Positions 1 through 64,000 of a DNA stretch of 64,000 nt are shown here, in pieces (the first letter of the stretch is position 1; every line of letters begins with the position of its first letter). The notes beneath the pieces were generated by a model. That model was not told where the DNA came from. It saw nothing but the letters and a program-made list of their open reading frames with translations, and searched no databases. The translations under genes and the position numbers were made by a program. This stretch comes from Terriglobales bacterium (lineage in GTDB: Bacteria; Acidobacteriota; Terriglobia; Terriglobales; Acidobacteriaceae), in contig DATAPL010000054.1 in the NCBI GenBank assembly GCA_036265205.1, forward strand, positions 1,223 to 65,222, in the 5' to 3' direction.

Positions 1-779
1 AGCACCGAAGTCCCGTAGGAACGCTGGCCGCCGTAAATCGTGTTGGCGACGTTCTGCGTCCAGGACAAGCTCGAAGGATCGAAAATGGCGGAACTGGTCC
101 CCTGGCCGGAATAAAAAACTTTGCCGCTGGGCAGCAGGTGCATACGCGGGTAGAGCGGCGGCGTCCAGCCTGCTGAATCGGGCTGGTTCCAACCCGAACC
201 GACGGTGTAAATCTCCACCGTAGTATTGGTGTTGCCGTTTTCGTCGGTTCCGGAAAAAGTCATGACGCGGCCGTCTCCCAGCGTGGTGACGGTCGGGTAC
301 CAGCGGCCATGGGCCATGCTCTGAACGTTGGTGAAAGTATTGGTCGAGGGATCGAAAATTGCGGATTTAGGCGAACCGTAAAATGGATCGTACTGAATGC
401 TGCCGCCGTTAACCAACACTCTCCCGTCCGGGAGATTCACCATGCCGTTGCAAAACATGTCCCAGGAGAGCGTGAAGGCGGTGAAAGTACCCGCCACCGG
501 ATCATAGATCTCGGCGCCGGAGGCATTCGATGGACCGTAAGGCGGCCCCGAGGGGCATCCGGACTGTGAAGGCGGACAGTTTCCAGAGCCTGCGACGATC
601 AGAATCTTGCCGTTTTTCATCAACGCCGCGTGGATGGGATTGATCGGCGTAGTCTGACTCAACGTGGTCCATTGCCCCTTCACATTCGCCTGTCCCATGG
701 CAGCGGGAACGATGACACCAAGCAGCAACAGGAGGGCAAGCAAAATGCCACGCGGGGGGGAGTAGTTGTCCGGGCTCAT
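1..779 (-). CDS. Copper radical oxidase (glyoxal/galactose oxidase-like), N-terminal 259 codons; 3' end lies beyond the window edge
   Basis: Absent from the ORF track because it runs off the edge. Reverse complement from the ATG at 779-777 reads MSPDNYSPPRGILLALLLLLGVIVPAAMGQ (signal peptide) ...SWDMFCNGMVNLPDGR...AHGRWYPT... It is colinear with the N-terminus of the 51633..54761 protein. My by-eye alignment counted about 27 differences in about 223 aa. A GGAG-type RBS lies at 784-789 (rc). Confidence 0.85.
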   Translation of the reverse strand, partial: MSPDNYSPPRGILLALLLLLGVIVPAAMGQANVKGQWTTLSQTTPINPIHAALMKNGKILIVAGSGNCPPSQSGCPSGPPYGPSNASGAEIYDPVAGTFTAFTLSWDMFCNGMVNLPDGRVLVNGGSIQYDPFYGSPKSAIFDPSTNTFTNVQSMAHGRWYPTVTTLGDGRVMTFSGTDENGNTNTTVEIYTVGSGWNQPDSAGWTPPLYPRMHLLPSGKVFYSGQGTSSAIFDPSSLSWTQNVANTIYGGQRSYGTSV

Positions 780-1039
780 TGACTCCTCAGCCTCTGCTGT
801 GGGTAGCGCAGAGGTAGGGTTAACCAGAATTTGGGGGGAGGGGTGTTACTTTCGGCCAGAGAAGCGGCATTCCAGAAGGAACACGCACTCGTGTAACCAA
901 AGTAACTTTATGCTTTTTGGTTAAATTCTGTCAAGCGGTCCGGATAGGAAAATGCTGCACTTACGGTTGGGGAGCGGGCCTTGCGGGGGTGAGAAAGGCG
1001 GACAGGTGGTGCGACCTTAACTTGCTGAAACCACGTAAC

Positions 1040-1927
1040 CTAGGTGAATTTTTGCAAGGACGCCGCAGTTAACTCTCCGGCCAGATGTCGGCGCCGCGAA
1101 ACCATGCTGCGGAGCAACGATCCGCCCAAAGAAATCTTCTCCCAGGCGCTCAGGCTCGACCGCATGATGGTCATCCAATGATCGCGGCTGCGGCTCCAGA
1201 AAGGCATCGAGGTTCCGCCGCTTCCGGTCCAGAATCGCACCCTCCAGCTGGCATCGCTGGTGTTCTGGCTGGAAGCCGCGGGATGCAGCCGCCGCAGCAG
1301 CAAAGGTTCAGGCACTTCAAAAAATTTGCCTGCTACCGCCAGCTCTCCCAACAAAGCATAATCGGCTCCCGGATAGCTGGGCAGCAGCGAGGTTCTGGCC
1401 AGGACCTGCTTGCGAATGAGGCCAAAGATGGCGTTCACCCAATGTTCGGCAAAGATCACGTAACGGAGCCGCTCCGGGGCTGCGTCGGAGCGCAAATCAA
1501 AACCCGGATCGGTGTTGCTGAGCGGCCCGCCATTCTCGTCGATGAATCGCGTCTTCCCGTACGCCAGCACCACGCCTGGGTCCCGCTCCAGCACCTCGAG
1601 ACATCGGGCGAGGTACTCAGGTTCATGAATATCGTCGGCGGCGGCCCACTTGAAATAATCTCCCTCAGCCCGCGCGAACAGAGAGTTGTAGTTGTTGGCC
1701 AGGCCGACGTCCTGAGGACTGCGATAGTACCGGACTCTCGGATCCCTGGCGGCGTACTCGCGGCAGATTGCCTCGGTGTTGTCGGTCGATGCGTTGTCCG
1801 AAATGATCAGCTCAAAGCCGGTATAGGTTTGCCCTAACAGCGAGTCCAGAGTTTCGACAAGAAAGCGCTCCCCGTTCCTGACCGGAACGCCCACGCTCAC
1901 CCGAGGCTTGCCTGATTTCACGGACAT
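1040..1927 (-). CDS. Glycosyltransferase family 2
   Basis: Frame of track ORF 1040..2077. The ATG at 1927 (MSVKSGKPRVSVGVPVRNGERFL...) avoids overlap with the upstream gene ending at 1950. GT-A signatures: VGVPVRNGERFLVETLDSLLGQTY, ISDNASTDNT, AAADD. Confidence 0.85.
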   Translation of the reverse strand: MSVKSGKPRVSVGVPVRNGERFLVETLDSLLGQTYTGFELIISDNASTDNTEAICREYAARDPRVRYYRSPQDVGLANNYNSLFARAEGDYFKWAAADDIHEPEYLARCLEVLERDPGVVLAYGKTRFIDENGGPLSNTDPGFDLRSDAAPERLRYVIFAEHWVNAIFGLIRKQVLARTSLLPSYPGADYALLGELAVAGKFFEVPEPLLLRRLHPAASSQNTSDASWRVRFWTGSGGTSMPFWSRSRDHWMTIMRSSLSAWEKISLGGSLLRSMVSRRRHLAGELTAASLQKFT

Positions 1928-1949
1928 CGATTCACCACAGATAGCGAAA

Positions 1950-2663
1950 CTACCGTCTCTTGCCCGCCCGCCGGGGATAAGTTTTACCTTTGGCCAGGTC
2001 GTCCTGCATGGGCAAAATAAGTTTGCGGCAGTAGAACGCCTCGGCAAACTTGTCGGGGGCGCTGCATTCCACTCCACGCAATCTCAGAATCGCCTGGAAA
2101 GTGTCCTCGGTCAGCCATGCCTTGTTGCTCTGCGTCTGAAAGACATCGCAGATGTGCTTGATCTTGCGCTCGCAGACTTCCCTGTTTAGCGGAATAAAGC
2201 AGTTTGGAGAACCCAGGTCGCCGTCGTATTTAGGAATCTCGTATTCCAGAATCAGGTGCCGCCGCCAGGTATTCCAGGTCAAATCGCTGATGGTGCGATG
2301 GTCCTGGTGGCGGTCATCGCGGTAGTGGGTGAAAATCAGATCGGGATTGACCTCCCGCTTCATGGCCTCGAAGAATTCCTTGATCCTTTCCCCCTGGTAG
2401 GGGAAGAAGCCGTCACGGAAATTCTTGACCACTACCCGGCTGCGCAGGGCCTGTTTTAAAAACAGATCGGCGCTGGTGCGCGCTTCCTTCTCCCGCTCCC
2501 GTCCGGAGCTGAAGACCGTCCACTGAACTTCCACATTCGAGTAGTGAGACAGCAGCTGCAGGATAGTGCCACCGCAGCCGATCTCGATATCATCGGAGTG
2601 CGCTCCCAGACATAACACCGTGAGCGGCGCCGCCCTATCCTCGCCCAGGCTTAGCGGCAGCAT
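1950..2663 (-). CDS. PIG-L/LmbE family N-acetylglucosaminyl deacetylase
   Basis: LCLGAHSDDIEIGCGGT and HQDH motifs are typical of the PIG-L zinc deacetylase fold. 237 aa. Confidence 0.85.
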   Translation of the reverse strand: MLPLSLGEDRAAPLTVLCLGAHSDDIEIGCGGTILQLLSHYSNVEVQWTVFSSGREREKEARTSADLFLKQALRSRVVVKNFRDGFFPYQGERIKEFFEAMKREVNPDLIFTHYRDDRHQDHRTISDLTWNTWRRHLILEYEIPKYDGDLGSPNCFIPLNREVCERKIKHICDVFQTQSNKAWLTEDTFQAILRLRGVECSAPDKFAEAFYCRKLILPMQDDLAKGKTYPRRAGKRR

Positions 2664-2690
2664 GCAACTCCACCCCTCCCCACCGCTTGC

Positions 2691-3479
2691 CTAACCTCTG
2701 CCATTGCTCTTCCAGACCTCCCAGGGAGCTCTGCCGGTGGCATACATGCCTTCCAGTTGCTGCTTGTCTTTAAACGTGTCCATGCTGGCCCAGAAACCGT
2801 CGTAGGTGTAGGCCATCAGCTGCTTCTCCTGCAGCAGGCGCTGGAAGGGCTCGCTCACCAGTTCTTCCTTGTCGCGCATGTACTTGAAAATTTCTTTCTT
2901 GAAGATGAAATAGCCGCCGTTGATGCGTATGTCGCCGTTATCGATGGAATGAATGCCCTCCACCAGGCTGCCGCCCGGCTGCATCGAAACCAGGTGGTAG
3001 CTGAGACTGGGACGCACGCACAGGAAGCTGGCTATTTTGTCATGCTGGTGAAAATGCTCCAGATGCTTGGGAAGCGGCAGATCGGTCAGGCCATCGCTGT
3101 AGTTGGCCAGAAATTCCTTCTCCCCCTCCAGATGCTTCTCCACCGCTTTCAGTCTCTGCCCGATGTTGGAATTGACTCCGGTATCGGCAAACGTAATACG
3201 CCAGTCGTGGATGTCGCTGTTCAGCAGTTCGAGATTCTTGCCTCCGCTGGTCAGGATGAAATCGTTGGAGGCGCACTCGTTGTAATTGAGAAAGTAATTC
3301 TTGATGGCATCGGCGCGGTGTCCCAGGCAAAGGATGAAGTCCTTGTGCCCGAAGTGAGCGTAGTACTTCATTACATGCCAGAGGATTGGCCGGTATCCCA
3401 AATGCACCATGGGCTTGGGCAGATCTTCGGCGTCGCGAATTCGCATGCCCAGCCCACCGCAAAATAGAACGACTTTCAT
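2691..3479 (-). CDS. rfbF: Glucose-1-phosphate cytidylyltransferase
   Basis: MKVVLFCGGLGMRIRD...LPKPMVHLGYRPILWHVMKYYAHFGHKDFILCLG matches the RfbF/DdhA N-terminus. The 262-aa length is typical. Confidence 0.9.
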   Translation of the reverse strand: MKVVLFCGGLGMRIRDAEDLPKPMVHLGYRPILWHVMKYYAHFGHKDFILCLGHRADAIKNYFLNYNECASNDFILTSGGKNLELLNSDIHDWRITFADTGVNSNIGQRLKAVEKHLEGEKEFLANYSDGLTDLPLPKHLEHFHQHDKIASFLCVRPSLSYHLVSMQPGGSLVEGIHSIDNGDIRINGGYFIFKKEIFKYMRDKEELVSEPFQRLLQEKQLMAYTYDGFWASMDTFKDKQQLEGMYATGRAPWEVWKSNGRG

Positions 3480-3511
3480 GACTGCTTCATGCCTCCGCTG
3501 GCTCCAGCCAG

Positions 3512-4582
3512 TTAGCGTGTAACCGTTTTGCCCGCCGCCGCGAGTTCGCTGTCAGCCGGTTTGTTCCAGCGCAAGTCTTTGAGCCGGCCTTCGCTCATCA
3601 GCTTCTGAATGGTCTTGATGCGCTGGTAACGCGTGCCGGAAAAATCTTCGCGCGTCATGCCATATTTCTTCATGGCCGCGTAGAGTTCTTCCATTCCCTT
3701 GCGTACCGTCCACTGCGGCTGGAAGGCGGGAAGAGTCTTCGCGATCTTGTCACAATTCACCCGATAGCAGCGGGGGTCGGGCCCTCCGCCCACGGCGTAG
3801 CTGACTTTGCTTCCGGGCACGACTTCCGTAACCATTTTTGCCAGGTCGCGAACCTGGTAGTTCTCCTGGGTACGGCCCACGTTGAAAGCCTGGTTGTGCA
3901 CCAGGTTCCGCGGCGCTTCCAGAATCGCCAGAAAAGCACGGCTGATGTCCTCGATATGCACCAGCGGCCGCCAGGGCGTGCCGTCGCTTTGCACCGAAAC
4001 TTCGCCGCTCGTGAAGGCAGCGGCCACCAGATTGTTGACCACCACGTCGCCTCGCAGCCGGGGAGAAAATCCATAGGCGGTGGCGTTGCGTAGAAAAGTC
4101 GGACTGAATTTGTCGTCTGCCAGCTTGGAAACTTCCTGCTCAACTCTTACTTTGGATTCCCCATAAGGCGTGATGGGGTTGAAGGCAGCCGTTTCTGTCA
4201 GCATGTCTTCCGTCCCGGCCAGGCCGTACAGACTGCACGAGGAAGCGAACAGATAACGCGGCACGCCCACCTGCTTGGCTGCCTTGGCGATGCGGACCGA
4301 CGCCAGGTGATTGATCTGCTCCGTGCCCCCGGGATTGAGATTGCCCAGAGGGTCGTTGCACAGCGCCGCCAAATGTATGATCGCGTCGAAGCCCGCGACA
4401 TGCTCAGGGCGGACGTCGCGAATATCGACCCGGAGAGCCGGAATATCGGGCGGCGGCGGACCAAAAGTGCAGGGATCGAACAAATAAGTATCCATGCCCG
4501 TGACTTCATGGCCTCCGGCGCTTATTACGCCTGTCAGAACCGAACCGATATAACCGTTATGCCCCGTGATCAAAACCTTCAT
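3512..4582 (-). CDS. NAD-dependent sugar epimerase/dehydratase (extended SDR)
   Basis: Rossmann motif ITGHNGYIGS and catalytic YGESK (YxxxK). 356 aa. Confidence 0.8.
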   Translation of the reverse strand: MKVLITGHNGYIGSVLTGVISAGGHEVTGMDTYLFDPCTFGPPPPDIPALRVDIRDVRPEHVAGFDAIIHLAALCNDPLGNLNPGGTEQINHLASVRIAKAAKQVGVPRYLFASSCSLYGLAGTEDMLTETAAFNPITPYGESKVRVEQEVSKLADDKFSPTFLRNATAYGFSPRLRGDVVVNNLVAAAFTSGEVSVQSDGTPWRPLVHIEDISRAFLAILEAPRNLVHNQAFNVGRTQENYQVRDLAKMVTEVVPGSKVSYAVGGGPDPRCYRVNCDKIAKTLPAFQPQWTVRKGMEELYAAMKKYGMTREDFSGTRYQRIKTIQKLMSEGRLKDLRWNKPADSELAAAGKTVTR

Positions 4583-4638
4583 CTCATTCTCCCAAAGTAT
4601 TCGAAATAATTGCTTTCCTGCCGGACTCTATCTGGTGC

Positions 4639-5574
4639 TCACCTGATTTGTGCAACCCCTGAGTGGTGCTGCTGGTACCAACTCACGGTTGCCGCCAAAC
4701 CCTCGCGCAATGAAGTGCGCGGAAACCAGTTCAGTCTTTCCCGTAAAAAAACTGTGTCGGCGGCGCGTTCCTGTTCCATGGGCCGGTCCGGCAAAGCTCC
4801 GAATTCCGGCTCGACCCGGCTTTCGGTTAGCTGAACGATGTGGCCGACCACGTCCCGGACAGAGGATAGCAAGCCCGAACCCAGGTCAAAAGTACACCCT
4901 TCGATTCCAGAGACGGCGGCCGCCCGCATGAGGCCTTCGACCACGTCGTCCACATAAACCCAGTCTGCCCGGCGGCGGCCGCTGCTTAACTTCGGCGCCT
5001 CACCCGCCAGCAGCTTCAGGGTAACGAACGGCACCAGTTTTTGCAGATCCTTCTGGTCAGGACCGTAAGTCATGAAGATGCGCGGGATGACCACCGGCGT
5101 GTCATATAACTCGTGGAACATGCGGGCGTAAGCGCCGCTCGCCCACTTGGCCACGGCATACGGTGAGCACGGTACCGTGCCATCCAACCCTTGCGGCTCT
5201 TCCGAGGAATTGGCCAGCACCATCCGCCGGCACCCGGTCTCGGCTGCCGTGGTCAACAAGTACACCGTGCTGGCCAGATTGTCGTGAAAAGTCGGCAGAA
5301 CTTTGGCTAAATCGCGGGCGCCGGCAACGTGGCTGGCCAGATGAAAAACGAAATCCGGACGAGTGTTATGAAAAAGCTCGCGGACGGCGGCCTGGTCATT
5401 CATGTCCGCCTGCCAGCAGCGCAGGTTCTCGCGTTCGGAACTCTGCCGCTGCCGCGAGACCGCATGCACCGTGACTCCGGATTCCAGCAGCCGCCGGGCA
5501 AGGTGTGAACCGATGAAGCCGCTCGCTCCGGTCAGCAGCGCCGTTGATCCCGACAGTTGTTCTGCTTGATTCAA
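4639..5574 (-). CDS. NAD-dependent sugar epimerase/dehydratase/reductase (extended SDR)
   Basis: LTGASGFIGSHL Rossmann motif and YAVAK catalytic motif. The only in-frame start ahead of the Rossmann motif is the TTG at 5574, which overlaps the upstream stop (TTGA). Confidence 0.8.
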   Translation of the reverse strand: MNQAEQLSGSTALLTGASGFIGSHLARRLLESGVTVHAVSRQRQSSERENLRCWQADMNDQAAVRELFHNTRPDFVFHLASHVAGARDLAKVLPTFHDNLASTVYLLTTAAETGCRRMVLANSSEEPQGLDGTVPCSPYAVAKWASGAYARMFHELYDTPVVIPRIFMTYGPDQKDLQKLVPFVTLKLLAGEAPKLSSGRRRADWVYVDDVVEGLMRAAAVSGIEGCTFDLGSGLLSSVRDVVGHIVQLTESRVEPEFGALPDRPMEQERAADTVFLRERLNWFPRTSLREGLAATVSWYQQHHSGVAQIR

Positions 5575-6929
5575 CGCTGCACTCCCTCGCTGTCGCCGGG
5601 GTGGGCTTCCTGAAGAAGATCGTGCTTGCGCAGCATGTCTGCCGCGTCCTTGATGATGTCGAAAGCCAGCTTGGAGCGCTCCGCGATGTCAAGCAGGCTA
5701 TGCGTGCCGTCGGCCTGGTTGAGCACCCACAGCATGGCGGTTTCCTGCAGTTTCTCATCGCGATGGCCGCCCATGGCGCGGTAGAGCCCGCGCCGTCCCA
5801 GTTGCGGCTCGCAGTGCGGATTGCGGTTGAGATAAACCCGGTCGTTATCCACAATGTAAAGCGCCGCCAGGCACTTGGACAAAGAGTCGGCCAGGCTGGC
5901 CGGGTGCATCAGCTCCAGATTGTCGGCGGAGCTGTGATACTGGGGGAATTTTCCGTGCGGCGTCCGCATAAAACAACCCACCGGCAGGTTGAATCCGGGC
6001 GAGCAGTATTGCCGTTCGTCATAACCGTACGGGGAAAATTCGTGGATGTCATAAGCGTGGCCGGAATGTTTCAGCACCTGGCCCATGGCCCGGTCGATCA
6101 CCGCGTCGCCGCGCCGGCTCTTCTTATAGTTCACGTGGCCGCGGTCGCCGACGCAGGTAAGCACCAGGCCGTGGCGAATGTTCTGCGCCCGATCCTGGTT
6201 CAGGCTGAGCCAGGTGATCGATCCGATGGTTCCCGGAATAAACAGGAACCGGTAGGAGTAATGAAGCGGCACCTGCGCCAGCGACTTGGCCAGAAAAGTG
6301 GCCACCCCGACTCCGGAAAGATTGTCATTGCAGAGTGAAGGATGGCAGGCGTGGCAGGAAATCAGAACTTCTTCTTCCGACTCGCCCTTCAGCAGGCACT
6401 CGCCGTAGGTCAAGTGCCCATCCTGCAGCGTGGAATCAATACAGACTTCGTATTCATCCTCGGGCATCTGCTCCAGCTGTCGTTGCGGCAGGCAGAATCC
6501 CCAGGCTTCCTTGTAGTAAGACGTGCGGTAGGGAATCAAGTCCGGCTGCTCCGGCAGGGTGTGCAGGTGAGGCCGTAGCTGGGCCAGCGACATCCTGGCC
6601 TGCACCGGAATGCTGTAGTTCACTACGTGCAGGTTGTGGCGGCGAAAATCGATGACTCGTTCGCCTTTGGAATTTTTCACATAAGCATCGCGGATGTTCC
6701 ATTCCCGCGGCACCGTCCAGTCAAAGACCTTAGTGCCGCTGGGGACTTCGCGCACTTCCAGCGGAATCTCTTTCTTCAGCCGGGCCAGGGTCTGGCGGAA
6801 ACCGTCGCCGGTGATGCTGCGGCAAATCGGGTAAAGCTCCCGCATCAGAGCGTAAATATCGCGGCCGGCGGCCAGCGGGTCGAACCCGGCTCGAAGCTCG
6901 GCAAAATCCGTGGTCTGGGTCGGTGTCAT
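5571..6929 (-). CDS. Aminopeptidase-like domain protein (DUF4910/COG4310-type), function unknown, typical of sugar-modification cassettes
   Basis: 452 aa. The N-terminal pattern ...YPICRSITGDGFRQTL...FDWTVPREWNI... matches my recollection of the M28-like polysaccharide-locus family. The gene is embedded in the CDP-sugar operon. Confidence 0.65.
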   Translation of the reverse strand: MTPTQTTDFAELRAGFDPLAAGRDIYALMRELYPICRSITGDGFRQTLARLKKEIPLEVREVPSGTKVFDWTVPREWNIRDAYVKNSKGERVIDFRRHNLHVVNYSIPVQARMSLAQLRPHLHTLPEQPDLIPYRTSYYKEAWGFCLPQRQLEQMPEDEYEVCIDSTLQDGHLTYGECLLKGESEEEVLISCHACHPSLCNDNLSGVGVATFLAKSLAQVPLHYSYRFLFIPGTIGSITWLSLNQDRAQNIRHGLVLTCVGDRGHVNYKKSRRGDAVIDRAMGQVLKHSGHAYDIHEFSPYGYDERQYCSPGFNLPVGCFMRTPHGKFPQYHSSADNLELMHPASLADSLSKCLAALYIVDNDRVYLNRNPHCEPQLGRRGLYRAMGGHRDEKLQETAMLWVLNQADGTHSLLDIAERSKLAFDIIKDAADMLRKHDLLQEAHPGDSEGVQR

Positions 6930-6941
6930 GAAAGGCTCAGC

Positions 6942-7472
6942 CTAGCCGGCAAAGTCAGGATAGTTCCGGTCGCGATCCGCCATGGTGGGGTTTTCGATCA
7001 TCCACTTTATGCCAAAGGCCGGATCGTTGTAACGCGCCCCGCGGGCATGTTGCGGTGAATAGAACTCCGACATCTGGTAGAAGATCTCGGTGTTGTCTTC
7101 GAGCGTCTGAAAACCGTGCGCAAAACCCTCGGGAACGTACAACATTTTATAGTTGGCGGCGCTGAGCACCTCTCCCACGTGCTGCTTGTAGGTGGGAGAA
7201 CCGGGCCGCAGGTCGACGATGACGTCGTAAAGCGAACCTCCGGTACAGCGCACCAACTTGGCCTCGGCATACGGCGAGGCCTGGTAGTGCATGCCGCGCA
7301 GCGTGCCTTTCGTCCGGTTGAACGAAATGTTGCACTGCACCAGCCGCGGATTCAGGTTGTGGGCTTCAGCTTCTTTCTGGCACCAGGAGCGGGCAAAAAA
7401 GCCCCGCTCGTCTTCACGTTTTTCCAGTTCGACGACGAAAGCTCCCTTCAGCCTGGTCTCAGTGAAGATCAC
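6942..7472 (-). CDS. dTDP-4-dehydrorhamnose 3,5-epimerase-like (RmlC/RfbC cupin) NDP-sugar epimerase
   Basis: DERGFFARSW...GTLRGMHYQ...KLVRCTGGSLYDVIVDLR...YVPEGFAHGF are RmlC hallmarks. The likely GTG start at 7472 overlaps the upstream TAG (TAGTG) and follows GGAGGTGGAGG. The track ORF extends to 7520. Confidence 0.85.
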   Translation of the reverse strand: MIFTETRLKGAFVVELEKREDERGFFARSWCQKEAEAHNLNPRLVQCNISFNRTKGTLRGMHYQASPYAEAKLVRCTGGSLYDVIVDLRPGSPTYKQHVGEVLSAANYKMLYVPEGFAHGFQTLEDNTEIFYQMSEFYSPQHARGARYNDPAFGIKWMIENPTMADRDRNYPDFAG

Positions 7473-8755
7473 TAGAAGACCTCCACCTCCGGAATCGGAA
7501 CCACGAATTTGCCGCCCCACTCGCGGATGTAAGCGAGCTGCTCCCGGATTTCATTCTTCAGATTCCAGGGCAGGATGAACACGTAGTCCGGCTTGGTCTG
7601 GCGAATCTTGTCGGGAGGAAAAATCGGAATGTGCGTGCCCGGCAGAAATTTTCCATGCTTGTAAGGATTGCGGTCCACCGTGTAATCCAGGAAATCGGTG
7701 CGGATGGCGCAATAATTCAGCAGGGTGTTGCCCTTGCCGGGCGCGCCGTATCCGGCAATCGACTTGCCCGCGCGCTTGGCCTCGATCAGGAAGCTCATGA
7801 TCTTGCGCTTGGTCTCTTTGACCTTTTCGTCAAACGAGAAATAGGTTTCGAGGCGGGTGAACCCGGCTTTTTCCTCGCGTTCAGCCAGCTCCCGGGCGCG
7901 GTCGGTCACGGGATGCGACTTGTCGTCGGCGTGGCGGGCATACACTCGCAACGAGCCCCCGTGCGTGGAAAGTTCCTCGACGTCAAAAACCGTCAGGCCG
8001 AACTTGGCCATGATCTTCATGGTGGCGAGGAAAGAAAAATAGGAAAAGTGTTCGTGGTAGATGGTGTCGAACTGGTTGCCTTCCATCAGCCGCATCAGGT
8101 GAGGAAACTCCAGAGTGATCACGCCCTGCGGCTTGAGCAGGGTCTTCATGCCTGCGACGAAGCTGCAGACATCCGGCACCTGCGCTAACACGTTATTGCC
8201 CAGGATCAGGTCAGCCTGGGTGCCGTCATTCACCATTTCCGCCGCCAGCTCGCGGCCGAAAAACTTGACCAGGGTGGGAATTCCCTTCTTGGTGGCTTCC
8301 TTAGCCACGTTTACAGCCGGCTCGATGCCCAGCACCGGGACGCCTTTCTCCACAAAGTACTGCAGCAGATAGCCGTCGTTGCTGGCCAACTCAACCACCA
8401 GGCTGTCGTGGTCGAGCTGGAAGCGCTTGACCATCAGGTCGGTGTAGGCCTTGGAATGCGCCAGCCAGCTGTCGGAAAAGGAAGAGAAATAGGCGTACTC
8501 GGTGAAGATATTTTCCGGGGTTACGTACTCCTCCAGCTGCACCAGAAAGCACTTCTCGCACACCAGCACATGCAATGGATAAAACGGCTCCATCTGGTTG
8601 AGCTGATCCGCCGACAGGTTGCTCTCGCAGGGCGGAGACATTCCCAGATCGGTGAAAGTGTGGTGCAACGCCGCTCCGCAGAATCTGCAGGGAGCATGCT
8701 TCACGGCATTTTCGGTTTTTGGCATCGCTCGGTCGAGAGTCAGATTGTCAGTCAT
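7472..8755 (-). CDS. NDP-hexose C-methyltransferase-type SAM-dependent methyltransferase
   Basis: N-terminal Cys4 zinc ribbon (CRFCG...CEKC), class I SAM fold (VVELASNDGYLL) and a long C-terminal domain, as in TylCIII-type sugar C-methyltransferases. 427 aa. Confidence 0.75.
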   Translation of the reverse strand: MTDNLTLDRAMPKTENAVKHAPCRFCGAALHHTFTDLGMSPPCESNLSADQLNQMEPFYPLHVLVCEKCFLVQLEEYVTPENIFTEYAYFSSFSDSWLAHSKAYTDLMVKRFQLDHDSLVVELASNDGYLLQYFVEKGVPVLGIEPAVNVAKEATKKGIPTLVKFFGRELAAEMVNDGTQADLILGNNVLAQVPDVCSFVAGMKTLLKPQGVITLEFPHLMRLMEGNQFDTIYHEHFSYFSFLATMKIMAKFGLTVFDVEELSTHGGSLRVYARHADDKSHPVTDRARELAEREEKAGFTRLETYFSFDEKVKETKRKIMSFLIEAKRAGKSIAGYGAPGKGNTLLNYCAIRTDFLDYTVDRNPYKHGKFLPGTHIPIFPPDKIRQTKPDYVFILPWNLKNEIREQLAYIREWGGKFVVPIPEVEVF

Positions 8756-8974
8756 GATTGTAAAAGCTTTACGCTTCCCTAACGTTAGATTTGAATATCC
8801 ACTTCACGGAGAACAGGTTGGCCCGGAGAACCGCCACTCAAGGGGAAGCGTTTCGCAGGCTTTGATCGTACGTTATCGAATACCCTCGAATAAGAACATC
8901 TTATTCGACTTGCCGGCCATGCCCGAAGTCACCTAAGTACAGGGCAATAAGGCACTTTCTCTTCATTGCAGTCG

Positions 8975-10549
8975 CTATTGCTCGGATGCGGCATGCAGTG
9001 CTGCCTGGCTCTCTTCGAGTGTCGCCCCCAGGGTCTGGGGGACACTGCGCCGCTTTCTCCAGGCGCGCCACTGAACCGTGATTTCCTCGCGGAATATCAG
9101 CGCCAGGGTCAGCGGAACCAGAGGCAGCAGAACCCCGATTTGCAGGAAGAAAATCAACAGATTGCGGGGATGCCAGTAATGTTCGGAGAAGGCGCAGGCC
9201 AGCGCAAAAGGAATCGCGCCCAGCCCGGTTCGAATCCAGGTTTGCCAGAGATAAGTCCGCACCGGGATCGCCACCAGCTTCGAGACATAAGCCGGCCACA
9301 AAACCACTTCGCAGAATACGCTGGGGATCGCCGAACCCCAGGCCACGCCGTAAATCCCGATCCGGCGAACCAGAATGATGCTCAGGACAAGGTTGGCAAT
9401 GGCTTCGCCGATGCCCCAGAAAGCAATGCGCTTGTGTTTCCCCATGCCGAACACGATGCCCACGCTGGTGGTGTTGGCCGAAGCAAACAGCACCGAGAGC
9501 AGAAGGATCTGCATGACGGTTCCAGAGGTTTCAGCATACTGCGGCCCCATCCATAAATTGATGAAGGTATGGCCGCGAAAGAACAGGGCCGCTTCGATAG
9601 GCAACGCGATCACCAGCGCTGCCCTGGTGCCGTGGATCACCAGACGGCGCAGGTTGTCGAAGTTGCCGACCGCGTCGAAGTTGCTGGCCAGCGGCGTGAA
9701 GGTCGCGGTCATCGAGGTGATGATCACCCGCGCATACGAGATCAACATTCCGCCGATCGCGTACATCGTGACCGCGGCGGGAGACAGAAAGGCGCCCACT
9801 ACCAGGTTGTCCGAATAGTAGGCCACCTGCACCGCGATGTTGATCAGGAAGGCATAGAAGCTGTAGTTCCAAAGCTTGCTCAACGTGGGACGGTCGGGAC
9901 GCCCGAAAGCCAGCTTGAGCTGGGGGAAAACCCGGATGCAAAGAAATATGGTCGCGCCGTTCGCCACCAGAGAGGTGCACAGTTCCCAGAATGCCAGGGC
10001 CCGAATGCCGTGGCCGGAGCGCAGCAACAGCACGATGCCTCCCGCCCGGAAACAGGTTTGCAGGATGGAAACGGCGCTGCTCAGATCGAAACGATGAAGC
10101 GCTACCAGGACGCTGCCGAAAACTCCCGACCACAGCGTGATGGCGACGCTGACGCAAGTCAGAAGGATGGCGATTCTGGCATCGTTCTGGAGTTCCGGCG
10201 GGATGACAAATATGCGATGGAAGACAACCGACAGAGTGAACCCCGCGACCACGATTGCCAGACTGATCCACAGCCTGATCCATAACGCCGCCGAGACCGC
10301 CCGGCTTGCATCTTCGTTGTTTCCCTCGGCGGTTCCTTTCGAAACAAACCGGGTTACCGCTCCCCGCAAGCCCAGATCCAGCAGGTTCATGTAGGAGACG
10401 AAGGAGAGCGTAATCACCCACACGCCGTAGGTCAGGTTTCCCAGGTGGTGCACCACGAACGGCGATATGAAAAAGCCGACGCCGGTCGAAACCGCCAGGG
10501 AAAACCAGTTGGAAAATATGTTCTGAACTATGCGGCGAGCGCGAGGCAT
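8975..10549 (-). CDS. wzx: Oligosaccharide/polysaccharide flippase (Wzx, MOP superfamily)
   Basis: 524 aa and polytopic. The N-terminus ...NIFSNWFSLAVSTGVGFFISPFVVHHLGNLTYGVWVI... is typical of Wzx-like polysaccharide biosynthesis proteins. Confidence 0.8.
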   Translation of the reverse strand: MPRARRIVQNIFSNWFSLAVSTGVGFFISPFVVHHLGNLTYGVWVITLSFVSYMNLLDLGLRGAVTRFVSKGTAEGNNEDASRAVSAALWIRLWISLAIVVAGFTLSVVFHRIFVIPPELQNDARIAILLTCVSVAITLWSGVFGSVLVALHRFDLSSAVSILQTCFRAGGIVLLLRSGHGIRALAFWELCTSLVANGATIFLCIRVFPQLKLAFGRPDRPTLSKLWNYSFYAFLINIAVQVAYYSDNLVVGAFLSPAAVTMYAIGGMLISYARVIITSMTATFTPLASNFDAVGNFDNLRRLVIHGTRAALVIALPIEAALFFRGHTFINLWMGPQYAETSGTVMQILLLSVLFASANTTSVGIVFGMGKHKRIAFWGIGEAIANLVLSIILVRRIGIYGVAWGSAIPSVFCEVVLWPAYVSKLVAIPVRTYLWQTWIRTGLGAIPFALACAFSEHYWHPRNLLIFFLQIGVLLPLVPLTLALIFREEITVQWRAWRKRRSVPQTLGATLEESQAALHAASEQ

Positions 10550-10576
10550 GAAAAGCAGGTCTCCAATTGCTGCAGA

Positions 10577-11926
10577 TTAACGGACCGGACCGCCCGACTG
10601 ACCGGCGGGCGTCATTACTACATTCTTGTCCTCAATCGTCTGGGGAGACGCACCACTGACCAGGTTCAGCACTTCCGAAAACTGGCGAGCCATGTGGAAA
10701 TGAGTGTAGCGTTCAATGGCCGCCTTGATGCCATGGTAAGAAACTCGGCCCCGGGTTTTGAATTCCTGATAGCTGTCCTTCAGGAACGTGCGCACGTCAT
10801 CCCGGGAGAAGGCGTGAATTCCAGCGCCGGTTTCGTTCAGGGTCTCGGTGAGCACGCTGGGCCCGCCGCCCACCGCCAGAATCGGCCGGCCGGCGCCGAG
10901 ATATTCGAACAATTTGCCGCTGTGCTGGCCGGTTTCACGAGGATCGGTCCAACCCAGCATAAGCAGTATCTGTGATTCCGCCTGGCGCTGCAGAGCTTCA
11001 GCCCGGGCAATCAGTCCAGGAAGCTGTACCACGCCGCCCAGCCCGTATTGTTGCACTTGCGCCTCTACCCAGGGTTCGACCTTGCCGTAGAATCGCACCT
11101 CGACGTCCTCGGGAGATATCAGCTTCTGGTCAAAGAGTTCACGCAGCGCCTCGAACAGCATCGCCGGGTCGCGGCGTCCCTGGTAAAGCAGGCCGGCGTA
11201 GGTGATGGTGAATTTTGAGGTCAGCTCTCCTGACAGGGATGCGAACTGGTCAGGATCGAAGCCGTTCGTAATGGCAAAAATTCGCTTCGATGGATAGCTG
11301 CGCTGCAGCCGCTCCGCCCAGGGTTGCGAAACCGTCACCAGGGCGTCGGCATCCTTGAGCGTGCGCCTTTCCAGTCCAGTCTGCATGGCTTCGAGCCTGG
11401 GGTGCGGGTTGGACATGTTCTGGGTCCATAGATCACGAAAATCGGCCACCCAGGGACAACCCAGAATCTTCCTGGCCTTACGCCCAATGAGGTGGCTCGA
11501 AATCGGCGGCGACGTGGTCAAAATGGCGTCAAACTTCAAACCCTGATCAGCCATCTTCTCCAGCGCCCGCAAAGCAAATGGAACCCAGCCTTTGGCTTCG
11601 TCAGGATAGGTAATAAAGTAGCGGGCCATTTCGAGCGCGCGGGTGTGCCACAGCTCGGAGCGTGGCTTGGAGGATACGGCAAGCCCGAGCTGTTGATGCA
11701 CGCTGCGTTTGCCGTCCATCCCCAGCCGCTTTTTCCAGGTCGCAACTACATCCCGGTATTCGGTTTCGACGATCGACGGATCGGCCGGGGAACGTTGGAC
11801 TTGAGGGGTAAGGACGATCGAATCCCAGCCGAACCGGGACAGGTATTTCACCAGGCCGGCCGGCCGCACCGACCCAATCACTTGCGTCGGAGGGTAGCAA
11901 AACGTAATTAGCAGGACACGAGGCAT
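10577..11926 (-). CDS. Glycosyltransferase, GT-B fold (GT4-like)
   Basis: MPRVLLITFCYPP... N-terminus and a C-terminal ...GKLFEYLGAGRPILAV... (EX7E region). 449 aa. Confidence 0.75.
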   Translation of the reverse strand: MPRVLLITFCYPPTQVIGSVRPAGLVKYLSRFGWDSIVLTPQVQRSPADPSIVETEYRDVVATWKKRLGMDGKRSVHQQLGLAVSSKPRSELWHTRALEMARYFITYPDEAKGWVPFALRALEKMADQGLKFDAILTTSPPISSHLIGRKARKILGCPWVADFRDLWTQNMSNPHPRLEAMQTGLERRTLKDADALVTVSQPWAERLQRSYPSKRIFAITNGFDPDQFASLSGELTSKFTITYAGLLYQGRRDPAMLFEALRELFDQKLISPEDVEVRFYGKVEPWVEAQVQQYGLGGVVQLPGLIARAEALQRQAESQILLMLGWTDPRETGQHSGKLFEYLGAGRPILAVGGGPSVLTETLNETGAGIHAFSRDDVRTFLKDSYQEFKTRGRVSYHGIKAAIERYTHFHMARQFSEVLNLVSGASPQTIEDKNVVMTPAGQSGGPVR

Positions 11927-11975
11927 TTTTGGATTTGAAAACCAAAATCGGCGCCCACGGAAGCGCGGCGCGGAA

Positions 11976-13760
11976 TCAGGAGTTCACAGGTTGTGGTTCG
12001 GCCGGTTGCCTTACTCCGTTCGTCTGGGAATTTTCCGTCAGCTCGTCGCGCAAAGTCTGCCGGCTTTCGCCGCTGACGAGCAATCGCTTCAGCAAGGCGT
12101 AGTTCAACAACGACCACAGCGTCATGGCCTTTCGCGGATCGGCGCCCTGCAGGGAGCGCAACTGCTTGACATCGACGACTTTGGCGGCCAGCGCAATCAA
12201 CGGCTCCAGGGTGCCGCCGGGCTCCGCCCAGCGGTTGGAAACGATACCAAAACTCTGCTTGGGACGATTGCGGATGAAATCCGGAACCCCCAATTTTTGC
12301 GCGACCTGGCGAAGAATGTGCTTGGGAGATTTCAATTTCGTCTCCCACGAAGTAGAGAAGGCCGCATCCAGCAATTCTCTTCTCACGAAGGGATAGTAGG
12401 CCGTCTTGCCCTGGCCTTCGGCCAGCTTCGACCAGATGGAAGTGGTGCCCACCACCTCCGAATAGTTCAGCAGGTATAACGACAACACATCCTCAAAGCG
12501 CTGCTTTTCGAAGGCATGCAGGGAACGATGACGGATGGCGACAATCTCTTCGCGGGACGCTCCATAATTGGACTCGACCCAGGCGAAATCTCCATACGCG
12601 CCGCAATCCCACATGGGGTTTAGGGGATGGGCAATTGGCAGGCGCGAGTTCTTCATTCTGGCGATGCGTTGGGTCCGCGCCTGCACCCTCTTCCACTTGC
12701 GCCCCAGCATTTTCAAACCGCCATACACCGGCCCGAAGGAGGAAATTCGCTGCGGCAGCTCGAGCGCGCGGCGCACCATGAAATGGTCATCGATACCAAA
12801 GGCGCAGTCGGCCGCTTCTCCGATGATGACCTTGTTGAAATTCTTCGGAATGGCGTGCCGGAAAAGCAGGTGCAGCAAAGTAGATTGCAGGTGATGCAGC
12901 GGGGCTTCGGCATCGGCCACGGCATCGACCACGCCGGCCACGAAATCGGAGCCATGCGGGGTAAACAGAGTGTGCCGGGTGGAGAGAGCGGCCGCAGCGG
13001 AAAGCGCATACTTTTGTTCGAAGTTGACTTCCGGTTCGTCAAACGGATACGAGCTTGAAAACGTGTCATGCGCCCCAATCTGGTCGCGCGCAACCGCGCT
13101 GAGCAGGGATGAATCGAGACCGCCGCTGAGCAGGGTTGTAACCTGCGACGAAACCGGCTTGAGGGCGCGCACCGAATCGATCAAAACCCCGGCCACAGTG
13201 TCGACCGCCTGCGCCTCGCTCAGCCGCGGATCGGGAGGAGGCTGCCGGTAGCCGCTGTCTTCGCCGCTCAGCGTCCAGCGCCCGCTCTTCCAGCGGATGT
13301 CCAGTTCGCCCGCGATCTTCATCCGCCGGATACCCCGGTAGAAAGAGCGCGGAGGAGCCACGGTCCGGTAGATCAGCAACTCGGGCAGGGACTGCGGATC
13401 TTCTTCGATCGTGACCCCCGCCTGGCGCAACAAGGCTATATGGGTTGAAACGAAAAAGTTACCGTGCGCATCCTGAGTGTAATAAACCGGCCGTCCGGCG
13501 GAAGTGGACTTGGAAATTCGCAGCCAGCGGTCCTGCAGCAGGAAGCGCGCGGAAAAAAAGATGACATCGTTCCTGCGATCTTCGCAGGAAGCCAGCAGCG
13601 ACTCCGTAGCTGTAATTTCGTTCTCTGCCACTTCCAGCCGCGACATAAAACCGTCGGTGATCCAGGTCAGGAAGCAATCCGGAGCGATGGAAAACTGCCG
13701 CGGGGAATAGGCTTGCAGACGATCGGCGATATGGGACTGGGTGAGGGCTACGAATAACAT
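11976..13760 (-). CDS. Asparagine synthetase (AsnB)-like amidotransferase homolog lacking the N-terminal Cys nucleophile
   Basis: PP-loop LLSGGLDSSLLSAVA. 594 aa. The N-terminus is MLFVALTQ..., not MCG.... Confidence 0.75.
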   Translation of the reverse strand: MLFVALTQSHIADRLQAYSPRQFSIAPDCFLTWITDGFMSRLEVAENEITATESLLASCEDRRNDVIFFSARFLLQDRWLRISKSTSAGRPVYYTQDAHGNFFVSTHIALLRQAGVTIEEDPQSLPELLIYRTVAPPRSFYRGIRRMKIAGELDIRWKSGRWTLSGEDSGYRQPPPDPRLSEAQAVDTVAGVLIDSVRALKPVSSQVTTLLSGGLDSSLLSAVARDQIGAHDTFSSSYPFDEPEVNFEQKYALSAAAALSTRHTLFTPHGSDFVAGVVDAVADAEAPLHHLQSTLLHLLFRHAIPKNFNKVIIGEAADCAFGIDDHFMVRRALELPQRISSFGPVYGGLKMLGRKWKRVQARTQRIARMKNSRLPIAHPLNPMWDCGAYGDFAWVESNYGASREEIVAIRHRSLHAFEKQRFEDVLSLYLLNYSEVVGTTSIWSKLAEGQGKTAYYPFVRRELLDAAFSTSWETKLKSPKHILRQVAQKLGVPDFIRNRPKQSFGIVSNRWAEPGGTLEPLIALAAKVVDVKQLRSLQGADPRKAMTLWSLLNYALLKRLLVSGESRQTLRDELTENSQTNGVRQPAEPQPVNS

Positions 13761-13941
13761 GGCTTGCCAACTGACTGCACGAACCTGGAAGTTTGCAGCT
13801 CGGCGCGAAAGTCAGTCACGGCCCGGCCACCAACGATCCAATCTGCTACCACTAAAATCGAAGCTTGAGGAAACTCCCTGCTGAGAGATTTGCCGGCGCC
13901 CGACGGCACCGCTCGTCGAAATCATCCCAGGCCTGAGGCCC

Positions 13942-14550
13942 TCATCGCGGCCTCGCAGGCACTCCAATCACGGTCGTGTGGGGAGCGACATCCCGGGTAA
14001 CCACCGCACCAGCCCCTATCATCGCGTGATCCCCGACGCGCAGGTATTCCAGAACTCGGGCCCCGGTTCCGACTAGTACACCCTCTCCCAGGCAAACCCC
14101 GCCGCTGATGTTGGCGCCGGGATTGATCAGGCAGCCCTCGCCGACCTGGGTTTCATGCCCGATGGCACAGCCAAAGTTACATTGCGCAAAAGCTGCGATC
14201 TGCACATTTTCGGTGAGAATGGCACCCACACCCACGATGGCGCCGGGCGCCAGTTTTGAAGTCCGTCCGACGTAGGCTGTGGGATGCACCAGGGCCGGCC
14301 ACTCGATCTGGGGATACTGTGTTTTCAGCCGCCGGCCAACCGCAAGCTTGGACTGGGGATTGCCGATGCCCATGGCCAAACAATCGATGGCGTGGCTTTG
14401 CAGCCAATCGAATCCACCCAGCAGCGGACTATCATGGGCGCCCGCCCGGTCGGCGAGAAATCCGACAAACTCGTATTGGCCGAGATCGCGGATCAGGCCT
14501 GCCACTTCCCTGCCATTCCCGCCGGCTCCGACGACTGCGATGGTCTTCAT
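13942..14550 (-). CDS. NeuD/PglD-family sugar N-acetyltransferase (left-handed beta-helix)
   Basis: MKTIAVVGAGGNGREVAGLI Rossmann-like N-domain followed by hexapeptide repeats. 202 aa. Confidence 0.8.
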   Translation of the reverse strand: MKTIAVVGAGGNGREVAGLIRDLGQYEFVGFLADRAGAHDSPLLGGFDWLQSHAIDCLAMGIGNPQSKLAVGRRLKTQYPQIEWPALVHPTAYVGRTSKLAPGAIVGVGAILTENVQIAAFAQCNFGCAIGHETQVGEGCLINPGANISGGVCLGEGVLVGTGARVLEYLRVGDHAMIGAGAVVTRDVAPHTTVIGVPARPR

Positions 14551-14649
14551 GCAGATGGTAAATCCGTCCTGGCCGCAATCGGAGTCGACGCGGAATTTCC
14601 GGAGACGTTCTCCGGCGGCGCAGGGAAAACGGCCCGCAAACGCGCCATT

Positions 14650-14820
14650 TCAGGATGGCTCGGTGACGGCCTCATCGACCAACAGGATGGGAATGCCGTC
14701 CCGAACCGGGTACACGCGATGGCACTTACCGCACTTCAAGGCTTGGCTTTCCTCTTTTAGGGCAAGCGGCTGCTTGCAGACCGGACAAACCAGGATGTCG
14801 AGCAGATCTTGAGAAATCAT
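14650..14820 (-). CDS. Trm112/YcaR-like small zinc-ribbon protein (56 aa)
   Basis: Below the ORF-track size cut-off. Hand translation: MISQDLLDILVCPVCKQPLALKEESQALKCGKCHRVYPVRDGIPILLVDEAVTEPS. This has the CPxC...CxxC...YPxxDGIPxLL signature of the Trm112p-like family. Confidence 0.75.
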   Translation of the reverse strand: MISQDLLDILVCPVCKQPLALKEESQALKCGKCHRVYPVRDGIPILLVDEAVTEPS

Positions 14821-15158
14821 GAGATTTGGACTCTAACTCTTGCTGCCAGCGGGGCGAAACTGAAATGCAGCCCGGAGGCGGAAGCATCATTGCGACGGCA
14901 AAGCCGGTCGAAACTTAGGGTGACTCGCCGTATTCTGGAGCTTACCATGGGCCGGTATCGGAAGGCGGAGGCAAGCGCCGAAACATCCGTCAGACGGGCG
15001 TGTCCTTCTGGCATCTATCCGCGATTCCCAGGGTTTTGGCAAACTCATATTGAGAGGTTTGCCCGCGCCGGATGAGTGGATCCTCCGCTCTGCCCGGTGT
15101 CACAATCCTCGAAATCCCCCGCCGTGCAGATCAAGTACGGCATTAACGAGGTCGGCCT

Positions 15159-16430
15159 GTGAGAGTCTTCAGTCCCCGTTGGATCCAGCTTGGTATTCTT
15201 TGCTTCAGCCTTCTAGGTTTTTCAGCCGCAGCTTCTGCCAATGACTTTTATGTTTCGGCTTCTGGCAGCGATTCCAACGACGGTTCCCAGGCTCGTCCCT
15301 GGAAGACGATTTCTCATGCTCTCGGTTCGTTCAGTTTGGGCTCGGGCGGCACCACCATTCACGTGGGCAACGGAAGTTATGCCAGTCTCGACATTACCCG
15401 GGGCGGATCGTCCGGTGCGCGCCTGGTTCTGCAATGTGACAATGGAACTGATTCGGCAACCGCAGCCAGTAACCAGTGCACGATCAGCAGCGGCGGCGCC
15501 GGCATTCTGGTAGAAGCCAACAACATCGACATCGTCGGTTTCGATATCGGGAACAATGCCAACATGGGCACCGGAATCGACGTCGTGGCCAACGGCGGAT
15601 CAAGCGGTAACAGCGTCCACCTGATCGGCAATTACATTCACGACCTGGGCGGAAACGTCTCGCCGTCCGCGGGCGACGCCGGCGGTCCGGGATGCCCGGA
15701 GAGCGGCGCGATTCTTTACCAGAGCGGTCCTACCGATGCGCAAGCCATTCGCAATTTCGTGACCCGCTACGGCAATGTCGCCAACCGCGGCAACTGCAAC
15801 TTTGCCCAGGGGATTTATTTCAGCGGCAGTCCGGGGGCGATTGCGCAAGATAACATTGTGGTGCAGCCGGTCGTGGGCGGAATCGTTTTCGGAGCATCCT
15901 GCGGAGTCACGGTGGCGAACAACACGGTGCTCAACACTGTGGATGCGATCATCTTCGGCGACCATGACAACTTCCGCTGCCCCGGCAGCGCCAGTGGACA
16001 AAACACGGTTACCAACAACTACCTGGCCGCGTACACCAATGCGGTCTTCAACGTGAGTTCAACTCCTGATTGCACCAGCTCTGCTCCTACTTTATTCAGC
16101 CACAATATCTCGGATGGCGCGGGAACCGATTTCAAGCCGGCCCGCTCGTCCTGCGATACCGTAAGCACCTGGAGCCACCAGGCTCCGACAGCGTTTCTGG
16201 TGAACTACCAGGCCAACGGAACCGGCGACTATCACCTTAAGAGCGGCAGCATGGGAATCGCTGCAGGCGCTATCGCTTGCGTGTCTGGCGGCGTTTCGCC
16301 CTGCACTCCGACTTCGGATTTCGAAGGAACTGCGCGAGTGGTTCCCATCTCGGTTGGAGCGTTCGAGGTAGTTCAATCGGCCAGCGGCCTTCCCAGCCCG
16401 CCCAGCGGGCTGGCAGCCGTGGTTCAGTAA
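15159..16430 (+). CDS. Secreted right-handed parallel beta-helix protein (pectate-lyase-fold; candidate polysaccharide lyase, depolymerase or epimerase)
   Basis: Signal peptide MRVFSPRWIQLGILCFSLLGFSAAASA, then DFYVSASGSDSNDGSQARPWKTISHAL, then PbH1-like repeats (NNIDIVGFDIGNN..., GNYIHDLGG...). GTG start. Confidence 0.7.
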   Translation: MRVFSPRWIQLGILCFSLLGFSAAASANDFYVSASGSDSNDGSQARPWKTISHALGSFSLGSGGTTIHVGNGSYASLDITRGGSSGARLVLQCDNGTDSATAASNQCTISSGGAGILVEANNIDIVGFDIGNNANMGTGIDVVANGGSSGNSVHLIGNYIHDLGGNVSPSAGDAGGPGCPESGAILYQSGPTDAQAIRNFVTRYGNVANRGNCNFAQGIYFSGSPGAIAQDNIVVQPVVGGIVFGASCGVTVANNTVLNTVDAIIFGDHDNFRCPGSASGQNTVTNNYLAAYTNAVFNVSSTPDCTSSAPTLFSHNISDGAGTDFKPARSSCDTVSTWSHQAPTAFLVNYQANGTGDYHLKSGSMGIAAGAIACVSGGVSPCTPTSDFEGTARVVPISVGAFEVVQSASGLPSPPSGLAAVVQ

Positions 16431-16502
16431 CCACGACGACATACAGGCTCGAAGCACGGATCGCGTAAGGCTCGATCAAGTAAACAAAACGGAAAGTAGT
16501 TA

Positions 16503-16548
16503 AAAACGGCGAATCGAATGCGCCCAGCGCAGATCGGTTCGCCGTTTT
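16503..16548. terminator. Bidirectional intrinsic terminator between convergent genes
   Basis: Perfect 11-bp arms AAAACGGCGAA (16503-16513) and TTCGCCGTTTT (16538-16548), extendable by about 4 bp. The A-run and T-run provide U-tracts on both strands. Confidence 0.8.
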
Positions 16549-16605
16549 GCCGTCTGCCATCCTATCGTCTGCCAGGCCGGCCCCAGTGAACCGCCGGCCG
16601 TGCCC

Positions 16606-17391
16606 TTATTCTGTCTTCTGGATTCTGATGGCCGCGTACGCGCCTACCCACAGCATGGCGTGGGGAAACTTTCGCTCCAGGAAGGAGAACATCCGCAGAG
16701 CAGGATCGAGTAGACCGAGTTTGCGGAGCACATGACTCTCTACCCGCGAGAGAGTACGCAGGCAAGTGATATCGACCGAGGGAAAGCCGCGGCTCAGCCG
16801 AAATGGACTTTGCGAATAGAAGTCTGGAGGAGGCAAGGACTCGCTCCCTGCGGGACGACGCTTGGGGAGAACTTTTAATACCGCTTTGGCCACTCTGTGG
16901 GCAACCGAGATTACGCTGTTTTTCGCAACGTAGAACACGATCACCATCTTGTTCTTTCGCGCCACTCGATAGAATTCCTTGACTGCCGAGACCTGGGCAT
17001 CATTTTCCAGCTGGTAGAGACAGTAGGAGGCGATCACGCCGTCGAACACCTGTTCCTTGAAGGGAAGGGCCGACAGGTCGGCCACAACGTAGTACCCCTG
17101 ATCTCCAACTTTCCGCCGGGCTTCGGTCAAGCCGGTGAAAGAGAGATCCACACAAACGTGGCGTTGAAACTTGTGCCCGATCTGGGTGATGGGCTTGGCA
17201 CCGCAGCCGGCGTCGAGAAAAAGCTTCCCGCCATCGTCAAAGTAGCTCCAGTAGCGGGCCTCACAGCCCTTCTCGTCTTTGAAAGTCGCTTCGGGAGGGC
17301 CGTAGCGCTTGTCGTTCAGATACTGACCGCAGCCCGTTTCGCTTTTCCAGCCGTACGTGTCATAAAACTTCCGGACATTTTTACCAGCCAT
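16606..17391 (-). CDS. Class I SAM-dependent methyltransferase
   Basis: Motif I FLDAGCGAKP. The ATG at 17391 (MAGKNVRKFYDTYGW) follows GGAGAAAAC. The track ORF extends to 17436. Confidence 0.8.
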   Translation of the reverse strand: MAGKNVRKFYDTYGWKSETGCGQYLNDKRYGPPEATFKDEKGCEARYWSYFDDGGKLFLDAGCGAKPITQIGHKFQRHVCVDLSFTGLTEARRKVGDQGYYVVADLSALPFKEQVFDGVIASYCLYQLENDAQVSAVKEFYRVARKNKMVIVFYVAKNSVISVAHRVAKAVLKVLPKRRPAGSESLPPPDFYSQSPFRLSRGFPSVDITCLRTLSRVESHVLRKLGLLDPALRMFSFLERKFPHAMLWVGAYAAIRIQKTE

Positions 17392-17673
17392 GTTTTCTCC
17401 GAGTCTAATTTCCGCAGAATGATGCAGCCATTGCAAAATCCAAAGTCAGCGAATTCGTCAGTTACGCAAAACCGGCTAGGCCGTTGAGAGACCGCAATCG
17501 GCACAGCCCGAGCCTGCGACGCTCCTGAGAACGTCATGCGCGAAGGCCAATCGCGATGCCAAATGCTTTGGGGAGGAACCGGTTAGCGAGAGGAGAACAG
17601 CAGGGAAAACAACCAGCTTGGGCCCAGGACGCCTCCACAGGAATCGAGCAGGTTTCCGACAATCTGTTTTCGT

Positions 17674-18948
17674 TTACTGCGCCAGCTTGGCGACGTCTTC
17701 GCCGACCATCGATGTCTCGCAAGCATCTTCGGGCACCGCAGGCTCGCGCGCCGGGGCTTGCGCGCCGCCTGGCGTGCCGCGCAGCACATCCTCATAGCAA
17801 CCTCGAGTTTGCCGCGCGATGACCTGCCACGACATTTCCGCTTCCTGCCGGGCAGTAGGGTTAGCCAGCCGGTCGCGCTCTCTCTCGTCGACGATGAGCC
17901 TGACCAGCAGCTGCGAAAACCCGTTTACGTCTCCGTACTCGACGCAGACCGCGCCCTGATAGTCTTCCAAAGCCTCGCGGAAGCCAGGCAAGGTAGTGGC
18001 AACGATGGGCTTGCCGAAAGCGATTCCGGTCAGCAGCGCGCCACTCTGCGTGATTTCACGGTGAGGATAAACCGCGATGTCGGCGGCCTGATAATAAATC
18101 GGCAGCTCCAGCGATGTGATGTAGCGCAAATCCAGCCGGACCGAGGATTGGCCGGCAATGGCTTCCACCTTGGCTTTGACCGTGTCCATGTGGCACTGTT
18201 CGCCGCGGCCGGCGATCACCAGGCGCGCGTTCGGCTGTTGCGACTGAACCTGCGCCCAGGCGTCCAGCAAAAAGTCGATCCCTTTGTAAGGCCTGACCAG
18301 GCCTTGATAAAGAACCAGGCACTGTTCCGGAGAAAAGCCCAGTTGGCGCTTCGCCTCGGACTTGTCGAGCGGCCGATAGTCATAGAACAAAGGTCCATGC
18401 GGGATAACCCAGATATTCCGCCCGTCCAGCCCGAATTCCTCAATCAGCCGGTCTTTGGTCTCCTGGGTGTGGCAGATCAGCGCGTCCATGAGGTTGTAGA
18501 CTTCGGCAAAAATCTTGTGCAGACCTGGGTCCGAGTCGTGAGGCAGCAGGTTATGCACCGTGTACACCAGTTTCGAGCCCCGCCGCTTGGCTAACTTCAG
18601 GAACCACATTTCGAGCGGCACACCCTCGGCCACCAGCGGAATCCACTGCACATGAATGATGTCGGGCGGCTTGACCAGAAAACGCAGAGACAGGGCTGAC
18701 AGGTTGCCGCAAAATTCCAGGAAGCGAAGGCTGCGGCGAACTTTCGGACTGCCGATCTTCAGGCCGGATGCCAGGCTGCTTAGCCCCGGATCATTTTTCA
18801 GGCCGCGCCGCTGGAAGTAGTCCGGCTCAAGATGAAAAGTGGTCGAGCCTAAGACAGAGTGAACGCCCTCGGCTTGCAGCGCCTGGCACAGATACGCGTC
18901 GTAAAACGGCACCTGGCACCAGAGGTCCAGCATGTACACATTGGTCAT
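17674..18948 (-). CDS. Glycosyltransferase family 4 (GT-B)
   Basis: 424 aa. C-terminal domain ...VYPHREITQSGALLTGIAFGKPIVATTLPGFREAL... is typical of GT4. Confidence 0.8.
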   Translation of the reverse strand: MTNVYMLDLWCQVPFYDAYLCQALQAEGVHSVLGSTTFHLEPDYFQRRGLKNDPGLSSLASGLKIGSPKVRRSLRFLEFCGNLSALSLRFLVKPPDIIHVQWIPLVAEGVPLEMWFLKLAKRRGSKLVYTVHNLLPHDSDPGLHKIFAEVYNLMDALICHTQETKDRLIEEFGLDGRNIWVIPHGPLFYDYRPLDKSEAKRQLGFSPEQCLVLYQGLVRPYKGIDFLLDAWAQVQSQQPNARLVIAGRGEQCHMDTVKAKVEAIAGQSSVRLDLRYITSLELPIYYQAADIAVYPHREITQSGALLTGIAFGKPIVATTLPGFREALEDYQGAVCVEYGDVNGFSQLLVRLIVDERERDRLANPTARQEAEMSWQVIARQTRGCYEDVLRGTPGGAQAPAREPAVPEDACETSMVGEDVAKLAQ

Positions 18949-19020
18949 TTATATCGCGATCTTTAATTTGTTATTTGTTGCTGTCTCGAATTGATTGCGG
19001 CCGTCGCCGCCGAGGTTTGC

Positions 19021-20244
19021 TTAGACGGAAGCTACTTCCATCACCTTCTCGACCGCGGCACAAGTATCGGCCATATCGGCCTCGGAGAGTGTGGGATGGA
19101 TCATGAACATCAGACTGGTTTCGCCCAGTTCCTTGGCGTTCTGGAGACGGGCCTGGGGACGCATATTTTCAAAGGCCTTTTCCAGATAGATTTCACTGCA
19201 GCTGCCGGCAAAACAGGGAATGCCCTCGGCGTTGATGGCCTGCAGTACCCTGGCCTGGTCCCACCCCTGGCGCAGCCGTTCGGGGCGCAGGAAAACATAA
19301 TATTTGTAGCAGGAGTGTCCGATCTCGCGGGGATGAGCCGTAACCCGCAGGGCGGAAATCTGTGAGAAGTGCCGGCTCAGCGTTGCCGCAAAACGGCGGC
19401 GTTTTTCGACCATCTCGGGGACTTTACGCAGCAGGGTGCGGCCAACTGCAGACTGCACCTCGGTCATGCGCCAGTTGGTGCCAATGCTGTCATGCACCCA
19501 GCGAAAAGTGGGGGAGGGCTGGGCGGCGGCCATGGCGGCATAGTTTTTGCCGTGGTCCTTAAAGCTCCAGGCCAGTTGCCACAGAGCGGTCTGGTTGGTG
19601 GTCAGCATTCCACCTTCGCCGCAGGTGGTCATGATTTTGTCCTGGCAGAAGGAGAACGCTGCAACATCGCCGAAGGAGCCTACCGGCAGCTTTTTGTAAG
19701 TCGCTCCCTGCGCCTGGGCGCAATCTTCGATAACTTTTAGGCCGTGCTGGCGGGCCAGCGCCAAAATTGGGTCCATGTCGCAAGGCCAGCCTGCCAGGTG
19801 GACCACGATCATAGCTTTGGTGCGAGGGGAGAGGGCTCGAGCAATGCTTTCGGCGGTGATGTTCTGGCTGTCGCGGTCCACGTCGGCAAAAACCGGAGTG
19901 GCTCCGCGCATGGCCACGCAACTGGCGGAGGCCATGAAGCTGCGGCTGGGAACGATGACTTCATCGCCCGACTGAATGCCGAGCGCATAGAGCGCCAGCT
20001 CCAATGCCAGACTTCCATTGGCCAAGGCGACCGCGTGCTTGCAGCCCGCGGTAGCGGCGAATTCGTTCTCGAACAGCCGGCCTTCCTGGCCCGTCCAGTA
20101 ATTGACTTTACCGGATTGTAACACTGCGGTTGCGGCGTCAATTTCAGCTTGGCCAAATGACGGCCAGGGGGCAAAGCGGGCGGTGCGGACCGGAGATCCG
20201 CCTGCCACTGCCAGCTTGGTCCCAATCACGTTGCCCACACTCAT
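19021..20244 (-). CDS. DegT/DnrJ/EryC1/StrS-family PLP-dependent sugar aminotransferase (PglE-like)
   Basis: ...FENEFAATAGCKHAVALANGSLALELALYALGIQSGDEVIVPSRSF... is the family signature. 407 aa. Adjacent to a PglF-like dehydratase. Confidence 0.85.
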   Translation of the reverse strand: MSVGNVIGTKLAVAGGSPVRTARFAPWPSFGQAEIDAATAVLQSGKVNYWTGQEGRLFENEFAATAGCKHAVALANGSLALELALYALGIQSGDEVIVPSRSFMASASCVAMRGATPVFADVDRDSQNITAESIARALSPRTKAMIVVHLAGWPCDMDPILALARQHGLKVIEDCAQAQGATYKKLPVGSFGDVAAFSFCQDKIMTTCGEGGMLTTNQTALWQLAWSFKDHGKNYAAMAAAQPSPTFRWVHDSIGTNWRMTEVQSAVGRTLLRKVPEMVEKRRRFAATLSRHFSQISALRVTAHPREIGHSCYKYYVFLRPERLRQGWDQARVLQAINAEGIPCFAGSCSEIYLEKAFENMRPQARLQNAKELGETSLMFMIHPTLSEADMADTCAAVEKVMEVASV

Positions 20245-20300
20245 TGCTTACTCCCCTTTGCTTCTTTTGTTCGGCTCGGTATGACCTGGTTCAGAGACAT

Positions 20301-22280
20301 TCAGGCCGCGCCTTCGGCCGGGGCGGACAGATGCTTGCGCTCCCAGCTGTAGGCCAGAGCCAGATCGTGGCGGTCGACTTCCGCCAGCGAAACCAATTCT
20401 TCGCTAGGGCTGTATTCGGGGACGATGGACACCAGCTTCGAAATCAAGCCGTGGACATTGCGATCCTCAACCAGCATGGAAAGATGTTCCAGCCACTTGC
20501 GGACGTCCTCGAATTCGACCTTGCTGCCTTCCAACATCCAGATCTTGTCGTGGGTGGTGGGCTTGATGCCTTCGGCGTCCAGGCGAAGTTCCTCGAAAAG
20601 TTTTTCGCCGGGCCGCAATCCCGTGAACACGATTTTTATGTCGCGTTCGGGCTCGTATCCGGAGAGCCGGATCATGCGGCGCGCCAGGTCGACGACTTTG
20701 ACCGGCTCGCCCATATCCAGCACGAAAATTTCTCCGCCCTTGCCCATGCTGGAGGCTTGCAGCACCAGTTGCACCGCCTCGGAGGTAGTCATGAAATAGC
20801 GGGTAATGTCGCGATGAGTCACGGTGACCGGACCGCCTTTGCGAATCTGATCTTCGAAGATGGGCAAGACGCTTCCGTTGCTGCCGAGGACGTTGCCGAA
20901 GCGGACTGCCATGAAACGCGTCCGGCTCTGCTGATGAAGTCCCAGGATGATCATCTCCGCCACCCGCTTGGTGACGCCCATCATGTTGGTCGGGTTGACC
21001 GCCTTGTCGGAGGAGATCATGACAAAGTTGTCGGCGTTGAACTGCTTGGCCACCAGAGCCACGTTGTAGGTGCCGAAGATGTTATTGGTGATGGCCTGGA
21101 AACAGTTTCGCTCCATCATGGGCACGTGTTTGTAAGCTGCGGCGTGAAAGACCGAATTGGGCCGGTGCAGGGCAAATACGTCCTTGAGCAGTTTGACGTC
21201 GAGAACATCGCCCACCACCGGGGCAAAGTCGAGGTCGGGAGCAAGCGCAGAAAGCTCTCGAGCAATTTTGAACAGGTCGTTCTCCGAGCGCTCCAGCAGG
21301 ACCAGCTTGCGCGGATTGAACGTGGCCACCTGCCGCACCAGCTCGGAACCGATGGAGCCGCCGGCTCCGGTCACCAGCAGCACCCGGTCTTCAATGCGGG
21401 TGCGGATGCGATCGAGGTCGGGACGGACCACTTGCCGGCTGAGCAGGTCTTCGATGCGAAGCTTGCGCGCCTGCGTCACCGAGGCTTGCCGGTTAAAGAG
21501 CTCGCTGATGGAAGGCAGGATCTTAAAACTCACTTTGCACTCGCGGCACTTGTCCACGATGCGTTCGATGTCTGAGCCCTTGGCCGAGGGGATCGCGATC
21601 AGTACACACTCCACCGCGTGACGAGTGATCAGAGCGGGCAGGGCGTCAGTGTTGCCGAGGACCTTCACTCCATTGATCTTGAGCCCCAGCTTGTAAGGTT
21701 CGTCATCCACGAAGCCGACCGGGCAGTATTCCAGGGCTGAGTTGAGCTTCAATTCGCGCACCACGGAAGCACCGGCGTTGCCCGCTCCCACTACCAGGGT
21801 TTTCTTCTGCCATTCGTACTTGTGAGCCCGTTCGGTATAGGCGCGCACCACGAACCGGGTGCCTCCCACCAGCATGATGTTCAAGACCATGTCGATAGGA
21901 ATGACCGAGCGCGGGTATCCCTGGAAGTGAAACATCAGTTCGATGAGCAGGAAAATCACGGTAGAGCTCACGAACGAGGCGATGCCGATGTTGGCGATGT
22001 CGCTCATGCCGACATAGCGCCACCAGCCATGCAGCAGCCCGAAGCGGTAAAACGCCAGTAGCTTCACCACCAGGATCAGGGGCAGCGTTTCCCAGAACAG
22101 GGCGCGCTGTACCGGGGTCAGGGCGGCATCCAGCCGGAGCAGGAAGCTGGCATAGTAACTGACCACAATGAGCACGATCTGCGAAGCCAGAATCAGCACC
22201 TTACGGTACTTGATGAAACTCTGGGCGCTTGGCGTCTCGGTAAATCTCTTCAATTGAACACTTGTAGCTGACATATGCAT
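20301..22280 (-). CDS. Membrane-anchored UDP-sugar 4,6-dehydratase (CapD/WbpM/PglF family)
   Basis: 659 aa. Four N-terminal TM segments, two Rossmann motifs (LVVGAGNAGASV; VTGAGGSIGSEL), and YKHVPMMERN and VRFGNVLGSNGSV boxes typical of Polysacc_synt_2. Confidence 0.88.
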   Translation of the reverse strand: MHMSATSVQLKRFTETPSAQSFIKYRKVLILASQIVLIVVSYYASFLLRLDAALTPVQRALFWETLPLILVVKLLAFYRFGLLHGWWRYVGMSDIANIGIASFVSSTVIFLLIELMFHFQGYPRSVIPIDMVLNIMLVGGTRFVVRAYTERAHKYEWQKKTLVVGAGNAGASVVRELKLNSALEYCPVGFVDDEPYKLGLKINGVKVLGNTDALPALITRHAVECVLIAIPSAKGSDIERIVDKCRECKVSFKILPSISELFNRQASVTQARKLRIEDLLSRQVVRPDLDRIRTRIEDRVLLVTGAGGSIGSELVRQVATFNPRKLVLLERSENDLFKIARELSALAPDLDFAPVVGDVLDVKLLKDVFALHRPNSVFHAAAYKHVPMMERNCFQAITNNIFGTYNVALVAKQFNADNFVMISSDKAVNPTNMMGVTKRVAEMIILGLHQQSRTRFMAVRFGNVLGSNGSVLPIFEDQIRKGGPVTVTHRDITRYFMTTSEAVQLVLQASSMGKGGEIFVLDMGEPVKVVDLARRMIRLSGYEPERDIKIVFTGLRPGEKLFEELRLDAEGIKPTTHDKIWMLEGSKVEFEDVRKWLEHLSMLVEDRNVHGLISKLVSIVPEYSPSEELVSLAEVDRHDLALAYSWERKHLSAPAEGAA

Positions 22281-22428
22281 TCGCCTTACTTGGGCACAGC
22301 GTCGTTGGAAACGCGGCCGGCTTGGAATGTAACGCTATTCGAGTTCACAAAAGAGTTGAAGCCGTTTGCCAAAGTCGGACGTGACTCAGGTAAGGGGGGC
22401 ACGGCCCAGCGGAAATCAGAAATGTTAC

Positions 22429-23859
22429 TCAAAACCCGTGAACACTGCGCACGACTCGCAACTGGTTGCGCGCCGCTTGCTCGGGAACAACCCGCGAGGA
22501 AGCGCTGGCCAGCGAGCCTTGAGCAGCAGTTACAGCGGCCGACATGAGCATCCACGGCAGCCAGAAGGCCTTCGACCACAAATTGTTTCCGAAGAGCCCG
22601 AAGACCAGCAAGGCCCAACAAGCGGCTTCGCTGGCAGTCAGCAAGTTAAACAAACTGGCCTGGTCTTTCAAATGTCTTGCAGCCCGGAACTGCGACCGCA
22701 GGCTGAAGGCAAACAATGCGATACCGATAACCCCGGTTTCCACCGCCACCGCCAGATAGATGTTGTGCGGATCGCGGTAGGCTCCGCGATAGTGCGGGGC
22801 TTCTCCCATGTAATTGGTGTAGGCAAAGGGGAAGTTGCTGAGCCCGGCGCCCACTAATCCGTAATGCTGGAAGGCTTTCAGTCCGACGGTCCAGATATCG
22901 GTACGGCCCGAACCGCCATCCCCGCGGGCATCCTGAAAGCGGGTAAAAAATACGGAAGGCATTAAGGTCAGGCAAATGGCCAGGATGATCGCCGGCCCGA
23001 TAATGCGCTTCCCCAGCCGCAGCCGGATGACATAAACCACCAGTAAAGCCAGCAGCGCCAGAGCGGCGCCGCGGGACATGGTCAGCAGCAAGCCCAGAGA
23101 GCTGAGTCCCATGGCTACGAGCATGCTGATTTTCACCATCCGCTTTTTGCTGATCAGAAAGCAGCCAAAGGCCAGCGAGATCGGCAACAGCAGGGTCATG
23201 CCCAGGCCATCGGGATTGGTGTGGGTATGCCCCACGATCAGGGAAGCCCGGGTCTCAGGTCCGGCTTCGTAGAAGCTGCCCTGCATGAAAAGGTAAACCG
23301 TCCAGACCGCGGCGATGGAGCCACCCAGAATGGAAAAAAAGATGATGGCTTTGAGTTCCTTCTCGTTATAGCGAAAACAACTCGATACCAGATACAGGCC
23401 GAGCAGAGCCACGATCGTAGGTATCATTTCAAAAGAAGCGTCAAAATTCAGCGCCCAAGCCGAGGTTCCCAAAGACCACAAGGTAAATAGTGTCCACCAC
23501 ATGGCGCCCGAGGGCAGCGATCGAAGCCGCCGTGTGGCCAAACCAACTGCGATCAGCACAGCCGCAGTGCCTGCGCCGGCCAGAGCCGTGACCGTGGTTC
23601 CCTTTTCGCCTTGCCCCATGGGGATGGCGTCAAAAGGAAGCAGCAGCACAAACAACCCAAACGCGACCTGCACCGGATAAAGAATGAGCAGGGGAATGAG
23701 TACGGCGGCGATGCCGAAAACCCACAGCCCTTGTCCAATGCCGATGCCCAGTACCACCGCGGCCAGAGCAACCACCACGGGAATTACATAGGGGGCCGCG
23801 GGCAATTGGGAAAATGCCCCGGCGAGACCGAGCGCGTTCGATCTGTTCTTTAAGTTCAA
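22429..23859 (-). CDS. O-antigen polymerase/ligase family membrane protein (Wzy_C domain)
   Basis: 476 aa and polytopic. LLLTMSRGAALALLALLVVY block followed by a large loop. A possible TTG start overlaps the upstream stop (TTGA). Confidence 0.75.
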   Translation of the reverse strand: MNLKNRSNALGLAGAFSQLPAAPYVIPVVVALAAVVLGIGIGQGLWVFGIAAVLIPLLILYPVQVAFGLFVLLLPFDAIPMGQGEKGTTVTALAGAGTAAVLIAVGLATRRLRSLPSGAMWWTLFTLWSLGTSAWALNFDASFEMIPTIVALLGLYLVSSCFRYNEKELKAIIFFSILGGSIAAVWTVYLFMQGSFYEAGPETRASLIVGHTHTNPDGLGMTLLLPISLAFGCFLISKKRMVKISMLVAMGLSSLGLLLTMSRGAALALLALLVVYVIRLRLGKRIIGPAIILAICLTLMPSVFFTRFQDARGDGGSGRTDIWTVGLKAFQHYGLVGAGLSNFPFAYTNYMGEAPHYRGAYRDPHNIYLAVAVETGVIGIALFAFSLRSQFRAARHLKDQASLFNLLTASEAACWALLVFGLFGNNLWSKAFWLPWMLMSAAVTAAQGSLASASSRVVPEQAARNQLRVVRSVHGF

Positions 23860-25211
23860 AACTTGTGACTCTCGTTAGGCTGGGCCAGATTAGATTGAAT
23901 CAGGTTAAGCGAGCGGCCATTTCCGCCGTCAGCCGCTGGAATGCTGCGCGAAACGTCGACGGCCCGCGGTTCGGTTCGCGGCGTAACTCCGGAAGACAGA
24001 CAGATCCGCTGGTACAGGCTTACCAGAGTCTTAACCCGTGACAGCGGCGAGTACTGGGTGTGGACTACGTGGCGCGCCCGGTTGGCCATGTGCTGGGCCA
24101 GAACTTGATCGGACAAGACCTGCTCCATCGCCTGGGCCAGAGCCACCGGATTGCGCGGCGACACCAGAAATGCGCTTTCGCGATGAGTCACGATTTCAGG
24201 AATGCCGCCAACCGCGGTGCTCACCACCGGAACTCCTGCCGCCATAGCTTCGAGCAGCGCGTTCGGCGAACCCTCGCTGAGCGAGGAAATCGCCAGCAGA
24301 TCGGCGGCGCGATAGTAGGGGCGCACGTCGCGCACATGTCCCATGATAAAAACCTGTTCCTGCAGAGAGTGGCTGCGAACCGCCTCCTCCAGATGGGCGC
24401 GCTCGAGGCCGTCGCCCACAATCACCAGTCGCACCGGCAGGTCGGGCCGGGTCTGTTTGAGGTGACGCACTGCGGCGATCAGGTCGATAAATCCCTTCTC
24501 TTTGGAAAGACGTCCCACCGCCAGCAGCAGCTTCTCTGCCTGCGACGATTTCGCCGGAACTTCACTTAGAGCCGGATCCTGGCCTTGCGGTTGCTGCGAC
24601 AGCCAGCCGGAATCGATCGCGTTATGCAAGACCATGATGCGATGGCTGGGTACACCGTGCGAAGCAAGCTGCCGTGAGAACGCCTGGCTGACCGTAACCA
24701 CCTGGGTAGGCGTCCGCAGCGACCAGCGGTCGAGTTGCGCCAGCAGATCACGCTTCAGGGTGGAACGGGTGTAGCCGTGGTGGAAAGCCACCCAGGCCCG
24801 GCCAGTGTGGGCTCCGCAGGCCCGCACCAGGAAATGCGACTTGAACATGTGGGTCTGGAGAATGTCCGGAGCCACCTGGTCGACTACCTGCTTCAAAGTG
24901 CCCATAACGCGCCGGTCGAACGCAAACCGTTCGGCGATGCGATGCACCGGAATTCCATCCTGCGTCGCCTGCTCAATCAGGTCATTGGAAGCAGGAAGCG
25001 CTCCCGTAGCCGGGTTGGGACGCTCGAAAACTACCAGCGAGGTTTCGACGATTGGCCCATCTTCAAGAGCTCTTGAAATCCGGCAAAATTCGAACAGGTT
25101 TTTCGCCGGCCCGCTGACCGTGCTGCCTTCCATGATGGCGAGCAGGCGGATCCGTTGCCGTGACGATGACGCCGTCATCGAGGACCGCCCGGTAGCGCGC
25201 TGATTTCCCAT
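23856..25211 (-). CDS. Glycosyltransferase family 4
   Basis: 451 aa. ...ISSLSEGSPNALLEAMAAGVPVVSTAVGGIPEIV... is the GT4 C-domain signature. Confidence 0.85.
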   Translation of the reverse strand: MGNQRATGRSSMTASSSRQRIRLLAIMEGSTVSGPAKNLFEFCRISRALEDGPIVETSLVVFERPNPATGALPASNDLIEQATQDGIPVHRIAERFAFDRRVMGTLKQVVDQVAPDILQTHMFKSHFLVRACGAHTGRAWVAFHHGYTRSTLKRDLLAQLDRWSLRTPTQVVTVSQAFSRQLASHGVPSHRIMVLHNAIDSGWLSQQPQGQDPALSEVPAKSSQAEKLLLAVGRLSKEKGFIDLIAAVRHLKQTRPDLPVRLVIVGDGLERAHLEEAVRSHSLQEQVFIMGHVRDVRPYYRAADLLAISSLSEGSPNALLEAMAAGVPVVSTAVGGIPEIVTHRESAFLVSPRNPVALAQAMEQVLSDQVLAQHMANRARHVVHTQYSPLSRVKTLVSLYQRICLSSGVTPRTEPRAVDVSRSIPAADGGNGRSLNLIQSNLAQPNESHKF

Positions 25212-25233
25212 GCGAGATTGAATTTCGTGACGA

Positions 25234-26595
25234 TCAGGTAGTGGCTCCGCAGAATGCCGGAACGTCCGAACGGATAAAGCGGTGCTTACCTACCCGGGAA
25301 AGCGGAATCGCTTCCGTGGTTCGCACTTCCACGTTGATCTCTGAACTCGGTTCCAGCGCTTTCACCTTCTCCACCGCCTCCCGTATGGAGCGGTTGCGCG
25401 CGCTCGACTCTCCCGGGCCGGGCACGATCCAGAGCACGATCGAGCCAGGAGCGGTTTGATGAAACTGGAAGGAGGCGATGCCTTCGCTTCCATACATCAA
25501 GTGGGTAAAGAACTCGCCGTGCACCACCCGTCCGGCGGGCAGGACAAAATTGTCGCTGGTGCGCGCGATGTTCAGGTCCATGAGGGGAAAGTTGCTGCCG
25601 CAGTCGCAACTTCCGGCCAGCAACTGGCCGCAGTCTTCGCTGCGGTAGCGGATAAAAGGCATGACCCGGTTGCGCAGCGAGGTGACGATAAAAGGATTGG
25701 CTTCGCCCGCTCCGGCGCCGCTTCGATCTACCTCCAGCACCACATAGTCCGCACTTACGTGCATGCGGCCGTGGGAACATTCGGCAGCGATGTTGCGCAC
25801 CTCCGAACTGCCGTAGCTGTCGTACACCCGGCAGCCGAAGACGCTGGAAATGATCTGGCGTTGCGGCAAGTACAACTTCTCCGCGGTAGTGAACACTCCC
25901 TTGAGGCGGGAAAGCTTTTCACCGCGCGCCTGGACGTGCGCCGCAAAGCGCGCCACGGTGGAGGCATAGCCGATCATGACCGCGGGCTGGATGCGCTGCC
26001 ACTTTTTCAGCCAGCCATCCATTTCGGCGGGGCCGGAATAAAAAGGATCGAACTGGTAGCTGCGCTCTAGATACTGCCGCAACTCCCACTGCCAGGGCGG
26101 CATGGCATACACCCGGTCGTTTCCTCCCCACACCCAGGCGATGGTTTCTCCCGGCGTCCATCCGCATTGCAGCAGGTTGCGGAAGGTGCCCGCCTCAGAA
26201 GCGTCGTCGTAGGAGCGATCGTGGTGGAAGCTCAACGGCACTCCGGTCGAGCCTCCGCTGTGAGCCGTTCGCAGCTGATCTTTGGGGACGCTCTCGTTCA
26301 ACAGGTCCTGGCCGCGCTCGCGGATAATGTCCTTGGTCAAGATCGGGAGAGCGCTGAAGTCGCTCAGGTCCCGTATGTCCCGGCTCTGAATGCCCAGAGT
26401 GTTGAAGAGCTCGCGATAATACGGAATGTGGGTTTCGGCTTCGGCCAGCAAAGCCGAAAGCTGGGCAAACTGGTAATCCAGGATCTGTTCGCGCGACCAG
26501 GCCGCCCGGCCCCTGATTTCGCGCAGCCGCGCCAGACTCTGCGAACCACTCAAGGAGTGGTGAAGTCCCAGTAATAGTCGGCCTGACAAAGTCAT
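25234..26595 (-). CDS. CapK/PaaK-like adenylate-forming enzyme (phenylacetate-CoA ligase family)
   Basis: 453 aa. AMP-binding P-loop-like AHSGGSTGVPLSF. Overall layout resembles coenzyme F390 synthetase/CapK proteins of capsule loci. Confidence 0.75.
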   Translation of the reverse strand: MTLSGRLLLGLHHSLSGSQSLARLREIRGRAAWSREQILDYQFAQLSALLAEAETHIPYYRELFNTLGIQSRDIRDLSDFSALPILTKDIIRERGQDLLNESVPKDQLRTAHSGGSTGVPLSFHHDRSYDDASEAGTFRNLLQCGWTPGETIAWVWGGNDRVYAMPPWQWELRQYLERSYQFDPFYSGPAEMDGWLKKWQRIQPAVMIGYASTVARFAAHVQARGEKLSRLKGVFTTAEKLYLPQRQIISSVFGCRVYDSYGSSEVRNIAAECSHGRMHVSADYVVLEVDRSGAGAGEANPFIVTSLRNRVMPFIRYRSEDCGQLLAGSCDCGSNFPLMDLNIARTSDNFVLPAGRVVHGEFFTHLMYGSEGIASFQFHQTAPGSIVLWIVPGPGESSARNRSIREAVEKVKALEPSSEINVEVRTTEAIPLSRVGKHRFIRSDVPAFCGATT

Positions 26596-26684
26596 ATTTC
26601 GGTCCGGACTGAAATCATCTTCATGCTGAAACAGTGATCGGTATTCCCGGGTTATGCTTGGAACTCAATTCTTTAACCACTTCT

Positions 26685-27269
26685 TCATCCCCTGAATTCT
26701 TCCATGGTGGCATGGTTGGGATGGCTGATGCCCTCCTGCCGCAGGATCTTCCAGGCGGTGAGGGCGATGATTTTCAGGTCCAGCCAAAAACTCTGGTGAT
26801 CGACATACCAAACGTCCAAAGTGAATTTTTGCGGCCAGCTCAAAGCATTGCGGCCGTTGATCTGGACCCATCCGGTGAGGCCGGGTTTGACATCGGTGCG
26901 GCGGCGCTGTTCGGGAGAGTAACGCTCCCAGTACTGCAGCAACAGCGGCCGCGGTCCCACCAGGCTCATCTCGCCTTTGAGCACGTTGATCAGTTCCGGC
27001 AACTCGTCCAGGCTAGTGCGGCGCAGGAAACGTCCCAAAGCGGTGAGGCGGGCCTGGTCGGGCAACAGATTTCCTTCCGCGTCGCGGGCATCGTTCATGG
27101 TGCGAAATTTTATGACGGTGAAGGGTTTGCCATGCAGTCCCAGGCGCGGCTGCAGAAACAACGCCCGCCCCGAAGTCAGGCGGATGATGATCGTAATCAC
27201 GCCCAATGGCAGGGCCAGGATCAGCAGCGCCAGCAGCGCAACCACGAAATCGAATGCCCGCTTCAACAC
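26685..27269 (-). CDS. Undecaprenyl-phosphate sugar phosphotransferase (small monotopic PglC/WbaP-C type)
   Basis: LKRAFDFVVALLALLIL...KPFTVIKFRTM...DELPELINVLKGEMSLVGPRP is the Bac_transf signature. GTG start at 27269 with GGAG 8 nt upstream. The longer track ORF (to 27557) would overlap the upstream GT. Confidence 0.88.
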   Translation of the reverse strand: MLKRAFDFVVALLALLILALPLGVITIIIRLTSGRALFLQPRLGLHGKPFTVIKFRTMNDARDAEGNLLPDQARLTALGRFLRRTSLDELPELINVLKGEMSLVGPRPLLLQYWERYSPEQRRRTDVKPGLTGWVQINGRNALSWPQKFTLDVWYVDHQSFWLDLKIIALTAWKILRQEGISHPNHATMEEFRG

Positions 27270-27300
27270 GACGAGGTCTCCGCCATCGCCTGGTAAACCA

Positions 27301-28614
27301 TCACTGGGTCTGCACCATCGACGGCAAGACCTGCGACTGCTTGCTCGTCGCCGAACAGATGGCGCTGCGAAACTCCACCGCCTTGTGCTCCCAGCTGAAG
27401 CAAGTCTCGGCCAGGCGGCGAGCGTTGCCTGCCATGGCATGGGCTCGCTCCGGAGAAGATGCCAGCTCCCGTATGGCCTGGGCGCAAGCGGCCGGGTTGT
27501 CGGGCGGCGTGTAAATGCCCGCGTTAGCCTGTTCCAGGTGCTGCCGGGCTTCCCCATCGAAGTTCACCATCACCGGCAAGCCGCAGGCCAGGTAATCGAA
27601 GAACTTGTTGGGCAAAAAGATGTAGGTCAAAGGGCTTGGCCGGAAGGCGGCGATGCCCAGCTGCACGCTGCGCAGAAATCCCGGCACCTGGGTCTTCGGC
27701 ACCGCTTGCAGAAAATGCACCGCGCGCAATTCGCGTCTGTCGGCTTCAGCAACCAGCCAGGCTTTCTGCGGGCCTGCCCCCAGAATGATGAAATGGATAC
27801 GGGGAACGTCTTTCAGCTCTTCGGCGACATCCAGGAGGAACTCCACACAATTGGAAAAACCCAGCGACCCGGAGTGGATACAAACGAAGGCATCGGATGG
27901 AACCTCGGCCAGCGCAGCCAAATCGGCGCGGGCGCCACTGGGGGTGAATAGCTCGATGTCGCTGGCGTTGGTGATGACACTGACTTTTTCAGGGGCAATT
28001 CCCTTGCGCAACAGCTCCTGACGAATCCCCTCGGTCACCGCTAGAATTTTCTGCGCTTTGCGGTAGAGGAAGGCTTCTAGCCAATATCCTGCGCGGATCA
28101 GGAGTTTGTCGCGGACTACATCCCAGGCCACTACGCAGTCAGGCCACAGGTCGCGCAGCTCCAGCACAAACGGCACGCGCCGCAGACGGCTGAGCAGATA
28201 TCCCGGAATACCGATGGTCAGAGGCGTCGAAGTCGCCACCACAACTTCAGGCGCATCCGCGAAACAGCCCGCCAGCAGCCCCATGGGAATGAACCACAGG
28301 AAGCCGATAATCCGCGGCAGGATGCGGCGCGATCCCCCGAACGGGATATGCACCCGCACCACGTCGATGCCTTCCACTTTTTCGCGGCTCCAGAAACCCT
28401 TGCCTTGCGAAGTCTTCTTGCCTGAAAAGTAGCTGGCGTTGCCGGTAACGATGGTGACCGAATCGCCACGGCGCACCAGGCGACGGCCCAGTTCATAAGT
28501 ACGGGTTCCCCCGCCGGCGTCCTGGCTGGTGCCAAAGTACTGATGAAAAATCAAGACTTTCAACGCGCTGTCCTTTTTGCTTCCGGCTGATTTGCGGGGG
28601 AGGGCCTGCGACAA
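27301..28614 (-). CDS. Glycosyltransferase family 4 (WbuB-like)
   Basis: LKVLIFHQYFGTSQDAGGGTRTYELGRRLVRRGDSVTIVTG is typical of WbuB-type GT4. The start is uncertain: TTG at 28614, or TTG at 28563 preceded by AAGGA. Confidence 0.82.
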   Translation of the reverse strand: MSQALPRKSAGSKKDSALKVLIFHQYFGTSQDAGGGTRTYELGRRLVRRGDSVTIVTGNASYFSGKKTSQGKGFWSREKVEGIDVVRVHIPFGGSRRILPRIIGFLWFIPMGLLAGCFADAPEVVVATSTPLTIGIPGYLLSRLRRVPFVLELRDLWPDCVVAWDVVRDKLLIRAGYWLEAFLYRKAQKILAVTEGIRQELLRKGIAPEKVSVITNASDIELFTPSGARADLAALAEVPSDAFVCIHSGSLGFSNCVEFLLDVAEELKDVPRIHFIILGAGPQKAWLVAEADRRELRAVHFLQAVPKTQVPGFLRSVQLGIAAFRPSPLTYIFLPNKFFDYLACGLPVMVNFDGEARQHLEQANAGIYTPPDNPAACAQAIRELASSPERAHAMAGNARRLAETCFSWEHKAVEFRSAICSATSKQSQVLPSMVQTQ

Positions 28615-28615
28615 C

Positions 28616-29740
28616 TCAGTTGATAAAATCCAGCAGGGTGCGCGCCACGTGCCCGATCTGATCCTGACTCAGTTCGGGATACATGGGCAGCGACAGAATC
28701 TCGCTGGCTAGTTTTTCCGTGACCGGCATGCTGCCCGCCCCGGGATGACCCAGATCCTGATAAGCCCCGGTCAGATGTAAGGGGACGGGGTAGTGGATCC
28801 CGCTTTGAATCCCGCACTGCTGCAGGTGGTCTTTCACAGAATCGCGGCGGCCGACCCTTACCACGAATAAATGGAAGTTATGTTCGCCGTCGGCGGGAAT
28901 TGCAGGCGCCACCACCTTTGAGCCGGCGAAAGCCGCGGCATAGCGCTTGGCGTGCCGCACCCGCAGGCTGTTCCAGCCTTCGAGATAGGGCAATTTGACC
29001 GACAGAATTGCGGCCTGAACCGCATCCAGGCGAGCATTGGTCCCCACCACCGAATGCTGATATTTCGCCGGGCTGCCGTGTTCGCGCAGAATGCGTAGCT
29101 GGCGAACCCGCTCCAGGTCGTTACAGGTTACCGCCCCGGCGTCGCCGTAAGCGCCCAGATTCTTGCCCGGATAAAAGCTGAAACAGGTTAACCGCCCGGC
29201 CGCGCCTACCCGGGTTCCATTGCGTCCGACGCCGTGCGCCTGGGCGGCGTCTTCGATCAGCTCCAGGCGATGGCGCTCGCAGATTTGCTCCAGCTGGGTC
29301 AAATCCATGGCGTAGCCGTACAAATGCACCGGGATGACGGCCCGGGTCTTTTTCGAGATACGGCGCTCGACCGCGGAAATATCGAGATGAAAAGTTTTGG
29401 GATCGACGTCGGCAAATACCGGGACCGCGCCTACGTTGCTGACCGCTTCAGCGGTAGCGAAGAAGCTGTTGGCGGGAACGATGACCTCGTCCCCGGGGGC
29501 GACGTTGGCGGCTTTGAGGGCCAGTTCCAGGGCTGAGGTCCCGGAGCTGACTCCGACTGCGTATTTCGCGCCGGCGAAGCGGGCAAATTCTTCCTCGAAT
29601 TTTTCCACATATTCGCCGCCCACAAAGTGGCCGGAATCAAACACCCGGCGCACGCTATCCAGTACTTCTTCCTTGATCGAGTTGTACTGAGCTTTTAGAT
29701 CGACAAAAGGCACTTCGAGCCGAACCGCAGAAGTAGTCAT
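28616..29740 (-). CDS. DegT-family sugar aminotransferase (WbpE-like)
   Basis: ATG at 29740 (MTTSAVRLEVPFVDLKAQYNSIKEE...) follows GAGGAGAA. DegT-family blocks are present. Sits next to WbpB- and WbpD-like genes. Confidence 0.85.
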   Translation of the reverse strand: MTTSAVRLEVPFVDLKAQYNSIKEEVLDSVRRVFDSGHFVGGEYVEKFEEEFARFAGAKYAVGVSSGTSALELALKAANVAPGDEVIVPANSFFATAEAVSNVGAVPVFADVDPKTFHLDISAVERRISKKTRAVIPVHLYGYAMDLTQLEQICERHRLELIEDAAQAHGVGRNGTRVGAAGRLTCFSFYPGKNLGAYGDAGAVTCNDLERVRQLRILREHGSPAKYQHSVVGTNARLDAVQAAILSVKLPYLEGWNSLRVRHAKRYAAAFAGSKVVAPAIPADGEHNFHLFVVRVGRRDSVKDHLQQCGIQSGIHYPVPLHLTGAYQDLGHPGAGSMPVTEKLASEILSLPMYPELSQDQIGHVARTLLDFIN

Positions 29741-29747
29741 ATTCTCC

Positions 29748-30365
29748 TCAGAGGCTATTCTTGAGAACCAGTTTGCCGGCGGATGCCAGCGCGAACGAAC
29801 TGCCACAGGACGAACAGGTCAAAGGGGAGTCAGACTTGGGTACAACCGGAGTCGGTAACTTGGTGGCGCAAACGCACATCCAGCCAATTTGACGGGCGGG
29901 GTTGCCGACCATCATGGCGAAATCGGGAACATCGCGAATAACCACGGTGCCGGCGCCGATAAAAGCGTATTGCCCGATAGTGATGCCGCACACGATAGTG
30001 GCGTTGGCGCCGATGGTGGCGCGGGTGCGAACCCGGGTGGAAACCAGGCTGTCGCCGGTTTTCTTGATGTAAGCCCGGGGATTGGGATCGTTGGTGAAAA
30101 CACAATTGGGTCCCAGAAAAACGTCGTCTTCGACTTCCACTCCCTGCCAGATGGAGACCCCGTTTTTCACCGTCACGTTGTTGCCCAGATGCACCCCGGC
30201 TTCGACGAAGGCGTGATCTCCGATATTGCAGTCGGCGCCGATGCGGGCGCCGTTCATCACGTGAGCAAAGGCCCAGACCCGGGTGTGGTCGCCGATATCC
30301 TCGGACTCGACCAGCGCCTTGGGATGCACGAAGAATTTCTTTTCCAGCATGGTTGAAGTGGACAT
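29748..30365 (-). CDS. Hexapeptide-repeat N-acetyltransferase (WbpD/WlbB-like)
   Basis: [36 protein letters not shown]... followed by LbH repeats. The ATG overlaps the upstream TAA (TAATG). Confidence 0.82.
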
Positions 30366-31393
30366 TACGACTTCCCCTCTTGCGCCAGGACCGGTTCGGG
30401 GACAGAGTCGGCATGGACTTGTTTGTGGTTGGCCGCCATTTCGACCGCGCGTACCACCGAGGCGCCGAATTGCCCGTCGGTGCGCGGAGTTTCGCCGGTC
30501 TCGATGCATTCCAGGAAATGCTCGATTTCGGTGAGCAGGGGCTCGGTGTTTTCCAGGCTGGGAGCCACCATGTCGCCGGAGCGGTAAGTCAGCTGAAATT
30601 CGCCAAAGGTTCCCGGCGGATGCAGGGTAACGCCGCGATCGTAAACTTTGATCTTCTCGCTGGGCTCAGTGTCGTCATACACCACCATGCGCTCGGAACC
30701 GACCAGGCAGGTGCGCCGCATCTTCTGCGGCGACAACCAGCTCACTTCGATGGAAGCAATCACTCCACTGCGGAAGCGGAAGGAGAGGAAGGCCACGTCG
30801 TATTTGGATTGCTGGATGCAGGAGCGCCCAAAGGAGAATCCCTGCACCGGCTCTTCCCCCAGCCAGTAAAGCAGGATGGAAACGTCGTGCACCGCCAAGT
30901 CCCAGATTACGTCGACATCTTTCTGGTACAAGCCGAGATTGACCCGGGAAAAGCTGATGTAGCGCAGGTCGCCCATGGCGCCCGAGGTGATCAGATTTTT
31001 TACCTTCACCACCGGCGGGCTGTAAATAAAAGTGTGTCCGGTCATCAAGACAAGGCCAAGATCTTTGGCCATGGCTGCCAGCTCCAGCGCTTTCTCGGTG
31101 TTGTCGGTCAGCGGCTTTTCCACAAAAACGTGTTTCCCGCTGAGCAGGGCTTGCCGCGCCAGCTCGTAGTGGGTGGAGATGCTGGTGGCAATGGCCACGG
31201 CGTCCACGTCGGAGTCGAACAGGTCTTTGGCCTGGTTAAAAGTCCGTATCTGCGGGTATTGCCGCGCCGCTTTCTGCAGCTTCTTGGCATCGAGATCGCA
31301 GCAGGCCACGAACTCGCACTTCGGGGTTTGCTGAAACACCCGGGCCAGGTTCGGCCCCCAGTAGCCCAGTCCAATTAATCCAACTTTAGTCAT
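30365..31393 (-). CDS. Gfo/Idh/MocA-family NAD-dependent sugar oxidoreductase (WbpB-like)
   Basis: [20 protein letters not shown] Rossmann N-terminus. 342 aa. Operon context with an aminotransferase and an acetyltransferase. Confidence 0.82.
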
Positions 31394-32138
31394 TGAGCGT
31401 TTGCTCCACCTTGGGTTCGGTCATGGTCGCTTTGGTCTTGGATTCGTTGGAGTGGACCACTGCCTCCAGAAACTCCGATTGAATATGTTGCCGCAATATG
31501 GCGATGTTCGGCATCACGCAGTGGCCGCCGATCACCCCGGGGAAAATATGGGAAGGCAGAAAATCAACCTCCCTGATGAACGAGACTACGTCTTCGTAGT
31601 TGCCGTCATACTGTGCCGCCAGCCGCTCCACCTCCTGCGCCCATCCGATCAGAACGCCGAAGTAGGTGGTCTCCAGCAGTTTGCTGAGTTCCGCGATGTC
31701 TGGGGTGGGAAAGGTGTCGGTCTGAAATCCGGCGCCGCGCAAGTGGCGCTGCGCCGCCTCAACCGTGGCGGCATCGAAGCCAGCCACAAATTTCTTGTAA
31801 CGCAGCATGTCGGCTTCCATGCGCGCATGCTTGCCCCGCACCGGGCTATACACCAGCGGCCGATGGGGCGCGGCTTGCTGAACCTTGCGCGTGGTTCCGG
31901 GCGCGACCGTGCTGTGAATCATGGTCAGGCGGGGATCGTATTTCTCCATGTACCGGGCGGTGATTCCGACAAAGTCAGGAACCTGGAAGGGATAGCAGAT
32001 GTGCAGCACCTCGCAGCCTTCGTTGATCTCCACCGGCTTGATGTCGACCGGCCGGGTGTCGAACGATCGTGCCAGGATCCGGAACAGCGGTTGCCCGACT
32101 TCACCCATCCCCACCACAATGACTACGCCGTTATTCAA
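31386..32138 (-). CDS. Short UDP-glucose/GDP-mannose dehydrogenase-like protein (NAD-binding and central domains only)
   Basis: VVIVVGMGEVGQP Rossmann motif. AELSKLLETTYFGVLIGWAQEVERLAAQYDGNYEDV resembles the UDPGDH central helix and GGHCVMPNI resembles the catalytic-Cys box. Only 250 aa, and there is no room for a UDP-binding domain. TTG start after GGGGAGGA. Confidence 0.45.
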   Translation of the reverse strand: MNNGVVIVVGMGEVGQPLFRILARSFDTRPVDIKPVEINEGCEVLHICYPFQVPDFVGITARYMEKYDPRLTMIHSTVAPGTTRKVQQAAPHRPLVYSPVRGKHARMEADMLRYKKFVAGFDAATVEAAQRHLRGAGFQTDTFPTPDIAELSKLLETTYFGVLIGWAQEVERLAAQYDGNYEDVVSFIREVDFLPSHIFPGVIGGHCVMPNIAILRQHIQSEFLEAVVHSNESKTKATMTEPKVEQTLND

Positions 32139-32165
32139 CTGTCCTCCCCTTCAATGGCAAATCGG

Positions 32166-33758
32166 TCAATTGCAAATCTGTGATTGCACCGCCGGGATAC
32201 CATCCGGCTGGGCGTCGAACTCAAACCGCTGCGCGTTCCCGCCGCTGGCCCATTCGTGCGGCAGCCCGGCTGCTGGTTTCGTTCCCATCTCCTGCAACAA
32301 CCCGGCCTGCTGGTAGCGCGAGAGGCTGAGCTCCATGAATTTTTCCGCGCTCAGCCAGCGCTCCTGATGGCGTTCCTTCGCCTTTACCAGCTGCCAGAAA
32401 ATCTCATTCACTTCGCGGCATGCGCTTAAAGGCTCGACCGGGTTATGCCATAGCACCGAAACTCCGCCCCAACCCCAGCGACGGCTTTCCGCCAGCACCC
32501 CTTCCGCCAGCTTGGCCGGAGCTTCAGCGGACCGGTCGTGCGCCACCTGCAAACCCCGATCCATGATGACCAGGGGGATCAGCAGAAAGTTGTAAGGCGC
32601 CTCGGCCGCGAAGTTATAAGGCGGGAAGGCGAATGCGGCGCCATGACGAAATCCCAGTTGTTCCGCCCATCCCCAGCTGGAGTCATACTGCAATCCGGCT
32701 TTCTCGATGTTCGAAAACAGTTTGGCGGGATGATCAAAACGCAGCCAGTGCTGGCGGCTTCCCCGGGGGCGCTCGCCGGTGGAGGCTGCCAGGGTCTCGA
32801 CCTCCGCCGCCAAATCAGAATTTTCCACGATGCTGCGATAGGAGCCATGAAGCGCCAGCGCTGATCCTGCCGCCGGAATCTCACGCAGACGCTGAACCAT
32901 CTGCTCGAGCCTGTAGTTGCCGTCGCGGCGATGCTGGTGCTCGGCCAGGATGAAGAAAGTGGAAGAAAAGCCATCTTCCCGCGAGCGCCGCAGCAGCTCT
33001 CCCAGGTAGTCTCCTACACGCCGCCCGCGCGCCAGCTGGAGCAATTGCCCGGCGTTGTCTTTAAAGAAGGCAAAACTGCGAGCCAGCAGAACCGCAATGC
33101 CCAGATTCTTTACCACCCGGACCAGGCTTCCCCATCTTCCCGCGAAATAGAAATCAATGTCATGGGACGCGATCACCAGGTGGCACGCCGCGGGTAGAGG
33201 CGATGGCGCCGCCGGCAGGTCCTCGACTACTTTCTCCGCCTGTTTCTCTAACTGCGGACCGCCGCGGATGAAGTTTTCAAACCACGCCATCATCAACGAG
33301 GCGTGCGGGCGCAAGGGAGAGATTCCATAACTGCCAAAGACGGTCTGCGCGTATGGAATCCTGCCAATCGCATCCCGCGCCTCCACGCTCATCTCATGCG
33401 CTGCAGACAGCCATTCGAAAATCTCCCCCAGCCAGTCTGGATTTCCCGAAACCTGGTCGCGGCCATGAAAGAGGTGGAACTCCTGCTTTGCGTAGGTTGC
33501 TGCCTGCGGCTTTGGAGCGGGCCCTTCAGGCCGCCGCGGGACGTAGCGTGGCGCAATCCGCCGCGCCCCGGCGTTGCCGCCGCCGGCACCGTAAAAGCAG
33601 TTCAGACTGCCGCTGCTGCGATCATGTTTTGCCTCTATCACCGCATGCCCGTAAATCGCGGCAAAGACCCGGAAGGCATAAGACATCCGGGCGCGCACCA
33701 CGGACGGCACTTCATCGCCAAACTCAAGGCATAGAGGACGCGGAATGCAATGGCTCAT
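32166..33758 (-). CDS. Polysaccharide deacetylase-like protein (CE4-related, capsule-locus type)
   Basis: 530 aa. ...ALHGSYRSIVE...GSRQHWLRFDHPAKLFSNIEKAGLQYDSSWGWAEQLGFRHGAAFAFPPYNF resembles the deacetylase family common in EPS loci. Assigned from memory only. Confidence 0.5.
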   Translation of the reverse strand: MSHCIPRPLCLEFGDEVPSVVRARMSYAFRVFAAIYGHAVIEAKHDRSSGSLNCFYGAGGGNAGARRIAPRYVPRRPEGPAPKPQAATYAKQEFHLFHGRDQVSGNPDWLGEIFEWLSAAHEMSVEARDAIGRIPYAQTVFGSYGISPLRPHASLMMAWFENFIRGGPQLEKQAEKVVEDLPAAPSPLPAACHLVIASHDIDFYFAGRWGSLVRVVKNLGIAVLLARSFAFFKDNAGQLLQLARGRRVGDYLGELLRRSREDGFSSTFFILAEHQHRRDGNYRLEQMVQRLREIPAAGSALALHGSYRSIVENSDLAAEVETLAASTGERPRGSRQHWLRFDHPAKLFSNIEKAGLQYDSSWGWAEQLGFRHGAAFAFPPYNFAAEAPYNFLLIPLVIMDRGLQVAHDRSAEAPAKLAEGVLAESRRWGWGGVSVLWHNPVEPLSACREVNEIFWQLVKAKERHQERWLSAEKFMELSLSRYQQAGLLQEMGTKPAAGLPHEWASGGNAQRFEFDAQPDGIPAVQSQICN

Positions 33759-33857
33759 GCGAGGGCGGTCTTGGCTTTGCAGCGACTCGAGGTTGCCTGT
33801 GGTTCCGCGCCCGCGCGGCGGGAAGCCATACCGCGCAGGCGCACAGCGTTTGCGGAC

Positions 33858-36161
33858 TTACTTGTGGGACATGGGAGTGTAGTAGTCGTACCCCAGCTTG
33901 TAGTACTGATACTCCGACGAGTTCACATCGGTGCCATTGAGCACGAACTGCACAATGGGCGCGGAGCGAACCTGCTGCAGCAATTCCAGGCTGCGGCTAA
34001 CCGCATCGCGCGTGGTAATGCCGGACCGTCCCACAAACACCAGGCCGTCGGCGATGGTCGAAAGCGCCTGACCGTCGGCGAAGGGAAGCAGCGGGGCGGA
34101 ATCGACGATCACGAACTGGAAGCGCTGCCGCAGATCCCGGATCACCTGCCGCATCGCCTCCGAACACACCAACTGCCCGGCATTCACGTTGCCGGCATGG
34201 GATGGAATTGCGGTTAACTGCGGAATTGCGGTCTCGATCAGAGCATGCTCCAGCGGGATCCCGCCATCCAGCACATCGGTGAGACCAAGCTTGCCGGAGA
34301 GTCCGAACGCGCTGGCGACGTGACCGCGGCGCAGGTCGGCGTCCACGATACAGGTGCTTCCCTGCCGTGCCATGGCAATCGCCAGGTTCATCGCTACGGT
34401 GGTCTTGCCTTCGCCGGGGAAGGAGGAAACCACCAGCACCACCTGGGGCGGATTGTCGGCATTCGACAGCATCATCGAAGTGCACAGAGCCCGCAACGCC
34501 TCCGCCTCGGGCGAACTGGGCGCATCCAGGAAGAACCTGGGTTCGTCCCCCGACCGCTTGGTCACCACCTGGCCCTCCGCCAGCACGCCCGCGGATGCGA
34601 CCCCGAAGCGATGATCGGCGTGGTCGGAAACCTGCGGCAGAATGGCGACATTCGACGTGCCGGTGCAGGCTTTGATGTCTTCCAGGGTAAAGATGCGGCT
34701 ATCGGTATGTTCGCGTAGAAACGCAATGGCAATTCCGCCCAGCAGACCCGCCATGATGCCGACCGCCATGTTCAGCAGCCGGTTGGGACGGGTGGGTGAG
34801 CCCAGCACCCGGGCCTGATCGACCACCCGCAGGTTGCTGGAGCGCGAAGCTGCCGCGATTCCCGCTTCCTTAATTTTCGCGTACAGAGTGTTGTAAAGCT
34901 CGGTATTGGCTTGCGCTTCCTTTTTCAGCGCGTTGTACCGGCCCATCTCATTGAGCTGCGCGGTGGTGCCCTTGATCTGGGAGTTCATGAGTTGCTCCCG
35001 GGCATGGGCCGCGGCGTAGCTGCTGTTGATCGAACTGAGGATGGCGATCTTTTGCGCGCTCAACTGCGATTCCAGTTCGGTGACCTGGCTTTGCAGCTTC
35101 TTCACCGTGGGATGATTGCTGCCATATACCACCATGGCCTGCGAAAGTTGGGCTTTGACGTCTCCCAACTTCGCACTCATCTGCTGCACCACGGGATTGT
35201 TCTGCACTTCCGGCAGGGAATCGGGGCTGCCGCGTTTTACGTTTTCCAGCAGGGCTTGCATCTGGATGCGATCGGCCTGCACCTGGGTCAGCTGCCGGCT
35301 CAACTCGCCCAGCTGTTCCGCGAAGGTGTTCTTGCCGTCATCGAGATCGGCCACGCCAATCTGCTTCTGGTAATCCGCCAGCACCCGGTTCGACTCTTCC
35401 ATGCGCAGGCGAATATCGTCCAGCTGTTTGGACAGCCACTGAGTGGATTTCGAGACGCTTTCGTTGCGGTCTTCGAAGGCCTGCTGAATGAACATCTCCA
35501 GCACGGCGTTGGTTACGCGGGCGGATAGCTCCGGATCGTGGCTGGCAAAACTCACTGTGATCAGGCGGCTGGCGCTGTCGCGCTTGGCGGTCAGGTGTCC
35601 CTGAAACGCGCCCAGCGCCGCGCTCTCGGCGCGGGTCATCTGCGAACCGTTTGCTCCACCCGGAACCACCACTGCCAAATCGTTGCTGGCCGCGCGCACC
35701 TGCGGGTCGGGAACTAACTCGGGATTCTGATCGAGTCGAAGTTTTCGGACGACCGCCAATGCCAGCTTGCTGCTCTTCAGGTTCTGTGCCTGGGTTTCCA
35801 GGTATTCGGCATCGGTCGCGCCCGAGCTTCCATTGAGGGAAAAGCTTTCGCCCGGGGGATCGACTTCGATTTGCGCCGAGGGCTCATAGACCGGCTTCAT
35901 GCTGAAGGTCACCAGCCCCACGGTCACAATCACCACCGCGGCGAAGGCAGCCGACAGGCGCCAGTGCTTGATCACGATGGCCACGGCCTGGATCCACTCA
36001 GGAGTCTTCTCCTGGCCGCCTCCACTGCGCCCGGTTCGGTCGGTAGGGACTTCAATTGCCATCACCGGCGGAATCTGCCCCGGCGTATTACGCAGGTTCA
36101 TGCCTGCGCGGCTCATTAATTCAAAGTTTTTGCTCACTCTGGTCTCCAGGTTTCTCGGCAA
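33858..36161 (-). CDS. wzc: Polysaccharide co-polymerase fused to a BY-type tyrosine autokinase (Wzc/EpsG-like)
   Basis: Two TM segments flank a long coiled-coil periplasmic domain. Walker A SSFPGEGKTTVAMNLA. Tyr-rich tail SSEYQYYKLGYDYYTP. The start is uncertain: TTG at 36161 or ATG at 36116. Confidence 0.88.
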   Translation of the reverse strand: MPRNLETRVSKNFELMSRAGMNLRNTPGQIPPVMAIEVPTDRTGRSGGGQEKTPEWIQAVAIVIKHWRLSAAFAAVVIVTVGLVTFSMKPVYEPSAQIEVDPPGESFSLNGSSGATDAEYLETQAQNLKSSKLALAVVRKLRLDQNPELVPDPQVRAASNDLAVVVPGGANGSQMTRAESAALGAFQGHLTAKRDSASRLITVSFASHDPELSARVTNAVLEMFIQQAFEDRNESVSKSTQWLSKQLDDIRLRMEESNRVLADYQKQIGVADLDDGKNTFAEQLGELSRQLTQVQADRIQMQALLENVKRGSPDSLPEVQNNPVVQQMSAKLGDVKAQLSQAMVVYGSNHPTVKKLQSQVTELESQLSAQKIAILSSINSSYAAAHAREQLMNSQIKGTTAQLNEMGRYNALKKEAQANTELYNTLYAKIKEAGIAAASRSSNLRVVDQARVLGSPTRPNRLLNMAVGIMAGLLGGIAIAFLREHTDSRIFTLEDIKACTGTSNVAILPQVSDHADHRFGVASAGVLAEGQVVTKRSGDEPRFFLDAPSSPEAEALRALCTSMMLSNADNPPQVVLVVSSFPGEGKTTVAMNLAIAMARQGSTCIVDADLRRGHVASAFGLSGKLGLTDVLDGGIPLEHALIETAIPQLTAIPSHAGNVNAGQLVCSEAMRQVIRDLRQRFQFVIVDSAPLLPFADGQALSTIADGLVFVGRSGITTRDAVSRSLELLQQVRSAPIVQFVLNGTDVNSSEYQYYKLGYDYYTPMSHK

Positions 36162-36172
36162 CTCGACGACGA

Positions 36173-37207
36173 TTACGGCCGATAAATAGCCAGCCCGGTG
36201 GCGGCTTGAATAATCGCTTCCAGGCTGCGCTTGGTCGCGCTCTTGGCTGCACTGTTCGGAACAAAGATGATGTCTTCGGCTTCCAGGTGGACATCCGGGG
36301 CCTTGGCCGAAAGCATGTCCTTGAGAGGCAATTGAATCTCTTTCGGTCCGGTGGGAGTTTTCCGGATCAGCTTGGCCTTGTTGAGGGCGGCGGTTGGATT
36401 GGTGCCCTCAGCCATGGCAATGGCCTGCAGAACCGTCATGTCGGTGCCATTTTCCATCAGCACCCCGCTGGGTCGGTGGACATCGCCCGTGACATAGACC
36501 AACCCGGCCTTCGATACCACCACCGTGTCTCCCGGGTAGATCGGGATATTGGCGTGGACCGATTCGGCGGCGTCGTTCGACATGGTCACGCTCGTCGGTT
36601 TCTGCGGGGTATCGCGATGGGTGACGCTGACCACTCTGCCGGCTTTGGGGGTGGTGCCGCCGGCCAGCGACAGCACATCAAAAAGGTTGCGGGCTCCGAG
36701 CAGGGGATAAACTCCGGGTCGTTGCACCTCGCCCAGAACCGAAACTCCCTGCGTGGCGTATTCCTTGGCAAAAACTGAAACTTGAGGATCGGTGTAGAAG
36801 CCGCCAGCCGCCAGCTTCTTGGCGATAACGTCCTGCGCCTTCTCGGTGGTGAGGCCGGCAACGTGCACCGGACCGATGTAATTCACAAAAGCGTTGCCAT
36901 CAGCTCCCACCCGCACTTCCTGATCGGAATCAGGGGCGCCGAGCACGCTGACCTTCAGCAGATCGCCCGCACCAATCGCGGGGACGGTCTGTCTTGCCTC
37001 CGGGGTCTCGGCGGCGGGGGCTGAAGGCGCTGGGGTTTGGGTTACCGGGGTTTTCGTGGCTGCGTCCGAATGGTCGAGCATGGGCTGCGCCGGACTGGCC
37101 GGGCTGCTCTGCGCCCAGACAATGGATGACAGAATTGAAAGAGTTAGAACCACAACCGCCCAGTTTCGAGCGCCGATTTTTACTGTTCTCCGCATAATGG
37201 ATCCCAT
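36173..37207 (-). CDS. wza: Outer-membrane polysaccharide export protein (Wza family: Poly_export plus SLBB domains)
   Basis: GAGDLLKVSVLG...DGNAFVNYIGPVHVAGLTTEKAQDVIAKKL...QVSVFAKEY...VSVLGEVQRPGVYPL. Signal-like MRRTVKIGARNWAVVVLTLSILSSIVWA. The start is ATG 37207 or ATG 37195. Confidence 0.85.
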   Translation of the reverse strand: MGSIMRRTVKIGARNWAVVVLTLSILSSIVWAQSSPASPAQPMLDHSDAATKTPVTQTPAPSAPAAETPEARQTVPAIGAGDLLKVSVLGAPDSDQEVRVGADGNAFVNYIGPVHVAGLTTEKAQDVIAKKLAAGGFYTDPQVSVFAKEYATQGVSVLGEVQRPGVYPLLGARNLFDVLSLAGGTTPKAGRVVSVTHRDTPQKPTSVTMSNDAAESVHANIPIYPGDTVVVSKAGLVYVTGDVHRPSGVLMENGTDMTVLQAIAMAEGTNPTAALNKAKLIRKTPTGPKEIQLPLKDMLSAKAPDVHLEAEDIIFVPNSAAKSATKRSLEAIIQAATGLAIYRP

Positions 37208-37306
37208 ACGTCGCGCCGACCCTTGCTGCAAACTACCAAACCTGAAATTTTGCCGCTTCCCCCGCAGATTAGGATGCTCTCCCGGTCCGCGAGGGTGGCA
37301 CGCCAA

Positions 37307-38797
37307 CTAGCCTTTGTGATAGAGGCTGCGCTCTCGCAGTGCTCCGTTCCCATAACCGGACAAGTGACTGGTGGGAGGGCTCATGTGGTACTGCTCGATC
37401 TTGTACAGCAAAGTGCGGTAACTGACCTTCAGCAGCCGGGCTGCAGCCTTGCGATTCCAGCGAGCCTGATCGAGCGCATTGGCGATGGCATTACGCTCGG
37501 CTTCGCCTTTCACGCTCTGCACCAGCGATTTCAAACCCGAAGTACCGCTGGAAGCTTTGCCAGCTTCGAGCATGGGGTCGCCGCTTTCCGCGCTGTGCGG
37601 CAAATACCAGTTCCAGAACGCCGCGTCGCCCTCTCCGTCGAGGTGGTCATTCCCCGGCCCGCGATCCCCCATCACCAGGTAGTTCTTCACGAACTTTTCC
37701 AGTTCCCGAAGATTTCCCGGCCAGGAATGACGCTGACAAGCATCCAGCGCCGCCGCGGAAAAGATGCGGGTAGGCAGGTTGTAGCGCCGCGCCAGCTGGT
37801 TCATGAAATGGCCGAGCAGCAGCGGGATTTCCTCTTTACGCTGCCGCAGCGCGGGCACGTGCACGGTGAATGCGCTCAGGCGGTAGTAAAGATCCTCCCG
37901 CAATTTCCGGTCGGCGATGGCTTGTTCCACGTTCATCTGCGTAGCCGCCAGAATCCGCACATCCATCTCGATGGGCCTTTCGCCGCCCAGTTCGAGAAAG
38001 TAGCCTTCCCGCAAAACGTGCAACAGCTTGGCCTGCAGGCTGAGCGGCATTTCGGTGATTTCGTCAAGAAACAGCGTGCCCCGCTGGCAAAGCTCGAGTT
38101 TGCCGGGCTTGCTGCGCCCGTTGCCGGTTGCCACCCCGAACAGCTCGCTCTCCAGAACATCGCCCGGCAAGGTGGCGCAATTCAGTTTGAGAAAGCGGAA
38201 ACCGGAGCGGACAGAAAGTTTGTGGATGAGGCATGCCGCCAGATCCTTGCCGCTGCCGTTTTCTCCCAGAATGACCACCGGCGCACTGACCTGGGCCAGC
38301 AACTCTGCCTGGGCCCGCAACTTCCGCATGGTGGGGCTGGCCGCGACGAAGAACATGTCGCCGCCAATCTGTTCAATCTCGTCGGACACCATTTCGCTTT
38401 CCAGGCTCTCGTAGGAATGAAACAGGCAGCGCTGCACCGCGGCTTCCAACTGGCGCGGGTTCCAGGGGCGAATCAGAAAATCCTGCGCTCCCAGGCGAAG
38501 CGCTTCCAGCTTCTGATCCGAGTCGTCGGAGTTGGCCAGCAACAGCACCGGAAGATCGGGACGCACCCGCCGCAGCCAGCGCAGCATATGCAAGCCATCG
38601 CCGTCTCCCGAAGGCAGGTGAAGCATGAGCAGATCCGGTCCCGGTCCGGCCTGGACCCGCTCCAGCGCCTCCCAGCCACTGGCGGCTGTTTCCAGCTCCC
38701 AGTCGGGATTCTCGCCGCCGGTCCAAGGCAGATCGAGCAGCGATCTTTCCTTGCTTACAAGCAGAATTTGGGCCGATTTGATTGAGTGTTCCAGCAA
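37307..38797 (-). CDS. Sigma54-EBP-type AAA+ transcriptional regulator with a degenerate receiver domain and a degenerate GAFTGA loop
   Basis: Walker A GENGSGK, Walker B GTLFLDEI, RxDLYYRL, WPGNLRELE, and a C-terminal Fis-type HTH (AAARLLKVSYRTLLYKI). TTG start after GGAG. See findings for the atypical residues. Confidence 0.85.
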   Translation of the reverse strand: MLEHSIKSAQILLVSKERSLLDLPWTGGENPDWELETAASGWEALERVQAGPGPDLLMLHLPSGDGDGLHMLRWLRRVRPDLPVLLLANSDDSDQKLEALRLGAQDFLIRPWNPRQLEAAVQRCLFHSYESLESEMVSDEIEQIGGDMFFVAASPTMRKLRAQAELLAQVSAPVVILGENGSGKDLAACLIHKLSVRSGFRFLKLNCATLPGDVLESELFGVATGNGRSKPGKLELCQRGTLFLDEITEMPLSLQAKLLHVLREGYFLELGGERPIEMDVRILAATQMNVEQAIADRKLREDLYYRLSAFTVHVPALRQRKEEIPLLLGHFMNQLARRYNLPTRIFSAAALDACQRHSWPGNLRELEKFVKNYLVMGDRGPGNDHLDGEGDAAFWNWYLPHSAESGDPMLEAGKASSGTSGLKSLVQSVKGEAERNAIANALDQARWNRKAAARLLKVSYRTLLYKIEQYHMSPPTSHLSGYGNGALRERSLYHKG

Positions 38798-38861
38798 GGG
38801 GCTCCTGACAGGTTGGGCCTTACAGCGGGGGGAGAGTACTCGATTTTAGAGAGCTGAAACT

Positions 38862-39374
38862 TCAGAGTGCTTCAACATCGTAGCCTTCGACGCGCACCGC
38901 TAAGGACCGTTGAATCGCATCCACCGAGATAATCAGAGTGCGGTCTCCGTTGCGCGACAGCAACACGCCTTCCACGCCCTCGAGCGAACCGCTGCGGATG
39001 CGCACTCGTTGTCCAACTTTTAAAAAGGGATGTTCTGACCAGGGAACTTGTTCGGACACGATCATGCGCAGCGCGTCGATCTGCTCGTCAGGAATGGGAA
39101 TGGCTTCCCCGTGCATGCTGACGATGCGAAACACCCCGTTGGTGCGGTAGACGCGCAGGCGTTCGTCATTGTTGCTGGCTGTGAGCTTCACGAAAACATA
39201 GCAACTGAATAATGGGAGCTCTACTTTCTTCTTGCGATCGCTCCAACGCCTCACTTCGGTGATCAGCGGCAGGAAAGTATTCAAGCCTTGTTCCTGCAGC
39301 CGCTCGGCAATCACTTTTTCGCTTCGGGCACGAGTCTGCACCGCGTACCACTTTGCCGCTTCCTGGTTCATCAT
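38862..39374 (-). CDS. NusG-paralog transcription antiterminator (RfaH/UpxY/LoaP-like)
   Basis: NGN domain WYAVQTRARSEKVIAERLQEQGLNTFLPL...LFSCYVFVKL plus KOW KVGQRVRIRSGSLEGVEGVLL. ATG-ATG at 39374. The track ORF extends to a TTG at 39512. Confidence 0.82.
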   Translation of the reverse strand: MMNQEAAKWYAVQTRARSEKVIAERLQEQGLNTFLPLITEVRRWSDRKKKVELPLFSCYVFVKLTASNNDERLRVYRTNGVFRIVSMHGEAIPIPDEQIDALRMIVSEQVPWSEHPFLKVGQRVRIRSGSLEGVEGVLLSRNGDRTLIISVDAIQRSLAVRVEGYDVEAL

Positions 39375-40070
39375 GGGATGCGCAACCGAAGATTGCAGAA
39401 TGTGATGATCGGTAATTATGGCTTCGCCCTCTGAGTCACAGACAGCTGACCCTTGGTCGCACAAGATGGTTTGATTCTGGGACACAGCAGGGGGGAGGGC
39501 CTGATCAATCAAAAATTACATTGTTAGAGTACTGGCAGATGCAAGGAACTGCAAGAGGCACCTCAACTCGGTAGTATTAGACTCCTCGCTATAGAAACTA
39601 AAGTACTGCCCAACTGAGCTTAGCTACCTGAGAATATCGCCCCTAATGTGGCTTTCGCACGAGGATTGTCGGCAGCGGTTCACCAGACTCGCTAAAAAGC
39701 TCATTATCAGTTACGTACACCGTCAGTTACCCGAGCTGAAATGGTCGAAATCGGGGTTTTACGCCTGGGACCTAATTTTCGTATCATTATGAGATATCGA
39801 CGCCGTTCTGAGGTAATGGTCATGGTTGCAAAGTGGTTCAACTTTTTTAATTGATTACAATTATCTGCTTACGCTAGACTCGCTTTAGATGCAGTCCGAT
39901 GCGCTTACTTGGCATCACGTTCGGCGGTCTCCCCCTTCGAACTTTTGTATCTCCCCTGCGTTCCGGAGAGTAATTTCTCCGCTTGCAAGAAACTTTGTTC
40001 TCTAAGGCTGCTTGCCGTCTGAAATCCTAGACTTGAAGTAGTCGACATGAATTTCCGCACGGAGGGATGA
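39375..40070. promoter_or_regulatory. Divergent, visibly AT-richer control region between the NusG-paralog operon (-) and the LuxR-type regulator operon (+)
   Basis: About 700 bp with no convincing ORF and noticeably lower GC than the flanks. One possible sigma70-like pair for the plus strand: TTGATT (39851-39856), 18 nt, TAGACT (39875-39880). No promoter was confirmed. Confidence 0.5.
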
Positions 40071-40883
40071 ATGCAATCCACGCAAGGCACCGGGGGAGAA
40101 ACGATTCGCGTCCTGGTTGCCGACGACACCCAGATACACACCCAGTTGCTGGCCGAGGCGTTGCGCCGCGATGGCCAGCTGGAGGTGATCAACTCTCCGC
40201 TACGGTCGCGAGATTTAGTGGAAACGGTAAAGGCGCAGCGCGTCAACGTCGTGCTGCTCAGCTCCAATCTGGACGAGGAACCACTGCGCGGCTTCCAGCT
40301 CCTGCGCGAGTTGCGTGCCTCCGATCCTGGGATTCTCGCCGTCATGTTGCTCGATTCCTCCAAGCGGGAGACAATTCTGCAAGCCTTCCGAGCCGGCGCC
40401 AGGGGTATTTTCAGCCGGCACGATTCCGTGGAGACCCTATCGAAATGCATTCGCAGCGTCTACGAGGGACAGATCTGGGCGAATAGTCAGCAGATGTCGT
40501 TCGCCGTGGAGGAGTTAGCGACTTCTCCGGTGGTGCGCGCGGTCGATTCGAACGGGTTGAGCCTTCTTTCCAAGCGGGAAATGGATGTGGTTCGCAGCCT
40601 GGCAGAAGGTCTTACCAACCGCGAGATTGCTGAACGGTTAGGATTAAGCCAGCACACTATCAAGAATTACCTCTTTCGGATTTACGACAAGCTAGGAGTA
40701 TCGAGCCGGTTGGAACTCCTGTTTATGACCCTCACCCAGTCCGGCGCCCCTCTGGGAGTAACGGCGTTAGGTAAACCCTGCGCATCGAGCGACGGATATT
40801 CCAAGGATCGCCAGTCGAACGCCGGCAAAAGCGCCAAGGAACCTCGGCTCCAGCCGACCGGAACGGTCAATAACCTGAATTAA
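40071..40883 (+). CDS. LuxR/NarL-family response-regulator-like transcription factor with an atypical receiver
   Basis: REC-like domain (IRVLVADD...) plus C-terminal LuxR HTH (LSKREMDVVRSLAEGLTNREIAERLGLSQHTIKNYLFRIYDKLGV). ATG after GGAGGG. Confidence 0.88.
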   Translation: MQSTQGTGGETIRVLVADDTQIHTQLLAEALRRDGQLEVINSPLRSRDLVETVKAQRVNVVLLSSNLDEEPLRGFQLLRELRASDPGILAVMLLDSSKRETILQAFRAGARGIFSRHDSVETLSKCIRSVYEGQIWANSQQMSFAVEELATSPVVRAVDSNGLSLLSKREMDVVRSLAEGLTNREIAERLGLSQHTIKNYLFRIYDKLGVSSRLELLFMTLTQSGAPLGVTALGKPCASSDGYSKDRQSNAGKSAKEPRLQPTGTVNNLN

Positions 40884-41131
40884 GCGCCGCTCTCGCGGTA
40901 AATCTCGAAAAAATTGGATCTTTCAAAATACTTTTGGCGGCGGTCGCCCTGCATGCACCGATCTGAGAGCAAATGCACGGATGTTATAATTTCGCATCCC
41001 CCCGAGGAGCTTGACATGCAAATTTCCAGATACCTTACTGGCTGGGACAGATGTGCCCAGTGAGGCTCCGGTCGCTGCCAAAGGCTGTTCTAAGGGGTGC
41101 CGCCGATCGGCTTTCCCAGCAATGGGATCGG

Positions 41132-42262
41132 ATGAAGTTGTCTGGGCTTTACACACGGCCTCACACCAACCTCGATCCGGATCTGCATCTTCAAGAGTCC
41201 ATCAACTGGCTTAAGCGCGCGCAGGATTCCGGAACCGACCGGGGAGTTTCCTACGGCACCCGCTTCGGGCAGAAGTTTCAGCCCAGCTATCCCGAAACCA
41301 CTGGCTACATCATTTGCACCTTTCTCGAACTCTCGAGAACCCTGAAGATTCCCGAATATCTTGACCGCGCCATCGAGATGGGCCTTTGGGAAATCGCCGT
41401 CCAGATGGAGAGCGGCGCGGTAATGGGCGGCCAAGTCAACCGCAATCCTAGTCCAGCCGTATTCAATACCGGACAGGTCCTGCTGGGCTGGGCGTCTTTA
41501 TACAGGGCGACGGGTGACGAGCGCTTTGCCCGGGCGGGTGAACGCGCGTGCGCCTGGCTGATGTCGGTGCAGGAGCCCAGCGGCCACTGGATTCGCGGCA
41601 ATTCCAATTACGCCGCCAAGGGCGCCACCCTCTATAACGTCAAGGCCGCGTGGGGGCTGGGAGAGCTGGCGCAAGCTATCGGCAGTGATGAAGGGGTGCA
41701 GGCGGCCGTGCGCAATGCCGAGTACACTCAGGCTCAACAGGCTGAGAATGGGTGGTTCCCCAATTGCTGTCTATCCGATCCCGAAAGACCGCTGCTTCAC
41801 ACGATCGCGTACACGATGCAGGGCCTTATGGGTATCGGTTTGCTTAGCGACCGGCAGGATTTCATCGACTCCGCGGCGCGCATGGCGGACCAGCTCTTGC
41901 GCCTGATGGATGGGCAAGGATTTATTCCTGGCCGCATCAACCGTTCGATGGCCGGAACCGTAAGTTGGTGTTGCCTGACCGGAACCGCGCAAACTTCCAT
42001 CGTCTGGTCGCAGCTGTACGAGCGCACCGGGGGGGATAAATATCGCGAGGCGGTGCAACGGGCTAACCGTTATCTGATGGCACGCCACGACATTGCCAGT
42101 CCCGATCCCGCGATTCGAGGCGGCCTGGCGGGATCCTGGCCAGTCTGGGGCGGTTATTGCCCGTTCATGATTCCCAACTGGGCAACCAAGTTTTTTGTCG
42201 ACGCACTGCTCGCGGAGCAGCGGACCACCGCCCCCACCACGGCAGGCCGGATCAATGCTTGA
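41132..42262 (+). CDS. Alpha/alpha-toroid protein with squalene-cyclase/prenyltransferase-type QW repeats, function unknown
   Basis: RACAWLMSVQEPSGHW fits the QW motif [KR][AG]xx[FYW][LIV]xxxQxxxGxW. Weaker copies: INWLKRAQDSG, AEYTQAQQAENGW. The ATG at 41132 is preferred over the track start at 41051. Confidence 0.6.
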   Translation: MKLSGLYTRPHTNLDPDLHLQESINWLKRAQDSGTDRGVSYGTRFGQKFQPSYPETTGYIICTFLELSRTLKIPEYLDRAIEMGLWEIAVQMESGAVMGGQVNRNPSPAVFNTGQVLLGWASLYRATGDERFARAGERACAWLMSVQEPSGHWIRGNSNYAAKGATLYNVKAAWGLGELAQAIGSDEGVQAAVRNAEYTQAQQAENGWFPNCCLSDPERPLLHTIAYTMQGLMGIGLLSDRQDFIDSAARMADQLLRLMDGQGFIPGRINRSMAGTVSWCCLTGTAQTSIVWSQLYERTGGDKYREAVQRANRYLMARHDIASPDPAIRGGLAGSWPVWGGYCPFMIPNWATKFFVDALLAEQRTTAPTTAGRINA

Positions 42263-43121
42263 CTGGTTACCCAAAAATGTAAAGTCCCGGCTGCGCCAAT
42301 ACTATTACGGGACCAGGTCCGCCTACCTGCGCTGGCGTCATCCCTTTTCCGCGGACGACTTGCTTTCGGCTCTGCGCAGGCTTGGCGTCGCTGAAGGCGA
42401 TGTAATCCTGGTGCACAGCGCGTTTGCCGAGTTCGTAGGTTTCGAAGGCGGCGCGCCGGATGTAATCCGGGTGCTGAAAGATGCGGTCGGTGCCAGCGGA
42501 ACGGTCATGATGCCGACCCTGTCGTTTTCAGGAACCGCAGTAGCCTACGCCCGCGAGGCAAAAGTATTTGATCCCAGGAAGACTCCGTCGCAGGTCGGGT
42601 TGCTGACCGAAGTGTTTCGCCGCTCGAAAGGCGTAACCCGCAGCCTGCATCCCACGCACTCGGTCGCTATATTCAGCACGGAGGCTGATTACTTTGTGAA
42701 AGATCACCATCTCGCCGGCACGCCTTGCGGAAAAGGAACACCTTTCTTTCGTCTTTTCGAAAAGAATGGAAAAGTCTTGCTGCTGGGGGTGGGAGTGGCT
42801 GCAGTCACATTTTTCCATTGTGTGGAAGAACTGGTCGAGCCCGATCTTCCCTTTTCACCCTTCACGTCCGAGGTGTTCAGCATGCAGTGCATCGTGGATG
42901 GAAAAATTGTTGAGACCGCGCCGATGCGCTTGTACGATCCCGGCGTGTCCGGGCGGCGAGACCTGAGTATCCTCGAAAACGCGCTGCGGAAAAAGGGCGT
43001 GTGGCACCAGGAAAAGGTAGGCAATCTAAAACTTATTGCGCTGAAAGCCGCAGACATCTTGTCCACCACCAGAGAATTGGCGAAGCAGGGAGTTTACTGC
43101 TACCGCAAAGCCGATGCGTGA
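42255..43121 (+). CDS. AAC(3)-fold (Antibiotic_NAT family) N-acyltransferase
   Basis: LRRLGVAEGDVILVHSAF...GTVMMPTLSF...FDPRKTPSQVGLLTEVFR...RSLHPTHSVA...LLLGVG...TFFHCVEE are family blocks. The ATG overlaps the upstream stop by 8 nt. Confidence 0.8.
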   Translation: MLDWLPKNVKSRLRQYYYGTRSAYLRWRHPFSADDLLSALRRLGVAEGDVILVHSAFAEFVGFEGGAPDVIRVLKDAVGASGTVMMPTLSFSGTAVAYAREAKVFDPRKTPSQVGLLTEVFRRSKGVTRSLHPTHSVAIFSTEADYFVKDHHLAGTPCGKGTPFFRLFEKNGKVLLLGVGVAAVTFFHCVEELVEPDLPFSPFTSEVFSMQCIVDGKIVETAPMRLYDPGVSGRRDLSILENALRKKGVWHQEKVGNLKLIALKAADILSTTRELAKQGVYCYRKADA

Positions 43122-43127
43122 GCCTCC

Positions 43128-44849
43128 ATGAAACTGATTGAAGCTCTGCAAATTGCGAACACTGAGGCAGCGTCCCCGGATGGCTCCTGCGTTGCGGCTC
43201 TCTGCTGCGGCTTCACTCCGCTGCATCTCAAGACATTTGTGGCCGCCTACTTTCGTCGATCTTTTCCCGCGCGGGCGGTCAAGGTCAAGACCGGGTTGTA
43301 CGGCGATCTGGCGGGAACCATTGAAAACTTAGATACGAAAGTCGATTTTGTGCTGGTTGCTATCGAATGGCCCGACCTGGACGCGCGTTTAGGTTTGCGC
43401 ACCACCGGGAACTGGGGACCTGCGAGTCTGGCGCAGATCGTCACCGACGCGCAGGCGCAGTTGCTCAGGCTGCAATCAGCCATCGAAGCCGTGGCATCGC
43501 GGCCGGTTCCAGTCGTGATCTGCCCGCCGACGCTGCCTTTTCCTCCTGTATTTTTTAGCCGTCCCAACGAAGCAGACTCTCTGCAGCTGAATCTGAGAAG
43601 ATTATGGAATAATTTTGCGGCGCAACTGTCCGATCACGCCTCGATTGCATTGGTAAATCCGCAGGAACTGGATCGCATTTCTCCGCCCGCCGCACGGCAC
43701 GATGCTCGCGCCGAGCTGGCCAGCGGCTTTCCTTACCAACTACCCCATACTGATGTGGTTGCGCGTCTGCTGGTTGAGTTGGCGGTTCCCAGGCTTCCCA
43801 AGAAAGGCTTGATCACCGACCTCGACGATACCGTTTGGCTCGGAATTCTCGGGGATGATGGCGTACAGGGCATTTCGTGGGATCTGGATCATCAAAGCCA
43901 GCTCCATGCCACTTACCAGCAGCTGCTGAATGCATTGGTGGAATCGGGCGTGTTGCTAGCCGTCGCGTCCAACAATGATCCGTCCCTGGTGGCAGAAGCG
44001 TTCGCGCGCGCCGACCTGGTGTTGAATCCAAAATACGTGTACCCGGTTGAGGCTTCTCGCGGTCCTAAGTCGGAAGCCATCAAGCGAATCCTGCAAGCCT
44101 GGAACGTCGCTCCGGATAGCCTGGTCTTCGTCGATGATAACCCGCTGGAACTGGCTGAGGTAGGAGCTGCCTACCCGGGCGTCGAAGGCATCCTGTTTCC
44201 CAAGCATGATCCGGCGGCGATCCTAGAATTTTTCCGCACCCTCAGAGACCGCTTCGGGAAAAGGCGCATCCACGATGAGGATCGAGAGCGTCTTGCCAGC
44301 CTGCGTCAATCGCGGGAATTTCACGAAACCGTTCACGGCGCGGGAACCCTGGACAGCGTATTGCAAGGCGCCGAAGGGCGGATCAAATTTACCTACGACA
44401 AAATCCCGGTCGATTCCCGAGCGCTCGAGCTCATCAACAAGACCAACCAGTTCAACCTGAATGCCAGGCGCTACACCGAAGCGTCGTGGTCGTCCCTACT
44501 TTCCCAGGACAATTGTTGGCTGCAAATTGCGGAATATGAAGACCGCTTCGCGCGCCTGGGAAAAATATCGGTGATTGGCGGCTACCGCGAAGGAAACCGG
44601 CTGGCCGTCAGCACCTGGGTCATGAGTTGCCGTGCTTTTTCGCGGCGCATCGAATATCACTGCCTGCGCGAGCTGCTGGAACACTTCGACGCAACTGAAA
44701 TCGAATTCGACTTTATTCCAACCGAGCGCAACGGCCCGGTGCGAGATTTCCTGGCTGCGCTGACCGGCAAGCTTCCCGAATCCGCGACGGCGATAACCGC
44801 CGAGCTCTTTCGGGAAAAGTGTCCGCCCCTTTATCATCAGAAAAAATAA
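43128..44849 (+). CDS. FkbH-like HAD-IIIC family protein (candidate glyceryl-ACP loader)
   Basis: HAD motif I ITDLDDTVWLG, then LLAVASNN and VFVDDNPLE blocks, and a C-terminal GNAT-like region. The 573-aa length is typical of stand-alone FkbH-like proteins. Confidence 0.8.
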   Translation: MKLIEALQIANTEAASPDGSCVAALCCGFTPLHLKTFVAAYFRRSFPARAVKVKTGLYGDLAGTIENLDTKVDFVLVAIEWPDLDARLGLRTTGNWGPASLAQIVTDAQAQLLRLQSAIEAVASRPVPVVICPPTLPFPPVFFSRPNEADSLQLNLRRLWNNFAAQLSDHASIALVNPQELDRISPPAARHDARAELASGFPYQLPHTDVVARLLVELAVPRLPKKGLITDLDDTVWLGILGDDGVQGISWDLDHQSQLHATYQQLLNALVESGVLLAVASNNDPSLVAEAFARADLVLNPKYVYPVEASRGPKSEAIKRILQAWNVAPDSLVFVDDNPLELAEVGAAYPGVEGILFPKHDPAAILEFFRTLRDRFGKRRIHDEDRERLASLRQSREFHETVHGAGTLDSVLQGAEGRIKFTYDKIPVDSRALELINKTNQFNLNARRYTEASWSSLLSQDNCWLQIAEYEDRFARLGKISVIGGYREGNRLAVSTWVMSCRAFSRRIEYHCLRELLEHFDATEIEFDFIPTERNGPVRDFLAALTGKLPESATAITAELFREKCPPLYHQKK

Positions 44850-44855
44850 AAAACT

Positions 44856-45095
44856 ATGGATGACAACCAGGAACGACTTGCTCGCTGCTTTCTCGCAGTT
44901 TTTCCGCGCCTTGCCAAAGCCGATGTGTTGCAGGCTTCCCAGACGTCGGTGTCAGGTTGGGACTCCGTGGCAACGGTGACGTTGCTGACGACCGTAGAAG
45001 AGGAATTCGGAATTCAAGTCGATCTCGAGAACCTGGATCAACTTACTTCATTCGACTCAATACTCAGATATGTCAAGGGCGCGCTCGGACAATAG
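44856..45095 (+). CDS. Acyl carrier protein
   Basis: 79 aa. Phosphopantetheine-attachment motif GWDSVATVTLL. Lies 6 nt after the FkbH-like gene. Confidence 0.8.
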   Translation: MDDNQERLARCFLAVFPRLAKADVLQASQTSVSGWDSVATVTLLTTVEEEFGIQVDLENLDQLTSFDSILRYVKGALGQ

Positions 45096-45139
45096 TCGCC
45101 TTGCTCAAGGCTTGAAAGCGGAACACATGACAAGACTAC

Positions 45140-45955
45140 TCATTTGCTGTGGGCGGAATATTTCCCGCTGATTGCATTCCAGCGAATCTTCAGCATCTCC
45201 AGAAACATCCTGGTACCGTCGCGCAACGGGCTGATGCGAGTGCCTTCGGCGTGCGCCCAGGCTACCGGCACTTCGACCACTTTCAGGTGGAATTTTTTTG
45301 CCAAGTAGAGCAGCTCCGGATCGAAGCCCCAACGCTCGATTCTCTGGCGGGGAAAAATTGTCTGCGCAGCCCGTCGGGTAAAGGCCTTGAATCCGCACTG
45401 TGTATCTTTAAAGCGCAAACCCAAAATGATGCGAAGCAGCAGGTTGAAGACGCGGCCGAAAAGCTGGCGATAAAGCGGCTGGCGCTGGGTTTGCAGATCG
45501 CTGCGCAGCCAGCGTGAACCGATGGCAATGTCGGCCCCGGCATGGAGGGCGGCTAGTAATTTCTCGGCTTCTTCGATGGGAGACGAAAGATCGGCGTCAC
45601 TAAAGAGCAAGGTCTCGCCGTGCGCGTGCAGCATCCCGTTGCGCACGCTGTATCCTTTGCCCCGGTTGCCGGGGTTTTCCAGAAGATGCAGTCGCGGGTT
45701 CTTCTCGGCGTAGCCGCGGATGATGTCAGATGTGTTATCCCGCGAACCGTCGTTTACCGCGATGACTTCAGCGTCCCAGCCGCGCTCCGCGACGTAGGCG
45801 AGAACTCTTTCCAGAGTGGCGCCCACTCGGGCGCCTTCGTTGTAAGCGGGAATGACGATGCTGTAGGCCGGTTTGCGGTCTGGAGGCGTCAGTCTTTGTT
45901 CCGCCAATCCTGGCTCCGCCAGTCGCTGCTCGCTCAGTTTTTGGTCCAAGGACAT
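45140..45955 (-). CDS. GT2 polyprenyl-phosphate hexose synthase (dolichyl-phosphate beta-glucosyltransferase/GtrB-like)
   Basis: YSIVIPAYNEGARVGATLERVL...VIAVNDGSRDNT...NRGKGYSVRNG...LFSDADLSSP is typical of the Dol-P-Glc/Und-P-Glc synthase subgroup. 271 aa, soluble-size. Confidence 0.8.
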   Translation of the reverse strand: MSLDQKLSEQRLAEPGLAEQRLTPPDRKPAYSIVIPAYNEGARVGATLERVLAYVAERGWDAEVIAVNDGSRDNTSDIIRGYAEKNPRLHLLENPGNRGKGYSVRNGMLHAHGETLLFSDADLSSPIEEAEKLLAALHAGADIAIGSRWLRSDLQTQRQPLYRQLFGRVFNLLLRIILGLRFKDTQCGFKAFTRRAAQTIFPRQRIERWGFDPELLYLAKKFHLKVVEVPVAWAHAEGTRISPLRDGTRMFLEMLKIRWNAISGKYSAHSK

Positions 45956-46007
45956 GCGTTTCGATTAGAGCCCGCAGCAATACGCCGTCCCCGGTCGCCC
46001 CCGAGTG

Positions 46008-49000
46008 TTACTGAACGGTGAGCGTTAGCCCAGCAGTGTGGGTCAGCGATGCCGACGTTCCGGTGACCGTGACAGTGTATGCTCCGGCCGGCGTGCCAGG
46101 AACTGTCGTGCCACCCCCGCCCGAGGACGAGCTGCCACCGCATGCCGCCATGAAGATCAGCCCTGAAAACAGCAGGCATCCCAGCAGGAAGCCCAGCCAT
46201 CGTTTCTTGCGGGATGTGAATCCGGCTCCTACCAAAGCCAGCCCGCCCACCGGCAGCCACATTGCATAGAAAACACCTTTGAAGTGGGGCACGAGCGAAG
46301 CAGTGGTTGAAGCCGTAGTCTTTACCGTCAGGGTGGACGTGCCCGACCCGCCGGCCACAGAAGTGGGACTGAAGGTACATGTTGGCTGCTTCGCCGCGGC
46401 TGGAGTCACGGTGCAGGACAAGCTCACGGCGCTGTTGAATCCGTTGGCCGGGGTGATCGTGATTGTAGACGTGGCCATTCCGCCCTTTGCAACTGAAGCC
46501 GGCGTGAGGGCGGTGGCAGCAATCGTAAAATCAGGAACGGGAGCCGGCGTAACCGTTACATGGACTGTGGTGCTGTGGTTCGTCGAGCCTGCGCCCGCGA
46601 CCGTCACGGTGTAGGCGTTGGCCGGTGTAGTCGCAGAAGTGGTGACTGTCAGGACCGATGTGCCCGAACCTCCCGCAACCGAAGGCGGAACAAAGGCGCA
46701 CGTCGGAGCCGGCGTTACTACAGGAGTAATGCTGCTGCAGGACAGCGCGACTGTGCCGGTGAAGCTGTTGAGAGGAGCGATGGTGATGGTTGAAGTAGCG
46801 GTTCCGCCCGCTACAATCGAAGCCGGTGCAAGGGCAGAGGCCGCGATAGTGAAATCCGGCGCCGGAGGAGGCGCATTCACGGTCAGCCCGACCGAGGTGT
46901 TATGGGTTAACAGTCCGGCTGTGCCGGTCACAGTCACACTGGAAGTGGCTGCCGGAGTTGTAGTGTCAGTGTTGATAGTCAGCGTTGATGGAGTTCCGGG
47001 CGTCACCGACGCGGGGACAAAGTCACACGTGGCGCCGCTGGGCAGACTGGCTCCGTTGCAGGTCAGGGTCACTGAGCCGGTGAAGCCGTTCAGCGCGCTG
47101 ACTGACACGGTATAAGATGCCGGGCTCCCGGCAGTCACGGTCCGGCTGGCCGGGAGCGCGCTGATGCCGAAATCCTGCGTCAGCTTGAAAGCTGCGACCT
47201 GCATTACATAGTTAGCGCTGCCGAAAATAGGAGTAGTGGCTTCGCAACTACCCGCCACCGTTGTGATCTGGTGCTCAGCGTTATCGCCGTTAGGCTGGGT
47301 CAATGCCAGCAGGTTGAAGCCTGATCCGGCGCCAGTGACATGCGTCCCCACAGTTGCGCCGGCCACGATCAGTTCTACCGGCGTGGCGGTGGTGCAAGCG
47401 CCGGTGTCAGCCAGGCTTCCGCTGCCCGCATTCCCCGCTGTGGCGTCCAGAGGACTGATGGGATCGAGCCCGCTGTATTCCAGAATCCTCATATCGGGCG
47501 CAAGCGCCGGCTGATTGAAGGTGGCTGTGATCTGGTTGGGAGTGGTGGTGTCACCCACGATGTTCTTGGCGTAGTAAATCACCTGCGTAAATCCCGTTCC
47601 GGCTAGCGCAGTGCCGGCAACGGTATAAGTATTTCCCTCGGTGTCGGTGACTGCTGTGACGTTTGCAGTAGCATCCGCCCAGCCGATAATGACCACATTC
47701 AGATTGCCCGCATGCTGCAGGCTGGTCATCTGCTGGGACGCAGTTCCCACTAGGTTAGGCGTAGCCGAGACCGCGCCTTGAATGTAGTTGATCGGCCCGG
47801 TTCCCAGGGCAAACGTATAAGCGCCCGGACCGCTCACCGTGCCTCCGTCGGGATTAGTGACAGTAACATCGGCCGGTCCCACCGGAAGTCCGGGAGTGAT
47901 GGCGGTGATGGTGGTGGCATTCTGTACTACTACGTTATTGGCAGGAAGTCCCCCGACCGCGACCGTGGCTCCGTTTTGAAAGTTGGTGCCGGTAACTGTG
48001 ATGGCCGCGCCGTTGGTCGGACCTGTCGTCGGATTCACCGCAGTAAAGGTGGGCGGGATCACTGGCACGAATGTGTACGCCCCAGCAGCTGAGGATAACT
48101 GGCCATCCACGTTGACTACCGTGACGTCCACGGCGCCGTCGCTGTCAGGCGGCGTGAGACAGGTGATGGTGGCTCCGGCGGCCTCTGTGCAATTCACGCC
48201 GGAAATACCTCCGGGAGCGGTGCCAAACAAAACCACCGCGCCCGGCTGAAAATTGGTTCCGGTGATGGTAACTGGGGTGCCGCCGCTATCTGGTCCGGAA
48301 GCAGGCGCAATCGGAGTAACCGTGTCAATAACTGGCGCGGTGAACGTGACTGGAGTGGTGCTGAACGCCGCGACCTGCATTACCCAGTTCCCGTCGGTTA
48401 ATACGCCGGTCGCATTGTACGTGCCTGCGACCTGCGCTGCGTTGGAATCTTCCACAATGTCGCCGAACGGAAGCGTAATCGAGCGCGAGGTGAATCCGCT
48501 ACCAGCCGCCGTGAAATGCGCGTCGGTTGTTCCGGCTCCCACCAGCAGATCGCTGGCGGTTGTGGTTACGGAACCGCTGTCAGCGAGAGTAGAAGCACCG
48601 ACACCTCCGCCCCAAATATCGAGCGGCGAGGTAGCACTCAGCCCGCTGTATTCGAGGATGCGAACATCGGGATGGGCTGCGGCCTGGTTGAAATTGACCG
48701 TAACTACGGGCGTGGTGCTGTTAGGCAGAACAATATTGCGGGCGTAGTAGATCGCCTGCTTCACGCCATTACCGGCGGTCGTGCCAGCCAGCACGTAAAC
48801 GTTGGTATTGTCATCCACCACCGAAGTCACCGACGCCGTGGTATCGCTCCAACCGACGATCACAACGTTCAAATCTCCGGCCGTCTCAGCGGTCGGGTAA
48901 GTCACGTTCATGGTGGCAGTAACTGCATCGACGGTGTTGTTGTTTACCTGGACAAAGGTCTGGGCCTGTGACAGTGCAGACAAGAGCAGCAGGGCCGCCA

Positions 49001-49088
49001 ACGGCGCAACCCTCCGAAGAAAGCTGGTCAGACAGGAAGAAACCGACTTCAGGGCCTGGGGCAACACCGAACTACTGGTCATCACCAA
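46008..49088 (-). CDS. Large Thr/Ser-rich secreted surface protein: duplicated about 200-aa unknown domain, two IPT/TIG domains, three Ig-like repeats, C-terminal hairpin module
   Basis: Signal peptide ...RRVAPLAALLLLSALSQA. Two IPT-like units (SGPDSGGTPVTITGTNF..., TGPTNGAAITVTGTNF...). Three repeats of the pattern DF-I-A...C...C-F-P-SV...LTV-T...YTVTV-G...H-T-V-VTV. See findings. Confidence 0.85.
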   Translation of the reverse strand: MVMTSSSVLPQALKSVSSCLTSFLRRVAPLAALLLLSALSQAQTFVQVNNNTVDAVTATMNVTYPTAETAGDLNVVIVGWSDTTASVTSVVDDNTNVYVLAGTTAGNGVKQAIYYARNIVLPNSTTPVVTVNFNQAAAHPDVRILEYSGLSATSPLDIWGGGVGASTLADSGSVTTTASDLLVGAGTTDAHFTAAGSGFTSRSITLPFGDIVEDSNAAQVAGTYNATGVLTDGNWVMQVAAFSTTPVTFTAPVIDTVTPIAPASGPDSGGTPVTITGTNFQPGAVVLFGTAPGGISGVNCTEAAGATITCLTPPDSDGAVDVTVVNVDGQLSSAAGAYTFVPVIPPTFTAVNPTTGPTNGAAITVTGTNFQNGATVAVGGLPANNVVVQNATTITAITPGLPVGPADVTVTNPDGGTVSGPGAYTFALGTGPINYIQGAVSATPNLVGTASQQMTSLQHAGNLNVVIIGWADATANVTAVTDTEGNTYTVAGTALAGTGFTQVIYYAKNIVGDTTTPNQITATFNQPALAPDMRILEYSGLDPISPLDATAGNAGSGSLADTGACTTATPVELIVAGATVGTHVTGAGSGFNLLALTQPNGDNAEHQITTVAGSCEATTPIFGSANYVMQVAAFKLTQDFGISALPASRTVTAGSPASYTVSVSALNGFTGSVTLTCNGASLPSGATCDFVPASVTPGTPSTLTINTDTTTPAATSSVTVTGTAGLLTHNTSVGLTVNAPPPAPDFTIAASALAPASIVAGGTATSTITIAPLNSFTGTVALSCSSITPVVTPAPTCAFVPPSVAGGSGTSVLTVTTSATTPANAYTVTVAGAGSTNHSTTVHVTVTPAPVPDFTIAATALTPASVAKGGMATSTITITPANGFNSAVSLSCTVTPAAAKQPTCTFSPTSVAGGSGTSTLTVKTTASTTASLVPHFKGVFYAMWLPVGGLALVGAGFTSRKKRWLGFLLGCLLFSGLIFMAACGGSSSSGGGGTTVPGTPAGAYTVTVTGTSASLTHTAGLTLTVQ

Positions 49089-49564
49089 AATCCTCCGGGG
49101 CTCAGCTGCGCGGGCAAATAAGGCGGCGGCAGCGCCTTTGTTCGTAAAGTTTTGTCAGGAACAGTGCCATCTAAGCCGTGGCGCTGGTTCAATATATCAG
49201 CAGGTTGGTTTCGCAGTTAAAACGAAATCTTCATCTTCAGTGTCACTTTAGTGTCTGTCTCTTACTCATACTCGCAGCACACTCTGCCCGCATGTCCACG
49301 AACAAATCAAAGCCGGACTTGAACCTGGTTGGTTAACCACCTGCTCCCGCCCTGCCTATCCGCCTTTGTCAGCTAGGTATTCACGGCTGCTTCTTAAGCT
49401 GCTCCTTCGTGTGATCGGTGGGAACCGAGGTTAGCCGCCCTGACGAATACGCGGAAGTACAAGTCCGTCTGCCGCATTCCATATAGCTTTCGGTCAATCT
49501 AGGTGCTGGCCTTCAGTTTTCGGATCGATCTGGGGTCACCGGCCATTCTGTCGATTGCTTTGGT

Positions 49565-51226
49565 ATGTCACAAATAAATTGCGCACCTCCCCCACCGGAT
49601 CGCTTTTCGATTCGGAACCGCAGCATTGCGGACATCCTGCTCTTCCTCGTGGCTTTCGCCACCGGCGGCTCGTTTGCGCAGAACACGGTAAATGTTTTCG
49701 GCGCCAGTACTCCTGTAGTGGTCGACAGCGGAAATCCCAGTTCCATTCTGCTGGGCGTCAGAGTTTTCTCCGACGTTGCGGGACAGGTCGTAGGCTGCAC
49801 CTTCTACAAAGCATCGACCAACATCGGGCCGCACGTGGTCAGCCTGTGGGACTCAGCTGGAAAATTATTGGCCAGCCAAACCACTACGACCGAGACTGAC
49901 TCGGGAGTGCAAGCGGTGCGATTTGCAACACCCATCCCGATGGCTGCAAACCAAACCTTTACCTGCGGGTACTACACGGCTCACGGTCACTATTCGAATG
50001 ACCGGAATGTCTTCACCGTGCAAAAGAATGTCCCTCCCCTGCACGTTCCGATCAATGGTGGAGTATATCTGTACGGCACCTCTGCCACCGCCTTCCCGAG
50101 CACGATCTATCTGGCGAGTAATTACTGGGTCGACGTGTTGTTCGCTCCCGCTGGCGGATCAACCTCGGCAACCTGGATCAGCGGCACCAGCGCCAGCGCG
50201 ACTGGAAGCACCGCCAACATCAGCTGGAATACGGTGGTGCCATCCGATTCGCAAGTCGAATATGGATCGAACACGTCGTACGGCAGCAGCACGACGCTGG
50301 CGGCGACGAGAGTCACCGCGCACTCCGTCGCAATCACTGGCTTGTCGGAGGGAGCTACGTATCACTTCCGGGTGCGATCGAGCGATTCAGACGCCGCATT
50401 GGCAACCGGCGCGGACCATACTCTCACTACAGTCGCTGCAGTTTTGCCGGTAAGCATCTCGACCTCCCCCACAACCGCGAGCATCGCATCGGGCGCTACT
50501 CAGCAATTTATGGCGATGGTAAGCAACGCTGCGAACGCGGCGGTCACCTGGTCGGCGACTGCTGGAACCATCAATGCGTCGGGCCTGTTCACTGCGCCAA
50601 ATGTTTCCGTTCAAACCTCGGTGACCGTGACTGCCGTCAGCCAGGCTGACACCACCAAAAGCGCCTCCGCCATGCTGACCGTGAGCCCCGCGGCCGCGAT
50701 CAGCGTCAGCCCTACCAGCTTGAGCTTTGCCGGAAAAACCGGCACATCCAGTCTCACGCCGGCCAGCGTGAGCATCACAAACACCGGGGCTGGAGCGCTC
50801 ACTTTCACGGGAGTCAGCGACCAGTCCTGGCTGATGCTCTCGCCAGCGTCTGGTACGGCTCCCTCCAGCCTGCAGGTGACTCCGGCCATCACCGGGATGA
50901 AGGCTGGAACTTACACCGGACATGTCACTCTGACCGGCGGTGGCGTGTCGAAGACTGTGACTGTTGCGCTCAGCTTGACCGCGCCTGTGGTCCAGCATTC
51001 GGTGGCATTATCGTGGAAGGCCAGCACCAATACCCACGTCATCAGCTATAGCATGTACCGCTCGACCATCTCAGGCTCTTCTTACGGACTCTCAGCCAGC
51101 GCCATCAGCGGAGTCGCTTACAGCGATGCCAGCGTGCAGTCCGGAACAACCTATTATTACGTTGTTACCGCAGTGGACGAGCAGTGGACGATCAGGGACG
51201 GGAGAGCGGCTATTCGAACCAGGTAA
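49565..51226 (+). CDS. Secreted DUF4082-domain protein with Fn3/Ig-like domains; 3' end frameshifted by an 11-bp tandem duplication
   Basis: Signal peptide ...ADILLFLVAFATGGSFA. DUF4082-like block LGVRVFSDVAGQVVGCTFYK...GPHVVSLWDS...NYWVDVLF. PAP-N/Fn3-like ISWNTVVPSDSQVEYG...YHFRVRS. A terminal Fn3 ends aberrantly (see the repeat at 51170..51191). Confidence 0.8.
   Translation: MSQINCAPPPPDRFSIRNRSIADILLFLVAFATGGSFAQNTVNVFGASTPVVVDSGNPSSILLGVRVFSDVAGQVVGCTFYKASTNIGPHVVSLWDSAGKLLASQTTTTETDSGVQAVRFATPIPMAANQTFTCGYYTAHGHYSNDRNVFTVQKNVPPLHVPINGGVYLYGTSATAFPSTIYLASNYWVDVLFAPAGGSTSATWISGTSASATGSTANISWNTVVPSDSQVEYGSNTSYGSSTTLAATRVTAHSVAITGLSEGATYHFRVRSSDSDAALATGADHTLTTVAAVLPVSISTSPTTASIASGATQQFMAMVSNAANAAVTWSATAGTINASGLFTAPNVSVQTSVTVTAVSQADTTKSASAMLTVSPAAAISVSPTSLSFAGKTGTSSLTPASVSITNTGAGALTFTGVSDQSWLMLSPASGTAPSSLQVTPAITGMKAGTYTGHVTLTGGGVSKTVTVALSLTAPVVQHSVALSWKASTNTHVISYSMYRSTISGSSYGLSASAISGVAYSDASVQSGTTYYYVVTAVDEQWTIRDGRAAIRTR
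51170..51191 (+). repeat. Perfect 11-bp tandem duplication GCAGTGGACGA x2
   Basis: Bases 51170-51180 and 51181-51191 are identical. Removing one copy restores ...VVTAVDDQGRESGYSNQVTAIIP, with a stop (TAG) at 51241-51243. Confidence 0.95.
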
Positions 51227-51260
51227 CCGCGATCATCCCGTAGGCCCTACCAAGTCGCAG

Positions 51261-51287
51261 GAGCGGGCAATTGAATCTTGCCCGCTC
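51261..51287 (+). terminator. Stem-loop just after the restored stop (terminator-like, no U-tract)
   Basis: Perfect 9-bp arms GAGCGGGCA (51261-51269) and TGCCCGCTC (51279-51287). Confidence 0.4.
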
Positions 51288-51525
51288 GAAACTCTCCCCG
51301 GGTGATGTCCGGATACACAGCTACCCATCCGCCGCGAGGCGGGATCCGACCGACCCGCCCCCTCCCCGCGACCGGTCGAGTTTTCAGGCCGGCGGTTCCG
51401 AGACTTTCCTAGCATTTTCAGTAGTTTGCGTGGACCCACCTGCCACGCATGGCCCGATAGTGCCATTCCAGTGCCGTTGCCCAACGACTAGCATAAAGCG
51501 TCTTGGGGAGAGGCATATCCAATAG

Positions 51526-51563
51526 GCGTCCCATGGCTTGAGTCATGGGCGTTTTTTGTTTTT
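51526..51563 (+). terminator. Intrinsic terminator (plus strand)
   Basis: GCG(t)CCCATG-gcttgagt-CATGGGCG followed by TTTTTTGTTTTT. The orientation is plus only. Confidence 0.7.
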
Positions 51564-51632
51564 AACCGCAGTCATCCTGGAAGTGAAACTGTCCGCCTTG
51601 GATTGGGGCGTCCTTGGGCGGGAGGAGTGAGT

Positions 51633-54600
51633 GTGAAAGTCACGCAATTTGTGTCTTTCAAGCGGCATCCTCTCCTGCTTCTGCTGCTTGTAGGAATTTC
51701 GACACCTGGGCTGTTGGGCCAATCGCAGACGATCGGTAAATGGACAACCATGTCCAATACCACACCGATCAACCCCATTCATGCTGCATTGATGAAGAAC
51801 GGCAAGATTCTGATTGTTGCAGGTTCGGGAAACTGCCCGCCCTCGCAATCCGGATGTCCACTGGGACCGCCATACGGCCCTTCGAACAATTCCGGCGCCG
51901 AGATCTATGATCCCGTGGCCGGTACCTTCACCCAGCTCACGGTTTCCTGGGACATGTTTTGTAACGACATGATCTCGTTGCCTGACGGGCGTATGTTCAT
52001 CAACGGCGGCAGCATCCAGTACGACCCATTTTATGGATCGCCGCAGTCGGCAATCTTCGATCCTTCAACCAATACTTTTACCAACGTTCAGAACATGGCG
52101 CACGGCCGTTGGTATCCGACGCTGGTAACGCTTGGGGACGGCCGCATCATGACTTTCTCCGGCACCGACGAAAACGGCAACACCAATACCACTGTCGAGA
52201 TTTACACCGTCGGTTCGGGTTGGGGCCAGCCTGATTCAGCCGGCTGGACGCCGCCGCTGTATCCGCGCATGCACCTCCTGCCCAATGGAAAAGTGTTCTA
52301 TTCAGGATCGGATACCAGTTCCAACATCTTCGACCCATCTTCCATGTCGTGGAACCTGAATGTGGCGAATACCATCTACGGTGGCCAGCGCACCTATGGG
52401 ACTTCGGTGCTGCTCCCTCTGACCCCGGCCAACAACTATGACCCGCAGGTCATGATTATGGGCGGGAACAATCCCGCCACCGCCACCACCGAAATAATCG
52501 ATCTGAATGCTTCGCCGCTGAAGTGGAAGTCCGGGCCCAGCATGTCGCAGCCGCGTACCCAGATGAATGCCGTGATCCTGCCGAGCGGCAAGGTTCTGGC
52601 CCTGGGGGGATCGGCGAATGATGAGGACACGGGATCGCTCAGCCTGAATGCGGACCTTTACGATCCAGCGACCAAGACATTTTCATCTGCGGGGCAGAAT
52701 GTTTATGAGCGGCTGTACCACTCGGTGGCTCTGCTTTTGCCCGATGCGACGGTATGGTTGACCGGCGGAAACCCTTCGCGCGGCACTTTCGAGCCACACA
52801 TAGAAATTTACCAGCCGGCTTATTTATTTAATTCCGGCGGTGGACTGGCTACACGCCCGACCATCAGCGGCGCACCCAGTTCGATTTCGTGGGGCAACGC
52901 GTTCACGGTCACAACACCCGATGCCGCTAACATTTCTTCGGTGGTGCTGATACGGGACGGCGCAGTAACCCACTCGTTCGGCATCGATCAGCGCATGGTC
53001 GGCATGTTGTTCACCCCAGGCAGCGGATCTCTGACAGTAACCGCGCCGCCGACCGCGAACATCGCTCCGCCCGGCTATTACATGCTGTTTATCCTCAACA
53101 ATAACGGCGTGCCCTCTGTAGCCAAGTTTGTCCAGCTAACCGCGGGGGGCGGCGGCAATCCCGCTCCGACCCTGTCCGGCGTATCGCCCGCCTCAGGCAC
53201 GACGGCGGGTGGGACTGCGGTGACCGTAAGCGGCACCGGTTTTCTGGCTGGAGCTACGCTGACATTCGGTGGCAACGCGGCGACCAATGTGACGGTAAAT
53301 AGCGGCACCAGCATCACGGCAACCACGCCGGCGCACTCGGCGGGCGCGGTGAATGTGGTAGTAACCAATACTGACAGCCAGAACGCAACCTTGTCGCAGG
53401 GCTTTACCTATACTGCAATATCGAATCCGCCGCCCACGGTAACTGCAATTTCGCCCAACTCCGCATCGACCAGTGGCGGCACCGCGGTGACCGTAACCGG
53501 CACGGGCTTCCTCTCCGGAGCGACGCTGACTCTGGGCGGCACGGCGGCGACCAATGTGACCGTGGCAAACAGCACTACCATCACCGCCATGACCCCCGCG
53601 CATTCGGCTGGGACGGTGAACGTGGTGGTGACTAACAGCGACACTCAGAGCGGCTCTTTGCCGCAAGGTTTTACCTATACGTCGGTCTCCAATCCGCCTC
53701 CAACCGTGACTGCAATCTCGCCGATCTCAGGAACCACTGCCGGCGGGACCGCGGTAACCATCACCGGCACCGGCTTCCTGGCAGGGGACATGGTGAATCT
53801 CGGCGGGACGCTCGCCACGAATACAGCGGTAATCAGCAGCACCACGATGACAGCCACAACTCCGGCGCACTCCGCCGGCGCGGTGAGCGTAGTTGTCACC
53901 AACGCAGAAGAACAAAACGGCACGTTGCCGAACGGCTTCACCTATATCCAGCCCACTCCTGCGCCTGCGATCGCTTCCATCGCGCCCAACAGCGGAACTT
54001 CGAGCGGCGGCACAGCCGTTACCGTGACCGGCACCGGCTTCCTGACGGGAGCGGCTTTGACGATGGGTGGCACTGCGGCCAGTGGTGTAACCGTCCTGAA
54101 CAGCACCACGATCACAGCAACAACCCCGGCACACGCCGCTGGCGTCGTAAGTGTGACGGTGACTAACACCGACAACCAGAGCGGAAATCTGGCCAACGGC
54201 TATACCTATACTTCCACTCCGCCTCCAGGGCTGGGCTTCGGCGTGCCATCGGGGGATCCCAGCGCGGCGACTGTGAGTGCGGGGCAAACCGCGTCTTACA
54301 TTCTTTCTATTGGCGGCGCGGGACTGAGCGGAACCGCTACGTTCAGCTGTACCGGTGCGCCCTTAGGGTCAAAGTGCACGGTGCCGGCCACCCAGCAATT
54401 TAGCGCAACCGCCGCGTCGACCCTCAATGTCAGCGTGACCACCACGTCACGAACCATAGGGGCGCTCCAAATACCGGCTTTCACCCCGGCGACCTGGCTG
54501 TGGACGTTCACCATCGTAGGAATGACATTGCTCCCTGGAGTGCGCGTTTCCCGGCGGTCAGCGCGGCGATTTCTGTGGCTTGCCCCTCTGGCTCTGACGT

Positions 54601-54761
54601 TCTTCCTGGTTTCGTGCGGCGGCGGCGCAAGCAGCGGGAGCGGTGGCGGCAGTCAGCAGCCCAATCCGAACGGAACTCCGGCCGGAACTTATACTCTCAA
54701 CGTGCAGGCGACAGCAGGCGGCGCGACGCAAAATACCTCGCTTACACTAAACGTGCAGTAA
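51633..54761 (+). CDS. Copper radical oxidase (glyoxal/galactose oxidase-like) fused to four IPT/TIG domains, a split Ig-like domain and a membrane hairpin
   Basis: The GTG at 51633 follows GGAGGAG and gives the same N-terminal length as the paralog at 1..779. Putative Cu/cofactor residues lie in MFCND, GRWYPT, LYHS and VTHSF. Four repeats of about 89 aa are SP-SG-T-GGTAVT-TGTGF... The track ORF starts at a TTG at 51603. Confidence 0.85.
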   Translation: MKVTQFVSFKRHPLLLLLLVGISTPGLLGQSQTIGKWTTMSNTTPINPIHAALMKNGKILIVAGSGNCPPSQSGCPLGPPYGPSNNSGAEIYDPVAGTFTQLTVSWDMFCNDMISLPDGRMFINGGSIQYDPFYGSPQSAIFDPSTNTFTNVQNMAHGRWYPTLVTLGDGRIMTFSGTDENGNTNTTVEIYTVGSGWGQPDSAGWTPPLYPRMHLLPNGKVFYSGSDTSSNIFDPSSMSWNLNVANTIYGGQRTYGTSVLLPLTPANNYDPQVMIMGGNNPATATTEIIDLNASPLKWKSGPSMSQPRTQMNAVILPSGKVLALGGSANDEDTGSLSLNADLYDPATKTFSSAGQNVYERLYHSVALLLPDATVWLTGGNPSRGTFEPHIEIYQPAYLFNSGGGLATRPTISGAPSSISWGNAFTVTTPDAANISSVVLIRDGAVTHSFGIDQRMVGMLFTPGSGSLTVTAPPTANIAPPGYYMLFILNNNGVPSVAKFVQLTAGGGGNPAPTLSGVSPASGTTAGGTAVTVSGTGFLAGATLTFGGNAATNVTVNSGTSITATTPAHSAGAVNVVVTNTDSQNATLSQGFTYTAISNPPPTVTAISPNSASTSGGTAVTVTGTGFLSGATLTLGGTAATNVTVANSTTITAMTPAHSAGTVNVVVTNSDTQSGSLPQGFTYTSVSNPPPTVTAISPISGTTAGGTAVTITGTGFLAGDMVNLGGTLATNTAVISSTTMTATTPAHSAGAVSVVVTNAEEQNGTLPNGFTYIQPTPAPAIASIAPNSGTSSGGTAVTVTGTGFLTGAALTMGGTAASGVTVLNSTTITATTPAHAAGVVSVTVTNTDNQSGNLANGYTYTSTPPPGLGFGVPSGDPSAATVSAGQTASYILSIGGAGLSGTATFSCTGAPLGSKCTVPATQQFSATAASTLNVSVTTTSRTIGALQIPAFTPATWLWTFTIVGMTLLPGVRVSRRSARRFLWLAPLALTFFLVSCGGGASSGSGGGSQQPNPNGTPAGTYTLNVQATAGGATQNTSLTLNVQ
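53158..54225 (+). repeat. Four tandem 267-nt (89-codon) IPT/TIG-encoding repeats
   Basis: Repeat units start near 53158, 53427, 53694 and 53958. Both protein and DNA similarity are visible by eye. Confidence 0.85.
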
Positions 54762-54770
54762 TACGGAAGC

Positions 54771-54809
54771 GAAGACTGGTTGACACTGAATCGGGATTTG
54801 CCAGTCTTC
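54771..54809 (+). terminator. Stem-loop downstream of the oxidase gene
   Basis: 9-bp arms GAAGACTGG (54771-54779) and CCAGTCTTC (54801-54809). Large loop and a weak T-tract. Confidence 0.4.
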
Positions 54810-54926
54810 CTTCGGCGGTTATTCGCTCGGCGATCAGACTTCGGCCTTCCCAGCTACGCGACCGACTTTTTTATCCTTAACCTCCGCGCCTCGCCGCGTT
54901 TCAAATCGCGCTGTTAGAATCGGAGC

Positions 54927-55664
54927 ATGTTTTATCGCTCTGATAATCGCTCGCCGGACCAGATGCGTCCGGTCAATATCGTTCCCAATTTTATAAGCAC
55001 GGCTGAAGGGTCGGTGCTGATCGAGTTGGGCAACACCCGCGTAATCTGTACCGCATCGGTCGAAGAAACTGTGCCCGCGTTCATGCGCAACCGCGGCAAG
55101 GGATGGATTTCCAGCGAGTACAGCATGTTGCCGCGGGCGACGCTGACGCGCACGGCGCGCGAGGTCAACAAGGGCCGTCCCAGTGGCCGCACGCACGAAA
55201 TCCAGCGTCTGATCGGGCGCTCGTTACGCGCGGTTACCGACATGGAGCGCATGGGTGAGCGCACCATCTGGGTGGACTGCGACGTCATCCAGGCCGACGG
55301 CGGCACGCGTACCGCGTCCATCACGGGAGCGTTCGTGGCGCTGGGCCTGGCGCTGGAAAAACTGGTTGAAGCCGGAACCCTGACCTCGGTTCCCTTCCGC
55401 GATTTTGTAGCGGCGGTCAGTGTTGGAATTGTGGATGGCGAAATCCTGCTTGATCTTTGTTACGAAGAGGACTCACGCGCCGATGTCGATATGAACTTCG
55501 TAATGACCGCCGGGCATAAGCTGGTCGAAGTCCAGGCCACCGCCGAACATCAGGTATTTGACGAAGAACAACTGGGCAGGATGATCGGCCTGGCGAGCCA
55601 GGGAGTGCAGTCGCTGATTGCCAAGCAGCAGGCGGTCCTGGGAACTCTTACGCTGCGGCAATAG
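54927..55664 (+). CDS. rph: Ribonuclease PH
   Basis: [13 protein letters not shown]...[19 protein letters not shown]...[16 protein letters not shown]...[17 protein letters not shown]...[23 protein letters not shown] matches the canonical RNase PH sequence. Confidence 0.95.
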
Positions 55665-55670
55665 GGATAG

Positions 55671-55690
55671 GGCGGACACTCTTGTCCGCC
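55671..55690. terminator. GC-rich hairpin between convergent rph and the cupin gene
   Basis: GGCGGACA-ctct-TGTCCGCC, a perfect 8-bp stem 7 nt after the rph stop. Confidence 0.5.
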
Positions 55691-55733
55691 GCCTTTGACT
55701 TCAGTTGTCTGAAAAGAAGACCGCACAACTCAA

Positions 55734-56177
55734 TCATTTTCCGGAAGCAACCGGCGCGACCACATAGACGTATTCGAGCACTTCAGTCCCCGTATTTGTG
55801 ACATTGTGCTTCGACCGGGGAGGAATATAGGCCAGCATGCGGGAGGAGATGGACAACGCTTCCCTGCCCTCGATCTCAGCCTTACCCTGTCCCTGCAGAA
55901 CCACCAGCGCTTCCTCGTCCTCCAGAGTTGAATGTTCGCCTACCGATTGACCCGGCTGGAGGCGTACAAATCCGCTGCGCATACCCGTGGTCTGCGGGGC
56001 GCCGCGCAGCAATGCACAATCGCTGCTCGAGCATTCCAGGTGAAACGACAAAGGCGAGTAGGACTGCTGCTGTGAAGAAATCGCTGTCGCGGCAAAACCC
56101 AGAACAACAGCGGCCATGAACCATGATTGGTTGAAGCAGAGTTTGCTGAGCCAGAATTTGATGGGCGATGATTTCAT
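55734..56177 (-). CDS. Secreted cupin-domain protein
   Basis: Signal-like N-terminus plus a cupin core GQSVGEHSTLEDEEALVVLQGQG...YIPPRSKHNVTNTG. The start is ATG 56177 or GTG 56198. Confidence 0.7.
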   Translation of the reverse strand: MKSSPIKFWLSKLCFNQSWFMAAVVLGFAATAISSQQQSYSPLSFHLECSSSDCALLRGAPQTTGMRSGFVRLQPGQSVGEHSTLEDEEALVVLQGQGKAEIEGREALSISSRMLAYIPPRSKHNVTNTGTEVLEYVYVVAPVASGK

Positions 56178-56224
56178 GGGAGTTCCCGGGAATTTCACTT
56201 TCGGTTAGTGAGTAATAGGTTCGG

Positions 56225-58708
56225 TCAGCGCGTAACTTGAGATCTCTCCGCGAGAAAGTTGTTCTGGCACTCTTTTGCCGCGGAAAGCAACTGATTGAAT
56301 TCGGGAGCGCTCCGAAGCTTCGCTATCAGGGGATCAGTCTGGAGGGCAGTATAGGCGCAGTAGTGCCCGGCGATGGCGCTCTTGATCAGAGGTATGGCGA
56401 TATCCGGCTTGCCGCAGGCAGCCATGAGAGCGGCATCCCAGTATCGATTTTCGGGATCGGCATCGGCAAGAAACACGGGGGAAACAGCGCGCACTTCTCT
56501 GTCGATCGCGGCCGACGACGACGGATCCAGGCAGGCGACAATGACCCCTCTGGCGGGATCGGAGGAAGATATTTTCCCCGCGCTTTCTGCTGCTTCCGAC
56601 GGTTTTCCCGCCCGTGCGAAATGGAGAGGCAGGTTCGAGATCACCCAGTCCGAGCCCGGGTCCAGGCGCAGAAAGTCCATGCCTCGCTCGGTGTTTCCCA
56701 TCAGATCAAACACGAAAGAGCATGATCGAAACTGATAGTTCCCAGGATCAAGCGACACAGCCGTGTCGCACTCCTGCCCTGCCTCCTGCAGGACACCGCC
56801 GTAGCGCAGGACATAACTCAGGGCAAAGTGCGCCATGGCATTTTCCGGATGTCGCGCCACCAGGGCTTTCGCATCCTGATAAGCCTTGCCCAGTTCGCCT
56901 CGTTCGACCCGGTTGCTGATCAGCAGGCCGGCCGCGTCACTGTAGTCCGGATCCAGACCCAGGGCGCGCTCCTGGGCGGCGGTGGAGCGCTGGAACATGG
57001 CTTCGCCGCCGTTCGAGTAGTGGGATTCATAGTAGTAGCGTTCTCCCACGGCGCGCCACGCCGGCGCATAAGTGGAGTCGAGGCCAACCGAGCGTTCCAG
57101 CATAGCGATGGCTTCTTTATTAGGAGCTCCATCATGGGGCATCGAAACGCTGCGCAAGTACAGATCGTAGGCCTCTTCGTTTTTGGGATGAGTCCGGGCA
57201 TCGGCTGCGTTATCGCTGGCGCCCAGTGCAGGAACCAGTCCCTGACGAACCCTGGTCGCGATCTGTCCCCGCATGGCAATCATGTCCAGAGCTCCCACGC
57301 TGATCGTGTCCCGCCACACCGAGCGATTGTTGGCGACATCGACCGCCTCGAGAGTGATCTGCAACTGATCGCCTTCCTTCAGATAGTGGCCGGTGACGAT
57401 ATTCGCCACTCGCATCTCGCGCCCCGCCTGCTCGAGATCCAGGGTGGCGGCGTTGTATTTGCTGGTAGTGGCGAAGGGACGAATGGACAGCGAGCGCACG
57501 TAGCTGAGCGCAGTGGCGATCTCATCGGGCAAGGCCAGGCGCAGGAAATCAACATCCTTGTCGGAACTCATGTTCTGAAAAGGAAGAACGGCGACGGTGG
57601 TTGCGCCGGCGGAGGTTGAAAGAGAAGGACGAGGCTTGAGTTGCCAAAAAAGAATCGCGCCGATCGCGATCGCGGCGGCGGCAACCAGGGCAATGATTTT
57701 CGCGTACGACCGAGTGTTCCCGGACGCAAACGCCACGTCTTGACCGCTAGCGAAGCGCCGGTTGGAACCGGATGATTGGCTAGCGGTCCCTGCCCCCTCA
57801 CCTTGGGCGGATACCGGCAGCACGATCCTCCCGGTGTCAGTATCGCGCTTCAGCCGCTTCAGGTCGCTCGCCATCTCTGAGGCGTGCTGGTAGCGCAGGG
57901 AGCGATCTTTTTCCAGCGCCTTGTCGATGATGTCTTCCAGCTTGGCGGGGATGTCGGGATTGAGACGAAGCGCAGGCGTTGGTCCTGAATCGAGGATGGC
58001 TTTAAAGATCAATGCGGACGTGTCGCCGCGGAACGGCAAGGTACCGGTGGCCATCTCGTACAGCACCGCACCGAAAGAAAAAAGATCGGTGCGGGCATCG
58101 AGTTCTTTCCCTCTCGCCTGTTCCGGCGACATGTAGGCCACCGTTCCTACCATGGTGCCTGGACTGGTCAAATGCTGATCGTTGATGGTGCCGGTCATGG
58201 TGTTGGCTGAGGCCACCTGGCTGGACGAACCCCCCGTGGTCGCGACTTTCGCCAGCCCAAAATCCAGAATCTTGGCGTGGCCGCGTTTGGTGACGAAGAT
58301 GTTTGCCGGCTTGATATCGCGGTGGACAATGCCCTCTGAATGAGCGGCGTCAAGAGCGTCGGAAATTTCGATGGCGAGCGACAGTAGCGTGTCGTTTTCC
58401 AGCGGACGACCGGCGACCATATGCTTCAGGGTCAGGCCATCCAAAAATTCCATTGCGATAAAGCGCTTGCCTTCATGTTCCCCAATCTCGTAAATGGTGC
58501 AGATGTTGGGATGGTTGAGAGCGGAAGCGGCTCGCGCCTCACGCCGGAAGCGTTCCAGAGCCTGCGGGTCCTGGGCGACGTCGTCGGGAAGGAACTTGAG
58601 CGCCACGAAGCGGCCGAGCGAAGTGTCCTCGGCCTTGTACACCACGCCCATCCCCCCACCGCCCAACTTCTCGATGACGCGGTAATGCGAAATGGTTTGG
58701 CCGATCAT
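56225..58708 (-). CDS. Ser/Thr protein kinase with a TM segment and an extracytoplasmic TPR-like sensor region
   Basis: Hanks kinase motifs [33 protein letters not shown] and [26 protein letters not shown]. Long C-terminal repeat region. Confidence 0.9.
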
Positions 58709-58849
58709 GCCTGGGCGCTCACGGAGTCGGCCAATGTTAGGTGGAATAGCGGCGGCGCGTCAATCAACGTAGTGGTCAGTCCTCACGCTCTGTCATCCTG
58801 AGGAAGCGGGGTCCTTCGCAAGGCGAAGGGCTCCCGGTCATCTGCGCTA

Positions 58850-59410
58850 CTAATCCGCAGCCCTGCTCTTGATCAGAGCACGGAATAGAGGAGCTCCCCA
58901 GGTACTGATCGCGAGCAGCGAGCCGAACAGGATCACCGCATCGATGCTGGATCGTCCTTCACGCACGAAGTAAACATCTTTCAGATTGAGCCAGAGCGCG
59001 AACTCGTCGAGGGTGAGTGCCGCGCCGAGCCCATACAGCACCGCCATGAGGCGGCTGGCAAAGACCGACGAAGAGTCGCTGCCGTTGCCGATCTCGCACA
59101 ACCAGCCATATCCCACAAAGAGCAAAATCAGGATGCCAAAGACAAGGTGGTGAACGTGCCGGCCTTCCAGAATGATGTAGTGGAAAGGAGGGATGTGATG
59201 AGTGATCGCGAAAACCATGCCTCGCACCGTGGCAAAAGTCAGAAAGAAGCTGACGGAGGCCACAAACAGCCGCCGCCGGGGGCGGTCCACGATCTGCTCG
59301 CGCAGAAGAGAACCCAGGCGCGTGCTGCGCAGGAGCAGGAGCAGCCCTGCCGTCATCGCCAGAAGAAGCGGAAACAGAATCCAATCGATATGCAGCATCG
59401 GTCGACTCAT
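58850..59410 (-). CDS. Integral membrane protein of unknown function
   Basis: About 186 aa with 4-5 hydrophobic segments. No recognisable motif. Confidence 0.55.
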   Translation of the reverse strand: MSRPMLHIDWILFPLLLAMTAGLLLLLRSTRLGSLLREQIVDRPRRRLFVASVSFFLTFATVRGMVFAITHHIPPFHYIILEGRHVHHLVFGILILLFVGYGWLCEIGNGSDSSSVFASRLMAVLYGLGAALTLDEFALWLNLKDVYFVREGRSSIDAVILFGSLLAISTWGAPLFRALIKSRAAD

Positions 59411-59615
59411 CACGGGTCTACTCGGCCTGGATCATCTGGGTGGCGCCGGTCTCTTTACCCTTGCCGAAGAAAGGGAAAGGTATCACCGCGAATAAAGAAT
59501 GTAAATTTGCGACAGTCGCCTCTGCGATATGGGCTCTTGACTGAATCCACGTACCGGGACAAGCTCGCCTCGCTCTCGAACCAGAAGTGCGATATTTTGT
59601 TACGACGGAGGGATC

Positions 59616-61220
59616 ATGGAAGCGGGCAGCATTCAGGCTCTCGAGATCGTATTTCTTTTGCTGCTGCTTTTTGTGGTTGTTTTTGGCGCCCTGGCGCGGA
59701 AACTCGAGACCCCGTATCCGATCGTGCTGGTAGTGGCCGGATTGCTGTTGAGCTTTGTTCCGGGCATTCCCAGAATCAAGCTGGATCCGGACGTTATCTT
59801 TTTCGCGGTCTTGCCTCCGTTGCTTTACAGCGCGTCCTGGCTCACCTCGTGGCGCGAGTTCTCTTACAACCTGGTCAGCATTCTCTTCCTGGCATTCGGG
59901 CTGGTGCTGTTCACCGTGTTGGGCGTCGCAGGCTTCGCGCCGTGGTTTTTCTCCGGCTTCGACTGGCGTATCGGATTCGTGCTGGGCGCGGTGGTGGCGC
60001 CTACGGATGCGATTGCCGCCACTTCAATTGCCCGGCGCGTGGAGCTGCCGAAGCGCATCGTCGATATTCTCGAAGGCGAGAGCCTGGTGAACGACGCCAG
60101 CGGATTGCTGGCCCTCGAGTTCGGCATCGCCATGCTGGTGCGGGGCGAGACTGCGACCATTTCCACTGGCCTGTTGCGCCTCGTTTACCTGACCGCCGCC
60201 GGCCTGGCGGTGGGCTTGCTGATCGGAGTAATCGTGAACTGGGTGGAGCGGCAGGTCGATCACGCCCCGATCGAGATCGCACTCAGCATTATGGTGCCTT
60301 ACGTCGCCTATCTCGCCGCCGATTCGGTTCGCGCGTCCGGCGTGCTGGCGGTGGTGGCCTGCGGACTCTATCTGAGCCGCAAGAGTTCGACCTTTTTCTC
60401 GCCTAGCGTGCGCCTGCAAGCTTGGGCGGTCTGGGACTCGCTGACTTTTATCCTGAATGGACTGGTCTTTGTGCTCATTGGCTTGCAATTGCCCAACGTC
60501 CTGCGGGGAATTCGAGATCACAGTCTTGGCGAGTTGCTGCTGTACGGCATCGCCTTCAGCGCCCTCCTGATCGCGTTGCGCGTCGTCTGGCTCTTCCCTG
60601 GTGCATACATGGCGAACCAGATACGCAGGCGCATTTTTCATCAGAAGGAGCCGCTGCCGGAGGCCCGGCAGATCTTTATCGTGGGCTGGACTGGAATGCG
60701 AGGAGTGGTCTCACTGGCGGCTGCGATTGCTCTGCCCGCAACGTTGGCAAATGGCGCACCCTTCACCCAGCGCAATCTCATCGTCTTTCTTACCTTCAGC
60801 GTGATTCTGGTGACCCTGGTGTTGCAGGGGTTGACGCTGCCACCACTCGTGAGGGCGCTTGGCCTGGCCGGCACCGCCGGCCGCAACACCGAAGAGGAAG
60901 AAGCCCGGCGCACGATCATTGAAGCGGCGCTCAACTACCTGCAAAACGTTCGCGACCAGGATGGCGATGGTCTGGACGAGGTTTATGACGATTTGCAGCA
61001 GCACTACCAGCACCGCCTGGCGACTCTGAAGGGCGACGCCAGCGACGTTCATAGTGGCCATTACACCGGTTACGTCAAGCTCTCGCGCGACCTGCTGCGG
61101 ATAGAGCGGCAGACCGCAGTCCGCCTTCGCAACGAGGGGCGCATCAATGACGAACTGCTGCGCGATCTGGAGCGCGAGTTGGATTTGAGCGAGACCCGTT
61201 TTCTGACCGGCGCCAGGTGA
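59616..61220 (+). CDS. Na+/H+ antiporter (CPA1/NhaP type) with a cytoplasmic C-terminal domain
   Basis: 534 aa and polytopic. ATDAIAATSIARR and ESLVNDASGL blocks are typical of NhaP-type exchangers. ATG after GGAGGG. Confidence 0.85.
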   Translation: MEAGSIQALEIVFLLLLLFVVVFGALARKLETPYPIVLVVAGLLLSFVPGIPRIKLDPDVIFFAVLPPLLYSASWLTSWREFSYNLVSILFLAFGLVLFTVLGVAGFAPWFFSGFDWRIGFVLGAVVAPTDAIAATSIARRVELPKRIVDILEGESLVNDASGLLALEFGIAMLVRGETATISTGLLRLVYLTAAGLAVGLLIGVIVNWVERQVDHAPIEIALSIMVPYVAYLAADSVRASGVLAVVACGLYLSRKSSTFFSPSVRLQAWAVWDSLTFILNGLVFVLIGLQLPNVLRGIRDHSLGELLLYGIAFSALLIALRVVWLFPGAYMANQIRRRIFHQKEPLPEARQIFIVGWTGMRGVVSLAAAIALPATLANGAPFTQRNLIVFLTFSVILVTLVLQGLTLPPLVRALGLAGTAGRNTEEEEARRTIIEAALNYLQNVRDQDGDGLDEVYDDLQQHYQHRLATLKGDASDVHSGHYTGYVKLSRDLLRIERQTAVRLRNEGRINDELLRDLERELDLSETRFLTGAR

Positions 61221-61338
61221 GCCGACGGCGCTGCCCATCGAATTAAAGGAATCTCGCGAAAGTGCCGATTAGCTGCCCAGGCGCAATATCCAGCCGCAAC
61301 CCTTTCTTGCGACTGCAGGCGCCATACCCACGTCGCCC

Positions 61339-62154
61339 ATGCCCGGTCCCATGCCCGAAAAAGCTGAAATCGTGAGCGCCTTAGTCTCGTCGCCCGGCCT
61401 CCTGGCGCGCCGTCTCTTCAAACGCCGTCAGGAAGTAGTGCCCTGTACCGATCCGCGACATTCCGACGTGCCGCTGCTGCGTGGCGCCGAACTGGCAGCC
61501 GTCTATTACAACCTGCGGGTGGCTGGCGATTTCTATGAATTTCTGCGGGTAGGCCCGGCCCGGGTATTGTTCGGCCTGCTCGACCTGGCCGGACGCAGGC
61601 AGGACACTCGCGATATTCTCATTGCCGCCCAGAGCGCTTTCAGAACGAGCGCTCCCCTGCTCTTTGCCGGCGAGGATTTTAATGAGGCCGAAGCCATCAT
61701 CGAGCTCTGCCATGAGGTCAATCGCACTATCCTGCAATGTGCCGGAGGAGTACGCAGCTGTCCCGCCTTCATGGGCTGCTACAACGAGGATCTGGGCACA
61801 GTGTGTTACACCAATGCCGGACATACCCCGGGACTGCTTCACGACCACGGTGGCATCACGCCCCTGGAAGCAACCGGCCTGCCCCTTGGGCTGTTCTCGC
61901 ATGCTACGCATAGCGCTTCAACATGCGCCCTGATGCCGGGCGCAGCGCTCCTAATTGTTTCCCGCGGAATCGTGGAGGCCGAATTCGGCGGCGAAGAGTT
62001 CGGACTGGAAGGTGTTAAGCAAACTCTGCAGGACGCCCACGTCATTAGCGCCCAGGATTTATGCCTGGCCGTGCTTCATCATGCCCAGGAATTCATGCGG
62101 GTTCCGCCCACCCACAACGACGTGACCACGCTCGCGCTTCTCCGGAACCGGTAG
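61339..62154 (+). CDS. SpoIIE/PP2C-like phosphatase-domain protein (possibly catalytically degenerate)
   Basis: GDFYEF, NAGHTPGLL and NDVTTLALLR align with the GDxYD, NAGHxP and DDxTxxxx blocks of the SpoIIE domain. Confidence 0.6.
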   Translation: MPGPMPEKAEIVSALVSSPGLLARRLFKRRQEVVPCTDPRHSDVPLLRGAELAAVYYNLRVAGDFYEFLRVGPARVLFGLLDLAGRRQDTRDILIAAQSAFRTSAPLLFAGEDFNEAEAIIELCHEVNRTILQCAGGVRSCPAFMGCYNEDLGTVCYTNAGHTPGLLHDHGGITPLEATGLPLGLFSHATHSASTCALMPGAALLIVSRGIVEAEFGGEEFGLEGVKQTLQDAHVISAQDLCLAVLHHAQEFMRVPPTHNDVTTLALLRNR

Positions 62155-62209
62155 CCCACTACCACAGGTCTGGCGGCGGCCGCTACGAAGCGTCATCAGC
62201 GGGAGCGTT

Positions 62210-62237
62210 ATCCTGAGGGACTTTTAGTCCCAAGGAT
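62210..62237. repeat. Intergenic extended hairpin
   Basis: ATCCT-gag-GGACT-ttt-AGTCC-ca-AGGAT, located downstream of the SpoIIE-like gene. Confidence 0.5.
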
Positions 62238-62378
62238 CTGCCGAGCGGAGGCATGCCGCGGCATCCACCTGACGCCCGCCCGCTCGGACCTTGCGGACTC
62301 ACGACAATCGCGAATCAGCAGCACACCATAAGACTGGTTTACAATTGAAGCGATTTAACGCACTCATTGGAGGGATCT

Positions 62379-63386
62379 ATGAAACTTACGCCGGGAAAAC
62401 TGGCTGGGCTGAGGAAAGTCTCGAACGAACGCGGCGTGATTGCCGCGGCCGCCATGGACCAGCGTGGTTCGCTGCAGAAGTCATTGGCTAAGGAAAAAGG
62501 CGGCGAAGTGGGCGATGCGATGATGGAAGAGTTCAAGACGCTGGTCACCGAAGTGCTCACCCCGCACGCCAGCGCCATTCTGCTCGATCCCGAATGGGGC
62601 CTGCCCGCGTCCAAGCGGCGCGCGAAGAATGCCGGATTGCTGCTGGCTTACGAGAAAACCGGGTATGACAAGACCGGGCCCGGCCGCCTGGGCGACTTGC
62701 TCGAACACTGGTCGGTTCGCCGGCTGAAGGAAGCGGGCGCGGACTGCCTGAAGATTCTGCTCTACTACACACCCTTCGACCCCAAAGATGTGAATGACAA
62801 AAAGCACGCATGGGTGGAGCGGATTGGCGATGAGTGCCGCGCCAACGATATTCCGTTTTTCCTCGAATTCGTCGGCTACGAAGAGGGCGCGGACGAGAAG
62901 GGTCCTGACTATGCCAAGAAAAAGCCGGAGATCGTGGCCCAGAGCATGAAGGAGTTCAGCAAAGACCGCTACGGCGTGGACGTGCTCAAGGTCGAAGTGC
63001 CGGTGAACATGAAATATGTGGAAGGCGCCAAGGCTTACGCCGGACAAAAAGCTTACAGCCGGACAGAGGCCGCAGGCTTGTTCCTGAAGGCAGCAACGGC
63101 CACGACTAAACCTTTCATTTATCTTTCCGCGGGCGTGAGCAACGCTGAGTTTACCGAAGCCCTTGAACTGGCGGGCGAATCGGGAGTGAAATTCAATGGC
63201 GTGTTGTGTGGTCGCGCCACCTGGAAGGACGGTATCCCGATCTATGCCAAGCAAGGCGCAAACGCCTTCCGTGAGTGGCTGCAGTCTGAAGGCGTGAAGA
63301 ACATCAACAACGTCAACGACCGCCTGAAGGCAGCCACTTCGTGGTATTCGATTTATGGCGTCGAGCCGGCTATGGTGGGCGCGTAA
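62379..63386 (+). CDS. Tagatose-1,6-bisphosphate aldolase family (LacD-like class I aldolase)
   Basis: MKLTPGKLAGLRKVSNERGVIAAAAMDQRGSL...ILLDPEWG...LKVEVPVN... resembles LacD-family aldolases. ATG at 62379 after GGAGGG. Confidence 0.75.
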   Translation: MKLTPGKLAGLRKVSNERGVIAAAAMDQRGSLQKSLAKEKGGEVGDAMMEEFKTLVTEVLTPHASAILLDPEWGLPASKRRAKNAGLLLAYEKTGYDKTGPGRLGDLLEHWSVRRLKEAGADCLKILLYYTPFDPKDVNDKKHAWVERIGDECRANDIPFFLEFVGYEEGADEKGPDYAKKKPEIVAQSMKEFSKDRYGVDVLKVEVPVNMKYVEGAKAYAGQKAYSRTEAAGLFLKAATATTKPFIYLSAGVSNAEFTEALELAGESGVKFNGVLCGRATWKDGIPIYAKQGANAFREWLQSEGVKNINNVNDRLKAATSWYSIYGVEPAMVGA

Positions 63387-63401
63387 ACCTTAAACCACCA
63401 A

Positions 63402-63452
63402 GGGCACGAAGTGACAGCAAGGAATTGGATTCCTGCACGTCATTTCGTGCCC
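63402..63452. terminator. Bidirectional terminator-like hairpin between convergent genes
   Basis: Perfect 9-bp arms GGGCACGAA (63402-63410) and TTCGTGCCC (63444-63452) with an imperfect outer extension, AAACC upstream and GGTTTT downstream. Confidence 0.6.
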
Positions 63453-63470
63453 CTGGTTTTAGGCTACGGC

Positions 63471-63920
63471 CTAGGCCGCGCGACGATCGCGCAATGCTTT
63501 GACCTTATCGTGAGCGGCGAGAATCGCTTGCGACTGTTGGCGCACAATCTCCACAGCGCTTGGCGAAAGCCTCGCCTGCAGTGCTTTCTGGTAGCTTTCC
63601 TTGGCGGCATCCTCTCCTTTTTCCACGGATTCCAGCAGGCTATGGTCGCCTCCTCCCAGGCCCTGTTTCACGTCGATCCAGCCCCGGTGCAGGGCGGCGG
63701 TGACGTGGCCGGATTCCTTCTTTGCAGTGGGCTCGCCGAGTTTCGTCAATTCGGCTTCAAGCTGGGTGGCAAAGCGGGCGCGCTCGCCGGACTGCTGGCG
63801 GAAAAACGACTTCAGGTCTGCCGCTTTGGCATGCTCGGCCGCGTCTTGGTATCCCTTCTCTCCGTCCCGGTTGGTGTTGATAAGTTCGGTTATGACATCC
63901 ACTGGGTTATTGCTGTCCAT
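63471..63920 (-). CDS. PA2169/DUF2383-family four-helix-bundle (ferritin-like) protein
   Basis: LINTNRDGEKGYQDAAEHAKAADLKSFF...RARFATQLEAEL...ALHRGWIDVK...ESVEKGEDAAKESYQKAL matches that family's repeated helical motif. Confidence 0.75.
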   Translation of the reverse strand: MDSNNPVDVITELINTNRDGEKGYQDAAEHAKAADLKSFFRQQSGERARFATQLEAELTKLGEPTAKKESGHVTAALHRGWIDVKQGLGGGDHSLLESVEKGEDAAKESYQKALQARLSPSAVEIVRQQSQAILAAHDKVKALRDRRAA

Positions 63921-64000
63921 GAGTTTCAGACTCCTTTTTTAGAATGCGATGTTTTGAATGCGATGAGAAATTTCCCGCCTTACGCGGAATGATTTTTCAC

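What the first reader, a model, noticed from the sequence alone, without database searches (positions are those of the whole stretch)
54462..54758. The same split-Ig hairpin/lipobox module recurs at the C-terminus of the unrelated copper-oxidase/IPT protein
After the half-domain ...ATFSCTGAPLGSKCTVPATQQFSATAASTLNVSVTTTSRT, the sequence reads IGALQIPAFTPATWLWTFTIVGMTLLPG-VRVSRRSARR-FLWLAPLALTFFLVSC-GGGASSGSGGGSQQPNPN, followed by GTPAGTYTLNVQATAGGATQNTSLTLNVQ-stop.

The order of elements is identical to that at 46011..46295: helix, Arg cluster, helix with a textbook lipobox (LVSC), G/S linker, and a closing beta-strand pair ending L-T-L-x-V-Q.

The N-terminal parts of the two proteins are otherwise different. 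This points to a portable module rather than a chance hydrophobic stretch.

An in-frame GTG (the V of VRVSRR) could also initiate a 73-aa lipoprotein precursor, MRVSRRSARRFLWLAPLALTFFLVSCGGG....
Basis: partly seen in the sequence, partly recalled or inferred. Interest (0 to 1): 0.72.

Follow-up and report, generated by a model that had tools for sequence, protein, structure and literature searches.

The report
Lipoprotein-type C-terminal membrane anchor module
Two large secreted proteins of a soil Acidobacterium end in the same portable tail, an Ig-like domain interrupted by a membrane hairpin carrying an internal lipoprotein signal; NCBI already curates this tail as the "lipo-invert" anchoring domain, but nobody has tested how it works.

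Summary
Window 54462..54758 (+) encodes the last 99 residues of a 1042/1052-aa secreted protein made of a glyoxal-oxidase-like domain and IPT/TIG repeats. The element order is: half of an Ig-like domain, TM helix, Arg cluster, hydrophobic helix ending in the lipobox LVSC, G/S linker, two closing beta-strands.

The same order closes the 1026-aa protein on the minus strand (46011..46295).

Both tails match NCBIfam NF058595 "lipo-invert putative C-terminal anchoring domain" well above its cut-off. They also score 129 and 68 bits against an independent family profile, where shuffles reach at most 8 bits.

- The lipobox Cys is present in all 113 relatives examined.
- The module sits at the extreme C-terminus of many different exported cargo proteins, almost all from Terriglobia.
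- AlphaFold models and an alignment with uninterrupted sister repeats support a split Ig-like domain.
- A separate 73-aa lipoprotein gene is not supported.

The most likely mechanism is inferred, not shown. The first helix stops export. The second re-exports the last ~45 residues and presents the Cys to Lgt and LspA. The lipidated tail then completes the Ig fold and anchors the cargo.

This is a new member of a curated but experimentally uncharacterised family. I found no paper on it.

The parts
51633..54761 (+). Gene for the cargo protein with the tail. It is 1042 aa from GTG 51633; the longest ORF starts at TTG 51603 and gives 1052 aa. Residue numbers below use the 1052-aa ORF.
   Evidence: ORF list. 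Identical to NCBI nr protein P0070 from GTG 51633.
51633..51719 (+). Predicted N-terminal Sec (type I) signal peptide, MKVTQFVSFKRHPLLLLLLVGISTPGLLG. The cleavage site is approximate.
   Evidence: Read from the sequence. 33 of 39 complete relatives have a comparable N-terminal hydrophobic signal and no other TM segment in the cargo part.
51903..53138 (+). Glyoxal/galactose-oxidase-like Kelch propeller plus GO-like E-set domain (the cargo enzyme).
   Evidence: Pfam Glyoxal_oxid_N, Kelch and GO-like_E_set. NCBIfam GlxA scores 286 bits, below its 800-bit equivalog cut-off.
53160..54260 (+). Four IPT/TIG repeats (choice-of-anchor Z type) plus a linker. Boundaries are approximate.
   Evidence: Pfam TIG, 4 stretches, 8.7e-59. 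NCBIfam NF058597, 4 stretches.
54261..54455 (+). N-terminal part (strands A-E) of the split Ig-like domain, aa 887-951, ending in TTTSRT. It contains the conserved Cys pair C916 and C925.
   Evidence: AlphaFold pLDDT 94-96. Invariant C30 and C39 in alignment A1. Aligns to the intact repeats of protein 2.
54456..54488 (+). Linker IGALQIPAFTP between the Ig half-domain and helix 1.
   Evidence: Coordinates. Low pLDDT in the model.
54489..54542 (+). Helix 1 (ATWLWTFTIVGMTLLPGV), the proposed stop-transfer TM segment running from outside to inside.
   Evidence: Hydropathy peak. Helix in the model. Conserved W-rich start across the family.
54543..54569 (+). Basic loop RVSRRSARR (5 Arg, no acidic residue), proposed to be cytoplasmic.
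   Evidence: Most relatives have 3-7 basic residues here. Start-codon analysis.
54570..54617 (+). Helix 2, a lipoprotein-type h-region FLWLAPLALTFFLVS plus the lipobox L-V-S-C. The Cys1005 codon TGC is at 54615..54617.
   Evidence: A PROSITE-type lipobox rule is met in 98 of 113 family tails and the Cys is present in 113 of 113. C119 and G120 are invariant.
54618..54671 (+). Gly/Ser-rich linker GGGASSGSGGGSQQPNPN following the lipobox Cys.
   Evidence: pLDDT below 50. Residue +2 is Gly in 95 of 98 tails.
54672..54758 (+). Closing strands F-G of the Ig-like domain (GTPAGTYTLNVQATAGGATQNTSLTLNVQ). The stop codon is at 54759..54761.
   Evidence: pLDDT 95-97. T139, G142 and Y144 are invariant. Aligns to strands F-G of the intact repeats.
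46008..49088 (-). Gene for the second tail-bearing protein (1026 aa). It has an N-terminal signal peptide, two copies of a domain with no Pfam match, two IPT/TIG repeats, and three Ig-like repeats of which the last is split.
46302..46532 (-). Sister copy: strands A-E of the split Ig-like repeat (aa 853-929).
   Evidence: 61% identical to the intact repeat 2. pLDDT 92-97.
46215..46274 (-). Sister copy: helix 1 (VFYAMWLPVGGLALVGAGFT).
46200..46214 (-). Sister copy: basic loop SRKKR.
46140..46199 (-). Sister copy: helix 2 plus the lipobox M-A-A-C (Cys983).
46011..46139 (-). Sister copy: G/S linker (46098..46139) and closing strands F-G (46011..46097), ending in LTLTVQ.
   Evidence: pLDDT 96-97.

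Best explanation
The tail is a member of the 'lipo-invert' C-terminal anchoring module. It is an Ig-like beta-sandwich whose loop between strands E and F carries an insertion of about 70 residues. The insertion consists of a TM helix, a cytoplasmic Arg/Lys cluster, and a second helix that is a complete lipoprotein-type signal (n-region, h-region, lipobox Cys).

Shown here:
- The architecture of the module.
- Membership of the curated family.
- An invariant Cys with a canonical lipobox.
- A strictly C-terminal position.
- Portability across many exported cargo types.
- A predicted fold in which the last two strands complete the domain.

Inferred sequence of events:
1. The N-terminal Sec signal exports the cargo.
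2. Helix 1 stops transfer, and the basic loop stays in the cytoplasm.
3. Helix 2 re-inserts N-in/C-out and exports the last ~45 residues.
4. Lgt attaches diacylglycerol to Cys1005, and LspA probably cuts just before it.
5. The lipidated ~47-residue tail supplies strands F and G to the Ig-like domain. The large cargo is thereby tied to the membrane through a C-terminal lipid anchor, and also through helix 1 unless that is later trimmed.

No dedicated sorting enzyme is needed, only the general lipoprotein machinery.
For: Family membership and statistics:
- NCBIfam NF058595 hits at 70.5 and 96.5 bits against a cut-off of 37.
- Scores against an independent profile are far above shuffles.

The lipoprotein signal:
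- Cys present in 113 of 113 tails, and a PROSITE-type lipobox in 98 of 113.
- Position -3 is L in 61; position -1 is S, G or A; position +2 is G in 95 of 98.
- The h-region is 11-20 residues (one of 24).
- The post-Cys length is tightly held at 37-50 residues, median 44.
- Most tails have 3-7 basic residues between the helices.

The split Ig domain:
- The split repeat of protein 2 is 61% identical to the intact neighbouring repeat, with a single clean insertion between 'TTSAT' and 'TPANAYTVTV'.
- AlphaFold gives pLDDT 94-97 for both halves of the sandwich and two helices in between, for both window copies.
- Foldseek alignments to Ig/Fn3-like sandwiches span the whole query at rmsd 2-2.7 A.

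Portability and distribution:
- 34 of 35 genome loci carry the tail.
- Their cargo includes choice-of-anchor D, FG-GAP, GlxA-like oxidase, SBBP, pro-kumamolisin protease and ExeM/NucH nuclease domains.
- The tail profile finds 794 cluster representatives at E<=1e-10, almost always at the last residue of the protein.

Topology and genomic context:
- 33 of 39 complete relatives have an N-terminal Sec signal and no other TM segment.
- No conserved neighbouring processing-enzyme gene appears in 49 loci.
Against: - There is no experimental evidence for lipidation or cleavage, in this family or in any protein with an internal lipobox that I could find.
- Lgt and LspA are only known to act on N-terminal signals.
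- If LspA cuts, the cargo still remains covalently attached to helix 1, so what the lipid adds is unclear without a further, unidentified trimming step.
- I could not inspect model coordinates. Pairing of strands F-G with strands A-E is inferred from confidence values, the Foldseek span and homology to intact repeats.
- Helix 1 is only moderately hydrophobic in protein 1 (best 15-residue Kyte-Doolittle mean 1.57).
Confidence: 0.62

Rival explanations
1. The tail is a plain two-helix membrane hairpin that stays uncut. It tethers the Ig-like domain and its cargo to the inner membrane. The Cys is either not modified or lipidated without cleavage.
For: Two helices separated by a basic loop obey the positive-inside rule. 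Internal lipoboxes have no documented processing. An uncut chain needs no extra step to explain anchoring.
Against: A simple hairpin does not need an invariant Cys preceded by L-[AVSC]-[SGA] and followed by Gly in nearly every member. Helix 2 is often only 12-15 residues long. That length is typical of a signal-peptide h-region and short for a stable TM span.
Confidence: 0.22
2. Helix 1 plus the basic cluster is a classical C-terminal sorting signal, of the LPXTG, PEP-CTERM, GlyGly-CTERM or MYXO-CTERM type. An unknown dedicated enzyme removes it, perhaps near the conserved TTTSR motif.
For: A motif (TTTSRT, with Thr and Arg at least 90% conserved), a TM helix and a basic cluster mimic the three-part sorting signals. 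Cargo types such as ExeM nucleases and choice-of-anchor domains are typical sortase-type substrates elsewhere.
Against: - The signal is not at the extreme C-terminus.
- This reading does not explain the invariant lipobox or the conserved closing strands.
- No NCBIfam sorting-signal model hits the tails.
- No sortase-like gene recurs next to 49 loci.
Confidence: 0.1
3. The tail is a separate small lipoprotein gene (73 aa, starting at GTG 54540) that overlaps or has fused to the cargo gene.
For: An in-frame GTG precedes the basic cluster in protein 1. Some database entries are 75-108-aa 'proteins' consisting of the tail only.
Against: - No Shine-Dalgarno sequence lies at a usable spacing.
- The sister copy has no start-like codon immediately before its basic cluster.
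- The residue at that position varies (M, V, R, T, G) across homologues.
- The short entries begin at different points inside helix 1, as expected for fragments or frameshifted calls.
- The reading frame is continuous with the cargo in 68 of 120 homologues and in nearly all of 49 loci.
Confidence: 0.03
4. The resemblance of the two tails is a chance product of hydrophobic and Gly/Ser/Thr-rich composition.
For: Direct BLASTP of the two tails is only E=0.038.
Against: Profile scores are 129.5 and 68.3 bits against a shuffle maximum of 8.2. Both tails are curated-family hits. Hundreds of relatives share the same ordered elements.
Confidence: 0.01

Closest known systems
NCBIfam NF058595 'invert_tail', the lipo-invert putative C-terminal anchoring domain
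   Same: Both window tails match the full 113-position model above its cut-off, at the extreme C-terminus. So do 34 of 35 relatives from Terriglobia genomes.
   Different: Nothing tested here differs, so this is membership. The family has a name and a model only. I found no paper or experiment, and I could not read the curators' description. I therefore cannot say whether the split-Ig aspect is already recorded.
Classical bacterial lipoprotein signal peptides (Lgt/LspA/Lnt pathway; PROSITE PS51257-type lipobox)
   Same: A basic n-region, an 11-20-residue h-region, the lipobox L-[AVS]-[SGA]-C and a small residue at +2.
   Different: The signal lies about 1000 residues into the protein, after a stop-transfer helix, rather than at the N-terminus. 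The 'mature lipoprotein' would be only about 44 residues long.
C-terminal sorting/anchoring signals handled by dedicated enzymes (LPXTG/sortase, PEP-CTERM/exosortase, GlyGly-CTERM/rhombosortase, MYXO-CTERM, PGF-CTERM/archaeosortase). This comparison rests on my own knowledge.
   Same: A portable C-terminal module on diverse exported cargo, containing a TM helix followed by a basic cluster. The cargo families overlap (ExeM/NucH nucleases, choice-of-anchor domains).
   Different: A second helix with a lipobox and a structured beta tail follow the basic cluster. No sorting-signal model hits the tails. No dedicated enzyme gene is seen nearby.
Donor-strand complementation of Ig-like pilins in chaperone-usher pili. 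This comparison rests on my own knowledge.
   Same: If LspA cuts, an Ig-like fold would be completed by strands from a separate polypeptide.
   Different: Here both pieces come from one translation product and two strands are donated. Whether cleavage occurs is untested.
Streptomyces GlxA radical copper oxidase (NCBIfam NF052501)
   Same: The cargo has the Kelch propeller and the GO-like E-set domain. It also lies in a glycosyltransferase-rich locus.
   Different: It scores 286 bits against an 800-bit equivalog cut-off, so it is GlxA-like only. To my knowledge GlxA is anchored by an N-terminal helix, not by a C-terminal module.

Membership tests
NCBIfam NF058595 lipo-invert C-terminal anchoring domain | Score above the curated cut-off (37 bits) over the whole model | tested here: met
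   70.5 bits for aa 940-1052 (model positions 2-113) and 96.5 bits for aa 917-1026.
NCBIfam NF058595 lipo-invert C-terminal anchoring domain | Located at the extreme C-terminus of an exported protein | tested here: met
   Both tails end at the stop codon. The same holds in 49 genome loci and in nearly all of the top 150 representatives. N-terminal Sec signals are present.
NCBIfam NF058595 lipo-invert C-terminal anchoring domain | Ordered elements: TM helix, basic cluster, second helix ending in a lipobox Cys, and a tail of about 40-50 residues | tested here: met
NCBIfam NF058595 lipo-invert C-terminal anchoring domain | Actual membrane anchoring or lipidation | not testable with these tools
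   Needs labelling, mass spectrometry or fractionation. No literature found.
Bacterial lipoprotein precursor (PROSITE PS51257-type) | Lipobox with a preceding uncharged h-region and a basic n-region | tested here: met
   LVSC and MAAC in the window. The rule is met in 98 of 113 family tails, and the Cys is present in 113 of 113.
Bacterial lipoprotein precursor (PROSITE PS51257-type) | The signal is at the N-terminus, with the Cys within roughly the first 15-35 residues | tested here: not met
   The Cys is at residue 1005 of 1052 and at residue 983 of 1026. The N-termini carry ordinary type I signals.
Sortase-type C-terminal sorting signals (LPXTG, PEP-CTERM, GlyGly-CTERM, MYXO-CTERM) | Motif, TM helix and basic cluster as the last ~30-40 residues, matching a curated signal model | tested here: not met
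   No such NCBIfam model hits the tails. About 63 residues follow the basic cluster.
Sortase-type C-terminal sorting signals (LPXTG, PEP-CTERM, GlyGly-CTERM, MYXO-CTERM) | A dedicated processing enzyme encoded nearby or co-occurring | tested here: inconclusive
   The only recurrent neighbour, in 10 of 49 loci, is a Ser/Thr kinase-TPR protein. Genome-wide co-occurrence was not tested.
Radical copper oxidase GlxA (NF052501 equivalog) | Score above the 800-bit equivalog cut-off | tested here: not met
   286 bits, covering only model positions 261-644.

The most novel reading that the evidence does not exclude
The general lipoprotein machinery (Lgt/LspA) cuts one polypeptide inside a loop of an Ig-like domain. 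This would yield a non-covalent two-chain protein in which a ~44-residue lipopeptide donates the last two strands and acts as a C-terminal lipid anchor. After trimming of the leftover helix hairpin, the anchor could let the Lol pathway carry large enzymes and adhesins to the outer membrane or cell surface of Acidobacteria. That would be C-terminal lipid anchoring without any sortase.
Probability: 0.3. Interest if true: 0.8.

Novelty: new member of a known kind. Interest (0 to 1): 0.5.

Why it matters
If the inferred mechanism is right, this would be the first case of a bacterial lipoprotein signal working internally, near a C-terminus. It would also be a way of lipid-anchoring large secreted enzymes that needs no dedicated sortase.

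The family is large. The tail profile finds 794 clusters (at 50% identity) at E<=1e-10, nearly all from soil Terriglobia. Signal-peptide predictors that look only at N-termini would not be expected to detect it, which would affect surface-proteome predictions for a dominant soil phylum. NCBI's own name for this very protein is still 'IPT/TIG domain-containing protein'.

A short tail that can be fused genetically and causes C-terminal lipidation could also be a useful tool.

As it stands, the family is already curated in NCBIfam. The window therefore adds two members and some anatomy, not a new class.

Tried and rejected
- Pairwise BLASTP of the two tails was only borderline (E=0.038). I replaced it with profile and shuffle tests.
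- The search for related loci with the broad alignment A1 failed because no stretch was conserved enough. It worked with the tighter tail alignment A3, but that finds only tails containing NPNGTPAGT, so the taxonomic picture is biased towards that subfamily.
- The internal GTG start as a separate small gene was rejected.
- A search for a conserved neighbouring processing enzyme found only Ser/Thr kinase-TPR genes, in 10 of 49 loci.
- The promoter and terminator scan around the gene showed nothing above the shuffle expectation.
- A PDB sequence search found no solved relative.
- Five literature searches found nothing. Terms included lipo-invert, NF058595, internal and C-terminal lipobox, and choice-of-anchor.
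- The C-terminus of the paralogue at 1..779 could not be read. Both the JGI contig and the NCBI contig end inside the gene.
- I could not obtain model coordinates to measure contacts between strands directly.
Full report
**1. The observation**

- It is the end of an ORF running 51603..54761.
- From the GTG at 51633 this ORF is identical to a 1042-aa NCBI protein named 'IPT/TIG domain-containing protein [Terriglobales bacterium]'.
- The window comes from a 161-kb JGI soil metagenome contig.
- The protein has an N-terminal Sec signal, a glyoxal/galactose-oxidase-like Kelch propeller with a GO-like E-set domain, four IPT/TIG repeats, and then the tail.
It closes a 1026-aa ORF at 46008..49088.
- A six-frame motif scan finds no third copy in the window.

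**2. More than chance**

Direct BLASTP of the two tails is only borderline (E=0.038, 33% identity). Three other results settle the question:
- Both tails hit one curated NCBIfam model, NF058595 'lipo-invert putative C-terminal anchoring domain'. Scores are 70.5 and 96.5 bits against a cut-off of 37, over essentially the whole 113-position model and ending at the last residue.
- Against an HMM I built from 42 independent tails in GTDB genomes, the two window tails score 129.5 and 68.3 bits. 500 composition-preserving shuffles of each reach at most 8.2 and 6.7 bits.
Both proteins also share IPT/TIG (choice-of-anchor Z) repeats. Only their N-terminal domains differ.

**3. Anatomy**

In protein 1 the parts are as follows (numbering of the 1052-aa ORF).

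| Part | Residues | Sequence |
|---|---|---|
| Ig-like strands A-E | 887-951 | ends TTTSRT |
| Linker | 952-962 | IGALQIPAFTP |
| Helix 1 | 963-980 | ATWLWTFTIVGMTLLPGV |
| Basic loop | 981-989 | RVSRRSARR |
| Helix 2 with lipobox | 990-1005 | FLWLAPLALTFFLVS + C (lipobox LVSC) |
| G/S linker | 1006-1023 | GGGASSGSGGGSQQPNPN |
| Strands F-G | 1024-1052 | GTPAGTYTLNVQATAGGATQNTSLTLNVQ |

I examined 113 family tails: the two window tails, 68 database hits and 49 genome loci.
- The Cys is present in all 113, and a PROSITE-type lipobox rule is met in 98.
- Position -3 is mostly Leu; position -1 is Ser, Gly or Ala; position +2 is Gly in 95 of 98.
- The h-region is 11-20 residues (one of 24).
- The piece after the Cys is 37-50 residues long, median 44.
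- The inter-helix loop carries 3-7 basic residues in most members.
- In alignment A1 the invariant positions are the Ig-domain Cys pair, the lipobox Cys-Gly, and T, G and Y of the F strand.

**4. The Ig-like domain is split**

Protein 2 has three tandem Ig-like repeats, at aa 639-744, 745-852 and 853-1026.
- The last repeat is 61% identical to the intact second repeat.
- It differs by one clean insertion between 'TTSAT' and 'TPANAYTVTV', that is, in the loop before the last two strands.

AlphaFold2 models were made for both window tails, each with a family alignment.
- Strands A-E get pLDDT 92-97 and the two terminal strands 95-97.
- Two lower-confidence helices and a disordered G/S linker lie between them.

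I could not read the model coordinates, so direct strand pairing remains an inference from these three lines of evidence.

**5. Portability and distribution**

- A scan of one genome per GTDB species for NPNGTPAGT gave 49 loci. Nearly all are from Terriglobia/Acidobacteriota MAGs. A few short contigs are binned as Gemmatimonadaceae, Verrucomicrobiia or Dormiibacterota.
- In every locus the module ends the reading frame it lies in. Most of these ORFs are 400 to more than 2000 codons long; three loci show only a short or frameshifted frame.
- 34 of 35 locus proteins hit NF058595.
- Their cargo is diverse: choice-of-anchor D (18), FG-GAP (10), GlxA-like oxidases (7), SBBP propellers (5), pro-kumamolisin proteases (4), ExeM/NucH nucleases (3) and others.
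- 33 of 39 complete ORFs have an ordinary N-terminal signal peptide, and none has another TM segment in the cargo part.
- An exhaustive profile search of 1.84 billion cluster representatives gives 7086 hits at E<=1e-3 and 794 at E<=1e-10. Among the top 150, full-length matches end at or next to the protein's last residue in all but a handful.
- Of the 120 closest homologues of the glyoxal-oxidase-like cargo, 68 keep the tail, 29 end in a different anchor-less domain, and 23 are fragments or frameshifted.

**6. Side proposals**

*The in-frame GTG (V980).*
- It has no Shine-Dalgarno sequence at a usable distance.
- The sister copy has no start-like codon immediately before its basic cluster.
- The residue at this position is not conserved across homologues.
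- The 75-108-aa tail-only database entries begin at varied points inside helix 1, as fragments do.
- A separate 73-aa lipoprotein gene is therefore unlikely.

*The paralogue at window 1..779 (minus strand).*
- It is cut by the contig end in both the JGI and the NCBI assemblies.
- Its closest full-length relative (P0071, 87% identity, 803 aa) ends '...WVMQMATFRAHP' with no anchor.
- It probably lacks the module.

**7. Mechanism**

Shown: the architecture, the invariant canonical lipobox, positive-inside charge placement, the C-terminal position, the exported cargo, and the absence of a recurrent neighbouring processing gene. The only recurrent neighbour is a Ser/Thr kinase-TPR protein, in 10 of 49 loci.

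Inferred sequence of events:
1. Sec exports the cargo.
2. Helix 1 stops transfer.
3. Helix 2 acts as an internal lipoprotein signal and exports the last ~45 residues.
4. Lgt lipidates the Cys, and LspA probably cuts before it.
5. The lipidated tail completes the Ig-like fold and anchors the cargo.

Open points:
- It is not known whether cleavage occurs.
- It is not known whether the leftover helix hairpin is trimmed.
- It is not known in which membrane the product ends up.

The main rival is an uncut two-helix anchor. It explains anchoring more simply, but it does not explain the invariant lipobox or the short, signal-like second helix.

**8. Relation to known things**

- The tail is a member of NCBIfam NF058595 (membership tested and met).
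- It works like a lipoprotein signal but fails the defining N-terminal position.
- It resembles sortase-type C-terminal signals in portability and in the TM-plus-basic-cluster layout. It matches none of their models, and extra structured sequence follows the basic cluster.
- No paper mentions the family or an internal lipobox of this kind in the library searched.
- No relative has a solved structure.

**9. Verdict**

The family is already curated but experimentally blank. Novelty: new member of a known kind. Interest is moderate (0.5), because the implied mechanism is unusual and directly testable, but the discovery itself is not new.

Noticed in passing
window 46008..49088 (-), aa ~40-500 of protein 2; window 1..779 (-): Protein 2 starts with two copies of a domain that has no Pfam match (...NLNVVIVGWSDTTASV...YYARNIV...WVMQVAAFS). 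The same domain forms the anchor-less C-terminus (...WVMQMATFKAAP) of 29 of 120 GlxA-like homologues. It is also beginning to appear in the truncated paralogue at the window edge. It looks like an uncharacterised shuffled domain.
   Followed up: partly
window 56228..58759 (-); L012:1011-3959 and 9 other loci: A Ser/Thr protein kinase with TPR repeats lies next to lipo-invert-tailed genes in 10 of 49 genome loci. It also lies just downstream of protein 1 in the window. This could be regulatory linkage, or simply reflect how abundant these kinases are in Acidobacteria.
   Followed up: partly
window 1040..3479 and 43128..45955; L001: The two tailed proteins sit in a glycan/EPS-type locus:
- GT2 and GT4 transferases
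- a PIG-L deacetylase
- dTDP-sugar isomerase and epimerases
- a MatE/polysaccharide-synthase-type flippase
- an FkbH-like HAD protein followed by a small (79-aa) ORF that looks like an acyl carrier protein (not checked)

To my knowledge a GlxA-like radical copper oxidase next to glycosyltransferases recalls the Streptomyces cslA-glxA pair.
   Followed up: no
window 49565..51226 (+): Between the two tailed genes lies a 553-aa exported protein with DUF4082, Fn3/purple-acid-phosphatase-N and BACON_2 domains and no C-terminal anchor. Its end (…DEQWTIRDGRAAIRTR) looks abrupt and could reflect a truncation.
   Followed up: no
L015, L019; P0022, P0122: Several relatives, including two loci from MFD-named MAG assemblies, are frameshifted inside or just after the lipobox region. 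This produces spurious short or extended gene calls. Such errors explain the tail-only 'proteins' in the databases.
   Followed up: partly
P0045 (182 aa, on a 144-kb contig): This is a minimal family member: an N-terminal signal peptide, one split Ig-like domain and the hairpin/lipobox tail, with no other cargo. It would be a convenient test object.
   Followed up: no
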